From Piromyces finnis finn (taxonomy: Eukaryota > Fungi > Neocallimastigomycota), in contig MCFH01000077.1 of the NCBI GenBank assembly GCA_002104945.1, positions 1 through 64,000 on the forward strand: a DNA stretch of 64,000 nt, given 5' to 3'. Positions 1-64,000 of this stretch are shown piece after piece. The position numbers and the translations under genes were made by a program. The notes beneath the pieces were generated by a model, which was not told the DNA's origin, ran no database searches, and saw only the letters and a program-made list of their open reading frames with translations. Numbering within the stretch: the stretch's first letter is position 1; each line of letters opens with the position of its first letter.

Positions 1-1042
1 ATAATATTAATTAATAGCTTTTAAAGTGACTCAAATATTAATGAGGGAAAAGATGAAGAGAACAAACAATAAATTTAAACCTTTTAAATTATAATCAATC
101 AAAAATGAAAGAGACAATAATTTGAAGATAAAAATCATCAAAAATTACATTTATAATTTTTATCAATAATACTGCAAAAAAATTAATAATTATTTTAATT
201 CATTTTTAGTGATTTGTAACAATTAATTATTTGTTATATTACTAATAATTTATAGAATATTACCATTCTAATTTATTCTTACTCTATAATTCATAGTTTG
301 TCTATATGTATTTTTATTACTAACTTTATAAAAGGCTTTAATAAAAATATATATAATTTAGATTAAGGAAAAAAAATATAATAATATATTTTAATAATAA
401 AATCAACTAAATAGTAAATAAAACCAAATGTAAGCCAACTAAATAAATAATAAACATAAATAAAAATTTTGTAATAAAAGATTTTACCTATACTGTTTAA
501 TGTGTATTATTTAATTATTCAAAATAAATAATAGCAAATATTAAAATATATAATTTTATAAATAGTGATTAATAACTCTTTTTTTCAAAAATTAAAAAAA
601 ATATTACATTTTATCATCTGAAAATAGTATATAAGGAAATATAAGAATTAATAATATTTAATGGTTATTAAAATAAATTCTTTAAACTACCTCTATCCGT
701 TTAAACAATTTTATTAATCAGAAATCATTTTACTATATTAACTATTTAAAAAATATGAATTGTATTAAATTTTATATTTCTTTTATTTTTTTATAAAAAT
801 AAATATAATAATTTATAGTATAGTTAATTAGTACATTTATTAATATTAATTATAATTATTTATTAATTTTTATATATAAAAATAGTTTGTTATTTATAAT
901 ATATTCAATCATTAATATATGCACATTATTATATCAAATAAAATTATATTTATTTGTCATTTTAATTTCTATAATTTAATATAGTAATTTTATAAAATTT
1001 CTATTTTCAATTATAAAAATTTCCAAAAAAAAGTAAGAGGTT

Positions 1043-2791
1043 TTAATAATACAAAATTGTTTGTTGGTTGTTTGGAGTTGTATAATAAATTGGAATGTTT
1101 TGATTTTCATTGTAATATTGGTTAGATTCAATGGATAATAAATTAATTTCATTACTTGAATAGGAAGAAAAGGTATTCATTGAAGTTTCATTACTTGGAA
1201 TTGTTGGAGTAAAGACATCATCATTACTTGAAACTATTGGAGTGAACATAGTTTCATTACTTGGAATTGTTGGTGTTATGATTATTTCATCATTTGGGGT
1301 CAATGGTGATAAAGATGAATAGGAAGATGATGGAGAAAGTGAAGGTTCGGAAATTATTGGAGATAAAGAAAAAATGTTATTATTGTTGCTGCTACTGTTA
1401 ATTAATAAAAATTGATCATTATTTTCATATTGATCATCAATTTTATATTGATTAATTTTAATATTTTCATTAATATTTTTACAAATATTATCATTCGATG
1501 GAATGATTACTAATTGAGATGAAATTTCAGGAATATAAGATGAATCTTTTGGTGATATTAAATAAGTAGTTCTAGTTAAATAAGTAGTTCTAGTTAAATA
1601 AGTAGTTCTAGTTTCATTATTATTGTATTTATTGCAGTTATTGTAGTTATTGCAGTTATTGTAGTTATTGCAGTTATTGCAATTATTGTTTTCATTTTGA
1701 ATTTCATTTTGATTATGATGATCATATGAATTTGAATTTTTTCTTTTAATATTTATTGGTTTTAATTGGCTTTGTTTTGACTTTTTTGAATGTTCTTTAA
1801 TGGTCATTTCAATTTTATTCATGATTGATTCTTCATAATGACATATATGAGAATATTTCTTGTCTTTACAAAGTTCATTCCAAATTCTAGAAACCAAAGT
1901 ACTTGTAATCAAATCGACATTGTTATTCACCCTCTTAAGAATCATTCCCCATAAAAGTTTTATTTGTTGAGTAGTTTTAGCATATTTATTTAAAGATCTG
2001 CATAAACGTTCATAATCTTGAATTATTTTGAAATTTCATATTAGTATTTATTCATTTTATTTAAATATTTATATTTATATATATTTATATTTATATATAT
2101 ATTTAATAATAAAATAATGTTTATTTAATATACATATAATATACATACTTGGTTGAATTTTAAATTCTTCAAGTTGATCAATAAGTTTTGCACAAAGTAA
2201 ATAACGATAGGCTTGAGTTCTATAAATTATAATATAATAAATAAAATATAATAAAATATAATAAAATATAATATTATTAATTATTTAAAATATTTAATAA
2301 TTTATATATACTTTATACCATTTTATATTTTATATTTTTTATTTTTACTTACTTTGAAATATTCCATTTTGATTTTACATAATCATCAAGATTGTAACCT
2401 TGATTAAGATATTCTTTTGAATTTAAAGATTGATGGATATCGTTAATGTATCTTTTAAATTCTTCTTGCTTTAAAAGATATGCATTAAGTGGACTAAAAA
2501 TTTTGAATTTCGATTATTATTCATTAATATAAAGAATATATAGATAGAATAAAAATAATAATGATAAAAATAATAAAAATAATAAAAATTATATTATATA
2601 TAGATATATATAGATAGAATAATAATAATAATAAAATTATGTTAGAAATAATGTAATTAAAAAAATAAACAATATAAATCTACTAAAGTATTAAATATAA
2701 TTGATAATTGATAATTGAAATGTGATGGATAATGAATAATGGATGATAATACTTATAATACTTACTTTTCTAAAGAGCAAAGATCATTCAT
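1043..2791 (-). CDS. 4-exon gene, paralog 1 of an unannotated putative DNA-binding (HTH-like) family, about 403 aa; exons 2791-2766, 2493-2353, 2219-2149, 2016-1043
   Basis: GT-AG splicing gives one open frame: MNDLCSLENPLNAYLLKQEEF...YVKSKWNISKTQAYRYLLCAKLIDQLEEFKIQPNYERLCRSLNKYAK...LLWGMIL, joining ORF 1043..1945. Exon lengths 26/141/71 nt and intron phases match the two paralogs. C-terminal half is N/S/P-rich and low complexity. Confidence 0.85.
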
Positions 2792-3769
2792 TTTTGTCAA
2801 AGATAAAATGTTTGAATTTTAAATATTATTAAAATTGAATTATATTGTTCTTTGAAGACAATGAAAACACAATGAGAACAATGTAAAATTAAAAATGATA
2901 TTGTTTTCTTTCTTTTTTTTTAATTTAAATTTAGTAGGACAAAATTAAAGAAATTGAAAAATAAATTAAAGCTATTGTTTTAAAAATAAAATGAGAAAAA
3001 AAGAGAACAATGGCTTTGTATTTATAGTCTCTCCTATGCAACCTTAAGAATTATAAAAATCAAAAATTTAATATATCAAAACATTATAAAAAAGAGTTTA
3101 GTAATAAAATAAAAAAAATAAAAACAAAGTTTTAAGAATAAATTAAAACAACATTTCAATTTATTTAAATTCACCTATTGGCTATTTGAAATTAAATCAA
3201 AGAAAACATTTCATTTATTTTATATTATTTTATATTATTTAATATTTTATTTTATTGAAGAAAAAAAAGATATTTTTTATTATTTCTAAATAAAAAGTAG
3301 TCAATAAAAAAATTAATAACAAAAATTAATATAAAATTAATATATAATTTAATATAAATATATTAAATAAATAAACATTAATAAGAAGTAATCTCCGATT
3401 GCAAACAAGTATTAAAAACAAAATAACTATTTATATGCAAATATTTTAAATATTTTGTAAATATTTTATTTTTTTTTTGAAAATATCTAGATCTAAATCA
3501 ATATATTAATAAAATATATTGATATGTAAAATTTGTACAATGTTATTGATCATTAACTAATTAGTTTATTAACTAACTAATTTATAATCTTCAAGAAAAA
3601 TAATTAAATATAAAAATTTAATATTAATAATTTTATGAATTTATATACTTTTGTAAATAAAAAAGGATAATTAAGTTGAAAGTGCTGATGAATATAATGA
3701 TAACATAGGTTAGATTATATTCAATATTTTAGTTTATATCACTTTCTAGTAAAAATTCACGGAAATTTA

Positions 3770-4396
3770 TGATACAATATTTTTATAAAGTAACATAAAA
3801 TAATATTTATTTGTTTTTAGGACTAAGCAAGTGGGAATAGTATAAAGTAATATATTCTAACAAAGAAAATTAACTAAGAATAATTTATTGTAAAATTATA
3901 ATAACACTAAAACTAGAATAATAATATTTGTTTTTTTTTATAATATATATATTTTTTTTTTAATCTTTATTTATTAATAAATATTTTAAGAGGTTTATAA
4001 GTAAAATTAAGAATAAGAATAAAATACTAAGATTTAATATCTTTAATAAAAATATAGAATTATTCAACTAAATAATAATTCTCTTCCAAAAAAAATAATA
4101 ATATAATAAAATAAAATAATCCTAAAAGTTTTACTTATTCTTTTTTTTTTTTTTATAACTTATTTTTATCTTTCCTAATTAACGTCTTTTTCTTTATAAT
4201 ATTTTTTTTTCTTTTTTTCTATATCTATTTCTATCAACTCCGCTATAATACTATTATTAATTATATTACATTGAATAAATTCTTGTACATATTTAATTAC
4301 ATTACTTAAATGTAAGAATTAAATTATTATTATAATTTAACCTATTTTCACCTATAATTTATTATTATTTCTTATTTTTATAGTAACAACGTATCA
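3770..4396 (-). repeat. 3' LTR of element A (627 bp)
   Basis: Termini TGATAC...GTATCA form a 6-bp inverted repeat. The first ~470 bp nearly match 10995..11461. The PPT abuts position 4396. Confidence 0.85.
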
Positions 4397-4410
4397 AGAC
4401 GCCCTCACTT
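4397..4410 (-). other. Polypurine tract of element A
   Basis: Minus strand reads AAGTGAGGGCGTCT immediately before TGATAC, similar to the PPT of element B (GGGAGGGCGT). Confidence 0.7.
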
Positions 4411-4642
4411 AGTCTAGACTTCGTCCCCTGAAGTCCAGCTTAGTGTTCTTGTCATAATACCTTGAATTAATATTAAAGTTATTTTATTATTTTTTTTTTT
4501 TTTTTTTTTTTTTATTATATTATATTATATTATATCATTTTATATTATATTATATTATATTATATTGTACTATTTATCTAAAAATGTCCTATAAATTATC
4601 TTAAAAATATAATTTAAATTTTTCTAATATTTTATATATAAA

Positions 4643-4686
<44 letters not shown>

Positions 4687-5078
4687 GTAAGTTAACTGAA
4701 TATTAATAACTATATAATTTATATATTATAATTTGATGTAACTATAATCTAATGATTATTATTATTATTATTTTTTTTATATATTCATATTCTTATATAT
4801 ATATATTTTTCTATTATTTTATTATTTATATATTTTTATATATTTATATATTTATTTATTCTTATGTTAATGAAATTTAAACAAACCATTGTTAAAATGT
4901 GATCTGAAATTTGAATTTGGAAATTTTAATTTGAAATTTGAATGGATTTCATCAGGATTAAAAAAATGATTTTCAGGATGTTGTGATTATATATATATTA
5001 TTTGTTCTATGTATTCTCATTCATATCTTCTTCTTCCGTACGTATTACCATTTTATTCTATTAATATTGAATTTTAAA

Positions 5079-5112
<34 letters not shown>

Positions 5113-5179
5113 TTTATTTATTTTATTATTATTATTATTATTATTATCATCATTATTTTTTTTTTTTTTTTTTTTTTAA

Positions 5180-8100
5180 TTATAATTCCTCGTCTAGATT
5201 AATTTCTGTTATATAAGGAATAACATTTTTTAAATGAATATTCCTTTCTGCAATTTCCTTTGTGATTGGATCACAAACGGTTACAGTATTTAATTCCCTT
5301 TTTACAATTTCTAAAGGTCCTGTAAAGAACGGGTCTAGTTTCCTCCTATTAAATACTTTTACAAGAATTAAGTCTCCAGGTTTGTAATCACTTTTCATTC
5401 TTTTAATTTGTTTACGGCGATCTTCCCATAGTCTATTTGCCGTTTCAATATTTTTTATAGCTTCTCTTATCCATTGATCATGAGTAATAAATTTCCGTAG
5501 CCAATATTCATCTTCATTTTCTAATTCATTCTTCTTTTCAATATTGATTGATAATTCGAAGGGTTGTAAATCTCTTCTTCCGTACAGTAGTTCAAAACTA
5601 CTGTGTTTCGTAACTTCACTTTTACATGTCCTTAAGGCCCAAAGTGCACTGTAAAGAGTTTCGTCCCATTCGTCATATTTTTCCCCTAATAGTCGTAAGT
5701 ATTTTCCTATTTCACGATTCCTATTTTCTACTTCACCATTAGATGCAGGGTGGTAAGTAGTAATGTAATGGACATAAACATCATGTAGGTCTAAGAAGGC
5801 TTTTGTTTTATCAGAAGTAAACTGCGGTCCGTTGTCCGTTACTAATATTTCAGGTATCCCATGTCTAGAAAAAACCTGTTTTAAGAATTTTATTACGTCT
5901 TCTGATTCAGCTGACTTTAAGGGTTCAGCTTCTACCCATTTAGTTAAGTAATCTACTAATACTATAATATATTTGTTTTTATTTTTTGTAATAGGTAGAG
6001 GACCTATTAAATCTAAGCCTACTCTTGAAAATGGATAACTGGGAGGGGTAGCAATATCTTCTGAATATTTGTTTAATGATTGAGGCCTACAGGTTTGACA
6101 TCTATGGCAACACTTAATATAATTTATTATATCACTTTTCATATTTTTCCAATAATAACATTTTTTTAATCTATTATAGGTTTTATAAACACCTTCATGA
6201 CCAATCTGATGAGCACCCTTTATTAAATTTGCTTTCAGGTTAGTATCATCAATAATTTTTCTTAATATATCTCCTTGCTTATAGTATTTTGCATCATCCA
6301 GCTCAATAATTCTTGTATTTATAAATTCTCTCATATAATTATTAAGACTATCATTATCATTAGTATTATAAGTTATATTAATTGTTTCATAATTATCATT
6401 ATTATTATCATTTTTAGAGTTTTCTCCTTCTTTTACTGTATCCAGTCTTGATAATGCGTCTGCAATCACGTTTTTTCTCCCTTCCTCAAATTGAACTTCC
6501 ACGTTCAATATACTTAATTCAGTTACCCATTTGAGATGGCGACTATTGGTAGGTTCCCTTTTTTTAAATATACTAACCAACGGTTTGTGGTCAGTAATAA
6601 CAGTAGTAACCATTGAGTTACCTGTTATAAAAGATTTAAACTTTTTTACACAGTGAAATACAGCTTTACCTTCCAAGTCGGTAATGCTGTAATTAGCTTC
6701 AGAAGTTGACAAGGACCTACTTTCGAAATAAAGGGGAAGTTCATCGTTATTCTCGTTCTTTTGCAATAATACACCGCCTAAACCATCTCTTGAGGCGTCT
6801 GTCCTGATAATGAAAGGTTTGGAATAGTCTGGGGAGGAAAGAATAGGAGCTACCATTAACCGGTTTTTTAATTCTTCAAAAGAAATAGTACAATCATCAG
6901 TCCAAATGAAAGGTACGTCTTTTTTTGGTAAATTAAATAAAGGTTTAGCTATCTGAGCAAATTTGTTAATAAATTTTCTATAATATCCAATAGCTCCGAG
7001 GAAGGATTTTAATTGTGTTACATTTTTCGGTGGGACCCAATTATTAATAACACGTATTTTATCTGGAATTGGTGAGATACCATCAATTGTAAGTATATGA
7101 CCTAGTAGTTCAACTTTTGTTTTAAAGAAATCACATTTTTCAATATTAATTTTTAATTTGTTATTTAATAAAATTTGAAAGACTTTAGAAAGATGATTTA
7201 TGTGGGATTCAACTGAATCTGAGAAAATAACTAAATCATCTATGTACACGAACATGCAGGATCCGATAAGGTCAAAAAATATCCTGTTCATTTCACGCTG
7301 AAATGTAGCAGGGGCGTTACATAATCCAAAAGGCATGACCTTGAAGTTGTAATTGCCAAACATCGTGGTGAAAGAAGTTTTGTCTTTATCCTTGGGATCC
7401 ATAGGGATTTGATGATATCCCGAAAATAAATCAATAGTGGAAAGAATTTTTGAATTTTTATTAATAAAAGTAAGTATCTCGTCAATTAAAGGTAATGCAT
7501 AAGAATCTTTTAATGTTATATTATTTAACTGACGATAATCAACACACATTCTCCATTTTCTATTCTTTTTAGAAACTAAAACCACAGGAGATGCCCAAGA
7601 AGAACTGGAAGGTTCAATCAATCGGTTTTTAATTAGCTTTGATAATTCACCTTTCAAAGCTTCCATTTGGGATTTAGAGAGTCTATAAGCACGTTGCTTA
7701 ATTGGTTGTGAATTTGGAATCAATTCAATTTTATGTGGAAATAAATTGGATCCACCTAAATCATCTGTACTAACAGCAATTACCTCCTTATACTTTTGGA
7801 ATAGTTCAACGGTTTCTGCTTTAACTTCAATCGGTACCGTATTAATTATATCATTGATTAAATTTTCTTTTAAATTCACATTATTACCATTATTAAAATT
7901 ATCTACCTTATTGACAGTGATCGTTAATAGATTAGGTTCCTCGCATTCAGTAGTATTCTCATTCACAGTGGAGGTTGGTTGGATATCGTAAGTGAGGTCT
8001 GCTAATTTCAAGTAATTTCCATTATCATCAATATGATATAAACAATCACTCACTAAATTAATATCAAATCTATTTCTTTTTAACGAATCTACACCAAGTA

Positions 8101-9595
8101 ATATATCAAATAGATCATCCTTCTCAATTACCCTAAAGTAGTCGTTGAAAGTAATATTACCAATGGAAATGTTTAAATCATAAATCTCAGTATCTATAAC
8201 AGAGTTTGAGTAAGCTTGAAATATCGTTTCCGAGATTCTTCCAACAGCTGGTTTGTTAATATTATATTTCTTTAGAGCGGTACGTGTAATAATATTTACA
8301 CTGGCACAAGTGTCCAGAAAAATATTACATGAAACTTCTTCAACTTTTCCTTTAACTTTAATTATTTTATTTTTACTTATTGCTGTCATTACGTTTGTAA
8401 TGGTATTTTTAGGTTGAAGTTTTAACGCTTTTAGAAATTCCGTTCTAAATTTCGGGAACAAGTCCAATAGGTAAGCTAACTTTGTCATTACTTCGGTTGA
8501 AGCAACTTCCTTAATTAAATCTTGTATATAATATTTTTCAAAATCTTCCATTAGGTTAATATGTCTTTCTTTCAGTTTCTCAGGTAATTCTTTTTGTACT
8601 AATTTTATTGAAGTATTATCACTATTTTTAGTAGAATTATTACTAACATTTACTCTTTCACTCATCTCTTTAAATTTCACTTGTTTATTTTTTTTCTTAA
8701 CATTATTTATATTTTTATTTGCAATTATGGAAGGATCTAAAAATTTTAATTTCTCTGTTTTATTAATATTTTCATCTTGTTTATTTAGATTTTTCTTTTC
8801 CTTTGCTATTCTCCTATTGTTTTGTGATTGATCGTTATCCACAAGGTAAGTTTTATTGAGAGATTCAATATCTGATTCTTCGCTTTGATTATAGTCTTCT
8901 TCTAATACCATGTCTTCATCTTCTTTCTCTACAGGTATTATTTTATCACTTTTTAATTTTTTATTACTATCTATTTTATTACTTAATTCACTTTCATTAA
9001 CACCATTTTTATTATGATTACTATTATTGTCTTCAATACGGGGATTTATATTTATACTACCAACGTCTACATTGCTTTTGACCTTGCTATTATTTGTAAT
9101 CTTGTTATTATTACTTACATTTTCATAATTGTCTGTATTTGGAAAATGGAGATCTGGCAACTTAGCATTATAATTCATTGCATCGGTCTGTATGGGCCTT
9201 GGATTATCTTTCAATTTTGATTTTAGTTTATCATTATGGTATGGATTACTTCTATTATTGTTATCCTTTTCTCTACGAGTAGCGACAGCCACCATTTCAG
9301 GAGAATCATTATTGAGATAACCAATTTCATTATTATAACCACTGTGTAATGTGCTTGTTTCTTGTATATATGTATTGTTGTAATTATTATTGAATAAATT
9401 ATCCTCAACATTTGTATTATCATAAATATTATCGTGTTTTTTATTATAATTATTTTGATCACCATTAACAATAGTCATCAAATTATTTTTATTATTGTTA
9501 TTATTATTATATTTCATATTGTTATTTATATTATTAGGGTGGATTATAGTGGTTTGATTAATGGAAGTTGTCCTTCTTCCATTTATTAGTTTAAA
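5180..9595 (-). CDS. pol: Pol polyprotein of element A (protease, RT, RNase H, integrase), entered by predicted -1 frameshift
   Basis: Motifs: FLDTCASVN (PR), YIDD (RT), TDASRDGLGGVL (RH), H-H-C-C and D-D-E with TDNGPQF (IN). The frame stays open upstream of ATG 9517 to the slippery site at 9589..9595. No chromodomain. Confidence 0.95.
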   Translation of the reverse strand, partial: FKLINGRRTTSINQTTIIHPNNINNNMKYNNNNNNKNNLMTIVNGDQNNYNKKHDNIYDNTNVEDNLFNNNYNNTYIQETSTLHSGYNNEIGYLNNDSPEMVAVATRREKDNNNRSNPYHNDKLKSKLKDNPRPIQTDAMNYNAKLPDLHFPNTDNYENVSNNNKITNNSKVKSNVDVGSININPRIEDNNSNHNKNGVNESELSNKIDSNKKLKSDKIIPVEKEDEDMVLEEDYNQSEESDIESLNKTYLVDNDQSQNNRRIAKEKKNLNKQDENINKTEKLKFLDPSIIANKNINNVKKKNKQVKFKEMSERVNVSNNSTKNSDNTSIKLVQKELPEKLKERHINLMEDFEKYYIQDLIKEVASTEVMTKLAYLLDLFPKFRTEFLKALKLQPKNTITNVMTAISKNKIIKVKGKVEEVSCNIFLDTCASVNIITRTALKKYNINKPAVGRISETIFQAYSNSVIDTEIYDLNISIGNITFNDYFRVIEKDDLFDILLGVDSLKRNRFDINLVSDCLYHIDDNGNYLKLADLTYDIQPTSTVNENTTECEEPNLLTITVNKVDNFNNGNNVNLKENLINDIINTVPIEVKAETVELFQKYKEVIAVSTDDLGGSNLFPHKIELIPNSQPIKQRAYRLSKSQMEALKGELSKLIKNRLIEPSSSSWASPVVLVSKKNRKWRMCVDYRQLNNITLKDSYALPLIDEILTFINKNSKILSTIDLFSGYHQIPMDPKDKDKTSFTTMFGNYNFKVMPFGLCNAPATFQREMNRIFFDLIGSCMFVYIDDLVIFSDSVESHINHLSKVFQILLNNKLKINIEKCDFFKTKVELLGHILTIDGISPIPDKIRVINNWVPPKNVTQLKSFLGAIGYYRKFINKFAQIAKPLFNLPKKDVPFIWTDDCTISFEELKNRLMVAPILSSPDYSKPFIIRTDASRDGLGGVLLQKNENNDELPLYFESRSLSTSEANYSITDLEGKAVFHCVKKFKSFITGNSMVTTVITDHKPLVSIFKKREPTNSRHLKWVTELSILNVEVQFEEGRKNVIADALSRLDTVKEGENSKNDNNNDNYETINITYNTNDNDSLNNYMREFINTRIIELDDAKYYKQGDILRKIIDDTNLKANLIKGAHQIGHEGVYKTYNRLKKCYYWKNMKSDIINYIKCCHRCQTCRPQSLNKYSEDIATPPSYPFSRVGLDLIGPLPITKNKNKYIIVLVDYLTKWVEAEPLKSAESEDVIKFLKQVFSRHGIPEILVTDNGPQFTSDKTKAFLDLHDVYVHYITTYHPASNGEVENRNREIGKYLRLLGEKYDEWDETLYSALWALRTCKSEVTKHSSFELLYGRRDLQPFELSINIEKKNELENEDEYWLRKFITHDQWIREAIKNIETANRLWEDRRKQIKRMKSDYKPGDLILVKVFNRRKLDPFFTGPLEIVKRELNTVTVCDPITKEIAERNIHLKNVIPYITEINLDEEL

Positions 9596-10686
9596 GGCTT
9601 CTTTAATAATCCTTTCTCTTCCATTTCAGCTAACTGTTTATAACTATATGGACAATTTGGCGATTTGTGCCCTACTTGGTTACATTTAAAACATGTAATA
9701 TTTTTATTTTCTCTATAGATTCTATTATCCTGATGATAGGTGTTATGATTGTTGTTATGGTTTTGATTACTATTATTATTAATAATGCTAGGATAAGCAT
9801 TATTTTCAATGTATGTATTCTGAGATTGGTTCCAATTTTTATAAGATGGTTTGTTTCTTGCCAGCATAACATTAGCTTGACCATACTTCATGTTATGATT
9901 AAAATTATTATTTCTTCTTTCATTGTTTTTAGCGTTATAATTCATTCCTCTGTTATTATTGTTTCCAAAGTTATTTTGAGGATAATTATTAATTTGTGAA
10001 TAGTCCATTAAGTTATTGTTTAAAGTATTTGGGTTTATATAATAAGGGGGAGTATTAAAATTTCCAAAGAACGGGTGACCTAAAAGAGGGTTATTGTACT
10101 GGTTATTAAAAGCTTGAGTAAGCATAACATTAGTTCCATTATTATTATTGCTAGAATTTGTTCCTGTAATTTCTCTTTCAGCTCCTTCGGCAATTTCAGC
10201 AACTTTATAAGCTTCATCTAAGGTAGAACATTGAGAGGTAATCACACTGGAACACGGATAGAATCTGGAATTAATTGCATTTGTATAATCTTTTACAGAG
10301 ATTAATTTTTTGAAATCCTCACTAAGATGGTTGTACATCTTTTTATGTCTACAATTAAATTTTCTTATAGTTTCACCCATATTAATCTTTATAGTTTTAA
10401 GGTTAGAGCATTTATCAGACTCTGTTATTTCTAACGAAGCTTCAATGGCTTTTTGAATTTCATGAAGACTTGGATAAATTTTCTTATTTCCTTCTTCTTT
10501 TACCAAGATATCTAAATCTCCATGAATTTCTTCTTCTACAGCTTCTTTCACCCAATTAAAAAGTTTTCTTGCATCTGTGATGTCATGCAAGTCCATAATT
10601 CTAGAAAAGTCAGACACCCAACTGTCGACATCTTTTCCATAATCTTCGAGAAGAGGAAGTACCCTTTGTAGTTTTGTAGCATCCAT
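9586..10686 (-). CDS. gag: Gag of element A
   Basis: 366-aa ORF upstream of pol with the zinc knuckle CFKCNQVGHKSPNC. Confidence 0.9.
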   Translation of the reverse strand: MDATKLQRVLPLLEDYGKDVDSWVSDFSRIMDLHDITDARKLFNWVKEAVEEEIHGDLDILVKEEGNKKIYPSLHEIQKAIEASLEITESDKCSNLKTIKINMGETIRKFNCRHKKMYNHLSEDFKKLISVKDYTNAINSRFYPCSSVITSQCSTLDEAYKVAEIAEGAEREITGTNSSNNNNGTNVMLTQAFNNQYNNPLLGHPFFGNFNTPPYYINPNTLNNNLMDYSQINNYPQNNFGNNNNRGMNYNAKNNERRNNNFNHNMKYGQANVMLARNKPSYKNWNQSQNTYIENNAYPSIINNNSNQNHNNNHNTYHQDNRIYRENKNITCFKCNQVGHKSPNCPYSYKQLAEMEEKGLLKKPLN

Positions 10687-10971
10687 TATATTATTATTTA
10701 ATTATTTACTTAAAATTATAAAATGTTTTAATTATGAGATTTGTTTTATAAAAAAAATGAATAAACTTAAATATAATAATTTATTTATTATTAAAAAAAA
10801 TTTTTTTTATATATATAATTATAAAAATATCTTAGTAATAAGAACTATCTTAATAAAAAAACGAATAAAACTAATATTAAAGTAATAATTTCTTTTATAT
10901 AATAAAAATAATAGTTAAAATTATTAATAATTATTCTTCTTTATTATTTTCATATTACTTTATCTTGCTTC

Positions 10972-10988
10972 GCCCGGATTCTCCACCA
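10972..10988 (-). other. tRNA primer-binding site of element A, probably tRNA-Ala
   Basis: Minus strand TGGTGGAGAATCCGGGC is the complement of a tRNA 3' end ...GCCCGGAUUCUCCACCA. It lies 6 nt inside the LTR edge. The Ala assignment is from recalled eukaryotic tRNA-Ala 3' ends. Confidence 0.7.
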
Positions 10989-10994
10989 AAATTA

Positions 10995-11461
10995 TGATAC
11001 AATATTTTTATAAAGTAACATAAAATAATATTTATTTGTTTTTAGGACTAAGCAAGTGGGAATAGTATAAAGTAATATATTCTAACAAAGAAAATTAACT
11101 AAGAATAATTTATTGTAAAATTATAATAACACTAAAACTAGAATAATAATATTTGTTTTTTTTTATAATATATTTTTTTTTTTAATCTTTATTTATTAAT
11201 AAATATTTTAAGAGGTTTATAAGTAAAATTAAGAATAAGAATAAAATACTAAGATTTAATATCTTTAATAAAAATATAGAATTATTCAACTAAATAATAA
11301 TTCTCTTCCAAAAAAAATAATAATATAATAAAATAAAATAATCCTAAAAGTTTTACTTATTCTTTTTTTTTTTTTATAACTTATTTTTATCTTTCCTAAT
11401 TAACGTCTTTTTCTTTATAATATTTTTTTTTCTTTTTTTCTATATCTATTTCTATCAACTC
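10995..11461 (-). repeat. Truncated 5' LTR of element A
   Basis: Matches 3770..4240 apart from small AT-run differences, then switches abruptly into the gag of element C. About 156 bp of U3 is missing. Confidence 0.85.
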
Positions 11462-11987
11462 TGTTAGAGAATTTAACCGTTCTTTTAACGACCTTTTGAA
11501 AGAAATTAAAGAAAGGGACAAGCCTTCTGAAGAAAGACTTGTTTTTCTTTATACAAAAGCTTTTAATAGGAGAACTTCTATATTAAATTCTCTTATTAAC
11601 AAACAACCAAAAACTTTAAAGGATGCTATGGTCATTGCTATTAAAGCAGATGAGCTTCTATCTGCTTATGAAAGTGATGATGATTATGTACCCAATAAAA
11701 GAACTCAAAACAAAAATAATTATTATAAGAGAAAAACAGAAGTTGAAGATAAAACCTCTTATAATAATAACGAAAATAATAGTAGTACTGATAATGAAAA
11801 GACTACTAAAGAAGAAGCTAAAGAATCAGATCTGGACGCTTTGACCAAAAGCTTTGCCCAGATGAAAATTCATATCTGCCACCGTTGTAACCAGAAAGGA
11901 CATGATGCCCGCTTCTGCCCAAACGAAATGACCGATGTGAACAAAATCATAGCTACCCTCCTCAAAACCCAAAACCATTTAAATTAA
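11460..11987 (+). CDS. gag: C-terminal part of Gag of element C (5' end lost)
   Basis: Frame reads SVREFNRSFNDLLKEIK...QPKTLKDAM...CHRCNQKGHDARFC (CCHC). No ATG start; the track start at 11496 is a TTG. Confidence 0.8.
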   Translation, partial: SVREFNRSFNDLLKEIKERDKPSEERLVFLYTKAFNRRTSILNSLINKQPKTLKDAMVIAIKADELLSAYESDDDYVPNKRTQNKNNYYKRKTEVEDKTSYNNNENNSSTDNEKTTKEEAKESDLDALTKSFAQMKIHICHRCNQKGHDARFCPNEMTDVNKIIATLLKTQNHLN

Positions 11988-13975
11988 ATGGGGGAAGTTC
12001 TCAATCTTCCCCTTCTAACTCCAAAATTGATAATAACCAAACCCACAACATCAACAACATTAATGAGCAATTCTATGTTGATGATACACGTGATTTCCAT
12101 AAAACAAAAAAATTTCCAAATTCTAAAGAAAAATTCTCTAACCCTTTGGTGGATGATCCAATCAATGAAGATGATAATGATTACTTTACACGTGATCACG
12201 TGACAAATACAGTCGATGATAAGGACATCGAAAACCTTATTTATGCATTCAAGAGAAAAAGTTCTGAAGAAAGTGATGAAAGTGATGATGAGGATCACGT
12301 GACCCAGTCGAAGAAAAAGAAACTTCGAGAAAATCCATTACCAATACACACAAAGGCCACTCAGATGAAAGAACAGCAAGAAATTCGTAATGAGAAAAAT
12401 TCAAATTTTCATACCACTACTTCCCGCCTAGACATCTTAGACCCCTCGGTAATTGCAGGCAAGAATATTTCCTCTGCTAAGATGAAAAATAAAGAAACCA
12501 GAAATAAAAGAAGAATTGGTCCAGATATACCAAGTAAACAGGACGAATTAGAAGAAGTTATAGATAGCAAAAAGTCTCCCAAAAGCAACTATTATGACTT
12601 CCTACGTTCTATTGTCATGTTGGGCAAAAATAAAGAATATAATATTTTTGATGCCCTTAATAATACAAATGCTGGTATCTCTTTTGCACAATTGCTTGCA
12701 GTCAGTCCTATCATCAGAAGACTTTGTGCCAAAGGTTTAAAGCTTGATCCAAATGACGTTCGGAAAATAAACGCCATTCAAAATATGGATCTTAATGATG
12801 ATGATATTAATTCATTTATTAATATCATTAATGAAAATTATAATAATAAAAATAATGAAAACAATGATGATGCTGATAATGACAATGATGATGATATTAT
12901 CAATATAGCAGATAACGAAATTAATGTCATTAATAAAATCAACATTGCTTCTGTCATTGGCTCAATTGATAATAACATTGTCCGAGTTTTAGTAGATACT
13001 GGTTCTGATGTTAATGTTATTACTAAATCCTTCTTTAATTTAATATCAGCAAATCATAATATTACACATTTTAAGAGAACTTTCTTTAAATTAGCTAGCA
13101 AACAAGTTATTTCAACAAATCAAGCTGTTAATTTAACTCTTAAATTTGGTGATTTAAAAATCTATGCATTATTCTGGATTCTAGAAGATGAAGATTCATG
13201 TTATGATATTATATTAGGTCGTCAATCTCAAAAGAATCACCGATTATACATTGATCCTGATGATGACTCTCTCTACATGAAAACTAATTCATCTCCTATT
13301 ATGGTTGCTCGTCCCTCAAATTTTAAACAAAATAAAAATAATCTTTCAAATATTTCAATGATTCATTGTTTCAATCCATCAAATATTAATGAATCTCAAT
13401 TTAATTCATTTAATAATAATATCAAAATTCAAAATTTTAATTCGACTTTTAACAATAAAAACAAACTTTTTTATTCAATTAAATTTCGACATTTATTCAA
13501 ATTTAAAAATAAATATTTTTATCCAAAATATCACATTTTTCATTCAAATTTCAGCAAATTTCCAAAAAGAATTAAAAACGATTCACTTATTAAATTTTCA
13601 ATTAATAAGTCAAATCTTGTCGGCCGTGATGAAGCAGAAAAAACGCCAATTATTCACGAAAAATGCCACAAAATCAAGATATATAAAAATAAAAGTAAAA
13701 TTCTAAAATATAATCATTTGAATATTAATATTAACAGGAAATTAAAATCAAGAAAAAAGCGAAATAAACAAAATGATATAATCAAAAATTCATCAAATAA
13801 TTCGTTTAAGAATATATATTTCAGTATAATAAAAAGTGTAAAAGAAAGTATTTCAAATTCAATTATTTTCAATCTAAAAGATTATATCAAATCAGTAACT
13901 TCAATTTTAAAACGACATTATTTCGACATATTAAAATCAAAATTTCATCTATTTTCAAAGTTTAAAGAAAGATAA
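11978..13975 (+). CDS. Spacer plus retroviral-type aspartic protease ORF of element C; no RT, RH or IN
   Basis: Motifs VLVDTGSDVNVI and YDIILG, followed by ~200 aa of K/N/I/F-rich tail and a stop. The frame is open from the slippery site at 11978. Confidence 0.85.
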   Translation, partial: FKLNGGSSQSSPSNSKIDNNQTHNINNINEQFYVDDTRDFHKTKKFPNSKEKFSNPLVDDPINEDDNDYFTRDHVTNTVDDKDIENLIYAFKRKSSEESDESDDEDHVTQSKKKKLRENPLPIHTKATQMKEQQEIRNEKNSNFHTTTSRLDILDPSVIAGKNISSAKMKNKETRNKRRIGPDIPSKQDELEEVIDSKKSPKSNYYDFLRSIVMLGKNKEYNIFDALNNTNAGISFAQLLAVSPIIRRLCAKGLKLDPNDVRKINAIQNMDLNDDDINSFINIINENYNNKNNENNDDADNDNDDDIINIADNEINVINKINIASVIGSIDNNIVRVLVDTGSDVNVITKSFFNLISANHNITHFKRTFFKLASKQVISTNQAVNLTLKFGDLKIYALFWILEDEDSCYDIILGRQSQKNHRLYIDPDDDSLYMKTNSSPIMVARPSNFKQNKNNLSNISMIHCFNPSNINESQFNSFNNNIKIQNFNSTFNNKNKLFYSIKFRHLFKFKNKYFYPKYHIFHSNFSKFPKRIKNDSLIKFSINKSNLVGRDEAEKTPIIHEKCHKIKIYKNKSKILKYNHLNININRKLKSRKKRNKQNDIIKNSSNNSFKNIYFSIIKSVKESISNSIIFNLKDYIKSVTSILKRHYFDILKSKFHLFSKFKER

Positions 13976-14316
13976 AACCACATTAAACATTTATATACAA
14001 ATAATACGACAATTACATTACAAAAATATATAAAAACACAAAAATATTTACACTACGACATTTAACAAAATTTCACTTCATTTTTTTTATTTCTCTTTGA
14101 AAAAAAAATTTTATTAATAAAAATTTTCAAATTTTTCATCATTTTTTTTATAAACCTTATTTTATATTATTTTTATCATATATATATATATATATAGAAA
14201 AAAAAATTTAAATTTTTAAATATTTAGTATAAAAATATCAAAAACTTATATATTTATTATTATTTATGAATATTTTTATCAGCTACCACTAAGTCGTATC
14301 TTAGGGGAGGAAATCT

Positions 14317-14892
14317 TGATAAATAATAATTATAAATATATTATAAATTTGATATTAGTAGAAAATTTTATTATAAAATAATTATTAAATAATTTTATAT
14401 AGTTTATTATAAAAATATAATTTACATAAAATCAAATATTTTATAAATTTATATATTTGATTGGGTTAAATTATAAAAATAATTTTTAATATAAAGAATA
14501 ATAATATTTTTTAGTAGAAAATAAGAAGACTTAGATTACTAATAATAAGTTAAATTTTAATAATAGTTAATATAATTAATTAGTGAATACATAATAATAT
14601 TTAAAAGACAAAAATAAGTTTTTATATAATAAAAATTATTGTTAAAAAAGAGCGTAAGAACAATAAATAAAAGAAAATATAAAAACGAAATTAAACTTGT
14701 CTAATTTGTAATTATTGTGTTAATAATAAATAATATTTTATAGAATAAATCTGGTGTTATTATTCTATATAAATATTATTAAAATAATAAAACTATTAAA
14801 ATTATAAAATAACTTAAAATAAATTAATAAAACTAGTAGATATTGTTAAAGCTCGTACAATAGCTGTCGAGATAAAACAATATAAGATAACA
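14317..14892 (+). repeat. 5' part of the 3' LTR of element C (remainder at 22440..22485)
   Basis: Starts TGATAA directly after the PPT. It is split by B at the duplicated TAACA, and the other end is TTATCA at 22480..22485. Confidence 0.7.
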
Positions 14893-16025
14893 TGTTAAGT
14901 TTTTGGGTTTGGTTATGCGGCCAGGTCAGAATGTTATTAATTATATAGTAAAAATGTTTTTTAAGAAATTAAATTTAATTATAAAATAACACCTTAAACT
15001 CCCAAATGAAAAATGAAAAATTTATATTTACTTTAAAATAACTTTTTATAAATTTTTTATTTATTTAATAATAATATAAATGATATTATAAGTAACTATA
15101 TAATTAAGATTATAACTATAATCTTTACAAAGAATTAAAATCGAATTCAATTCATTCTCTTTTATATTCTTTGTTCAGATTATTAAATTGATATTAATAA
15201 GAATAAAGTATTACATATAATATATTAGTAATATAATTAAATAAGTAATAAGATTGTTTGTTTGTTTGTTTGTTTGTTTGTCATGACATAAAATAAAATA
15301 AACATATGATTAATCATTTAAACAGTTGATCCTAATTAGTAATTATAAAAACTATTCAATTAATAATTCATCATTATTAATTGATATTACCATAACATAT
15401 TTGTTATAACTAAATAATTATTATTTTCAAAATTATTTCTAATAAAACTTGCCGTTAACCTATTTTATAATAATTAAGATTATTTAATTTATAGGTATTA
15501 ACTGTTACACCTAAATGGGTCTAGTTCTATTTTTAGTAACAATCGTTATCATTAATTAAATTAATATAACTAAAATTCCTATTGATATATTTTTAATTTC
15601 ATCAAGTCATAAGAAATATTTATGATCCATACTTGATATCATATTGATTTTAATTTACCTAATAAAATCTTTAAATGATCATAACTTCCTTAAATGATCA
15701 GTTAGAAGGACCGCGATTGTACCAAATTGTAGCTTTCTTCCTAAGCTTTCCAATAAACCTAGTTTCATCACCGTAGCACTTACAGCCGTAGCGATCGTTT
15801 TTGGCGAGTTACACCTTATTTCGTACTTGCTTATTTTTGGTTAAGGGTTATAGTATATTGATATTAAATTTTTGAAATCATAACCCTTTCACTGAATCAA
15901 AATTTAAAAGGTGACTTTTAAAAGTGTTTTAAAATAATTATTGAAATTATTTAATTATAATTATTATGTTTAATTAATTATAGATATTATCTGAATTTGT
16001 TTTAAATCCAGTTAATATCTTCACA
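14893..16025 (-). repeat. 3' LTR of element B
   Basis: TGTTAAG...CTTCACA, same length as 21302..22434 with no difference found by eye. PPT GGGAGGGCGT adjoins at 16026..16035. Confidence 0.95.
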
Positions 16026-16428
16026 ACGCCCTCCCTAGGAATTCGTATTCCAGACGAATTCTATGAACTGGAGCGAAAAGTAAAAATTTTTGATTTTTAA
16101 AAAAATTTTTTCGAGAGGAAGTAATAATTTCAAAAGGTCACTTGGCCATTGTGAGATTTTTGAAATTTCACTTTTTGAAAAATTTTCTTGTAGGTAAAAT
16201 TTTAATAATAAAATTGATACTGCAGATTTTGAATATGAAAATAAAAATAAAAAATAATAAAGTTTTAATATGATAATTGAAAAATATTCGGTGTAAAAAT
16301 TTTTGAAATGTTGAAATTTCAAAATTTTGTGATGAGTTAAATTTCGAAATTTAGTTGTTATAAAAATATTTTGTAAATGGTGTAAAAGTTATTTTAAGAG
16401 AATTATTGACTTATTAATATTATTTTAA

Positions 16429-19400
16429 TTAATTATATGCTATAGAAGCATAATGTCGTCCACTTTTTAAATATTTTTGATAAATGTATTGATTACGTGG
16501 ATTGTCTTCTACTTCACTTGCTGGTACCCAATTATAAGCGGAACGGTATTTGTATCGAATTTTATATTCATATCGTTGTTGTTTATAATTTGTACGGAAT
16601 CCAGATATTTCCACTATATCTTTTATTGATTCTGGATCCGCAGTTCTATTTAAAAATTCTTTTGGAGTTGATCTATAAGGTTCCAACTCAGATACATGAA
16701 ATATTGGATAGTGTTTGGGAAAAGGTGATTTTTTGATATCGATTTCATAATTGTTATTTCTCAAAACTTGAGTTATTTTATATGGACCATATTTACAAGG
16801 AGCTAATTTGGAACTATTTTCAATATTTAGAGAAGGTGGGGCTTGAATCCAAACTAAATCATCAATTTTAAATTTTGGAGCTTCTAAACGACTTTTATCC
16901 ACTCTTCTTTTATACAACTCTTTGGAGCGTAGTAACACTTCTTTTATGTGGTTGAATGCATCATTAACGTTTTGAACTAGTTTATGATTAATATTACATT
17001 GTGGTAATAGGGTCATTTCATCCATCGGAGGGTGGAAACCATAATTAATGAAGAATGGTGTTTCTTTGGTTGATTCATTAACAGCGTTGTTATAGGCGAA
17101 TTCTGCAAGTGGAAGCCAATCAACCCAGTCGTCATGATAGAAAGACTTGGAATAACATCTAAGATACTGTTCAATAAAAGAATTTGACCTCTCGACCTGT
17201 CCAACAGTTTCATGGTGGTCAGTAGTAGCTATTCTTGGATGAATATATAATAAATCCAAAAATTCGAGCCAAACATCACTTGTAGATTGTGAGCCTCTAT
17301 CAGTATATAGGTCATAAGGGAGACCATGTAAACGATATACATTGTTCAAAAAAGCTTTTGCAGTTTGTGCTGCGTTTGGAACTTGTTTAAACGGCACTAA
17401 GTGAATCATTTTAGAAAAGCGGTCAACCACTACCATAATTACGGTGTACCCTTTAGACTCAGGAAGGCCACAAAGAAAGTCAATTTCTATAGATTTCCAT
17501 GGACGTTCTGGAGTATCTAAAGGTTGTAATTTTCCATATTTCCGATGTCTAGTTACTTTATTTCTTGTGCATGTCTCACAAGAATTAACAAATTTAGTGA
17601 CATCATCCTTAATTTTAGGCCACCAAAAATTTCGAGTTATCAATTCTAAAGTCCTTTTTATACCAAGATGTCCAGCAGAGGGTTGTTCATGATATTTCAT
17701 AAGAACATCTAAACGTAGTTTCTCAGGGATATAAACTAAGTTATTATATAAAATAAGATTATTTTTTAATTCAAACTTGTTCATTTTCCTAAATGGTCTA
17801 TAAGCCTTTTGGTCATTATGTGGGCTGAAATATAGCATAATATCCTTAGCAGTTTCGTCGTCCTTTAAGTATTGAATAACTTGTTCCAAGAAGTTACTCA
17901 TAATACCAATGAAACTTGGTATTAGTTTTACATTTTTTGAGTCTAAAATATATTCTGGCTTTTCTTCATAAGTCCTATCCATGTAGTCAGGTCTGCGAGA
18001 TAGACAATCAGGTTTACCATTCTTACGACCTTGTCTGTATATAAGTTCAAAGTCGTATTCATGAAAGAAAAGGTGCCAACGATGTTGTCTTTGATTACCT
18101 ACCTTTCCTCCAAGAGTATAAAGTAAATTTCTATGATCAGTGTAAACTTTTATTTTATATTTAGCACCAAGAAGAAGGTGCCTCCAAGTAGAGAAAGAAT
18201 CCTTAATGGCTAATAGTTCTTTATCTGTTATAGAATAATTAACTTCAGAACTACTTAGACTTCTGGAGTAGTAAGCAACAGGATGTAGACGATTTTCTGA
18301 ATCATATTGAGAAAGTATAGAACCGATAGCAACATTACTTGCATCACATTCTAAAATATATTGTTTTTGAGGATCAGGATGTGATAAAATAGGTGCTGAA
18401 GTTAAACGCGTTTTTAAAATGTTAAATGAGGATTCACATTCTGTGGACCATTTGAACTTTGCATTCTTTTTTGTTAGGTTGTGGAGGGGTTTAGCCAAGT
18501 CTGCAAAATTCATTACAAAGCGTCTATAGTAGTTACAAAGACCTAAAAATCTTTGTACATCCTTAACTGTAGTAGGAATAGGCCAATTTTTGATTGACTC
18601 TATCTTTTTTGGGTCGGTAGCAATTCCTGAACCTGAAATAACATATCCTAAGAATTCAACTTGTGGTTTGTCAAATTCACATTTAGGAAGTTTAGCATAT
18701 AAATTATTTTCTAATAGTTTAGAAAGAACTTCACGTACATGTTGGTGGTGTTCTTCTAAGGTTTTTGAAAATATAAGAATATCATCCAAATAGAGAATAA
18801 CAGATTTTTCCAAGAAAGGTCTGAGAACAGAATTTATAAATGCCTGAAAAGTAGCAGGAGCGTTACGTAAACCAAATGGCATCACTAAATATTCATAGTG
18901 ACCAAACTTTGTGCGAAAAGCAGTTTTATATTCATCACCATTTCTTATTCTAACTAAATTATAAGCAGAGCGTAAGTCGAGCTTGGTGAAATACTTTGCA
19001 CCTTTGACACGTTCTATAATGTCGGTAATAAGTGGTATTGGGTAGGAGTTACGTATCGTTACAGAATTGAGTTTTTTATAATCAATACAAACTCTAAGAG
19101 TACCATCTTTCTTTTTCTGAAATACCACTGGATATCCTGCAGGTGATTCGGATGGTCTAATAAAGCCTTTTTCTAAATTTTCCTTGATATACTCTTCTAA
19201 AACTTTTGATTCTTCTTCTGATAAGGGATAGATGGGACCATAGTGAAGAGTAGCATCTTTTTCTAGTACTATTTTACAATCTGTAATTCTATGTGGTGGT
19301 AGTTTATCAGCTTCTTGTTTGCTGAAAACTTTTGCCAAATCTCGATAGGGTTTTGGAATATCCTCAATAGTATGTTCTTCTAAATTGCTTACTTCTTCTG

Positions 19401-20250
19401 GTTTTTCGGACAAAAAAGTATGAATTAAATAATTATAATTATATCTATCATAATTATTTTTATTTAATATAACTTTTCTAAAAAATTTGGAACGTTTAGG
19501 GTTAAATTTGTGAAATCGACCATTTTTCTTCTTACTAAAGGTTTTAGATCTGAAATAAAAATTATGAATTTTATTTTTTAAATTATAAAAATTGGTGGAA
19601 TAATTTTTATTTTTATTTTTTGTGTTATTTACACCTGTAGAAGTGGTAGGTGTAACATTTATGTCATTTCTATTATAAGAAATGAATTGTTCTAATTTTA
19701 AAAATTTAGTAGCATGCTTCATATTGAATTTCTTTCTGTTAAAATCATATTTTAAATTTGAATATAAATAATTTTTATTATAATTATAATGAATTTCATA
19801 TTTGGACATGAATATATTTCCAAATAATAAATCTGTCGGAATATAATCCGCTAGTAAAAATTTTTCTTTGAAATTGATGAAATGGAATTTATTGTTGATA
19901 AATAGTTTTAACTGAAAGTTTAGGTTGATATATTCATCAAGTTCAATTGAAGTACCACTGATACCTTGTACAGTGATAACATTATTAATTTTATGAGGAT
20001 GTAATTGTAATGTACGTAATAGTTTGTACGACATAAAATTACAATAAGATCCACTATCTAATAGTGATGTACATGCAATTTTATTATGTACATTATTTGT
20101 ACCTCCATTATTGGATAATACATATGTATTAAAAGTAAAAAACGTTGAAGGTAATGTATTATCTTTGTTGATAGTGGGAAAAGTGTAGTTTAATATTTTT
20201 GTATTCGAGTGGTGATGGGACTTCAATGGAAGTCCTTTATTTAGTTTTTT
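16429..20250 (-). CDS. pol: Pol of element B (PR-RT-RH-IN-chromodomain), entered by predicted -1 frameshift
   Basis: Motifs: LLDSGS (PR), YLDD (RT), ECDAS (RH), H-H-C-C and DDE integrase, GPY, and the chromo-like tail EYKIRYKYRSAYNWVP. The track start at 20226 is a TTG; the frame is open to the slippery site at 20244..20250. Confidence 0.95.
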   Translation of the reverse strand, partial: KKLNKGLPLKSHHHSNTKILNYTFPTINKDNTLPSTFFTFNTYVLSNNGGTNNVHNKIACTSLLDSGSYCNFMSYKLLRTLQLHPHKINNVITVQGISGTSIELDEYINLNFQLKLFINNKFHFINFKEKFLLADYIPTDLLFGNIFMSKYEIHYNYNKNYLYSNLKYDFNRKKFNMKHATKFLKLEQFISYNRNDINVTPTTSTGVNNTKNKNKNYSTNFYNLKNKIHNFYFRSKTFSKKKNGRFHKFNPKRSKFFRKVILNKNNYDRYNYNYLIHTFLSEKPEEVSNLEEHTIEDIPKPYRDLAKVFSKQEADKLPPHRITDCKIVLEKDATLHYGPIYPLSEEESKVLEEYIKENLEKGFIRPSESPAGYPVVFQKKKDGTLRVCIDYKKLNSVTIRNSYPIPLITDIIERVKGAKYFTKLDLRSAYNLVRIRNGDEYKTAFRTKFGHYEYLVMPFGLRNAPATFQAFINSVLRPFLEKSVILYLDDILIFSKTLEEHHQHVREVLSKLLENNLYAKLPKCEFDKPQVEFLGYVISGSGIATDPKKIESIKNWPIPTTVKDVQRFLGLCNYYRRFVMNFADLAKPLHNLTKKNAKFKWSTECESSFNILKTRLTSAPILSHPDPQKQYILECDASNVAIGSILSQYDSENRLHPVAYYSRSLSSSEVNYSITDKELLAIKDSFSTWRHLLLGAKYKIKVYTDHRNLLYTLGGKVGNQRQHRWHLFFHEYDFELIYRQGRKNGKPDCLSRRPDYMDRTYEEKPEYILDSKNVKLIPSFIGIMSNFLEQVIQYLKDDETAKDIMLYFSPHNDQKAYRPFRKMNKFELKNNLILYNNLVYIPEKLRLDVLMKYHEQPSAGHLGIKRTLELITRNFWWPKIKDDVTKFVNSCETCTRNKVTRHRKYGKLQPLDTPERPWKSIEIDFLCGLPESKGYTVIMVVVDRFSKMIHLVPFKQVPNAAQTAKAFLNNVYRLHGLPYDLYTDRGSQSTSDVWLEFLDLLYIHPRIATTDHHETVGQVERSNSFIEQYLRCYSKSFYHDDWVDWLPLAEFAYNNAVNESTKETPFFINYGFHPPMDEMTLLPQCNINHKLVQNVNDAFNHIKEVLLRSKELYKRRVDKSRLEAPKFKIDDLVWIQAPPSLNIENSSKLAPCKYGPYKITQVLRNNNYEIDIKKSPFPKHYPIFHVSELEPYRSTPKEFLNRTADPESIKDIVEISGFRTNYKQQRYEYKIRYKYRSAYNWVPASEVEDNPRNQYIYQKYLKSGRHYASIAYN

Positions 20251-21266
20251 GAACTAATTTTTTGAGCTTTATAATTGTTGTTATTGTAATTATTATTATA
20301 TTTTTGGAAGTTATTGTTGTTATTGTTGTTGTTGTTGTTGTATGATCTGTGGTGGTTGAAATGTGAATTTCTTTTCTTGTTAGATTTAGAGTTGGAAGAC
20401 TGGTTAATCTTATTCTTTGTAGAAAGAGAACTTTCGATCAAAATACATCTAGTTATAATGGACTCCATGGTGGTTGGAAATACCTCCATCTTTTCAATTT
20501 CTTCCTGATATTTGGGATGTAAACCATTATAAAAGATTAAAGATAATGCTTCTTCATTCCATTTAAATTGTTGTGAAAGAGAGCGGAATTCCTCGATATA
20601 ATCATTTATTTTACCATATTGTTGTTTTAAACGCATTATTTTGATTTTAGCTATCTTGTAACTAGCAACATTTGAGAAAGCAATTCTTAGTCCATCCAAC
20701 AATTCTTGCATGGTAGATGGATAAATATTATCCTTGTACTTGGCAAGATACCAATTTCTAGCAGCATCACGAAGACGGGATTGTACAAAATTAATTTTTG
20801 TTTCTTCTGGTAAAGTTCGATTTGGTAGAGTTTTGAAAGTATCTTCACATAATTGACAAAACAAATCGGTATCACTAGTCTTACCGGAGAACATACCTGG
20901 ATCTGGCACTTGAGTGATTGGAGTAGCAAAACGGCCTCTCATGATAACATCATGATCCAAATCAAATCTTGTTGAAGTAGATTCATCATCTCTAAAGACA
21001 GTAGGTCTTGGAGTAGCTATCCTATCATAATTGGTATGTAACAATGGTTGTTCATCTTCATTCTGAGCAGTTTGATTATTATTCATATTGGTTAATACAC
21101 TCATGATTTCATTTAAACGATTATTCACATCATTGGAAAAATTTTGAAAATCTTCACGGAAAACCAAATTTTCATTGATACCCTCAATGATATCCTTGGC
21201 AGTCTGAGTAGCATCCTCTCTTAGTTGGTTTACCTCGTCTGGGAAATTAGGAACCGGAGTGAACAT
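20241..21266 (-). CDS. gag: Gag of element B (sushi/Tf-like capsid, no CCHC knuckle)
   Basis: 341 aa with the capsid-like stretch PDPGMFSG...KINFVQSRLRDAARNWY...FYNGL. Confidence 0.9.
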   Translation of the reverse strand: MFTPVPNFPDEVNQLREDATQTAKDIIEGINENLVFREDFQNFSNDVNNRLNEIMSVLTNMNNNQTAQNEDEQPLLHTNYDRIATPRPTVFRDDESTSTRFDLDHDVIMRGRFATPITQVPDPGMFSGKTSDTDLFCQLCEDTFKTLPNRTLPEETKINFVQSRLRDAARNWYLAKYKDNIYPSTMQELLDGLRIAFSNVASYKIAKIKIMRLKQQYGKINDYIEEFRSLSQQFKWNEEALSLIFYNGLHPKYQEEIEKMEVFPTTMESIITRCILIESSLSTKNKINQSSNSKSNKKRNSHFNHHRSYNNNNNNNNNNFQKYNNNYNNNNYKAQKISSKN

Positions 21267-21290
21267 TCTAAAGTAGCCACTAAACAGCGG

Positions 21291-21301
21291 GTAAAGATTA
21301 T
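21291..21301 (-). other. Self-priming-type primer-binding site of element B
   Basis: Minus strand ATAATCTTTAC directly follows the 5' LTR, has no TGG, and is the exact complement of 11 nt inside the LTR (21527..21537). Confidence 0.8.
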
Positions 21302-22434
21302 TGTTAAGTTTTTGGGTTTGGTTATGCGGCCAGGTCAGAATGTTATTAATTATATAGTAAAAATGTTTTTTAAGAAATTAAATTTAATTATAAAATAACA
21401 CCTTAAACTCCCAAATGAAAAATGAAAAATTTATATTTACTTTAAAATAACTTTTTATAAATTTTTTATTTATTTAATAATAATATAAATGATATTATAA
21501 GTAACTATATAATTAAGATTATAACTATAATCTTTACAAAGAATTAAAATCGAATTCAATTCATTCTCTTTTATATTCTTTGTTCAGATTATTAAATTGA
21601 TATTAATAAGAATAAAGTATTACATATAATATATTAGTAATATAATTAAATAAGTAATAAGATTGTTTGTTTGTTTGTTTGTTTGTTTGTCATGACATAA
21701 AATAAAATAAACATATGATTAATCATTTAAACAGTTGATCCTAATTAGTAATTATAAAAACTATTCAATTAATAATTCATCATTATTAATTGATATTACC
21801 ATAACATATTTGTTATAACTAAATAATTATTATTTTCAAAATTATTTCTAATAAAACTTGCCGTTAACCTATTTTATAATAATTAAGATTATTTAATTTA
21901 TAGGTATTAACTGTTACACCTAAATGGGTCTAGTTCTATTTTTAGTAACAATCGTTATCATTAATTAAATTAATATAACTAAAATTCCTATTGATATATT
22001 TTTAATTTCATCAAGTCATAAGAAATATTTATGATCCATACTTGATATCATATTGATTTTAATTTACCTAATAAAATCTTTAAATGATCATAACTTCCTT
22101 AAATGATCAGTTAGAAGGACCGCGATTGTACCAAATTGTAGCTTTCTTCCTAAGCTTTCCAATAAACCTAGTTTCATCACCGTAGCACTTACAGCCGTAG
22201 CGATCGTTTTTGGCGAGTTACACCTTATTTCGTACTTGCTTATTTTTGGTTAAGGGTTATAGTATATTGATATTAAATTTTTGAAATCATAACCCTTTCA
22301 CTGAATCAAAATTTAAAAGGTGACTTTTAAAAGTGTTTTAAAATAATTATTGAAATTATTTAATTATAATTATTATGTTTAATTAATTATAGATATTATC
22401 TGAATTTGTTTTAAATCCAGTTAATATCTTCACA
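21302..22434 (-). repeat. 5' LTR of element B
   Basis: Direct repeat of 14893..16025. Confidence 0.95.
21569..21575 (-). promoter_or_regulatory. Candidate TATA box of the element B LTR promoter
   Basis: TATAAAA on the minus strand, 32 nt upstream of the start predicted from self-priming (21537). In AT-rich DNA the motif alone is weak evidence. Confidence 0.5.
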
Positions 22435-22503
22435 TAACAGAAGAAGTAGTTAAAAAGTTGTAATATAACTACCAATCCGTTATCATTTATTATGAAATTT
22501 GAA

Positions 22504-22585
22504 GTCACTTTGGCGGAGTGGTTAACGCGGTGGCCTGCTAAGCCATTTCCCTTTGGGAGCGCAGGTTCGAGTCCTGCAGGTGACG
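22504..22585 (+). tRNA. tRNA-Ser(GCT), intronless, 82 nt
   Basis: Acceptor stem GTCACTT/AGGTGAC, anticodon arm GTGGC-CTGCTAA-GCCAT, long variable arm, T arm GCAGG-TTCGAGT-CCTGC, followed by a T-run. Confidence 0.97.
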
Positions 22586-22840
22586 TTTTAATTTTTGTTT
22601 TATACTTTTTATATATATTATCTTTTTTTTTTTTTTTTATTTTATTATTTTTTTAATTGTATTTAATAAAAATTAATCCTAAATCGAATTATTTCATTTT
22701 TAATACTAATACAATAAAAATAAAAATATATTTGAAAAATATATATTTTAATTTTATCATATTTAATTATATTATTTTTTTTATAATAATACCTTGTAAA
22801 GATAAAAAAAAAAAAGAAATTATTCAATAATAATTTAGTT

Positions 22841-22842
<2 letters not shown>

Positions 22843-22935
<93 letters not shown>
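22843..22935. repeat. (TAA)n microsatellite, about 31 units
   Basis: Direct reading of the sequence. Confidence 0.95.
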
Positions 22936-25729
22936 GATAATGTTTTTTTAAGAATAAGATAATGTTTTTTTTTATAATAATATTATTCAATAAGTATATA
23001 AATCAGCATTTTCAAATCAAGATGGTTGATAAGTAAAATAACTAAGACAATGACTACGGATTTCCAACTAATACTTTTTAAAATATGATAATTTAATATT
23101 TTTAAAATTGGAAATATGAACATAAACAAGACTTTTCCCATTAAAACTATAACTGTTAATATATGAATATTCAAAATACATATTTATACACATAGTTTCC
23201 ATATATAATTTTACATTTATATAATTTCTGAAAACTGAAATAAATAATTATAGCATTAATAAAAACGGGTAAAAATAATTTTTATCTTTAATAATTAAAT
23301 TATCCTCCAAAGAATGTGTTTGTTTCTTAGATAGGTTTCAAGAAAATCCACTATTAATTTTGTTATAAAATAAAAATGACCTATTTCACTTATTCTATTT
23401 AAATTAGAAAACTATAGAGTTAGTATATGAAGAAAACATTGTATTTTTCTTTTTCAATTGAAATAGTTTTAATTATTTTAATCGAAAAATATTTTTTGAT
23501 TTATGAAAATATAAATATGAAATTTATTAAAATTAATAATATTAAAAATTTTAAATAGATTAACAAACATCGTTGGAAAAAAAGTAATATCATTAATAAA
23601 AGAGAAACAAATACAAATAACAAATTTCTTAATTCATTGATTATAACAATACTCCTTTAAATTTAAGAATTATTTTAATTATCATTAAAACACTTATGAA
23701 CAAGCCTTTCAAATGCTCTATAGTGTATTTAATTTTAATTTTAGCACGATAGGTTGAATTATGTGTACAATTCTATTATACTTGATGTTAATTCTTTATT
23801 TTGTTTTAGTTATTTCTTAATTGGTGATAATTCACAAGGTATAATTTACAAAATTTATTTTAATATCATAATATTTAAATGGGTTTTTAAATAATGTATA
23901 AAGTATAGATATAATAGTAATTAATTACGTCCATCTAATATTGTATTATTTGTTATTTTTTAATTATTATAATAACTTTAATTAAAGTATAGTTTTCATA
24001 GAATTTACTATTATTTTATTTTATTTCTGCCAATAAAAATTATTTCAGAACATGTCAAATATATTAAAATATACATCGTGTTAATAAAATTGTCCAATTA
24101 TATATAATATAAATTAAAATGACCCACTTTGAAAAAGCGTTTAAATGTAAAGATTAAGATCTACAATTATTTCATAAAATTATAAACATAACTTTTAAAA
24201 GAATATTTTTAACATATAAGAATTTTATTATATATTATAAACGAATTAAAAATGAATTAAAATATAATATAAAATAAATTTATAAAACAAAATAAATTTA
24301 TTTTTTCTTTTTCTTTTTATTCATTAGTTTTCTTCGAATTATAAAAATAAAAATATATATAGGTATATTTGAATTAAAAAGTTATTTTAATTTTAAATTT
24401 AATGTTTTTTTTTTGTAATTCAGTAATACTTTAAGTTTTCATTTAATCGGTTTTCCAAAAATATGAATCAATATATAATCAATATGAATTTAGACAGAGT
24501 TAGAGGAATATCAAAAAACTTCTCAAATCAAGTTATTTTTTCTTATATATATTTCATATATATAGTACAATGTACAATAATAACAATATTTTAATTATTA
24601 ATTTTTCCTATAGAATAACTAAAGTGTTGAGCTGAATATTACGAGAATCTTATATCGGATATAAATGATCCCATCTCTATTATAAAAATTTAGTGATACT
24701 ATTTTTCAATAAAAGTAGTAATTCTCCAGATATGTCCGTACCAATATTATAAGACCTTTGAATATTAATCATTCCATTTTTTTTTTGTACTTATTGATGA
24801 ATGAAATTACATGGAAATGTAATGATTGAAATCAATAATAAAAAAATACTAATATACAATATCTATGAGATTTTATTCAATTGGCGATTAATAATGATAA
24901 AAATATCCGAAATGGGAAGCTGAATGAGATTGACTGCATGAAGCATTACCTGCAGTGGTAATTTTTATCTTTGTTTTATATTTCATAATTGGACATGAAA
25001 TCTTCATATTATATATTATGGATATTTCGATATTTATATGAATATATATATATATATATATATTTATTATGATATTAAAACCCGGATATTCATACATATA
25101 TTCATTATTATTCATCAAATATCGATATCGATAATTCATTATTCATAATAACTTCATATATTTCATGCATTTTATATTTTTTAACAGTAAAATAAATGAA
25201 TTATTGTACAATAATTCCCATAAATATATAATATTTATGATATTTTACTTAGAATTTGATATTGGAAAATATATCAAAATACATATAATAATAAATATAC
25301 CAAATACGTATATGATAATGAAAAATTATTAATCACTAAATTCCTACAGACAATGCTCCATACAATCAAGCTCATTCCGCTTCTCATTCTGACTCTATTG
25401 ATTTTTAATATATACTACTATCAATATATATTGTGAAAACAAATAAAAAGGTTGACAATGATATCCATCACTTGGATGTTATACTAATTGAAATTTTTAA
25501 AATTTTCTTATTCTTTTTTATAAAGGTGATTTTTAAGATCATATTATATTCATATAAATGTCAGTTTTAAAATATTTCTAAAATTGTGGCAAATAGGATT
25601 TCAAAGTATGTTCTTTCTTATGATTTTATTAAACCTAACCAGTTTAGTTTTTTTTATTAAAAAAAAAAGTATTAATTTATTTATTTTTATTCGTTAAATT
25701 TGCCAAAAACTGTATTAATTTTCATAACC

Positions 25730-26716
25730 TCAAAAAAAAAAAAATATTATTTGTCTGTTCTTTTTAATGTTCTAACAAAATTATATAAATTAATTATTTA
25801 CTTCAAATGTTCTAATTTTTTCAACAATTTATATTTTATCTCAAAAACCAGTATATATTTTTTATAAACTTTCCTATAAGCTTTCTAACAAAATTTCTAT
25901 TAGTTGTGTTTTAATTTAAAAAAAGCTAAAAAGTTTGGTGATTAGTATGATACATGAATCAAAAATATAAAATACATTATGTATATTTCAATAGATAAAT
26001 GTATACATTCCATGTAATGTAATTGTAATTAAAAATAAAAAATTTATAGAATTTTTGATCAAAAAAAAAAAATATTATTTGTCTGTTCTTTTTAATGTTC
26101 TAACAAAATTATATAAATTAATTATTTACTTCAAATGTTCTAATTTTTTCAACAATTTATATTTTATCTCAAAAACCAGTATATATTTTTTATAAACTTT
26201 CCTATAAGCTTTCTAACAAAATTTCTATTAGTTGTGTTTTAATTTAAAAAAAGCTAAAAAGTTTGGTGATTAGTATGATACATGAATCAAAAATATAAAA
26301 TACATTATGTATATTTCAATAGATAAATGTATACATTCCATGTAATGTAATTGTAATTAAAAATAAAAAATTTATAGAATTTTTGATCAAAAAAAAAAAA
26401 TATTATTTGTCTGTTCTTTTTAATGTTCTAACAAAATTATATAAATTAATTATTTACTTCAAATGTTCTAATTTTTTCAACAATTTATATTTTATCTCAA
26501 AAACCAGTATATATTTTTTATAAACTTTCCTATAAGCTTTCTAACAAAATTTCTATTAGTTGTGTTTTAATTTAAAAAAAGCTAAAAAGTTTGGTGATTA
26601 GTATGATACATGAATCAAAAATATAAAATACATTATGTATATTTCAATAGATAAATGTATACATTCCATGTAATGTAATTGTAATTAAAAATAAAAAATT
26701 TATAGAATTTTTGATC
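25730..26716. repeat. 328-bp tandem repeat, 3 copies
   Basis: TATTATTTGTCTGTTC starts at 25745, 26073 and 26401. The copies look identical. Confidence 0.95.
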
Positions 26717-26986
26717 CTTCTGTCAAACAAAATATAATTAATATCCACCAATAAAAATCATTTTTAATATATTAAAATTTATATAAAAATAATTTTAAAA
26801 AAATTTATTTTCTTTAAAAAAAAACAAAACAAAAACGAAAAACCAAAAAAAAAAAAAAACGAAGTAAAATTAAAACATTAAAATTAATGAAAAGTTTTTA
26901 ACTTTTTAAAAGAATAATATTAAAAATAAAATAATTAACATTTTAGAAAAAAAATATAAAAATAAATATATAAAAATATATAAACA

Positions 26987-28075
26987 ATGTTTAATAAAAC
27001 TATTTTAACATTTTTATTTATTATCATTTATTTTCAGTTTGCTAGTGCTAATGAACTAAATGAGGTATTAAGTAAAAAAGAAGTATTAAATATTACCAAT
27101 GAGTTTTTTATCAGTTATTATTGTAAAGATGATATTTGTGTTAAAACAGATAATGAATATAAGGAAAAGTTTGTTGAAATTCCAGATAAAAATGAAAGGG
27201 TAATAAAATATATTGTTGATACCTGTTCTTCTGAAGAAATTATAAATGGTAGATGTTTTAGTGAAAAATGTATTTCTGATGCTCATTGTTTATCTAATAA
27301 ATGTATTGATAGTCATTGTGCTTTTAATGAGGAAACACCAATTGTACATTGTGATGATATTTATATTGGAGTAAAAAAATCATATATGCATTGTGGTAAA
27401 CCATATGGTGATACATGTAAAACTGATGATGAATGTTCTTCTAAAAAATGTGGTTTATATGATGGATTATGTAGAATGCAAGCTGAAGGTCCTCACGATG
27501 ATGAAGTATTTAGTAAAGAAGAAGTATTAAAAATTACTAGTAACAATTACATAAGTTATTATTGTAAGAATGATACTTGTGTTTCATATGATGATTATTA
27601 TCATGTTTATTTTGTTGATATTCCAGATGAAAATAATAATTTTAAAAGATATATTGTTGATACCTGTACTGTTGATGATATTAAAAATGGTAGATGTTAT
27701 CATGAAGAATGTACTTCTGATTCACAATGCTTATCTAATAAATGTATTGATAAACATTGTGCATTTAATGAAGAAACACCGATTGATCATTGTGAATATA
27801 TAGATTCATATATGCATTGTGGAAAACCACATGATGATACATGTAAAACTAATGATGAATGTTCTTCTAAAATTTGCAATAAATATGGAATATGTGATAT
27901 ACAAAAGAAAGGTTCTGATAGTGATTATATTGAAGCATTAAAAATTATCTTTTTCCTTATACCTTTATGCACAGTATATTTTATTATATTTTTGAATTTT
28001 TATTTTGTTTTCCGTAATACATACGAAAAGCATTCAAAAAATAGAAAAAATAAAAAGGATGCTTTAATTATTTAA
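26987..28075 (+). CDS. Cys-rich type I membrane/secreted protein with two tandem ~150-aa domains
   Basis: Signal peptide; duplicated EV(L/F)SK(K/E)EVL...SYYCK...YIVDTC...CLSNKCID.HCAFNEETP...SYMHCGKP..DTCKT.DECSSK.C; C-terminal TM and basic tail. Confidence 0.9.
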   Translation: MFNKTILTFLFIIIYFQFASANELNEVLSKKEVLNITNEFFISYYCKDDICVKTDNEYKEKFVEIPDKNERVIKYIVDTCSSEEIINGRCFSEKCISDAHCLSNKCIDSHCAFNEETPIVHCDDIYIGVKKSYMHCGKPYGDTCKTDDECSSKKCGLYDGLCRMQAEGPHDDEVFSKEEVLKITSNNYISYYCKNDTCVSYDDYYHVYFVDIPDENNNFKRYIVDTCTVDDIKNGRCYHEECTSDSQCLSNKCIDKHCAFNEETPIDHCEYIDSYMHCGKPHDDTCKTNDECSSKICNKYGICDIQKKGSDSDYIEALKIIFFLIPLCTVYFIIFLNFYFVFRNTYEKHSKNRKNKKDALII

Positions 28076-28788
28076 ACGATTTTGTAAAATACATTTAATA
28101 GATTTATTTAATAAATTAAACAATTGAAATTTATAAAATAAAAATAATTATATGTATAAAATGTAAAAATAAAACTTTTTACATTTTATATTTCATTTAA
28201 AATGGGTAATTTAAATTTAAAAAAAGAAACTAAACAAAAAAAAAAAAAGATTTTTAAAATAAAATTTTATTTAAAGACTTGAAATAATACTAAAAATACA
28301 TAAAAGTTATACATCATTTATTTTTTTTAATTTTAGTATTAAATGTAAGAATTATCAAAAAAAAAAAATATAAATTATTTATTTTACTTGATGACTATAT
28401 AAAACTTTATAATTATATTTATTTATTTTTACATTTTTTTATATTCATTTTTTGGTATAATTACGATTTCTTTTAATAAGAAAAAAACGATAAACATATT
28501 TATGATACGGATTAAAAGATTATTTTTTAATTTTATTTATGCTATGACTTTATTTTCTTTTACAAAATATATTTAGAAAAAGATAATTTTTATTACAGAT
28601 TACTTTTTTAATTGTGAAAATAATTTACTACTACTAAAATATATAATTAATTTCTAATATTTAAAAATAAATAGTAATAAAAAAAAGAATTTAAATACAT
28701 AACTAGTTATCTAACTATAAAAAAAAAACTAATACTTTATAAACTTGTGTATATATATTTAAAATAATAAATTTTTATCTTTTGGTAT

Positions 28789-30154
28789 CTAATAATATAG
28801 CATAGTTTGTTGCATTGGCATTGAATAATACATTGGTATATTTTGGTTTTCATTATTTTGATATTGATTTGATTCATATGAAAATAAAGTCATATTTATT
28901 TCATTATTATTCGGAACCATTAAAGTTCCGTTCATATCGGTATTTGGAATAATTGAGGATAAAGAAGAATAAATATCGTTACTTTGGATTACTGGGGATA
29001 AGGAAGAATAGGAGGATATTGGAGAGAGGTTAGATTGAGAGAGATTAGATTCAGAATTCATTATTTGACCATTAGGATAATTATTAATCAAAAAAAATTG
29101 TTCATTATATTCAAACTGATCATCTATTTTATATTGATTTAATTCAATAGTTTCATTTCCATTAAAAGTATCATCATTAGAAGGTATAACTAATAATTGC
29201 GATGGCATTTCAGGGGTATATAATGAATCTTTTGGTGAAAATAGATAACTATTATTAACCAAATTTTGATTGTGATCATCAAATGAACCTATTTTTTTGA
29301 TCGTTGATGGTTTTAATTGATTTTTCTTCATTTTTTTTGAATGTTCTTGAATAGTCATTTCAATTTTATTCATAATGGATTCTTCATAATGGCATACATA
29401 GGAATATTTCTTATCTTTACAAAGTTCATTCCAAGTTCTAGCAACTAAAGTACTTGTAATCAAATCAACATTATCATTGATTTTCTTAAGAACCATTCCC
29501 CACAAAAGCTTCATTTGTTGAGGGGTTTTAGCGTATTTATTTAAAGATCTGCATAAACGTTCATAATCTTTAATTTTTTAAAAATATTTAAATAAAATAG
29601 TTATATAATTAATATTTATTTTTATTTAAATATTAAATATATATATAATATTAAACCATAAAATAATATTTATTCAATATATATACTTGGTTGAATTTTA
29701 AATTCTTCAAGTTGATCAATAATTTTTGCACAAAGTAAATAACGATAGGCTTGAGTCCTACCATTGATTATTCAAAAATAATAAAATTCATTAATATGAT
29801 TTTTATAATTTTTATAATAAATAATAATAATAGTAATAATTTTTTATTTAAACATACTTTGAAATATTCCATTTTGATTTTATAAATTCATCAATGGTTT
29901 GACTTTGTTTAATATATTCTTTAGAATTTAAGGATTGTTGGATATCTTTTATGTATCTTTTAAATTCTTCTTGTTTTAAAAGATAAACATTAAGTGGACT
30001 AAATTTCGGTTTAAAAGTGAATATTATATAAGTTAGAAATGTAATTTAAAACTTGATAATTTTTTATAATATAATAACTATAAAAGTAATAGTAATTAAA
30101 ATTAGTAAAAAAGATATATTTTACTTACTTTTCTAAAAAGCTAATATCAGCCAT
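28789..30154 (-). CDS. 4-exon gene, paralog 2 of the HTH-like family, about 338 aa; exons 30154-30129, 29998-29858, 29757-29687, 29567-28789
   Basis: Spliced frame MADISFLENPLNVYLLKQEEF...KSKWNISKTQAYRYLLCAK...PNYERLCRSL; same exon sizes as paralog 1. Confidence 0.85.
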
Positions 30155-31045
30155 TTTTTTTTTTTTTTTTTTTTACTTTTTTTAATGATAAAAAAACACT
30201 AATAAAAAATTATTAATAAATAATACTACTATCTATATAAATAGATTATATTGTTATTAACAACAATATAAAAATTCTATAATTTAAATCTATTGTAATT
30301 AAAAAACAATTAATAAAAAGAGTAAAAAAAAGAGAGTTAATGAATTGTTTTTATACTTTTTTCTTTTTACTAAAAAAGATTATTTTTTAATTACAGAAAT
30401 ATAAATTTTTTTTAAAAATAAAATAAATTTCATCCACAATTTTATTTTAAAATTTAATTTAAAAAATTAATATTTATTTGACAAAAATAAATTAAATTCA
30501 TTTAAAATTAATTTATTTTATATTAAATTTTTATTTGAGACTTTTTATATTTTTTCTCAAAATCTTTCTTTTTTTAAAAAAAAAAGACCAATTATTTTAT
30601 TATAAGAATATCTTTTTTTAAACTCCCAATTTTTATACCATATATTTTCTATATATTATTCTTTTATTTTAAAATTACTAAAATTATCATAGGCAACACA
30701 AAGTTTTTAATTATAATACTCTAGTTTATATATATATACAATGTTTACATGTTTACATCATACTACTTTTTTTTGTGATATTCAAAGTTATTACATTTTA
30801 TAAACATAAAATCTTGTCCCATATATTACGCATATATAACAGCTTTAACAGCTTTTATTAAAATAAAATTCTATATTAATAGCATCAATAATTTTTTTTA
30901 TTTATACTACCAAAAGATAAAATTACTATATTATAGATGATATATTATGAAATGTTTAAAAATAAAATATGATTTTATAATTATATTTAATCCTATGATC
31001 TATTCACTTTTAAATGTATTTTATTTTTATTAATTTTTATTTTAC

Positions 31046-31647
31046 TTTTTTAAATTTAGTATCAACAATTAATAATTATGTTTACTCTTATGATCTATTC
31101 ATTATTTTTTATTTACTAACTTTTATGAAGTAATAAAAAATAACTACAATTATTAATAACATTGTTATGATTTCCACACTTTTTTATAATTATTAGTAAT
31201 TCTTGTTTTATAAATGGTTTTATAAATAAACACATAATTTTATATGTTTTATAATTGTTTTATAAATAAACACATACAGAATTATGAATTATAATTACTC
31301 ATAGATATAAATATAATTATATAATTTTATTTATACTATTTTTTATTTTTTAAATTTAGTATCAACAATTAATAATTATGTTTACTCTTATGATCTATTC
31401 ATTATTTTTTATTTACTAACTTTTATGAAGTAATAAAAAATAACTACAATTATTAATAACATTGTTATGATTTCCACACTTTTTTATAATTATTAGTAAT
31501 TCTTGTTTTATAAATGGTTTTATAAATAAACACATAATTTTATATGTTTTATAATTGTTTTATAAATAAACACATACAGAATTATGAATTATAATTACTC
31601 ATAGATATAAATATAATTATATAATTTTATTTATACTATTTTTTATT
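31046..31647. repeat. 300-bp tandem duplication
   Basis: Lines starting 31081 and 31381 are identical in register over about 300 bp. Confidence 0.9.
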
Positions 31648-32106
31648 CTATGTATTTATTATTAGCTCTTTTAATTTTGATTTTAAATTTTATAAAATAA
31701 ACTAGTTATTATTAACGAAATATAAATACATAAAGATAATATATTTAATATATTTGTATAGTTTTTTAAAAAATTAAATAAATAAATAGAAATGCCTAAT
31801 AATAATAGAAAAGAAATGTAATAAATAAATATTATTTTTTTCTTGTTTCATATTAAATTAAATTAATAGGTGTATATATATATATATATATAGCTGTTTA
31901 ACATTATTTAAATTAGAGTGCTTTAAATAATAAATTATAATTTATTATTTAAATATAAGAAAGACATAGAATTATATTAGGTTTCTTTACTTTTTTTTTT
32001 TTTCAATAAATTAATAAATTATTTTATATAATTAATTCCCCCAATAAATTGTAAAATTATTTTGTACTGTATCACAACAAGAACTTTTTGATGTTCTTTT
32101 TTTTTT

Positions 32107-33326
32107 TTAATAATAGATTATAGAGGTTTGATAGAATTGAATATTTTGCTTTTCATATTGATTAGGTATAACATTATTTTGAATTAATGGGGATATTGGA
32201 GATATTGGAGTAACAGAAGAAGAAGAAAATGTTGGTAAAAAGTTGTTATTTATTTGATTTTTAGCAATATTATTATATAATAAATATTGTTCATGACTTT
32301 CATAACAATCATCTTCTATTCCATATTGATTCATTTTAAGATTTTCATCATCATAAACATAATCATTTGAAGGAATAATTACGAATTGAGATGAAATTTC
32401 AGGTGTTTGATATGAAATATTGGATGAAGATATATAATCATGATTAACAAAATTTTGACTTGGAATTGCATAGGAATACTTATAATTATTATTATTGGAG
32501 GTTTTTAATTGATTATGTATCATTTTTTTTGAATGTTCTTGAAAAGTTAATTCAATTTTATTCATGATAGATTCTTCATAATAACATATATGGGAATATT
32601 TTTTATCTTTACAGAGTTCATTCCAAGTTCTAGAAACTAAAGTACTCGTGATTAAATCAACATTATCATTTATTTTTAAAAGTACCATTCTCCATAAAAG
32701 TTTTATTTGCTGAGGAGTTTTAGCATATTTATTTAAAGATCTACATAAACGTTCATAATCTTTAATTATTAAAAATAAATATTAGTTATTTATTTTATAA
32801 ATTATTTAAAATAATAAAATAATGTCTTATCAATATAACATACTTGGTTGGATTTTAAATTCCTTTAATTGATCAATAATTTTGGCACTAAGTAAATAAC
32901 GATAAGCTTGGGTTCTACAATCAAAATTTAAAATTTATATTAAAAATATAAATTTTATTAATATTTAAATTTATATAATATATATAATATTTTTTTAAAT
33001 ATTTTTAAATTAGTAAACAAGTAATACAATACTTTGAAATATTCCATTTAGATTTTACAAATTCATCAATAGTATAACCTTGTTTAAGATATTCCTTAGA
33101 ATTTAAACTTTGTTGGATATCTTTAACAAACTTTTTAAATTCTTCTTGTTTTAAAAGATAATTGTTAAGTGGACTAAAAATAATATTTTTTAAAATATAT
33201 ATTATTAATATTATTATTATTCTGTTTTTTTTGTTTTTTTTTTTTTTTTTGGTTAAAAATAAAATATAAATATTTAAGTAATGATGCTTTTAATAGTTAC
33301 TTTTCTAAAGTTGTTATATCAGTCAT
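32107..33326 (-). CDS. 4-exon gene, paralog 3 of the HTH-like family, about 296 aa; exons 33326-33301, 33173-33033, 32914-32844, 32759-32107
   Basis: Spliced frame MTDITTLENPLNNYLLKQEEF...KSKWNISKTQAYRYLLSAK...PNYERLCRSL; same exon sizes and phases as the other two. Confidence 0.85.
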
Positions 33327-36063
33327 TTTAAGATTTTGAAATTGAAAATAATAATGGATTTTGTAATAATAATTACAATAAATAATATTATAAAATATAG
33401 TTGGTGTTTTTTTTTCTTTTCTAATAAGATATGAAAAATATAAACATTAAAGTTTTAAAATAAAAATGGAAAAAAGCTTTTTGGGAAAAAAAATGAGAGA
33501 ATAATGAACATTATATACTATTTTTTTTACGACTAATTGTAAAAAAAATATAAAGATTAAAGTTCAGTTTTAAATTCACCGAAATATTATAAAAAAAGGT
33601 TTTATATAACATAAAAAAAATGAGAATTATTATAAAAATTCTCAAAAATTAGTCAAACTTAATTTCATAAAAAAGCATTCCATTTTTAATTATTACCTAC
33701 ATTTCTAGTGGTTTTTCTTTTGTAATCCACATTTTATTCGTAAATGATAAATTAGTTCATTTTAAGATAATTGTAAAGATACTTTTTAATATAAATGAAT
33801 TCATTAAAGATAATTATAACATTATTTTTAATAAGTCATATTATTTGAAACTATTTTATTAAATAATATAAATACAACCTATTAGGAAAATAAAAAAGGG
33901 TTTCTTTTTCTTTATTATTGGAATGATTTATTACTGTAAATTTTATTTGTTATCAATAAAAATAAACTATTTCTTTTTTAATATCCGAAAAATATTAGTA
34001 AATTGACTTTCTAATGTATTTTTTTTTTTTTTTTTCATTTTTCCTATATTAAATAATTATTTACTTTATTATTATTTATAATATTTTAAACTATTTTTTA
34101 ATATTTACTTTAATATTATATTTTATAGTTTAAAATTAAATAAATAATTATAAATATTATCCTTTTAATATTATGTTTTTTTTTTTTTTTAATATTATTT
34201 TTTATAGTTTTAAAACAAGAAAAAATAATAAATAAAAAAAGTTCCAATTACAATTAATAATTAAACTTTAATAAAAATAAAAAAACATTGATAGTAGAAA
34301 TATTAAACTTTATCAATATTTTTTACTTTGTTTTTATTTTTATTAAAATTTAAATTCATTAAAAAATGACCGAAAGTTTTTATTTTTATTAAAATTTAAA
34401 TTCATTAAAAAATGACCGAAATGAAAAGAAAAAAAAGGACAAATTATAATTTTAATATATAATAAATGGTAACTTTTAATTACCACATAATTAATAATTC
34501 AAAATAGTTTAAGAAAAAGGTTTCAAGTTATATATATTATTTTTTTTTTATTCCGTTGTTATATCTTTATTTATATATATTCAATACTAGATGATTCTTT
34601 ATTTTCCTTGATCTTAATAATATTTATCATTGTTTTCCTTTTTTTTTTTTTTTTTCCCACAATTATAAAATACCGATCAAGATAATTCATTGAACATTAC
34701 CATTAAAATTAAAATTAAAATGTATATGCTATTACTATTCTCTAGTATTTCTTCAGTGTCATTAAAATAATAAACTTTTAATATAATTTAAATCAAAAAA
34801 AGATAAAGTTAATAATAACAATTATAACTACTTTATAAAATAAAAAAAAAAAAAAAAAAAGCAGAATAAACTATTTTCTTTTAAATTATTGTATATTGAA
34901 TTAGTTTATCAAAATGTTACACTACACAAAAATAGTAATAATATTATTACTATAAAAAAAAAAGAGTATATTTAAAATGTAGAACAAACTTTTTTTATAA
35001 AAGCATTCATTTTAAAAAAAAATTTTTTTATTTTTGGAATTATATAATATTATGGATATATAGATATAAATAGGTAAATAAAATAAACTTTTATTTTAAA
35101 ACAGTATAAAATATATATTTTGAATTTTACTTATAATGTATTATGTATTATAAGCATGAATAAATCCATCTCTTCAAGATAATTTTATTGAATTACCTCT
35201 TTAATTTTTATATTAATAAAAAATGTAACATTATTTATTTGAGTATAATATGGCTTTATAATATATTGAATTAAGCCACATACATTACAAAATTATTTTC
35301 TAAAGTGTATCATAAAGTTAGAAAGAAATTTAAAATTTACTTTGTTGGAATTACAAAACTTCTTTTCAAAAAGAACTATTTTTTTCTTTTACTTTCTACT
35401 GTTGAATTATGTAGTAATAATTATAATAAAAATGATATTACTACATTAATGTATATATATATAATATATAATATATATAGCATAGAATAATGAATAAAAT
35501 TCATGACAATAAATAGTATTATATATATGATGATGTGATAGGTTATCTTTAATATATTCATCAATAAATAGTGATAAATTTATATACAAGTTATATATGT
35601 TATATATGTTATGAATAAACCATTTCGAATTATAAATACTTTTGTTTATTTGATGTTATTTCTAATTATGAAGAATCGTTGAAAATGTACTTTTAGAAAA
35701 TTTTTTACTTTGAATATAATAATAATATATATTTTTATTTTGAAAATAAAATATCTCTTTTTTTTTTTATTATTTTGAAAAAGTTTTTATTTTACCACAA
35801 TATACAAAAATTATGTTTTGAATTCAGTGTTCTATTGACATTTTAAAAAGGAATATAGGTATATTTCATACATTTTCATTTTTATATTTTTAGAAAAAAA
35901 AAATACAAAAATACAAAAATTAACCATTTTGAAGATTGGTATTGGGTTTTATTTTTATAATTATATTCTATATTTTGGTATCTGTTGGATTTATTACAAT
36001 ATCTATAACAGCATTTGGGTTTTTAATAGATGATATTGACAATTTAACATTATTATTATTTAT

Positions 36064-36426
36064 TTATTTATTATTATCAGTATTATCATTATTATTATTA
36101 TTATCAGTATTATTATTATTATTATTATTATCAGTATTATTATTATTATTATTATTATCAGTATTATTGTTGTTGTTGTTGTTGTTTTCAACGACATTGA
36201 AAGTTTCTTCATAGGATGGTGGCAACTCTGTAATAATTACTTGAGTTTTGGGGGAAGGTGGAGTGTATGGTGGTAGAATGTCTTCTGGTTTATTAGCATC
36301 ATCTATTACCACTTCTGATAATTGATTAGACTGTTCTTCATCTTCTCTTGGACAAATAAATATAAAATCCAAAATAAAATACAAAAGAACTATCATGAGA
36401 ATAAAATCAAAAACAGCCAACATCAT
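36064..36426 (-). CDS. Small single-pass membrane protein with PY motifs (1 of 4)
   Basis: N-terminal hydrophobic helix, DILPPYTPP and LPPSYEE, N-rich tail with 24-bp repeats. Confidence 0.75.
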   Translation of the reverse strand: MMLAVFDFILMIVLLYFILDFIFICPREDEEQSNQLSEVVIDDANKPEDILPPYTPPSPKTQVIITELPPSYEETFNVVENNNNNNNNTDNNNNNNNTDNNNNNNNTDNNNNNDNTDNNK

Positions 36427-38252
36427 TTTTAAAAAAGTTAAAAAGGTATTATTTTAATTGCTTTTTTTTTTTTTTATTAATAGTTTTTATAGTTTTATTA
36501 TTTTGAATTGTAGCTAAATTGTTGTTTTAGGATTTTCTATTTCTTTTTATTTTTTCTTTTTATTTTGATAAACCCAAGCTTCTTCGCTCGTTTCTTTTCG
36601 TAGCTTATTACGTTTTTATAAAAATCCTTTTTTGCTGCCTTTCTTCGTTTCAAAAAAAAAAAAAAAAAAAAAAGCGAAATTCAAACGTTTTTATTTTATT
36701 TTCAAAATTTAAAGTGCGGATTTTTTCTAAATTTTAATTTAAATTAATTAAAAATGGAAGGAAAAAAAAAATTCTTTAAATTTTTTGTGTAACTAACTTT
36801 TATTAAAAAAAAAAACTTTTTTTTTATGGATGAGGTGGAATGCCTGCAAAATTTTATTATTCTTTTCGTTATTCTTGTTGTTATTAATTATTATTACTTT
36901 TGTTCTTATTATTACTGATGTTGTTACTACTTTTGTTGTTGTTTTAGTGAAAAATTAAGAAAAAATTTGAATTATTTATATTTCATTTTCATTTTAATCT
37001 TTTTTTTTATTTTCCATCTTTCAAAAAAAAAAAAGATTGTTCAATACAATGTATAATATATAATGATTATAATATAATATATAATGAAATTATAAACTTA
37101 ATATATTATATAATGTAATTAAAAATATATTCATTATTTCAATAAACAATAAAATAAATTAATTTTCCATCAATTATATTTACAATATATTATTAGTGTA
37201 TTGTACAATACAATAATATAATGAATAATATGTTACAATTTGAAATGTTTTAGGTATTCTTTCTATTTAAATAGAATAATAATTATAATATATTAGAATA
37301 TATTGTAATATATGTAATTGTATGTAAATTAATTAAAAATGTCAGTTAAAAACTTTTATAATAAACTATGAAATAGGAAATAGGAAATACTTTTACTACT
37401 ACTAAATGCCTATGGTAGTATTAAATACCACTAATAATAACTTGTGGTAGTAATAAATTAATTACCACTTTGTATAGCTTAATAACATCTTAAAATATTA
37501 ACCTTTTTTTTTAATCACAAAACTCATTTAAAGAAATTGATAGTTTAATAGGTAGAAATGAATTTATTTAATTACTATTCATTCATTCATTTATTTATTA
37601 TTTATTAAAATAATCATCCACTTCAAAAAGCATGTGAAAAATCTAAATTAATAATATAATTATAATGTATTATAATATATATTATATTAAAATAATATAT
37701 TAAAAGTATTATAAATAAACAATGAATAATTAAAAACTTTAAATATATTTTAATATAATCTAATATATTACTATAAATAATTAATATTATTTTAAAATTT
37801 ATTTAAATCATTCATTTAATTTTATTAATTATGAGTTATTCTATGTGAGATGTACTATATTCATGTGATATATATCATGTATATCATGTGGAATAAATAA
37901 ATAAATGAAAAAAATACATTTTTAAAAAATAAAAATCATAAATAGTCCTTTTCAATAAAAAAATTTTTTATTTCTTTTAGGCATTTAAACTAATAAAATA
38001 TATTATTATAAAAGAATAAAAGAATATTGTAAAAAAAAAAAAAAAAGACATATGTATAGATATATAAATTTTGTTTTATAATTATGAGAAAAGAAATAAA
38101 AAATAGAATTTTATTATAATACAATATTTTTTCATTATTATTAATAGTAAAACAACTATTAATACAATAAATACAATATACAATATACATTATTCCAATT
38201 ATTAATTATTAATTATTATTATTATTAAATATTATTAAATGTTATTATTAAA

Positions 38253-38288
<36 letters not shown>

Positions 38289-38350
38289 ATGTTATTATTA
38301 AATATTATTATTATTATTATTATTAAATATTATTAAATGTTATTATTAAA

Positions 38351-38384
<34 letters not shown>

Positions 38385-38477
38385 GTTGTTGTTATTGTTG
38401 TTGTTGATATATATTTATACATTATGATTTATATGATTCATTAGTTTTAAATATTATAATGAAGAAGATAATGATTA

Positions 38478-38831
38478 TCACTCTATATCTTCTTCAATAG
38501 AAATGTTTTTTGATTTCATTATATCATTATTGTTATTCCCCTTATATTCTATGGAAATAGATAATGATGATGGAATGATATCAATAAAAGTCTCTGGGAT
38601 AGTATTACTAATAGAGTTATGAATTACAACAGGTGGAGTATATGGAGGAAGAATATCATCATTATCAACAATTGAAATCATTTGTTCATTCATTTGATGA
38701 GAATTTAAAGATTGAGAAGTTGATATACCACGGTCAACTTTTTTAATATTTAAATAATAAAAAAGGAATACACGAATTACTGTAATGAATATTATATAAT
38801 ATACAAAGATGGCAATAATAAAGAATTCCAT
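38478..38831 (-). CDS. Small single-pass membrane protein with PY motif (2 of 4)
   Basis: First ATG at 38831 (MEFFIIAIF...), TM helix, DDILPPYTPP; the second PY motif is absent. Confidence 0.7.
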   Translation of the reverse strand: MEFFIIAIFVYYIIFITVIRVFLFYYLNIKKVDRGISTSQSLNSHQMNEQMISIVDNDDILPPYTPPVVIHNSISNTIPETFIDIIPSSLSISIEYKGNNNNDIMKSKNISIEEDIE

Positions 38832-40123
38832 TTTATATATACTAAAAATTATTTGCAAAATTACTATATACTATCTAATATATATTCTTTTTTTTTAAAA
38901 AGTATTTTAAAATTTCTTAATATAACAAATTTATATGTTAATAGTAGTATTCAATAAAATAATAAAAAAAAAAAATAGGGAAATTACATAACAATTTATA
39001 TAAAATTAAAAAGATATAAAAATAAAAAGAATCATCTTTTATGAATTATTTTTTTTAAAAAGTATTCTTTATTTATCATTATTATCATTATTAATATTTT
39101 ATTTTTTTGGGATCCTATTATTAATATATTCCATTCATTATGTAAATTTCAATGTATTTTTATTTTTAGTAACTGCTACACTAAACAACAATGAAGAAAA
39201 TGTTAAAACTAATTAATTTATTATAAAAATTATATGAATTAAAAAGATAGAAGTAAAATATGTGAAGAAATTGAAAATAATATTTGATATTTGTTATATT
39301 CATTTATAAAAAAAAAAAAAAACTTTTAATAACGACATTCCTAATCATTTTATTATAAAAAAATTAATATAGTAAAAAAAAATTTAAATTTTAGATGATG
39401 AAAATAAATAAAAAAAAAAGAGAGAAATTCATATAAAAAGATTATATTTAAATATACACAAATTATTTTTTCCTGTTTTATTCTCATTTTTACTTTAATA
39501 TAGTATTAAAACTATATATAATGTATTGTTCATATTATTATTACATAAAATCAATATTAATAGTAATATGTTAATATGCAATTTACTAATAAAAAATTAT
39601 AAAATATTGAAATATATTTGAAAAGAGAGGAAATAGTCTTGATAAAATATATATATATATATAAAAGAAAATGTTAAATATAAATATATATACAAATAGA
39701 TTAATTAAATAAAATATATAAACAACAAAAAATAAAAAAAAAAAAAAAGGTTTATTAAACTTTACTGAAAGTAATAATATTAAAAAAAAATAATAAAATA
39801 GGGATAGTAATAAAAAGATTAGCTAAAAAAAAAAAAAAAAAAACACATTATTTATTTAATATCATATATATATATGATATATATGTTTAATTTATTGATG
39901 TTTTTATTTAATTTTATTTTATTTTATTTTATTTTAATGTATTTAAATTGATGTATAAAATAGAGAATAATTGAATTATAGTTTTCTATGATATAATGTT
40001 TCTTTATTAATAATATTGATTATATATATATATATTATTTATTAAAAAATAAAGGTTTAATTTAATAAGAAAAAAAAAAAGAATAGTAAAAATAAAAAAG
40101 TAATAAAGTAAAATATTTTTCAT

Positions 40124-42249
40124 TTAATGACTTGAAAAATCTGAAGTTTTAATACTATTATCGGTATAATTATTGGTGCTTGCTGCTTCTTCTTTATAAT
40201 GAAAACTAATAAGTTTTAATACAACATTATTAGATTCATTATCATTGTTACATGTTTCATCTTCTTTTTTAACATCATTATTATCTATTATGGTTTCTTG
40301 ACCATTGACACTGATATCAAATGTTTTTACTGCTGAATTTCCATCTGCTTCATTTGATATAAATTTATTATTAATATTTTTAATAAATGTTGATTTTATA
40401 TCTTTTGCCATAAATCCTTGAATGATGCGAAAACCGTAAAAACAAATATAATTTATTAATGAAACAAATATATAGATGGAGGAATGAAGTATAAAATAGA
40501 GCGAACAATCTACACTTTTATTAATGTTTGTTTTATTGATGATTGTGTAGATAATGAGTAATAAAATTTCACTGTAAACACTAACCGATAAAAATCGAAC
40601 ATCGTAAAAGGTTTCTTTAATATTCCATTCAATAAAAATTAAAATACAAATCATCAAGAGTGAAATAAATTTATAGGAAAGATTGATAATAATCATAATT
40701 TGACTTAAAGGAGTTACTGAAGAACATACACTGAAATTTTTGTGATTAAAATCAATTTCATTTACTACACTGTAGGGATAAATGACAGTGAATATGTTTA
40801 CAAATAATTCTATACCAAAAAGTATAAGCATGAAGGGATATCGATGTTTATTGGCCCACTTAGAAATTTTATTTTCTTCTGGAAAGTTAATAACTAGTCG
40901 ATGAAGTATTGGAGAAATACTCAAGGTAACTCCAAAAGAAAGAATGATCAATCTAAATCGACATTTGGTGACAGTTATTTCTCCATATTCTGTGAGTGTG
41001 GTTAACATGACCATTACGATACCAATCATTGAGATTAACCAAGAATCAAAAGATAAAAATTCTAAAAATTGTCCGTACTTATCAATAAAATTAAATACAA
41101 GGGATCCCAACATCACAATGACTAATACAGATATAAGTATCATGGTTATTTTTCCAACATAAGAATCTGGAGAATCAACAGAAACCCAAAATGTTTTTGT
41201 TAAATTATCAATATTTTTGAGGGTATCTTCAGCCGTAATATTATTATTAAATAAAAAGGGTAAAAAGTATTTTCTAACATTTTCCGAATATCTATCATAA
41301 TTCATGGTTTCATACACAGGTCGTCCAACTAATTGATGGCTTTTAAAAAATTCACAATCAACTTGTTCACATACCTCAGGATCATCAAAAATTCCATCAA
41401 CAATAGTATATAAGTTCTTTTCAATCAAATTTCTTTTTTGTACTTCTTTTGACGTAATGTATTTCACAAGTTCTACCGATGCTATCCTTTTTTCTTCAGG
41501 AGAATACATAGAAATACCAACATTTGATCCACCAATAATTGATCCTGATATTCCCTTTTTATATCCTGGGAGTGTACTTGGTTTATATAAAGGATAAGCA
41601 CCATTAACATACCAACCTTTATAAAATAAAATATCACCTTCATACACTAAAATAACTAAATCTGTAAAAGATTTATAAACTTCCTCTATTATTAATTTTT
41701 AAAAATAATTTTTTTTTTTTAAAAAAAAGTATACATAGATGTATATATATTAATATAAATATCTATATTTTTTCATATTATATATATATTTTTTTCACTA
41801 AATAGTAATATAGTAATGTATATAATTATATAATTTTAAAATTATATATATATCATACCTAAGGATAAATCATCTTTAATTTTTCTTATCATATTTAAGG
41901 CATTAATAGATTCTGTACTTTGCAGTGATGGGAAAGGTGAATTTAAATCTTTTCTATAGGAGTAAATAAAATCAAGTAAGGAACATGTCGTCATTTCATT
42001 ATCTATAGATAACATACATTTTTTGATTGTTATAAAATAAAGTTAACAATGATAGTGGTAGTGGTAGTAGTGGTGGTTTTAGTGATGGAGACAAATAATC
42101 ATAATAATAATAGTAGTGATAGTAATGGTGTACGAATGATAATGATATTAATGATTGATAAAAATTAATTAAAAACAAAAAAATATAAATAATTTTGAAA
42201 TATAAATTTTCTTAATATTTTATATAACTTTATGTAGTTTTTTCTATTG

Positions 42250-42296
<47 letters not shown>

Positions 42297-43116
42297 TTAC
42301 CTAAAAAGCCACCATTGTAACTAACTAAATTTTTATTATTTAATTTTTTTTCTTCTTCAATAACGTATTTTCCTATTTCTATAAGTTCTTCCCATGTTTC
42401 TGGTGGTGATAAATTATATTTATCTAATAATTTTATATTCGAATATAAAACACTTATATCAATAGATACAGGCTAATATATATATTTAAATATATTGAAT
42501 TATATTGAATTTTTTTTTTTTTTTTTTTTTTTTTTGAATATTTATTTTTTTTATGAAAAGATATATCCATTAAAATATAAAAAAGAAAGGTATTAATATA
42601 TCATCATCATATATAAAAGGGATTAAAAATTAAAAATTATTCTATTAGTTTTTTAAAACTATTTTGAATCATTTACCAATCCTACTAATTTATTTTCATA
42701 ATAACATAATTGAGAAAGTATATTTTTATTAAATGAATTGATATGTTCTTCCGATAGATAGTCATTTAAATCGATAAAGTATGGTCCAAATCTATTAGAA
42801 TAAATATCATCATAAAAATATAAATCATATTTTGTGGATTTTTTTCTTAGTAAAGTTTCAATCATTGAACCATAATCATCCACTAATCCAGTAGAATTAG
42901 AAAATGTAAATTTATTTAATTTTACAACTATTCCAAGATTATTTTCCTTTGCATATTGATTAAATTTATTAATTAAAGGACCGTAAACATGAGCTTCTTC
43001 ACTATAAATAAGAGCCACAGCATTTAATATTATATCTTTCCCAATTGCTATGAATATTGAAAAAAAAAAAGGAAAATTATTATTACATTGAGATAGATGT
43101 ATAAAAAATAAATATA

Positions 43117-43156
<40 letters not shown>

Positions 43157-43207
43157 ACTTTTTTCTATTCCTAATAATATTAATAAAATAATGGATATTA
43201 AAAGCAT
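40124..43207 (-). CDS. 5-exon receptor: extracellular sugar-binding protein (SBP) domain fused to a 7TM GPCR-like domain, about 765 aa; exons 43207-43159, 43047-42677, 42472-42301, 42002-41859, 41685-40124
   Basis: GT-AG splicing keeps frame across all junctions. SBP motifs KYDLYFYD, LVGLPV.ID.SVLYSN.KLL.KY...PETWEEL and GISGS.IGG are followed by seven hydrophobic segments. This architecture is known from anaerobic gut fungi. Confidence 0.9.
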
Positions 43208-45458
43208 TTTAAGTAATTAATATCTAATTATTTATTTTCTTTTTTATTATAGATTTATTTTTTTTTATCATATTATAAAATATTTTTATTATTAATCTTT
43301 TTATCTTTTAATTTCCATATACATGAAAAAAAATTAAAAAAGATTATAAAAGATTAAAAAATATTATTATTATTATTATAATTAGATTAAATATTTGAAA
43401 TTCATTAAAGTATACGATCATTAACAAGTTTCCAATAGATTTAAATTTTTTTTCCTTTATTTTTTTTTTTATTCTATTAATAATAGAGTTCAATAAGGTT
43501 TAAGATATTCATGATTCCATTTTTTTTTATATTTTTCCAAAGATGAATGAATAACGCTCTATATATTCTTTATTTCTTTAAAAAAAAAATTATAAATAAA
43601 TGAGCAAAATTAAAATTCTAACTTTTAAAAAGTATAATATATGTATATATGTATATATTATAAAATTAAATCTTAATTTTAATATATGAATAAAAGAAAA
43701 GTGAAAAATGATGATAAATAAATTGCAAAACAAGTATTAAAAAATTCATATGAAATGAATAATTTTCATTTATAATAAAAGGAAATCAAAGGGTAAAAAA
43801 GTAATATTTATTTAAAATATTATATAAATATAAAAGAAAAAAAAAAAGATTTCAATAATCACTATTACCAATATACAAAAAAATTCATGTAGACGAATTA
43901 ATATTATTCATCTACCAAATTATTAGAAAATCAAATAATTACAAAAAAATTAAATTTCCTTTATCACGTTTAATTATTATATATAAAATAATGGAAAGAT
44001 GAGTGTAAAATCAGTGATTATAATTAATAATACGAATAAAGCTTCACAATAGAGAATTTGTATAAATGCTAAAGCAAAATAAGAAAATGTAAATTTAAAC
44101 ATTTTTATAGTTTAAAAAATAATTAAATTATAATTAGTGTTATTGAAAAAAAAATTTTATAGTAATATAAAATTTTAAAAGTATAAAAAGCTTATTATAA
44201 AAATATATACTTTAAATACTACTAATTTTATTAAAAGTTTAATTTCTATTTATTTTAAAATAATTAATTATTATATTTTGGAGGGAAAATAATAAAGATT
44301 ATTACAATAATAATAATAATAACCTATCATCTTTATCTTTATTATTATTTCTATTTTTATCTATAATCTAATAACCTTTATATCATTTTTTGAACTCTAT
44401 ATAAATTTTATTTAGAAAAGAAGAGGATTATGTAACCAGATATATTTAATAAACCTATATAATATTATAAATATAACTTTTTTTTATATTTTTTTTTTTA
44501 CTATTATATATGAAATTAAAGTTAAAATAATTTTTTTATATTTAATATAATTCATTATTATTGCTATAATCTTCTTTATCATTTTTATTTTTATTTATAA
44601 TCTAATAACCTTTTGTCGTTTTTTTTTTTTTTTTTGAAATATATAGTTTATTCAGAAAGATGATGGAGATGTTTTTTTAAACCAGATATATTTATAAGAT
44701 TCAATAAAACAATTATTAATAAAAAAATGATAACTATATAATATTATAAATATAAATATATATTTTATTTTATACTTTTTTTTTATTTTATATTATTTTA
44801 TTTCTACTTTAAATTATTTTTTTATTATATTTAATTTCTTTTTTTTTTTAAATAAAAAAGAAAAAAAGAAAAATTATAAAGTTTTCTTTATAACTCTTTA
44901 TTTTTTTTAAAAGTTTTAAAACAATAATTTTATTTTGAAATATGCAACTACTCTATTTTTTTTTTAAAAAAAAATTTTTAAAATAATAATTTTATGCAAC
45001 TACTAATTTAATACTCTAATAAAATAATAAATTTTTATTTTTTTTTTTTACCCATTTCTATTTTTTTTTATAAATCTAATACATCTTTTAAAAAAAAGAA
45101 AGTTCTTTAAAGGAATTTTTCAAATTATACTTTTTTTTAAAAAAAAATAATAATCATTTTCTTTCTTTTTAATAGTGGTAAAAATAAAACTAATAAAAAA
45201 AATCAGGGTTTCATTAATTTCATTTCCTTTTCAATTAGACTTCTTCTTCATTACATTTTTCTTTATAAAGGAAAATTCACAACTCTTTCCATTTTGTAAA
45301 AAAGAACTTTCTTTTTTTCTCTCATTATTGATTATTTATTTTTTACCCAAGTAAAAATTGTTAAAAAACCATAAATCAGCATCAAAAACTTTCCCCCCTT
45401 TTTTTTTCCTATAAGTTTTTCTATTTAGATTATCTATAATTCTTTTTTTTTTTCCTCT

Positions 45459-45764
45459 TTAAATATCATGTTCTCTTAAATCTATATAAGCTGGAGGAGG
45501 AACAGAAGGATATTCCTCATTCATTTGTATGGTATTTTCGTATGAAGGAGGTCCATTCTCATTATTTATTTCAATAATACAAGATTGTGGAGGAGAATAA
45601 GGTGGTAAAGTATCTATAGTTTTTGTATTATTTGAATTTTGTAATTCACGTCTACTACCATCAGGTATATCTTTACTTATAATAAAGAATAAATTTGGAA
45701 GACAACCAACACTAAAAATTAATAAGAAGGATGCTAATACAACTAAAAAAGAATAGTAATTCAT
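45459..45764 (-). CDS. Small single-pass membrane protein with three PY motifs (3 of 4)
   Basis: TM helix, DTLPPYSPP, GPPSYEN and PPPAY. Confidence 0.75.
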   Translation of the reverse strand: MNYYSFLVVLASFLLIFSVGCLPNLFFIISKDIPDGSRRELQNSNNTKTIDTLPPYSPPQSCIIEINNENGPPSYENTIQMNEEYPSVPPPAYIDLREHDI

Positions 45765-46061
45765 GTTTAGTTTTTTTATTTCTTTATCGTTATTTTTTTG
45801 AAAATATAATGTCTTTTATTGAATATTTTGTAAATATATATGAATTAATGGAATTTATTTTGACATTTATTTTTTGTTTTTATTTTTATTTTAAATCTTT
45901 AAATATTCTCTCACAATCTCTTTTTTTTTTTAATGAATTGAACCTTTTTTTTTTTTAATTATTATAATAAAAATGGGTAAATGATAAAAAGAAAAAAAAA
46001 GTAAAATAAAAAAAAAAGTTTTATATATAGATTAATTTTTTATTTGAAATAATTCATTCGA

Positions 46062-46205
46062 TATTTTTTTTTTTAACTTCCGAGTGCATTTCTCCCATCG
46101 ATCAGAGTTAGCTCCAATGGTGGTTCTTAGAGAAACGTTGGCTCATTCCTATTGCTAGGTGGTTGTGACCCTCCTGGTCTGTCATACTGTTTCTTCAGCT
46201 TCGAC
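46062..46205 (-). mobile_element. 144-bp retroposed insertion (SINE, 5'-truncated LINE or retrocopy) with polyA and 12-bp TSD
   Basis: TAATTCATTCGA is duplicated at 46050..46061 and 46206..46217. An A11 tail lies at the 3' end on the minus strand. The body is GC-rich relative to background and has stops in all six frames. Confidence 0.75.
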
Positions 46206-46709
46206 TAATTCATTCGAAAGTTTTATAGTATAATAATGATAATTAAAAAAAAAAAAAAAACACCAAATATCTGTCAAAGATTTTTTCTAAAAAAAGTTTT
46301 TTCGTACAATTCCTATAAAAAAAAAACAATTTTTTAACGTAACACAAGTTTATCTTTTTAATAGATTTAATAAACGTAACACAAATTTATCTTTCCATTT
46401 TTTTAATTTTTAAATTAAAATTTCTAAAAAAAGTAATTATTGATTAATTTAAAAAATGAAATATGCTTTCAATATCCAATAAAATCCCATATTTTAATTA
46501 AAATAATATAAAGTTTATTTGTATTTAAAATAAAAAATAATTAAAAAATGGAAAATAAATTAAAATTAAACTTTAATTTATAATAAAAATTTCTATTATT
46601 ATTCATTTTTTATATTAATAAATTTTATTAATAAATATAAACTTATTAATTAGTTAAATAAGTTATTGTTCTTCATTGTTGAATATTATATTAAATAATT
46701 ATTATCTAT

Positions 46710-46712
46710 TGC

Positions 46713-46797
<85 letters not shown>
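46710..46797. repeat. (TTA)n microsatellite
   Basis: Direct reading of the sequence. Confidence 0.9.
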
Positions 46798-46798
<1 letters not shown>

Positions 46799-46900
46799 GA
46801 TATTAGGTATTATTAAACACTTATTCAACTATTAATTATTATAACAATTATATAATTATATACAAGAAGGAGGGGGTAAAGCCCTTTATTTGATAAAAAC

Positions 46901-47239
46901 TTAAAGATGCGTATTATTTTGTTTAACAATTTCTTCATATGGAGGTGGTATTGAAGTTATATCAATAACGATATCAGGTGAATTAAGAGGAGTACTGGTT
47001 TGATAAACGATAGTAGAAATTCTAGGTATTTCAGAGTAGGGAGGAAGAATATCATCATCATCCTCTTCATGAACCCTTTGAACCATTTGATTTTCAATTT
47101 GAGAATTATTTATAGTATTATCTTCATTTTTATCATCTTCTGAAGAAAAACAATTAAAAATTTTAGAACGAAACAAGATCATATAAATGAAAATATAATA
47201 CATAAGAATTAAAATAAAACAAATTATTCCACAGAACAT
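46901..47239 (-). CDS. Small single-pass membrane protein with PY motifs (4 of 4)
   Basis: TM helix, DDILPPYSE and IPPPYEE. Confidence 0.75.
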   Translation of the reverse strand: MFCGIICFILILMYYIFIYMILFRSKIFNCFSSEDDKNEDNTINNSQIENQMVQRVHEEDDDDILPPYSEIPRISTIVYQTSTPLNSPDIVIDITSIPPPYEEIVKQNNTHL

Positions 47240-48612
47240 TTTTTTATTATTATTATACTATATAGATATTATTAAAATTGTATAGGTTTAAGTATGTAAT
47301 AAGGTTATTTTAATAGGAAAAAAAATTAAAATAGGATATTGAAAAAAAAAAAAAAAAAAAAAAAAAGATAAAAATAGTTTTATTTATACAAAAGTTGAAA
47401 AAAAAAATACTTTTATAAAAAGTATAAATATATATGATACACATTTTTATAAAATAATGATAATAATAATAAAATCATCCTTTTGTATATTATTTCAATA
47501 AATCAAAGAAAAAAAAATAATAATTTTTCATTATAGTAGAGTGGAATAAATCATAATGAGACGTAAAAAGGAAACCCCATTCATCATTCATTAATATTTT
47601 TTAATACTAATATAAATAATATATAGAATTTAAAATGAATAGAATTCTAATCTATACATAAATATTAATAACTGGAATCGTCAAAATAAAGAGAAAAAAA
47701 AAATTTCTTTCTTTGACTGGACTGGATAATTATTTTTAACTACAAAATTTCATTTAAAAAAATTTTTTTTTTTTTAGATAATGAAAATTGGTTCTATATA
47801 ATAATTACAATAATGATATAAAATATAAATCTTATATATCCATGATCATCCATCATAAATATAGGAATTAGCTTATAATATTCTTAATTATAATGATACT
47901 ATTCTTCTAATTCTAATAATAAATAATAAATCCTTTTTTTATTTTTTTTATTTTAAAACTCTTAATATCTTTCAATTGCTATTTAAATATTTTTCTATTT
48001 TTTTTTTTATTTTATTTTGTTTTTATTTTATTTTATTTTAATATTTATATTGTTTGTTTTCTTTTCTTTCTTTTGATTAATTACTATTACTTTATCTTTT
48101 TTTTTTAAAAAAGTATATATATAATTAGAATTAAATTATCTTTTTCTATATGAAAGTTGAAAATCAATTATTAAAGTGTAAAAAAAAAAAAATTAAGTGG
48201 TTGTATAAGTATACTTTGCTTAAAATCAATGAAACAAACATAATATTAATTTAAATAAAAGTAATTTGTTCTGTTTCAATAGTTTCTTTTTATAATTACA
48301 TAAAATATAAATATAAAAATAAAAAAATAAAAACAATAAAACAATACAAATAGATGATTGTTTTTTTTTTTTTTTTTTTTTTTTTTTTTGATTGATTGAT
48401 TAATTATAGGTGTTATGACAGAGAAATATTGAAAAAAAAAAAAAAATTGATCCTATGTGTTTTTGTTTTTTTTTTTTTTGTTATTGTTGTTATTATTTAT
48501 TGTATTTTCTAATAATGAATCATGCAAGGAATACCATTAATAATCATTAATAAATTATAATTTAAATGATATTACCCTAATTAGTATCCATGTTATATTA
48601 TATAATTTCTTT

Positions 48613-48654
<42 letters not shown>

Positions 48655-48870
48655 TAAATAAATAAATATTTTTATAATTTAAAAAAAATTATATAATAAT
48701 TTTTGATATTTTTTAAAGTATAAGTGTTAAAAAAAAAAAAAAAAAAGGTAAAGAAATGTAATAAAAAAATTATAGAATCCATAATGTAAAAATCCAGCTT
48801 GTTATATTAATTAATAAATGAATAATACTTCTTATTCCTGGTAAAATTATATAGAGCATTATTTATACAA

Positions 48871-50415
48871 TTATTGATATCCTTGTTGATGTTGATAATT
48901 ATACATAACATTTGGATCTTGACCATAGTAGGCTGCACTTTGGGCTGCTGCTGCTGCATAATATGGATTTTGCATGTAAGAGGCGTAATATTGATTTTGA
49001 GCAGCAGCTTGGGCAGCAGCAGCATTATACATTTGTTGATAGTATAAAGCACTTTGAGGATCTAATGAACTAAAGTATGAAGCAGATTGACCACTTATTG
49101 CTGATGACATATTTGAAGCATTATTAATAAGTCCACGTTGAGAGGATTGTTTTGAAGAATTAGAATTGGTAGCATCATTAGTTGTTGAAGATGCTTTCTT
49201 TGCTTTCTTTCCAGCAGTAGCATTACCTGTCTTCTTTTTAGCTGTACGAACTTTTCCTTGCTTAGATGAAGTAGTAGAATTAGCAAATGATGTAACACTT
49301 GACGCTGGAGTAGAAGGTGATTTCATACCATTATTCTTTCTTGTACGAACAGCACCATTCTTTTCTGCTAAATTAACTAATGACAAATTAGTTTTCATTT
49401 TTTGTTGAGTATCAGATGTAGTAGAAGTATTTATTGGTGGTTGTCCACCAACCTTTGAAGAAGATATATCACGTTCACTTTCTTTTTTACCTTCAATATC
49501 TTCTTCCTTTTCTTCCCCCTTTTTCTTATTAAATAATGATCTAAAACCACGTTTTCCAACTTCTTCTTCAATTTCTTTTTGTGGATTTACGTATGTAGAT
49601 GTAGTTGGGCTAGAAACCTTATCTTTATTGTTGTAAGATGCAATAGTATTTTCCTTTAATTCTTTTTCGTATCTTGCCTTTTTAATATTCTCTAAATGTT
49701 TTGAACTACTTCTACCTATACACCAACACCACATACATAATATAAATACTATTGCTGGAAATGAAATCGCTGAAATGAATATCCATTTATTTATACCAAG
49801 AATATTCCCATTTGAAGTATTTTCAGATAAAGAAGATGTATCATCTAAGCTACTAGTTCCTGATGAAGAAGTACATACATCATTTACACAAGATAAATTA
49901 TTTACACAATGAATATCACTTTTACAGTGAGATCCAATGGATTGCTTTTCAAAACATTGCTTAAGATCAGTTTTTATCCATGGTGGAGTGTAACAATGCT
50001 CATATTTACTGCCAAGTGTTTCTTTACAATATTTATCATTTTCACAATAAGCTACTTCAGTTTTAATACAAGAGTACTCGTTATCTTTATTAAAACGAAT
50101 ACATGAATAACCTTCATCACAACTATTCGTATTTGGTTTACATAATATTCTTTTATCTATTGGTGGAGGAATTAATGAATTAGTTTCAGTAGTATTATTT
50201 GAGGTATCATCATTTGTAGCATTGTTACTTGAATCATTCGTCTTTTCAGGTTCAGTTTTTTCATTACTTGGTTTTTCAGTACTTGGTTTTGTATTCTCTA
50301 CTTTTGCATTACTTGGCTTTTCAGCTGGTTTACCTGCAACAAAATTAATTGCAAAAAGGGATAAATATAATTTATTGATGGATGGTATTGTCTTTGTTTT
50401 AATTAAATTTGACAT
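48871..50415 (-). CDS. Type I membrane protein with Cys-rich ectodomain and long low-complexity cytoplasmic tail
   Basis: N-terminal hydrophobic stretch, S/T/N/E linker, Cys-rich modules (HCKSDIHCVNNLSCVNDVC), TM ending CMWCWC, K/S/T-rich tail and a Y/Q/A-rich C terminus. Confidence 0.85.
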   Translation of the reverse strand: MSNLIKTKTIPSINKLYLSLFAINFVAGKPAEKPSNAKVENTKPSTEKPSNEKTEPEKTNDSSNNATNDDTSNNTTETNSLIPPPIDKRILCKPNTNSCDEGYSCIRFNKDNEYSCIKTEVAYCENDKYCKETLGSKYEHCYTPPWIKTDLKQCFEKQSIGSHCKSDIHCVNNLSCVNDVCTSSSGTSSLDDTSSLSENTSNGNILGINKWIFISAISFPAIVFILCMWCWCIGRSSSKHLENIKKARYEKELKENTIASYNNKDKVSSPTTSTYVNPQKEIEEEVGKRGFRSLFNKKKGEEKEEDIEGKKESERDISSSKVGGQPPINTSTTSDTQQKMKTNLSLVNLAEKNGAVRTRKNNGMKSPSTPASSVTSFANSTTSSKQGKVRTAKKKTGNATAGKKAKKASSTTNDATNSNSSKQSSQRGLINNASNMSSAISGQSASYFSSLDPQSALYYQQMYNAAAAQAAAQNQYYASYMQNPYYAAAAAQSAAYYGQDPNVMYNYQHQQGYQ

Positions 50416-53400
50416 TTTTTATGATTTTTAATACTATTTTAGATTGATATTTTTAAAGAATATTTTTTTAACTATATAAATAAATTATGAATTTTGTTAA
50501 TTTTTTTTAATAATTAAAAATAAAGAATTAACTATGGATACTTTACTTTTTAATAATTTTACTATCTATATATATCTAGGATAATTTAAATATATACAAA
50601 TATTTCTTTTATCTAATAATTTTATGGATGCTTATTTATTATACTGTTTTTTTTAACGTTTTTTTTTTCTTCTAAATATTGAAATTTTTTATTTATTGTA
50701 GTTTATTATTTTTTAAAAATATATATAAGCTATATTTTATAATTAAATTTTCGTTTTTTTTTTAATATAAAAAAGAATAAGTTTAATACTGTCTTTTTTT
50801 TAAAAAGATAAAATTAAATACAATGTAGAATTAACAAAGTATATTATATTAAAAAAGTATATATATATTTTTTAGAGTTAATATTTTATATTATATAATT
50901 GAATGAAATATAATTTATATATTGGAATAGTTGTAACAATGGTTTAAATACTGTAAACAATTATTCGTTTTTTATTTTCTATTTTTTTTTTATAAATGTT
51001 TCTAATAACTTTTTTTTATTATAAACTATAATATGAAAAGGTTATTATTCTATTATGGTGTTTTTTTTTTTTATTATTGTTTTTTTCTTTCTATTATTTT
51101 CTTGTTTTTGTTTTTATTTTTGTTTTTTTTTTATCTATTTTTATACTTTTATTTCACTAATATTTCTCTTCCTTTTTTTTTAGCTTGTAGGTAAGGATCT
51201 ATTACAAGACTTGAATTGATGTTGTGTTTTAATTCCTTTAAATATTTTTTCTTTTCTATTTTTTATTAGAGAAATATATATTTTTTATCTTAATGCTGTC
51301 TTAAAAAATATATATTCTTTATGTTATTCTTTTTTGTTAATATTATTATCAAATTAATATTGATGATAACATCCACTTTAACATTGATTATTTCTTTAAA
51401 GTGTGGGTAAAAAAAAAAAATAAAATGCTTCTTATAAGTATGAAAAAAAAAATTTTTATTTTTTGACTTTTTTTTAAATTTTAATATTAAATTTTATTTA
51501 TATTACAATCTATTATAATATATGATGAATTAGTTATTTACTAATAAACAATTGTCAAAGTTTTCATCATGACTAATATATAAAATAAATGAGGCGATAT
51601 ATTATTTTGTTTTATTAAATATGATGAATTATAATAAAATAAATTAATCTATTCTTTTCTTTTTATATTATTGGTTGATTTTATTTGTTAAAGTAACACA
51701 TATTTAATTTTAATTGTTTATAAAATAATATATGATTAAATATATTTTAATATATGACATTTAAATTAAAAAATGCGTTTATCAATAATTTTTCTTTTTT
51801 TGTCATCATCAAATTTTATAATAAATAATATATTAACAATATTATATATTTATATTATTTATTTTATATTACAATATATTGTTTATATTATTCATATAAA
51901 TCGTTGGCTTATTGGAGAAATCTAAAATGTTATAAATAATGTAACTGTAATGTATACATTAAATTTTAATTGATAAAGTTGAAATGTGGCTTTATATATT
52001 TATCCTATTCATTTTGTTTACTATTCATTTGCCACTAAATATAAATCATTGATGATTATAAGAGGGTATTTTTTAACCACATTTTTTTATCTAGGAAATT
52101 TATTCTTATTATCTGTCACTATTGAATTAATACGCCACAATTAATTTTTTTGTATTCCAAACTTTAACCATTTTTTTTATACTTTAATTGAATGAATAAC
52201 CTTAGGCTACGGAGCACTTGATATGTGTTTTATCTCTAACATCAATAAATACTTTCTTTTGTACTGAAATGGCATCAACATCAATAATAACAACGAATAA
52301 TCAAACCATTTTAAACCATTGTATTATATATATTAAAAAATTATAATATTGATATAAAATAGATAATAGATATATATACCTTTATTTTTTAATAGCTAGA
52401 TTGTCAGTATAATAGCTGGGTTGCCAGTTGAAAAAGAAAAAAAAAAAAGAATAAAAAGGAAATATGGGTATTTGTATTGAATATTAAAAGTTTTCTACTC
52501 TAACAGATAATGGATGTGAATAGTTTTTTTTTTTTTAGTAATGAGTTTGAAATGAATAACAAAAGTTTTCTATTATGAAAAATGTTGATAGTTTTTTTTT
52601 TAGTAAGGTATTCGTAAAAGTTATTCTAACCAATGCTGATAATTTTTTTTATCTTACTGATATATTTGTATGGAATAATAAAAGTTTTTCTACTCTAATA
52701 AAGGTTAATAATATTTTTTTTTCTATTGATATTGATATATTTATGATATAATTAAAATAAATTTGATTCCGTTTTGATAATTTTGATTCTGTTTGACAAT
52801 TGGTTAATTTATAATAATAATAATAATAATAATAATAAAAGGAATGAGTGAATAGTTGGTTAGTACTGATTATCTAAAGAATGAAACTTTTTAAAAATTT
52901 CAAAAATGTTTTTTTTTTTTGATGATTAAAAGTTGACTTTTTTTTTTTTTAATAATGTTTATTGTTACTTGGAATTTGAAAAAGTTTTATTGATTCCAGT
53001 CAAGAAAGACAAGCACACTTTTCTTTTTTTTTTATAATAAAAATAAAAATAGTTTCTTCTTTTCTTTCACTTTTATCCAAAATAAACACTTTTTTTAAGG
53101 TGTTTTGTTAATAAAAATAAAAAAAGAAAAAGAAAACTTTTAATCGAATTCTTTTTTTTTTTTTTAATTATTTTTTTAAAATCTTTATTAATATATTAAA
53201 TTAAATTATATCAATATATTAGAATATAATCAATTTAATTGTTAAAGATAATTTAAAAAAAAGTTTACTTTTAAAATGTTGCATAGAAAAAAAATAAGAG
53301 TTCTTTTTTTTTTAAGTTCAATGAGGTTCAATAGACAAAGAGATGAAATTAAGAAATTAGAATGAATTTGAATATAAAGGACAAAAAAAATATAAGAATA

Positions 53401-53552
53401 GCATTGGTAAAAATGTAGAATCCATCATTATCTAAAAAAAAAAAAAAAACTTTAAAAAGGTAGAGTCCATCACACTAATTTTTAATTAAGGAATAAGGAA
53501 ACAATAAAAATGGAAAGAAAGATTAACTTTATTAATACACATCTTGTTACTT

Positions 53553-53597
<45 letters not shown>

Positions 53598-56054
53598 ACA
53601 TCATTTTAAAATAACATTTTAACATTTCATATATATATATAAATTTATTCATATTCACGTTATACTTTGTTTTTTTTAAAACTTATAAAATTTAATATTC
53701 ATATTTGATATCTTTAAAAAAAAAAAAAAAAGTATTAAAGAATACTTTATAACATCTTTAAAAAAAAAAAAGTATTAAAGAATACTTTATAATAAACTTT
53801 TCTCTTAATATTCTAAAAAAAAAAAAGAGTTTTTCTTTCTTTTTTTTTTATGGCTAATGAATTTTTAATTGTTTTTATTGTAAAGAAGAATTTTAAAGTT
53901 AAACTTTTTTTTTTTTACTTTGCTTTAATTCATGCATAATAAACAATCTTTTTTTTTTTTATTAAAGTTTATTTTAACTTTGGAAAAAAGGTTACTTCTT
54001 GCCACTTTTAAAGAAACTTTTTCGTTTTATTAATTAAAAAAAAAATAAAGACTGCATATAAAAAAGAAAAGTTTTAAAGTAAATGAAAATGTATACAATT
54101 TGTAAGAATGTATTTAAAAATGTATGTAAAACTAAATAATAGAAATTTTAACAATAATGGAAGGAGTGGGTATGAGTAGTATAGTAAAAGTAGTATGAGT
54201 ATGAGTAGTATGGGGCATGAAGGATAAATAAATAATAAAAATGATATTCTATTGATTATTATTTATTAGGTTAACATAAAATGTCTTTATTAAAGTATAT
54301 TTTAAAAGAATTTTATTTTATACGCTTTACAAGGTTAATTCACTCATAAAAAAAAACAATATTTATTATTATTATTATTATTCTAATTATTATTATTATT
54401 ATTGCTATATAAAATAATATTAAATAAAATTATTTTATATGCTTTTCATTTTTTTTGTATTCTAAGTAAATTAAAAAAGAGTAAAAAAGAAAAAAACATT
54501 ACTTTAAATAAAACACCATCTAATTAAGATAGTTTATAATCTTGATGTCCTTTCTTTATAATAAATGATTTGATGTTGTCGTATTGAGTATTCAATATAT
54601 TGAAAAGAATAAAAACTTTATTCATCCATCTGTCTACTCTTAAATTAAAAAAAAAAAAAAACATGTTTTTATAATTATTTCATATTATGGTTTTATTGAT
54701 TAAATAGAGATCCATATAAGAAACTTATATAATTATGTCTATCAATGTATCTAACATTCTCAATTTATATAGTCATGAAGAAATAGAAAGATTAGTCATT
54801 TTAATTTCAAATAATAGTGAATTGAATTGACTGACAATGCCACATCTTATATATTAAATTCTTAATGACCATGTAAACAATGCAAAAAAAAAAAAAAAAA
54901 AAAAAACGCACATTGAATGTCCTTGTCATTTAGGTAGATACATTGTCCATTCATTATTTGTAAACATAATATGTAAAGAACTTACATATGTCCTTTTTGT
55001 AAAAAAAAAATATAAAGGTATTCTTGATACCAAATCAAAATACAATGTTACACGAAATGAAAAGTACTACTTTTTCCTTACACATGTTTAACATGGTAGT
55101 AAATCAGATAAAAAAAAAAAAAAAGGAAAATAAGACCCAATCTGAATATGCCTTTTTATTTAGGAATCAATTGGTGTATTAGATTACATAATTCTAAATA
55201 AAAAAAAAAAAAGTGGTGGATATAATTCATCATTCTCATCCATATGAATAATCTTGAACATTTATAAAAATAAAAAAGATTCAGAAATAATAAAATATCT
55301 TAAAGAATATAATTTTTTATAATGACGGGTAATTTTAATTCTGATGGTATTAAATTATTGATTTGGTTTATAATTAAAAAAAAAAAATTACTAAATGCAT
55401 TTCTTTTAGATATAAATGCTTATACTTTTCTTGACAAATTTAATCTTTTGTTTATTACTTGTTTTAATACATCTGATATATAAGCATACAAAATAATAAT
55501 GTTAATACTTTATGCCAAAGAGGAAACATGGTAAAATATTTAATAGATAATAGTACAAATATATATATTCAAAATTATAATGTTCTTAGCAGAGCAAAGT
55601 GGTGATAAAAAAATAGTATTAATCTTTTGAATATAGAAAATAAGACATTAGTAAAACTATTAAGGAAATGAAAATGAAAAAAAAAAAATATATTGAACCA
55701 AGCCATGTTATATCAATTATTCAATTATTCAATTAATTGAAAGGAAGGGAAAAAAAAAAAAAGAATATCTTATAATAGATTGTAACTTCTTTAATATATT
55801 TGTAAAAATAAATAAATAAAAAATATTTTATAATTATTAAAAAAAAAAAGAAACAAAAAAAAAAATAAAGTATATTCAAATAATTCTTTTATTTGAAATT
55901 ATTCCTTTTCCTATATATTTTTACTAGTTTTTTTTTTTTTTTTTTAATTTTCAAAAAACTAATTTATTAAACAAAATTTGCTTTATTATTACAAAAAAAT
56001 AAATAAAAAAAAAAACCTACTGATAGGATTGTTGGAACTACATTGACTGTTGAA

Positions 56055-56225
56055 CTATGGAATGGTAATGCGGTTATCCCTAAAAGTTGGACAATCTAAT
56101 AACCAATGTTTCATACCTTTGATCTCCACTCTTACACCATGGACACAGTCGTTAGGACAAACTGGATCAACAAATTTAGCAAGCTTTTGATGATGCGTCA
56201 GGGGAATTAATTGAACAAGATTATT
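56055..56225 (-). pseudogene. Possible remnant of a non-LTR retrotransposon ORF2 zinc knuckle
   Basis: Minus frame reads ...KLAKFVDPVCPNDC...MKHWLLDCPTFRDNR, resembling the C-x2/3-C...H-x4-C motif at the end of LINE ORF2. It is short, has no start and has an atypical spacer. Confidence 0.35.
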
Positions 56226-56719
56226 GAAAAAAAATAAACATTAGGAAACAGTATATTTGACGATAATACCTATTGATATAATAAATAATAAATAAAAATA
56301 ATAAAATATAAACAGATAAAAATATAAATATAATATATAAAATAAAATAAATTATTTTAGTAAGGTTTGTTGGAGACCGATTGGCATTATAGCGCGCTTT
56401 TAATTAAGGAAGTTTATATTGTTAGCCAAAATATACACATAAAATACATAACATATAATTTTTTTTTTGTTTGCTTGTTTGTTTGTTTTGTTTTTAAAAA
56501 GTTTTTATTAATTGTGGTTTTAATAATCACTTTTTTTTTTTTTTTTAAATAATTTACAATATATTACATTTAAATTTATTTAAAAATAAAATGCGTTTTC
56601 TTTTATATATATATAATAATTCAAGTTTCTTTTTAAAATTTTTCCCTTATTAAAAAGACTTTTTTGATTTTATCAAAAAATTTAATTGCTTTTTTTTTAA
56701 AAAAAAAAGATTAAAGCAT

Positions 56720-57876
56720 TTATTCAACACAAGTAGCATCAGTAATCTTAACGTAATCAACAATGAAATCGTATGGTTGTCTAGACCAATCAGCTGGACC
56801 AGTCCAACCATCACAACCAACACACATCCAGTTAGTTAAGATGAAGTAACATGGTTGTTGTGGCATTGGGTTATCAAAAGTACGAATAACTTGGTTATCA
56901 ACCTTTAAAACAATAGATCTTGAAGTCCATTCAAAAGTGTAAAGGTGGAAGTCCTTGGATAAATCAGTTGGTGGGTTCCAAACTTGTTCACGACCACCAT
57001 TACCGTAAATGAATAAGTTAGTTTGCATACGGTTGCTACCAATTAATTCGAAATCGAATTCATCTTGACTACCGTTGGTGTTATCTGGAGTAGAAGCGAA
57101 GTAAATAGCTGGAACTAAACCACTAGCAATTGGCATCTTAGCACGAACTTCGAATTTACCAGACTTGTAACGAACGTTGGTTCTCATACGACCACCGTTA
57201 CCAGAACCTGGGCAAGATTGACTAACGGAATCGTAGAACATACCATCCTTAACCTTGATACATTCACCACCACTGTTTAAGTTCCAACGGTTAAGATCAA
57301 GACTCTTGAAATCTTCTTCCCAGTTACACTTGTCACCAGTATTAGTTGGAGTGGATTGTTGGTATTGTGTAGTGGTGGTTCTTCTAGTAGTAGTGGTAGT
57401 CTTTGGCTTAATACCACACCAGTTGTTGTTTTCAATACCCCATTCATTACCAGCGGAATCAGTGTAGTAGGAGAAATTAGTGTTTTGACAACATGGGTAA
57501 TCTGGCATACTCCAACAACCTATTTTAGTATATAATAGTTACACAATGTATAAATAGGTTAACCATTTTTTGTTTAAATTTTATAAATTTTTTTATTTTT
57601 CCATTTTCAAAATTATATATTTATACTACATTAATTATATATTATTATTATTTCATGCTTACCATTGAAACAAGTGTATGGAACACCACACCAGTTGTTG
57701 TTTTCAACACCCCAGTTACCATCGTCATCCTTGTATTGAATATCACAAGTGTTTCTACAACAGTTGTAACCAAGTAACTTTGGAACGTTACTAAGGAAAC
57801 AATCTCTAGCACCTAATTCAGCAGAAACAAGAGAAGCTGAAGCAAGTAAAGCAATGTTTAATAAAGTAGACTTCAT
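56720..57876 (-). CDS. Cellulosomal GH16 beta-glucanase (licheninase-like) with two N-terminal CBM10-type fungal dockerins, about 337 aa; exons 57876-57663 and 57519-56720
   Basis: Signal peptide, two dockerins (GYNCC...WGVENNNWC and DYPCC...WGIENNNWC), Thr-rich linker, catalytic DEFDFE (ExDxE) motif. One phase-1 GT-AG intron. Confidence 0.93.
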
Positions 57877-60386
57877 TTTTTATTCTTTAATATTTTTATA
57901 ATAAAAAAAAATATTTTTAATTTTTTATTTATTTGTTTTTTTTTTTTTCCTTTAAATTTGTTTTAATTTTTTTTAAATTGTTGTTGTTGTTATATTATGA
58001 AAATGTTGTCCAGCAACGAATATACTTTTTATAATAAAAAAAAATATATTTTATAAACTTTTTTTTATAATACAACACTAATTTTATATTTAAATAAAAA
58101 ATTTAAAGTTCCTTTTACCTGGTAAAAAAATGAGGTTTAAATACTTTTTTTTTTATTTATTAGTTTTAATATAAATCTAAAAATAAAGGTTACAAAAAAA
58201 ATAATAATAAATTTTTTTTTTTTTTTTTCCTTTTTGTTACTATAATTAAAAAAATGTCTAACAACCATTGATATTCATATTTATATTAAATAAAGTTTAA
58301 CTTTTTTGTTTTAATAAATGATGTTGTATATAAAAATAACCAATAATATTAATGTATTACACATAATATATCATAAAATACAAAATTTAATACATTGCCA
58401 TACAAATGAACTAATATCCTATAGGTGATTCCATTTATAATATATAAGGAAAATATATTGGAATGGAGATTAATTTGTTTATTTATATTAGATAATATAT
58501 GAACTATAGACTATAATTTATATATATACATCATCCATTAAAAAAAAAAAAAATCCAAAACAGCAAAAGTAAAACGTTATAAATAATGATAAATCTTATT
58601 TTATATTAAAAATATATGAAAATTTCCAAAAATGGTTATATTTTTATATTAAATTTAGAAACTTAAAACTTATAGAAATAACGGATGGTTATAAAATAAA
58701 TAAATATTATTGGCCATTAGGAAGAGATTAACCATTTTAATTAAAAATGACAAACTTTATTTATTAATTTTATCCTTTTTTTTTGTTGTTTAAGCTAAGT
58801 TTAACCAATAATGTTTCATGATTTTTATAATAAATAAAGTTTCGTTTCATTTTTTTTAAAAATTAATAAAAAAAATAATAAATAAACTTTTGTCCCTTTT
58901 CAAATTTTAATATTGTTTTTTTTCTTCTTTTTTTATGCTTTTGTTTTATAAAAAGGTTACAGTAAAAAATAGTGGAAATGGTGGCAATAGAAGTAATGTA
59001 ATAGTAGAAAAAAGTAGTAGTATAGTGATGATAGTAACAGTATTAAAGGTGATGTCGTAAAAAAAATAATATTTTATGATAAATGTTTTTTTTTTATCAT
59101 TGATAATTTCATTTTTTTTATTTGTTTTTTTATTGTCAATTAAACCTTTGAAAAAGAAATTTAAACAAAGATTTGAATAGTAAAATACTATTATACCCTA
59201 CTACCCTTTTAATATTTGTATATAGATTCTTTTCATACTTTTTACTATTAAAAAATAAAAGCATTAACTATAAGAATTTCATCACTGATTTTAAACAAAT
59301 TATGAATTTAAAGCTGGCATGTCTTTTTTTTTATTATTCATTAAAAATATATATATAATAAGAATAGATGGAATATTAAAGTAACCTTGTTACATATTCC
59401 ATATTCAATACTTTTTTTATGATTAATAGGATAAAAAAAGGAACATTATTAAATAAGCTTTTTTTTTAAAAATAATAAAAAAAAAGGTAACAAAAAAAAA
59501 AAAAAAAACACAATAAAATATATTGGTTTTATTTAGAAGAGGAAAAAAAAAAAAAAGAATTAAATAAATTGTTATAATTTATTAAATAACCTATTATCAA
59601 AAATATTTATATTACGTTTATTCCTTTTATCATTTGTTATAATTTATAAAAAGTTTTTTTTCTTTCTTCTTTCAAATGGTATTCTACTTTTCTATTTGAT
59701 CCACCATCGTTTAAAACTTTTATTAAACAAGGATTTTATTTTTTTTTTTTTCCCTTTTAATTTTTCCTTAAATCGTTAGGTGTTCATGGTTTGTGTCATT
59801 TACATCATATGACAGTCTGAACTTTATTTTATATTATTTTTTGTTTCATTAAGATAATATTATCATAAAAACACCATAAAAAGATAAATTTAACCAATAA
59901 GATAAACTGGTAATTTAAATATCATGTTGCACCATAATGTTAAACTTTAATATTTATTTTCGGAATTTAAAAATAAATAAAATAAAATAAAATAAAAAAA
60001 AAAAAAAAAAGGATTTTTGAAATATTACTATTTTTTAAACTTTTTTTTGATAAATGGGATTTAAAAAAAAAAAAAAAAACGATAAAATGAAATTAGTATT
60101 TAGTATTCTTTTAATATGAACAATAATAATAAAGTTTAAACAATAAAAAAGATATCTTCTTGGTTTTTAAAAATTCTAATTTATAAAACTATTTAGATTA
60201 TTGCTGTTATAAATAGATTAGATCAAAATAAAAGGGTGTGTGTGTATATAATAGGTTAAATTAGTTGATATAAGAGAAAGACTCAACCCGAAAATAAACT
60301 ATAGAAACATCAACATATGAGGGAGGAGGAATATATCCTATAATTATTTAAATTTGACAGGTTTTTTTTTTTTTCTTTGGATTCAT

Positions 60387-60428
<42 letters not shown>

Positions 60429-60512
60429 AACGTGGACTATTTATAATTCCTTACTCAAATGTAAACAAATATATATGAATTTTTATTCATTAGATAAGGA
60501 GTATTACATCGA

Positions 60513-60545
<33 letters not shown>

Positions 60546-61007
60546 GATTCTTTCCTATGATTTTGCTTTGGAATTAAATAATATTTGTATTATCTTTTGA
60601 GAGAGGGGGGAAATTTTACCAATAGAAATACTCTTTTTATCGAGAAAAATGGTTTTGGTTTATCTTAAAAACAATTTATAGTAGAGGGTATCCAAACATA
60701 ATATTTATCAATATCTCTCTTTATATAATTTCAACATTTATCCTTCAATTAACACAGAATCACTTACTATTCATAATTTAAAACACATAGAAGATTGATT
60801 TCAATTCTAAAGGATTCAATCAAATAATATTATATATATACTGATCAAGTTTTTTGGTAAAAGGGAATGAAAAGTAAGATAGAAAGGAAGTAACAAATAT
60901 AATTTGATGGTATAATGATCAATTGAATAACTAATATGGTATATTTGTTAATACAAAAGGACAATTTTCTTCCTCTCCAAAATCCTAGATCATTGAATAA
61001 TAAATAA

Positions 61008-61040
<33 letters not shown>

Positions 61041-61933
61041 TTTCCATCCACCACCACTACTTTCATAAAATGAAATATTAATAAATGATATATAAAGTGG
61101 TAAAATCCTAATATAAACTTTAATTCTTTTTCTTACCAAATCTTCAAAGTTTATACATCTTGATAAAATACTTTTTTATCATCATAGAGAAAAATTTTAA
61201 TGGTTCATCACTTTCTATATTGTTTTGCTTTTATCCTTTCTGCACTATTTAACATTCAAAAAATAAAAATGCTTGGAATCATTTACATACGCATAATATA
61301 TCATAATAATCCTTGTAAAATAATATTGAAATTCAATATATATATATATATATTTATATATTTCATAACTATTTATATTTGGTAGGGTTTTTTTGGGGGG
61401 ATTCAAATTGCAGCATAACTTTTTAAATGACAAAGGGATATATAATAAAAGTAAAAAAAAAAAAATCAAGAAAATACCAACTCAAATGCAAATGATTATA
61501 AAAAATTTTTATTCATAAACAAAGGGTATCATTATCAAAAAAAAAAAAAAAAAAAAGATTGTTTCTTTTCTATAATTTGTCCTGGAATTAAATATACAAT
61601 TAAAGAATGCCTTTAATGTCTTTTGAAGGTAGAAAAAAAAAATATTTGTGTAAATATTCTTTTATCAAGAAAAACAGTTTTTGCCTTTCCTAAAGATAAT
61701 TTATGTGAGCATTCAAACATGGTGTTTATCAATATTTCTATTTACATAATTTCAACATTTATCTTTAAATCAATGGAAAAGCTCTAAATCCTCCAGGTAT
61801 TTAATTAGTCTCTTACTTAGCATCTCATTCATATTTCGATTGAGTTAATAAAATTAAAAAATAATTTTTTTAAAGCTGTCAACTAGTTCAAAGTTTAAAA
61901 ATCATAAAAAAAAAAAAAAAAAACATCACCATC

Positions 61934-61966
<33 letters not shown>

Positions 61967-62094
61967 CAGGTTTCAGGAAAACAAATGTTTTGTGTGTATT
62001 TTTATTTTTTACTTTTATTTAAAAAAACTATTTCATTAGATATTATCCTTCAAATTTAAAAATAGTTTGCGCTTGAACCATTATTCTCAACGTA

Positions 62095-63344
62095 TTAAAC
62101 AATTTTAACCATTTCTCCCATATTTCTTCTTCGCATTTCTACCAAAAAGGCTATTATATTTTTCATCTCTTTTCCAGCATATTTCATTGCTGTATCTCCA
62201 TAGTCATTCTTAATATTCAAATCCGCTCCACGATCCAATAATAGTTTGATGATTTTAACACGACAGTACATAACTGCCAACATTAGGGGCGTAAAGCCAT
62301 GATAATTATCACCACCCTGAAAATTAACATCAACACCACGATCCAATAATACTTCGACGGTTTTTAGTGCTCCATTCATGGATGCTCTTAGTAACGCTAT
62401 TCCTTTATCGACTCCACAATCCAATAAAAATTCAGTCATTTTTATATAATCTTTCTTGACAGCTACTTCTAGTGAATTTTCCATCAAATTATCCCAAATA
62501 TTACTACGACGTTTGGCTCCACGATCCAACAAAAGCTTGGCTGCTTCTATATTCTCATTCTTGATTGCCCATTCTAGTGCTGTATAATTATCATCACCTT
62601 CAAGATCAATACTGGCACCTCGATCTAACAATAACTGGACAATTTCTGTATGTCCGTTTTTGGCTGCCTCTGTTAGTGCTGTTTCATTAATACCATGATG
62701 ATACTCTTCAAATATACCAAATTTTTCACGATGATCTATTTCAGCATCAAGATCTAACAACGATTTGACTATTTCTGTTTTTCCTTTCCTAGCTGCAATA
62801 ACTAGATCCATATCGGAAAACACTTCAGTTTCCAATAACAGTTTGACAGTTTCGGTATGTCCGTTTTCATAGGCCACTTTTAATGGTGTATCAACTTCAT
62901 CATTCATATTATTATAAAATAACTCATAATCAAAATACCCATCTAAACTCAACAAAATTCTGACAATCTCTGTATGACCTCCCCTTGCAGCATTCATTGT
63001 TGCTCTATCATCAAGATGGATATAATCGTCTCTAATTAAATATTGAGCTATGTCATTGTCACTTGTTCTTTTCTGATTCTTATAGAGATAAAGTAAACTT
63101 AAAACTTTATCTTTTCTTCCAAGCAATAGCATTCTTATTATATCTATATGACCGCCTTCTGCAGCTTTCATTATTGCTGTATTTCCATCTTTGTCTTCAT
63201 AATTAATATCTATACCTTTGTTCATTAAAGACTTCATCTTTTCAATATCACCATCCAGTGCTGCTTTTAACCATGCTTCACCGTCTTTCGACTCAGATTC
63301 TACACCTTTCGTCGGTTGATCTAGATGGTTAGGAAGTTCATCAG
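62095..63344 (-). CDS. Ankyrin-repeat protein (5' exon not resolved)
   Basis: Repeated G.TAL..AA..GH.EIV..LL..GA motifs. The frame stays open upstream of ATG 63237 to a CAG acceptor at 63345..63347. Confidence 0.9.
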
Positions 63345-63493
63345 CTGTTTTTTATTATTTAGTTGGGTTAAAAATAAATGTAATAATATTAGGTATTATA
63401 CAGAAATAGAATTAATAAACCAGACTTTAAAAGCGAATAAAAAAAAAAAAAAAGAGTATCATTTGATAATTTTTTTACTTTTTTCCATTTTAA

Positions 63494-63524
<31 letters not shown>

Positions 63525-64000
63525 AAATAAAAAATGACTATTGTTTATATTTATAAATAGATTTTTCTCTTTTTTTTTTTTTTTTACTAAAAGTACCAGG
63601 CAGGTCTAAACTTTTTTTCTTAAAAAAAAATAAACAAAAAACTGAAAATTTAAAACTCATTTTTTTAATACAAATTAGTTCATCCATCAGCCAATCATAT
63701 TTCTATTATTACATTTTAAAATGTAAAAAAAAAAATTAAAAAATGGTGAAATTTTTTTTCCCAATTGTCCCATCCACCACCACTTTCACAAAATAAAATA
63801 ATAACAAATGGTTTCTTTACCAAGTTTTTTTAAAATGCAAACACACACGTTGAAGAACTTTTTTTTTTTATATTTTTTTTTTTTATTTGTCTTTTTTATC
63901 AACAAAATTATTAATTCATAACAATACAATAATAATAAAAAAATTTTATGAATTAATATTCTAGTATTTATGGTATATTAATTGTCAATAAAAAAAACGT

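Follow-up and report, generated by a model that had tools for sequence, protein, structure and literature searches.

The 64-kb window, which is the whole stretch of Piromyces finnis DNA analyzed here, belongs to a very AT-rich genome and carries on its minus strand a complete Ty3/gypsy LTR retrotransposon of 7542 bp (14893–22434), termed element B, with an LTR pair, a target duplication, a polypurine tract (PPT), a primer-binding site (PBS), gag, and pol. The 5′ LTR (21302–22434, TG…CA) and the 3′ LTR (14893–16025) are both 1133 bp long, lie on the minus strand, and are 100% identical, and the element is flanked by TGTTA target-site duplications, the upstream copy at 22439→22435 and the other at 14892→14888. 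The identity of the LTRs together with these duplications fixes the last base of the 5′ LTR at position 21302. The polypurine tract AGGGAGGGCG (16027–16036, minus strand) is found one base ahead of the 3′ LTR. A tRNA-Ser(GCU) gene (22504–22585, plus strand) begins 69 nt from the outer edge of the 5′ LTR, with the LTR upstream of the gene and in divergent orientation, and insertion about 66–69 bp upstream of tRNA genes is a property of the element B families. The genome contains at least 13 more copies whose pol is intact and 99–100% identical to that of element B; an exact look-up of its gag protein gave no record in the assembly collection. Element B is, as judged from its sequence, an intact and active-looking retrotransposon, and the identical LTRs and the many intact copies indicate that its families are very young.

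The gag ORF (20241–21266, minus strand; 341 aa) starts with an AUG at 21266–21264, ends with a stop codon at 20243–20241, and encodes a Retrotrans_gag domain (Pfam). The pol frame (16429–20253, minus strand) is shifted by −1 relative to gag, and a slippery heptamer A_AAA_AAC (20244–20250, minus strand) is positioned directly ahead of the gag stop codon. The comparison comprises nine families, with B, C, and D taken from this genome and the other six (E to J) from gut metagenomes or a different assembly; the pol of the compared families is 48–75% identical to that of B. Each of the nine carries an in-phase heptamer A_AAA_AAC/T where gag ends, and this supports the −1 frameshifting that had been claimed in a first-pass annotation of the sequence. 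Pol comprises reverse transcriptase (RT), RNase H, integrase, a Tf2-type SH3 domain, and a short tail resembling a chromodomain; the Pfam domains RVT_1, RT_RNaseH, Integrase_H2C2, rve, and SH3_Tf2-1 are recognized, and the Ty3/gypsy order RT–RNase H–integrase is present. Among solved structures, the Ty3 Gag-Pol polyprotein is the best match (E 1e-134). Proteins from fish and frog come closest among the named homologues (41–43% identity), followed by plant and algal proteins (36–38%), and this ranking is the one hint of a position near Tf1 and sushi-ichi. A chromodomain had also been proposed in the first-pass annotation, and here the outcome is divided: the tail of element B pol has no match to Pfam Chromo, even at E 10, and when a profile of 17 C-terminal tail sequences is compared to the PDB, cpSRP43 chromodomains take the first four places, at weak E values of 0.008–0.4. 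PF00385 is carried by more distant relatives (43–50% identity). These data hint at a barely recognizable chromodomain at the C-terminal end of integrase.

The PBS of element B, ATAATCTTTAC (21301→21291, minus strand), begins with the first base after the 5′ LTR and contains no TGG. Its exact complement, the predicted self-primer GTAAAGATTAT, is found at a single site in the LTR (21537→21527, minus strand), and the match comprises exactly 11 nt, with mismatches on both flanks. A TATA box, TATAAAA (21575→21569, minus strand), precedes this site such that G21537 is the 32nd base after it, and a CTTT motif directly ahead of the primer (21538–21541, minus strand), which is replaced by CTTC in a single one of the nine families, likely represents positions −4 to −1 of the start site. 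The first-pass annotation had already placed the TGG-less PBS, its 11-nt complement in the LTR, and the 32-nt TATA spacing, all with correct coordinates. Provided that G21537 is the start, the 5′ LTR would be divided into U3 (22434→21538) and an R-U5 region of 236 nt (21537→21302), a division based on the TATA spacing and on the point at which the complementarity begins, and the self-primer would be the very 5′ end of the mRNA, with GTAAAGATTAT as the predicted first 11 nt of the transcript. In the window, the 11-mer occurs three times, namely in the two LTR copies and as the PBS complement, as compared to 0.25 occurrences expected from shuffles. Control 10-mers from leader and gag have their reverse complement in the upstream LTR in 11 of 1050 cases (about 1%), and the real PBS has it in all seven families to which this control was applied.

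Public sequencing data cover this region in part. Four runs, provisionally classed as RNA, contain element B in the form of contigs only, which were aligned to positions 20900–22560 and include PPT–LTR as well as flank–LTR junctions, and the latter let these runs appear to be derived from DNA. Their coverage has a hole at about 21475–21720, which adjoins a (CAAA)n repeat and spans the predicted start, and no usable transcript 5′ end is readable in these runs. Two exact-pattern scans, with family B and then family F, found no metagenome contigs that begin at the predicted start of R. Among 19 examined B copies with a 5′ LTR, three older ones, two of which may be a single duplicated locus, carry GTAAAGACTAT and thus an A·C mismatch with an unchanged PBS. 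This counts against self-priming, and either 10 of the 11 pairs suffice or the mutations occurred after insertion.

The primer sequence is GTAAAGATTAT in families B and D, GTGAGATTAT in C, GTAAGGTTAT in E, GTAAGATTAT in F and G, GATGAGATTAT in H, GAAAAGATTAT in I, and AGAATAAGATTAT in J. There are hence seven distinct primer/PBS pairs, in each of which the primer is perfectly complementary to its own PBS over 10–13 nt, and the substitutions and the 1-nt indel that distinguish them are compensated on both sides. The first-pass annotation had pointed to compensatory changes between PBS and R in related families as a sign of self-priming, and exactly such changes are seen. In all nine families, TATAAA precedes the first base of the primer by 31–35 nt and CTT[T/C] adjoins it, and in eight of them the complementarity ends exactly at the junction between CTT[T/C] and the primer. 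Paired AGTAAAGATTATA matches that are 6–9 kb apart in the genome hint at further candidate families.

A second helix around the PBS had been proposed in the first-pass annotation, in which CATTCTGA-cc-TGGCC (21342→21328) pairs with GGCTA-ct-TTAGAATG (21278→21264). Minimum-energy folding without constraints recovers this helix, which is extended there to 10+7 bp and is formed by a U5 arm (AACAUUCUGA-CC-UGGCC; 21328–21344, minus strand) and a leader arm (GGCUA-CU-UUAGAAUGUU; 21262–21278, minus strand). The resulting U5-leader stem encloses the PBS and is composed of an outer helix, in which the gag AUG is buried, a 2×2 pyrimidine internal loop, and an inner helix, and such a two-helix stem with compensatory changes is predicted in eight of the nine families. 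As computed, 11 of 12 aligned stem pair positions are changed on both sides, from a table in which family B is mis-registered; with family B placed by hand, two of those 11 positions depend on J, the most distant family, as the single source of the change. The pairs were taken from the folds of the individual families and not from the MAFFT alignment of the whole leader, in which the U5 arm of family D is out of register, and the pairs of family B were read by hand, as the automatic register had chosen a deeper 2×2 loop. In unconstrained minimum-energy folds of the whole leader, the 5′ end of families C and D pairs with the PBS. In family B, this conformer is 0.8 kcal/mol above the minimum; the fold of lowest energy has the primer tied up in a local 5′ hairpin instead, which counts against self-priming. 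This primer-sequestering hairpin recurs in seven of the nine families.

The primer/PBS complementarity, the place where it occurs, the way in which both partners co-vary among families, and the likewise co-varying stem lead us to infer that element B primes its minus-strand cDNA with its own RNA, as does Tf1 of Schizosaccharomyces pombe, and we estimate the probability of this reading at about 0.8. The transcript would begin with G21537, which follows the TATA box by 32 nt and the conserved CTTT directly, and the first 11 nt of the transcript (GUAAAGAUUAU) would fold back over about 236 nt onto the PBS (AUAAUCUUUAC) that directly follows U5. The RNase H of the element would then cut after nucleotide 11, and the freed 3′-OH, which would adjoin the last base of U5, could be extended through U5 and R. 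The U5-leader stem would present the PBS in a loop, and stem and primer:PBS duplex together would have the topology of a pseudoknot.

It is conceivable that the complementarity between R and PBS is real and selected, albeit for genome cyclization, dimerization, packaging, or a translation switch, and that the minus strand is started by another primer. The burial of the gag AUG by the U5-leader stem and the frequent sequestration of the primer in a 5′ hairpin suggest regulatory conformers and would agree with such a role. However, the end of the LTR is in every case directly followed by the first base of the complementary site, which is where a minus-strand primer must end for U5 to be regenerated, no alternative PBS, be it TGG… or other, was found between the LTR and gag, and the same arrangement has been experimentally proven to prime in Tf1 (PMC7175516). 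We therefore consider a function without priming unlikely. It may also be that the leader constitutes a three-state RNA switch that is conserved across the gut-fungal families, an idea that we regard as possible but rather doubtful. In the first state, the primer would be hidden in the 5′ hairpin, paired with a decoy close by that resembles the PBS (ATAATCT…); in the second, the U5-leader stem would bury the gag AUG and display the PBS; and in the third, the primer:PBS duplex would form the pseudoknot with this stem. If true, each transcript would be partitioned between translation and self-primed reverse transcription. We know of no description of such a three-state leader arrangement for Tf1-type elements.

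Even less probable is that a host tRNA, a tRNA fragment, or a small RNA with the sequence GUAAAGAUUAU serves as primer and that the copy in the LTR is incidental. Half-tRNA primers are known for some copia elements (PMC6317226), and the tRNA set was sampled in part, as 63 of about 2900 candidates from an Rfam tRNA search of the genome were scored and twelve distinct tRNAs, with CCA added, were compared. The first-pass annotation had raised the absence of a matching host tRNA as a point to be confirmed, and it holds among these twelve: the best complement to the PBS region has 6–8 nt, of which at most 6 nt cover the PBS itself. Moreover, the 11-mer is under-represented in the genome outside these elements, with 87 occurrences as compared to 223 of a control word, and none of these sites coincides with a tRNA among the 63 scored candidates. 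A PBS that matches a conserved host RNA should stay constant, and instead the PBS varies together with the LTR of its own element. It also lacks the TGG, whereas a classical tRNA-type PBS, TGGTGGAGAATCCGGGCG, is found in element A of the same window. The features expected of a tRNA-primed element are thus absent from element B as far as its sequence and the tRNA sample can tell. Chance complementarity is effectively refuted, as short inverted matches are frequent in AT-rich LTRs (control 10-mers from inside LTRs find a complement in 0–13% of cases), but only about 0.002 matches to the 11-mer are expected per 1133-nt LTR strand, and the match recurs in nine of nine families, where its position relative to the promoter is the same and its changes are compensated, in line with the 10-mer controls.

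Self-priming, which we thus prefer, extends the sequence-level evidence for tRNA-independent priming to the Neocallimastigomycota, which are early-diverging, very AT-rich anaerobic gut fungi, and for which we found no published PBS or primer analysis in the literature. The first-pass annotation had inferred the extension of the mechanism to an early-diverging zoosporic fungus. The comparative test of its core reading was passed; however, the novelty is less than implied, as self-priming is already regarded as general in the Tcn1 clade and, all the way from fungi to vertebrates, in the Tf1/sushi group (PMC4600332, PMC6317226), and the Tcn1 clade has a chytrid member, BatDenTy3-1 of Batrachochytrium (PMC2864245). 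The co-variation series of the present families, with its seven compensated primer/PBS versions, is unusually clean, and the families combine self-priming, −1 frameshifting, and integration some 66 bp upstream of tRNA genes. Our data lend support to regarding self-priming as an ancestral and general trait of the Tf1/sushi/Tcn1 branch within the Ty3/gypsy elements. As the families are so young, they could serve as natural material for the study of primer choice and possibly as a basis for genetic tools in organisms that are now without them.

A related stem is known from retroviruses such as Rous sarcoma virus, in which a U5-leader helix flanks the PBS and exposes it in a loop that binds the tRNA. 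In element B, in contrast, the loop would bind the 5′ end of the RNA itself, and the start codon of gag is part of the outer helix. In Tf1, gag and pol form a single ORF, whereas element B has separate gag and pol genes joined by a −1 slippery site, and its accessory structure would be the U5-leader stem enclosing PBS and gag AUG, a possible counterpart of the Tf1 U5-IR stem-loop. Its LTR (1133 bp) is much longer than that of Tf1, with an R-U5 of about 236 nt, and it is found about 66–69 bp upstream of tRNA genes, whereas Tf1 is found at Pol II promoters. The likeness to Tf1/Tf2 lies in the Ty3/gypsy affiliation, the Tf2-type SH3 domain in the integrase, and the 11-nt PBS that abuts the LTR; in Tf1, this PBS can pair with the initial 11 nt of the mRNA of the element itself, no tRNA primer is used, and an accessory RNA structure is involved (PMC7175516).

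Another instructive case is Tj1 of Schizosaccharomyces japonicus, for which self-priming is predicted from LTR/PBS complementarity and integration occurs upstream of Pol III-transcribed genes (PMC4600332). In neither Tj1 nor element B are Gag and Pol in one simple ORF, but Tj1 expresses Pol via a gag stop codon and not via a −1 frameshift, and it inserts much closer to tRNA genes, reportedly mostly within about 12 bp (PMC4600332). Furthermore, the host of Tj1 is an ascomycete yeast and that of element B an anaerobic gut fungus. The Tcn1 clade (Cryptococcus Tcn1, BatDenTy3-1, and moss Tcn1-like elements) and the vertebrate sushi elements are chromoviruses, and their sequences have led to the proposal that they prime themselves (PMC7175516, PMC6317226); element B differs from them in that its chromodomain is barely recognizable. 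In conclusion, element B is very probably a Tf1/sushi-type self-priming element, and its sequence points to a further host lineage for this mechanism rather than to a new mechanism.

Element B is a Ty3/gypsy LTR retrotransposon on the minus strand of the window (14893-22434, 7542 bp), whose two LTRs (14893-16025 and 21302-22434, each 1133 bp) are 100% identical, start with TG and end with CA; a TGTTA target duplication lies on either side of the element, and the polypurine tract AGGGAGGGCG precedes the 3' LTR. The gag ORF (20241-21266, minus) has a Retrotrans_gag domain, and the pol frame (16429-20253, minus) covers reverse transcriptase, RNase H, the zinc and core domains of integrase, and a Tf2-type SH3 domain; among proteins of solved structure, the Ty3 Gag-Pol polyprotein of yeast is closest (E 1e-134). 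When the genome (56.46 Mb, 232 contigs) was searched for copies and relatives, this revealed at least 13 further copies with an intact pol 99-100% identical to that of element B, and at least 40 copies of its LTR/PBS region at 94-100%. Because so many copies are intact and near-identical, the B family is very young and probably active.

The first-pass annotation had proposed that element B primes its own reverse transcription in the manner of Tf1, and this reading is now backed by strong comparative evidence from a co-varying primer and PBS and from an accompanying stem. The PBS ATAATCTTTAC (21301->21291, minus) begins with the first base directly after the LTR and lacks a TGG, and its complement GTAAAGATTAT is located in the LTR at 21537->21527, with a complementarity of exactly 11 nt. 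G21537 is base 32 after TATAAAA (21575->21569). All positions originally annotated for these features, and for a second helix discussed below, were correct when rechecked on the window sequence. The window contains three occurrences of the 11-mer, compared with an expectation of 0.25, and the genomic count of the 11-mer outside these elements is lower than that of a control word (87 vs 223). In three of the 19 examined B copies with a 5' LTR, GTAAAGACTAT is combined with an unchanged PBS, which amounts to one A.C mismatch; these are older copies, and two of them possibly represent one duplicated locus.

A genome search with the B pol identified two sister families, C and D, with 68-71% identical pol, of which several copies each were fetched, and a protein word search turned up numerous relatives, both in gut metagenomes and in further assemblies, of which six relatives were fetched with flanks (families E-J). 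Family D (LTR 1034 bp) has the same primer/PBS pair as B, though the rest of its LTR aligns poorly to that of B. In family C (LTR about 640 bp), whose PBS is ATAATCTCAC and whose LTR site is GTGAGATTAT, a substitution and a one-base deletion relative to B are both compensated on the primer and PBS sides. The primer and PBS are GTAAGGTTAT and ATAACCTTAC in family E (pol 67% identical to B), GTAAGATTAT and ATAATCTTAC in families F (72%) and G (59%), GATGAGATTAT and ATAATCTCATC in H (63%), GAAAAGATTAT and ATAATCTTTTC in I (60%), and AGAATAAGATTAT and ATAATCTTATTCT in J (48%). The nine families thus contain seven distinct pairs, every one perfectly complementary over 10-13 nt, and the compensatory changes between PBS and R that had been suggested as a check are indeed present. 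Of 1050 control 10-mers from leader and gag, 11 (about 1%) were complementary to a site in the upstream LTR, as compared to 7/7 for the real PBS of the families tested in this way. L059, a GC-richer and more distant chromovirus locus from a JGI metagenome (pol 43% identical, clear Pfam chromodomain), shows the same predicted principle, in that 12 nt of its PBS region (TTGTCGAGACTG, 2 nt beyond the end of the LTR) match a site that follows TATAAATA by 23 nt (L059:6600-8230). A perfect hairpin of 13 bp is present at the predicted start, and this latter site is also its 3' arm. Separately, the 7-kb metagenome contig of family H begins with a fragment of another LTR (L056:18-70) that has a B/D-type start, TATAAAAA...CTTTGTAAAGATTATTG, which suggests that two self-priming families are nested or adjacent in another gut-fungal genome.

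In all nine families, the PBS adjoins the ...CA end of the LTR and the primer starts 31-35 nt past the end of a TATAAA hexamer. The primer is directly preceded by CTTT in eight families and by CTTC in family I, and in eight of the nine the complementarity ends exactly at this junction, which is the pattern to be expected if the RNA begins with that base. We infer that transcription of element B starts at G21537. The public runs matching element B consist of contigs only, which are DNA-like and have a gap across the critical region around the predicted start; two metagenome scans for contigs starting at the predicted R start of families B and F gave no match, and the exact element B gag protein had no record in the assembly collection.

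If a host tRNA primed reverse transcription of element B, the PBS would match a host RNA and would not co-vary with the LTR of the element, and the observed co-variation therefore counts against a tRNA primer. In agreement with the annotated tRNA independence, no match to the PBS was found among 12 distinct tRNAs sampled from loci of this genome: matches to the PBS regions did not exceed 6-8 nt, and within the PBS itself each covered 6 nt at most. Furthermore, none of the 87 outside occurrences of the 11-mer coincides with any of 63 scored tRNA genes, which represent a partial tRNA set. The window also contains an unrelated LTR retrotransposon, element A (about 3763-11461, minus; LTRs about 474-478 bp, not starting with TG; ORFs 5180-9517 and 9586-10686), and because this element has a classical tRNA-type PBS, TGGTGGAGAATCCGGGCG at about 10988->10971, both predicted priming modes coexist in this genome.

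The second helix that had been proposed to enclose the PBS (21342->21328 paired to 21278->21264, the latter containing the gag AUG) is recovered in the unconstrained minimum-energy fold, where it is lengthened to 10+7 bp. When 175 nt around each PBS were folded with the PBS held unpaired, the predicted folds of eight of the nine families had a common stem architecture, in which a 2x2 internal loop made up entirely of pyrimidines (CC/CC, CC/CU or CU/CC) separates an outer helix (6-11 bp) from an inner one (5-8 bp). The PBS sits in a large loop, and in most families the inner helix begins, on its leader side, about 10-13 nt past the PBS. The exception is family F, which has a U5 hairpin immediately before the PBS in place of the stem. 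Changes on both sides were found at 11 of 12 aligned pair positions, as computed with family B mis-registered; one position, for example, is occupied by C-G, U-A or A-U, and a second one by G-C, A-U or C-G. After manual placement of B, two of these 11 positions depend solely on J, the most distant family. The gag AUG lies within the 3' strand of the outer helix in six families (+25/+26 after the PBS in five, +17 in J). As the primer:PBS duplex crosses the stem, the two would jointly constitute a pseudoknot, in which the primer would bind the PBS while the latter lies in the loop of the stem.

When whole leaders were folded without constraints from the predicted first base, families C and D gave pairing between the 5' end and the PBS, a conformer that in B lies just 0.8 kcal/mol higher than the minimum. 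The minimum-energy fold of B favors a local 5' hairpin, GTAAAGATTAT-AGTT-ATAATCTT (21493-21537, minus), within the first 45 nt of R. In seven of the nine families, the predicted primer can form such a hairpin with a nearby PBS-like decoy (10 bp in family H; the same region in the fetched loci L046, L051, L053, L055 and L056), with energies about 1.5-3.7 sd below mononucleotide shuffles. This hairpin may be a primer-sequestering conformer.

Two further features had been annotated, -1 frameshifting and a chromodomain. The pol of element B is in the -1 frame, which opens only 13 nt ahead of the gag end, and the heptamer A_AAA_AAC (20244-20250, minus) lies in phase directly 5' of the gag stop codon. 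An in-phase A_AAA_AAC or A_AAA_AAT is found at the gag end of all nine families, immediately before the stop except in family J (33 nt before it), with pol in the -1 frame throughout, so that a -1 frameshift in element B is well supported. For the chromodomain, a Pfam search of the C-terminal tail of B pol found none. The conserved tail, with the consensus ...IVEIxDFRTNYKxKRYEYKVRYKYRxxxNWVPASxIExDPRYQ..., is chromodomain-like to the eye, and the four best PDB matches of its profile are chloroplast SRP43 chromodomains (E 0.008-0.4), which weakly supports a putative chromodomain.

B-family insertions are also found at a defined distance from tRNA genes. At seven separate loci, the 5' LTR lies upstream of a divergent tRNA gene (tRNA-Ser, Arg, Cys, Gly or Trp), with 66-69 nt between the outer edge of the LTR and the 5' end of the gene; in the window, this is a tRNA-Ser(GCU) gene (22504-22585, plus) with a 69-nt gap. 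One family C copy lies 65 nt upstream of a tRNA-Cys gene. These insertions are from the window and from the fetched loci L001, L002, L006, L009, L015, L024, L029 and L032. Other repeats of the window are a 328-bp unit in three exact tandem copies (25733-26688, plus), next to which lies, inside the ORF 26987-28075, an internal repeat of about 430-440 bp that has diverged to 79-87% identity (27060-27887, plus), and a dispersed family of three copies at 77-87% identity (1712-2498, 29263-30003 and 32455-33178).

Self-priming has been demonstrated for Tf1, in which 11 nt are used and RNase H cuts between bases 11 and 12 (PMC7175516), and passages in the literature describe it as predicted for Tf2, Tj1, vertebrate sushi elements, Cryptococcus Tcn1, the plant Tcn1 clade and TAR copia elements (PMC4600332, PMC6317226, PMC7175516). 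An element of the chytrid Batrachochytrium belongs to the Tcn1 clade (PMC2864245), and our literature search found no paper on retrotransposon priming in Neocallimastigomycota. The mechanism itself is thus already known, and element B is a further case, for which the comparative data support self-priming in the Tf1 manner. Element B resembles Tf1 in its predicted priming mode but differs from it in gag/pol expression, in its long LTR, in the form of the accessory stem, and in its targeting of tRNA genes. In retroviruses, a tRNA likewise binds a PBS in the loop of a stem, whereas in the B-type families it would be the element's own RNA 5' end that takes this place.
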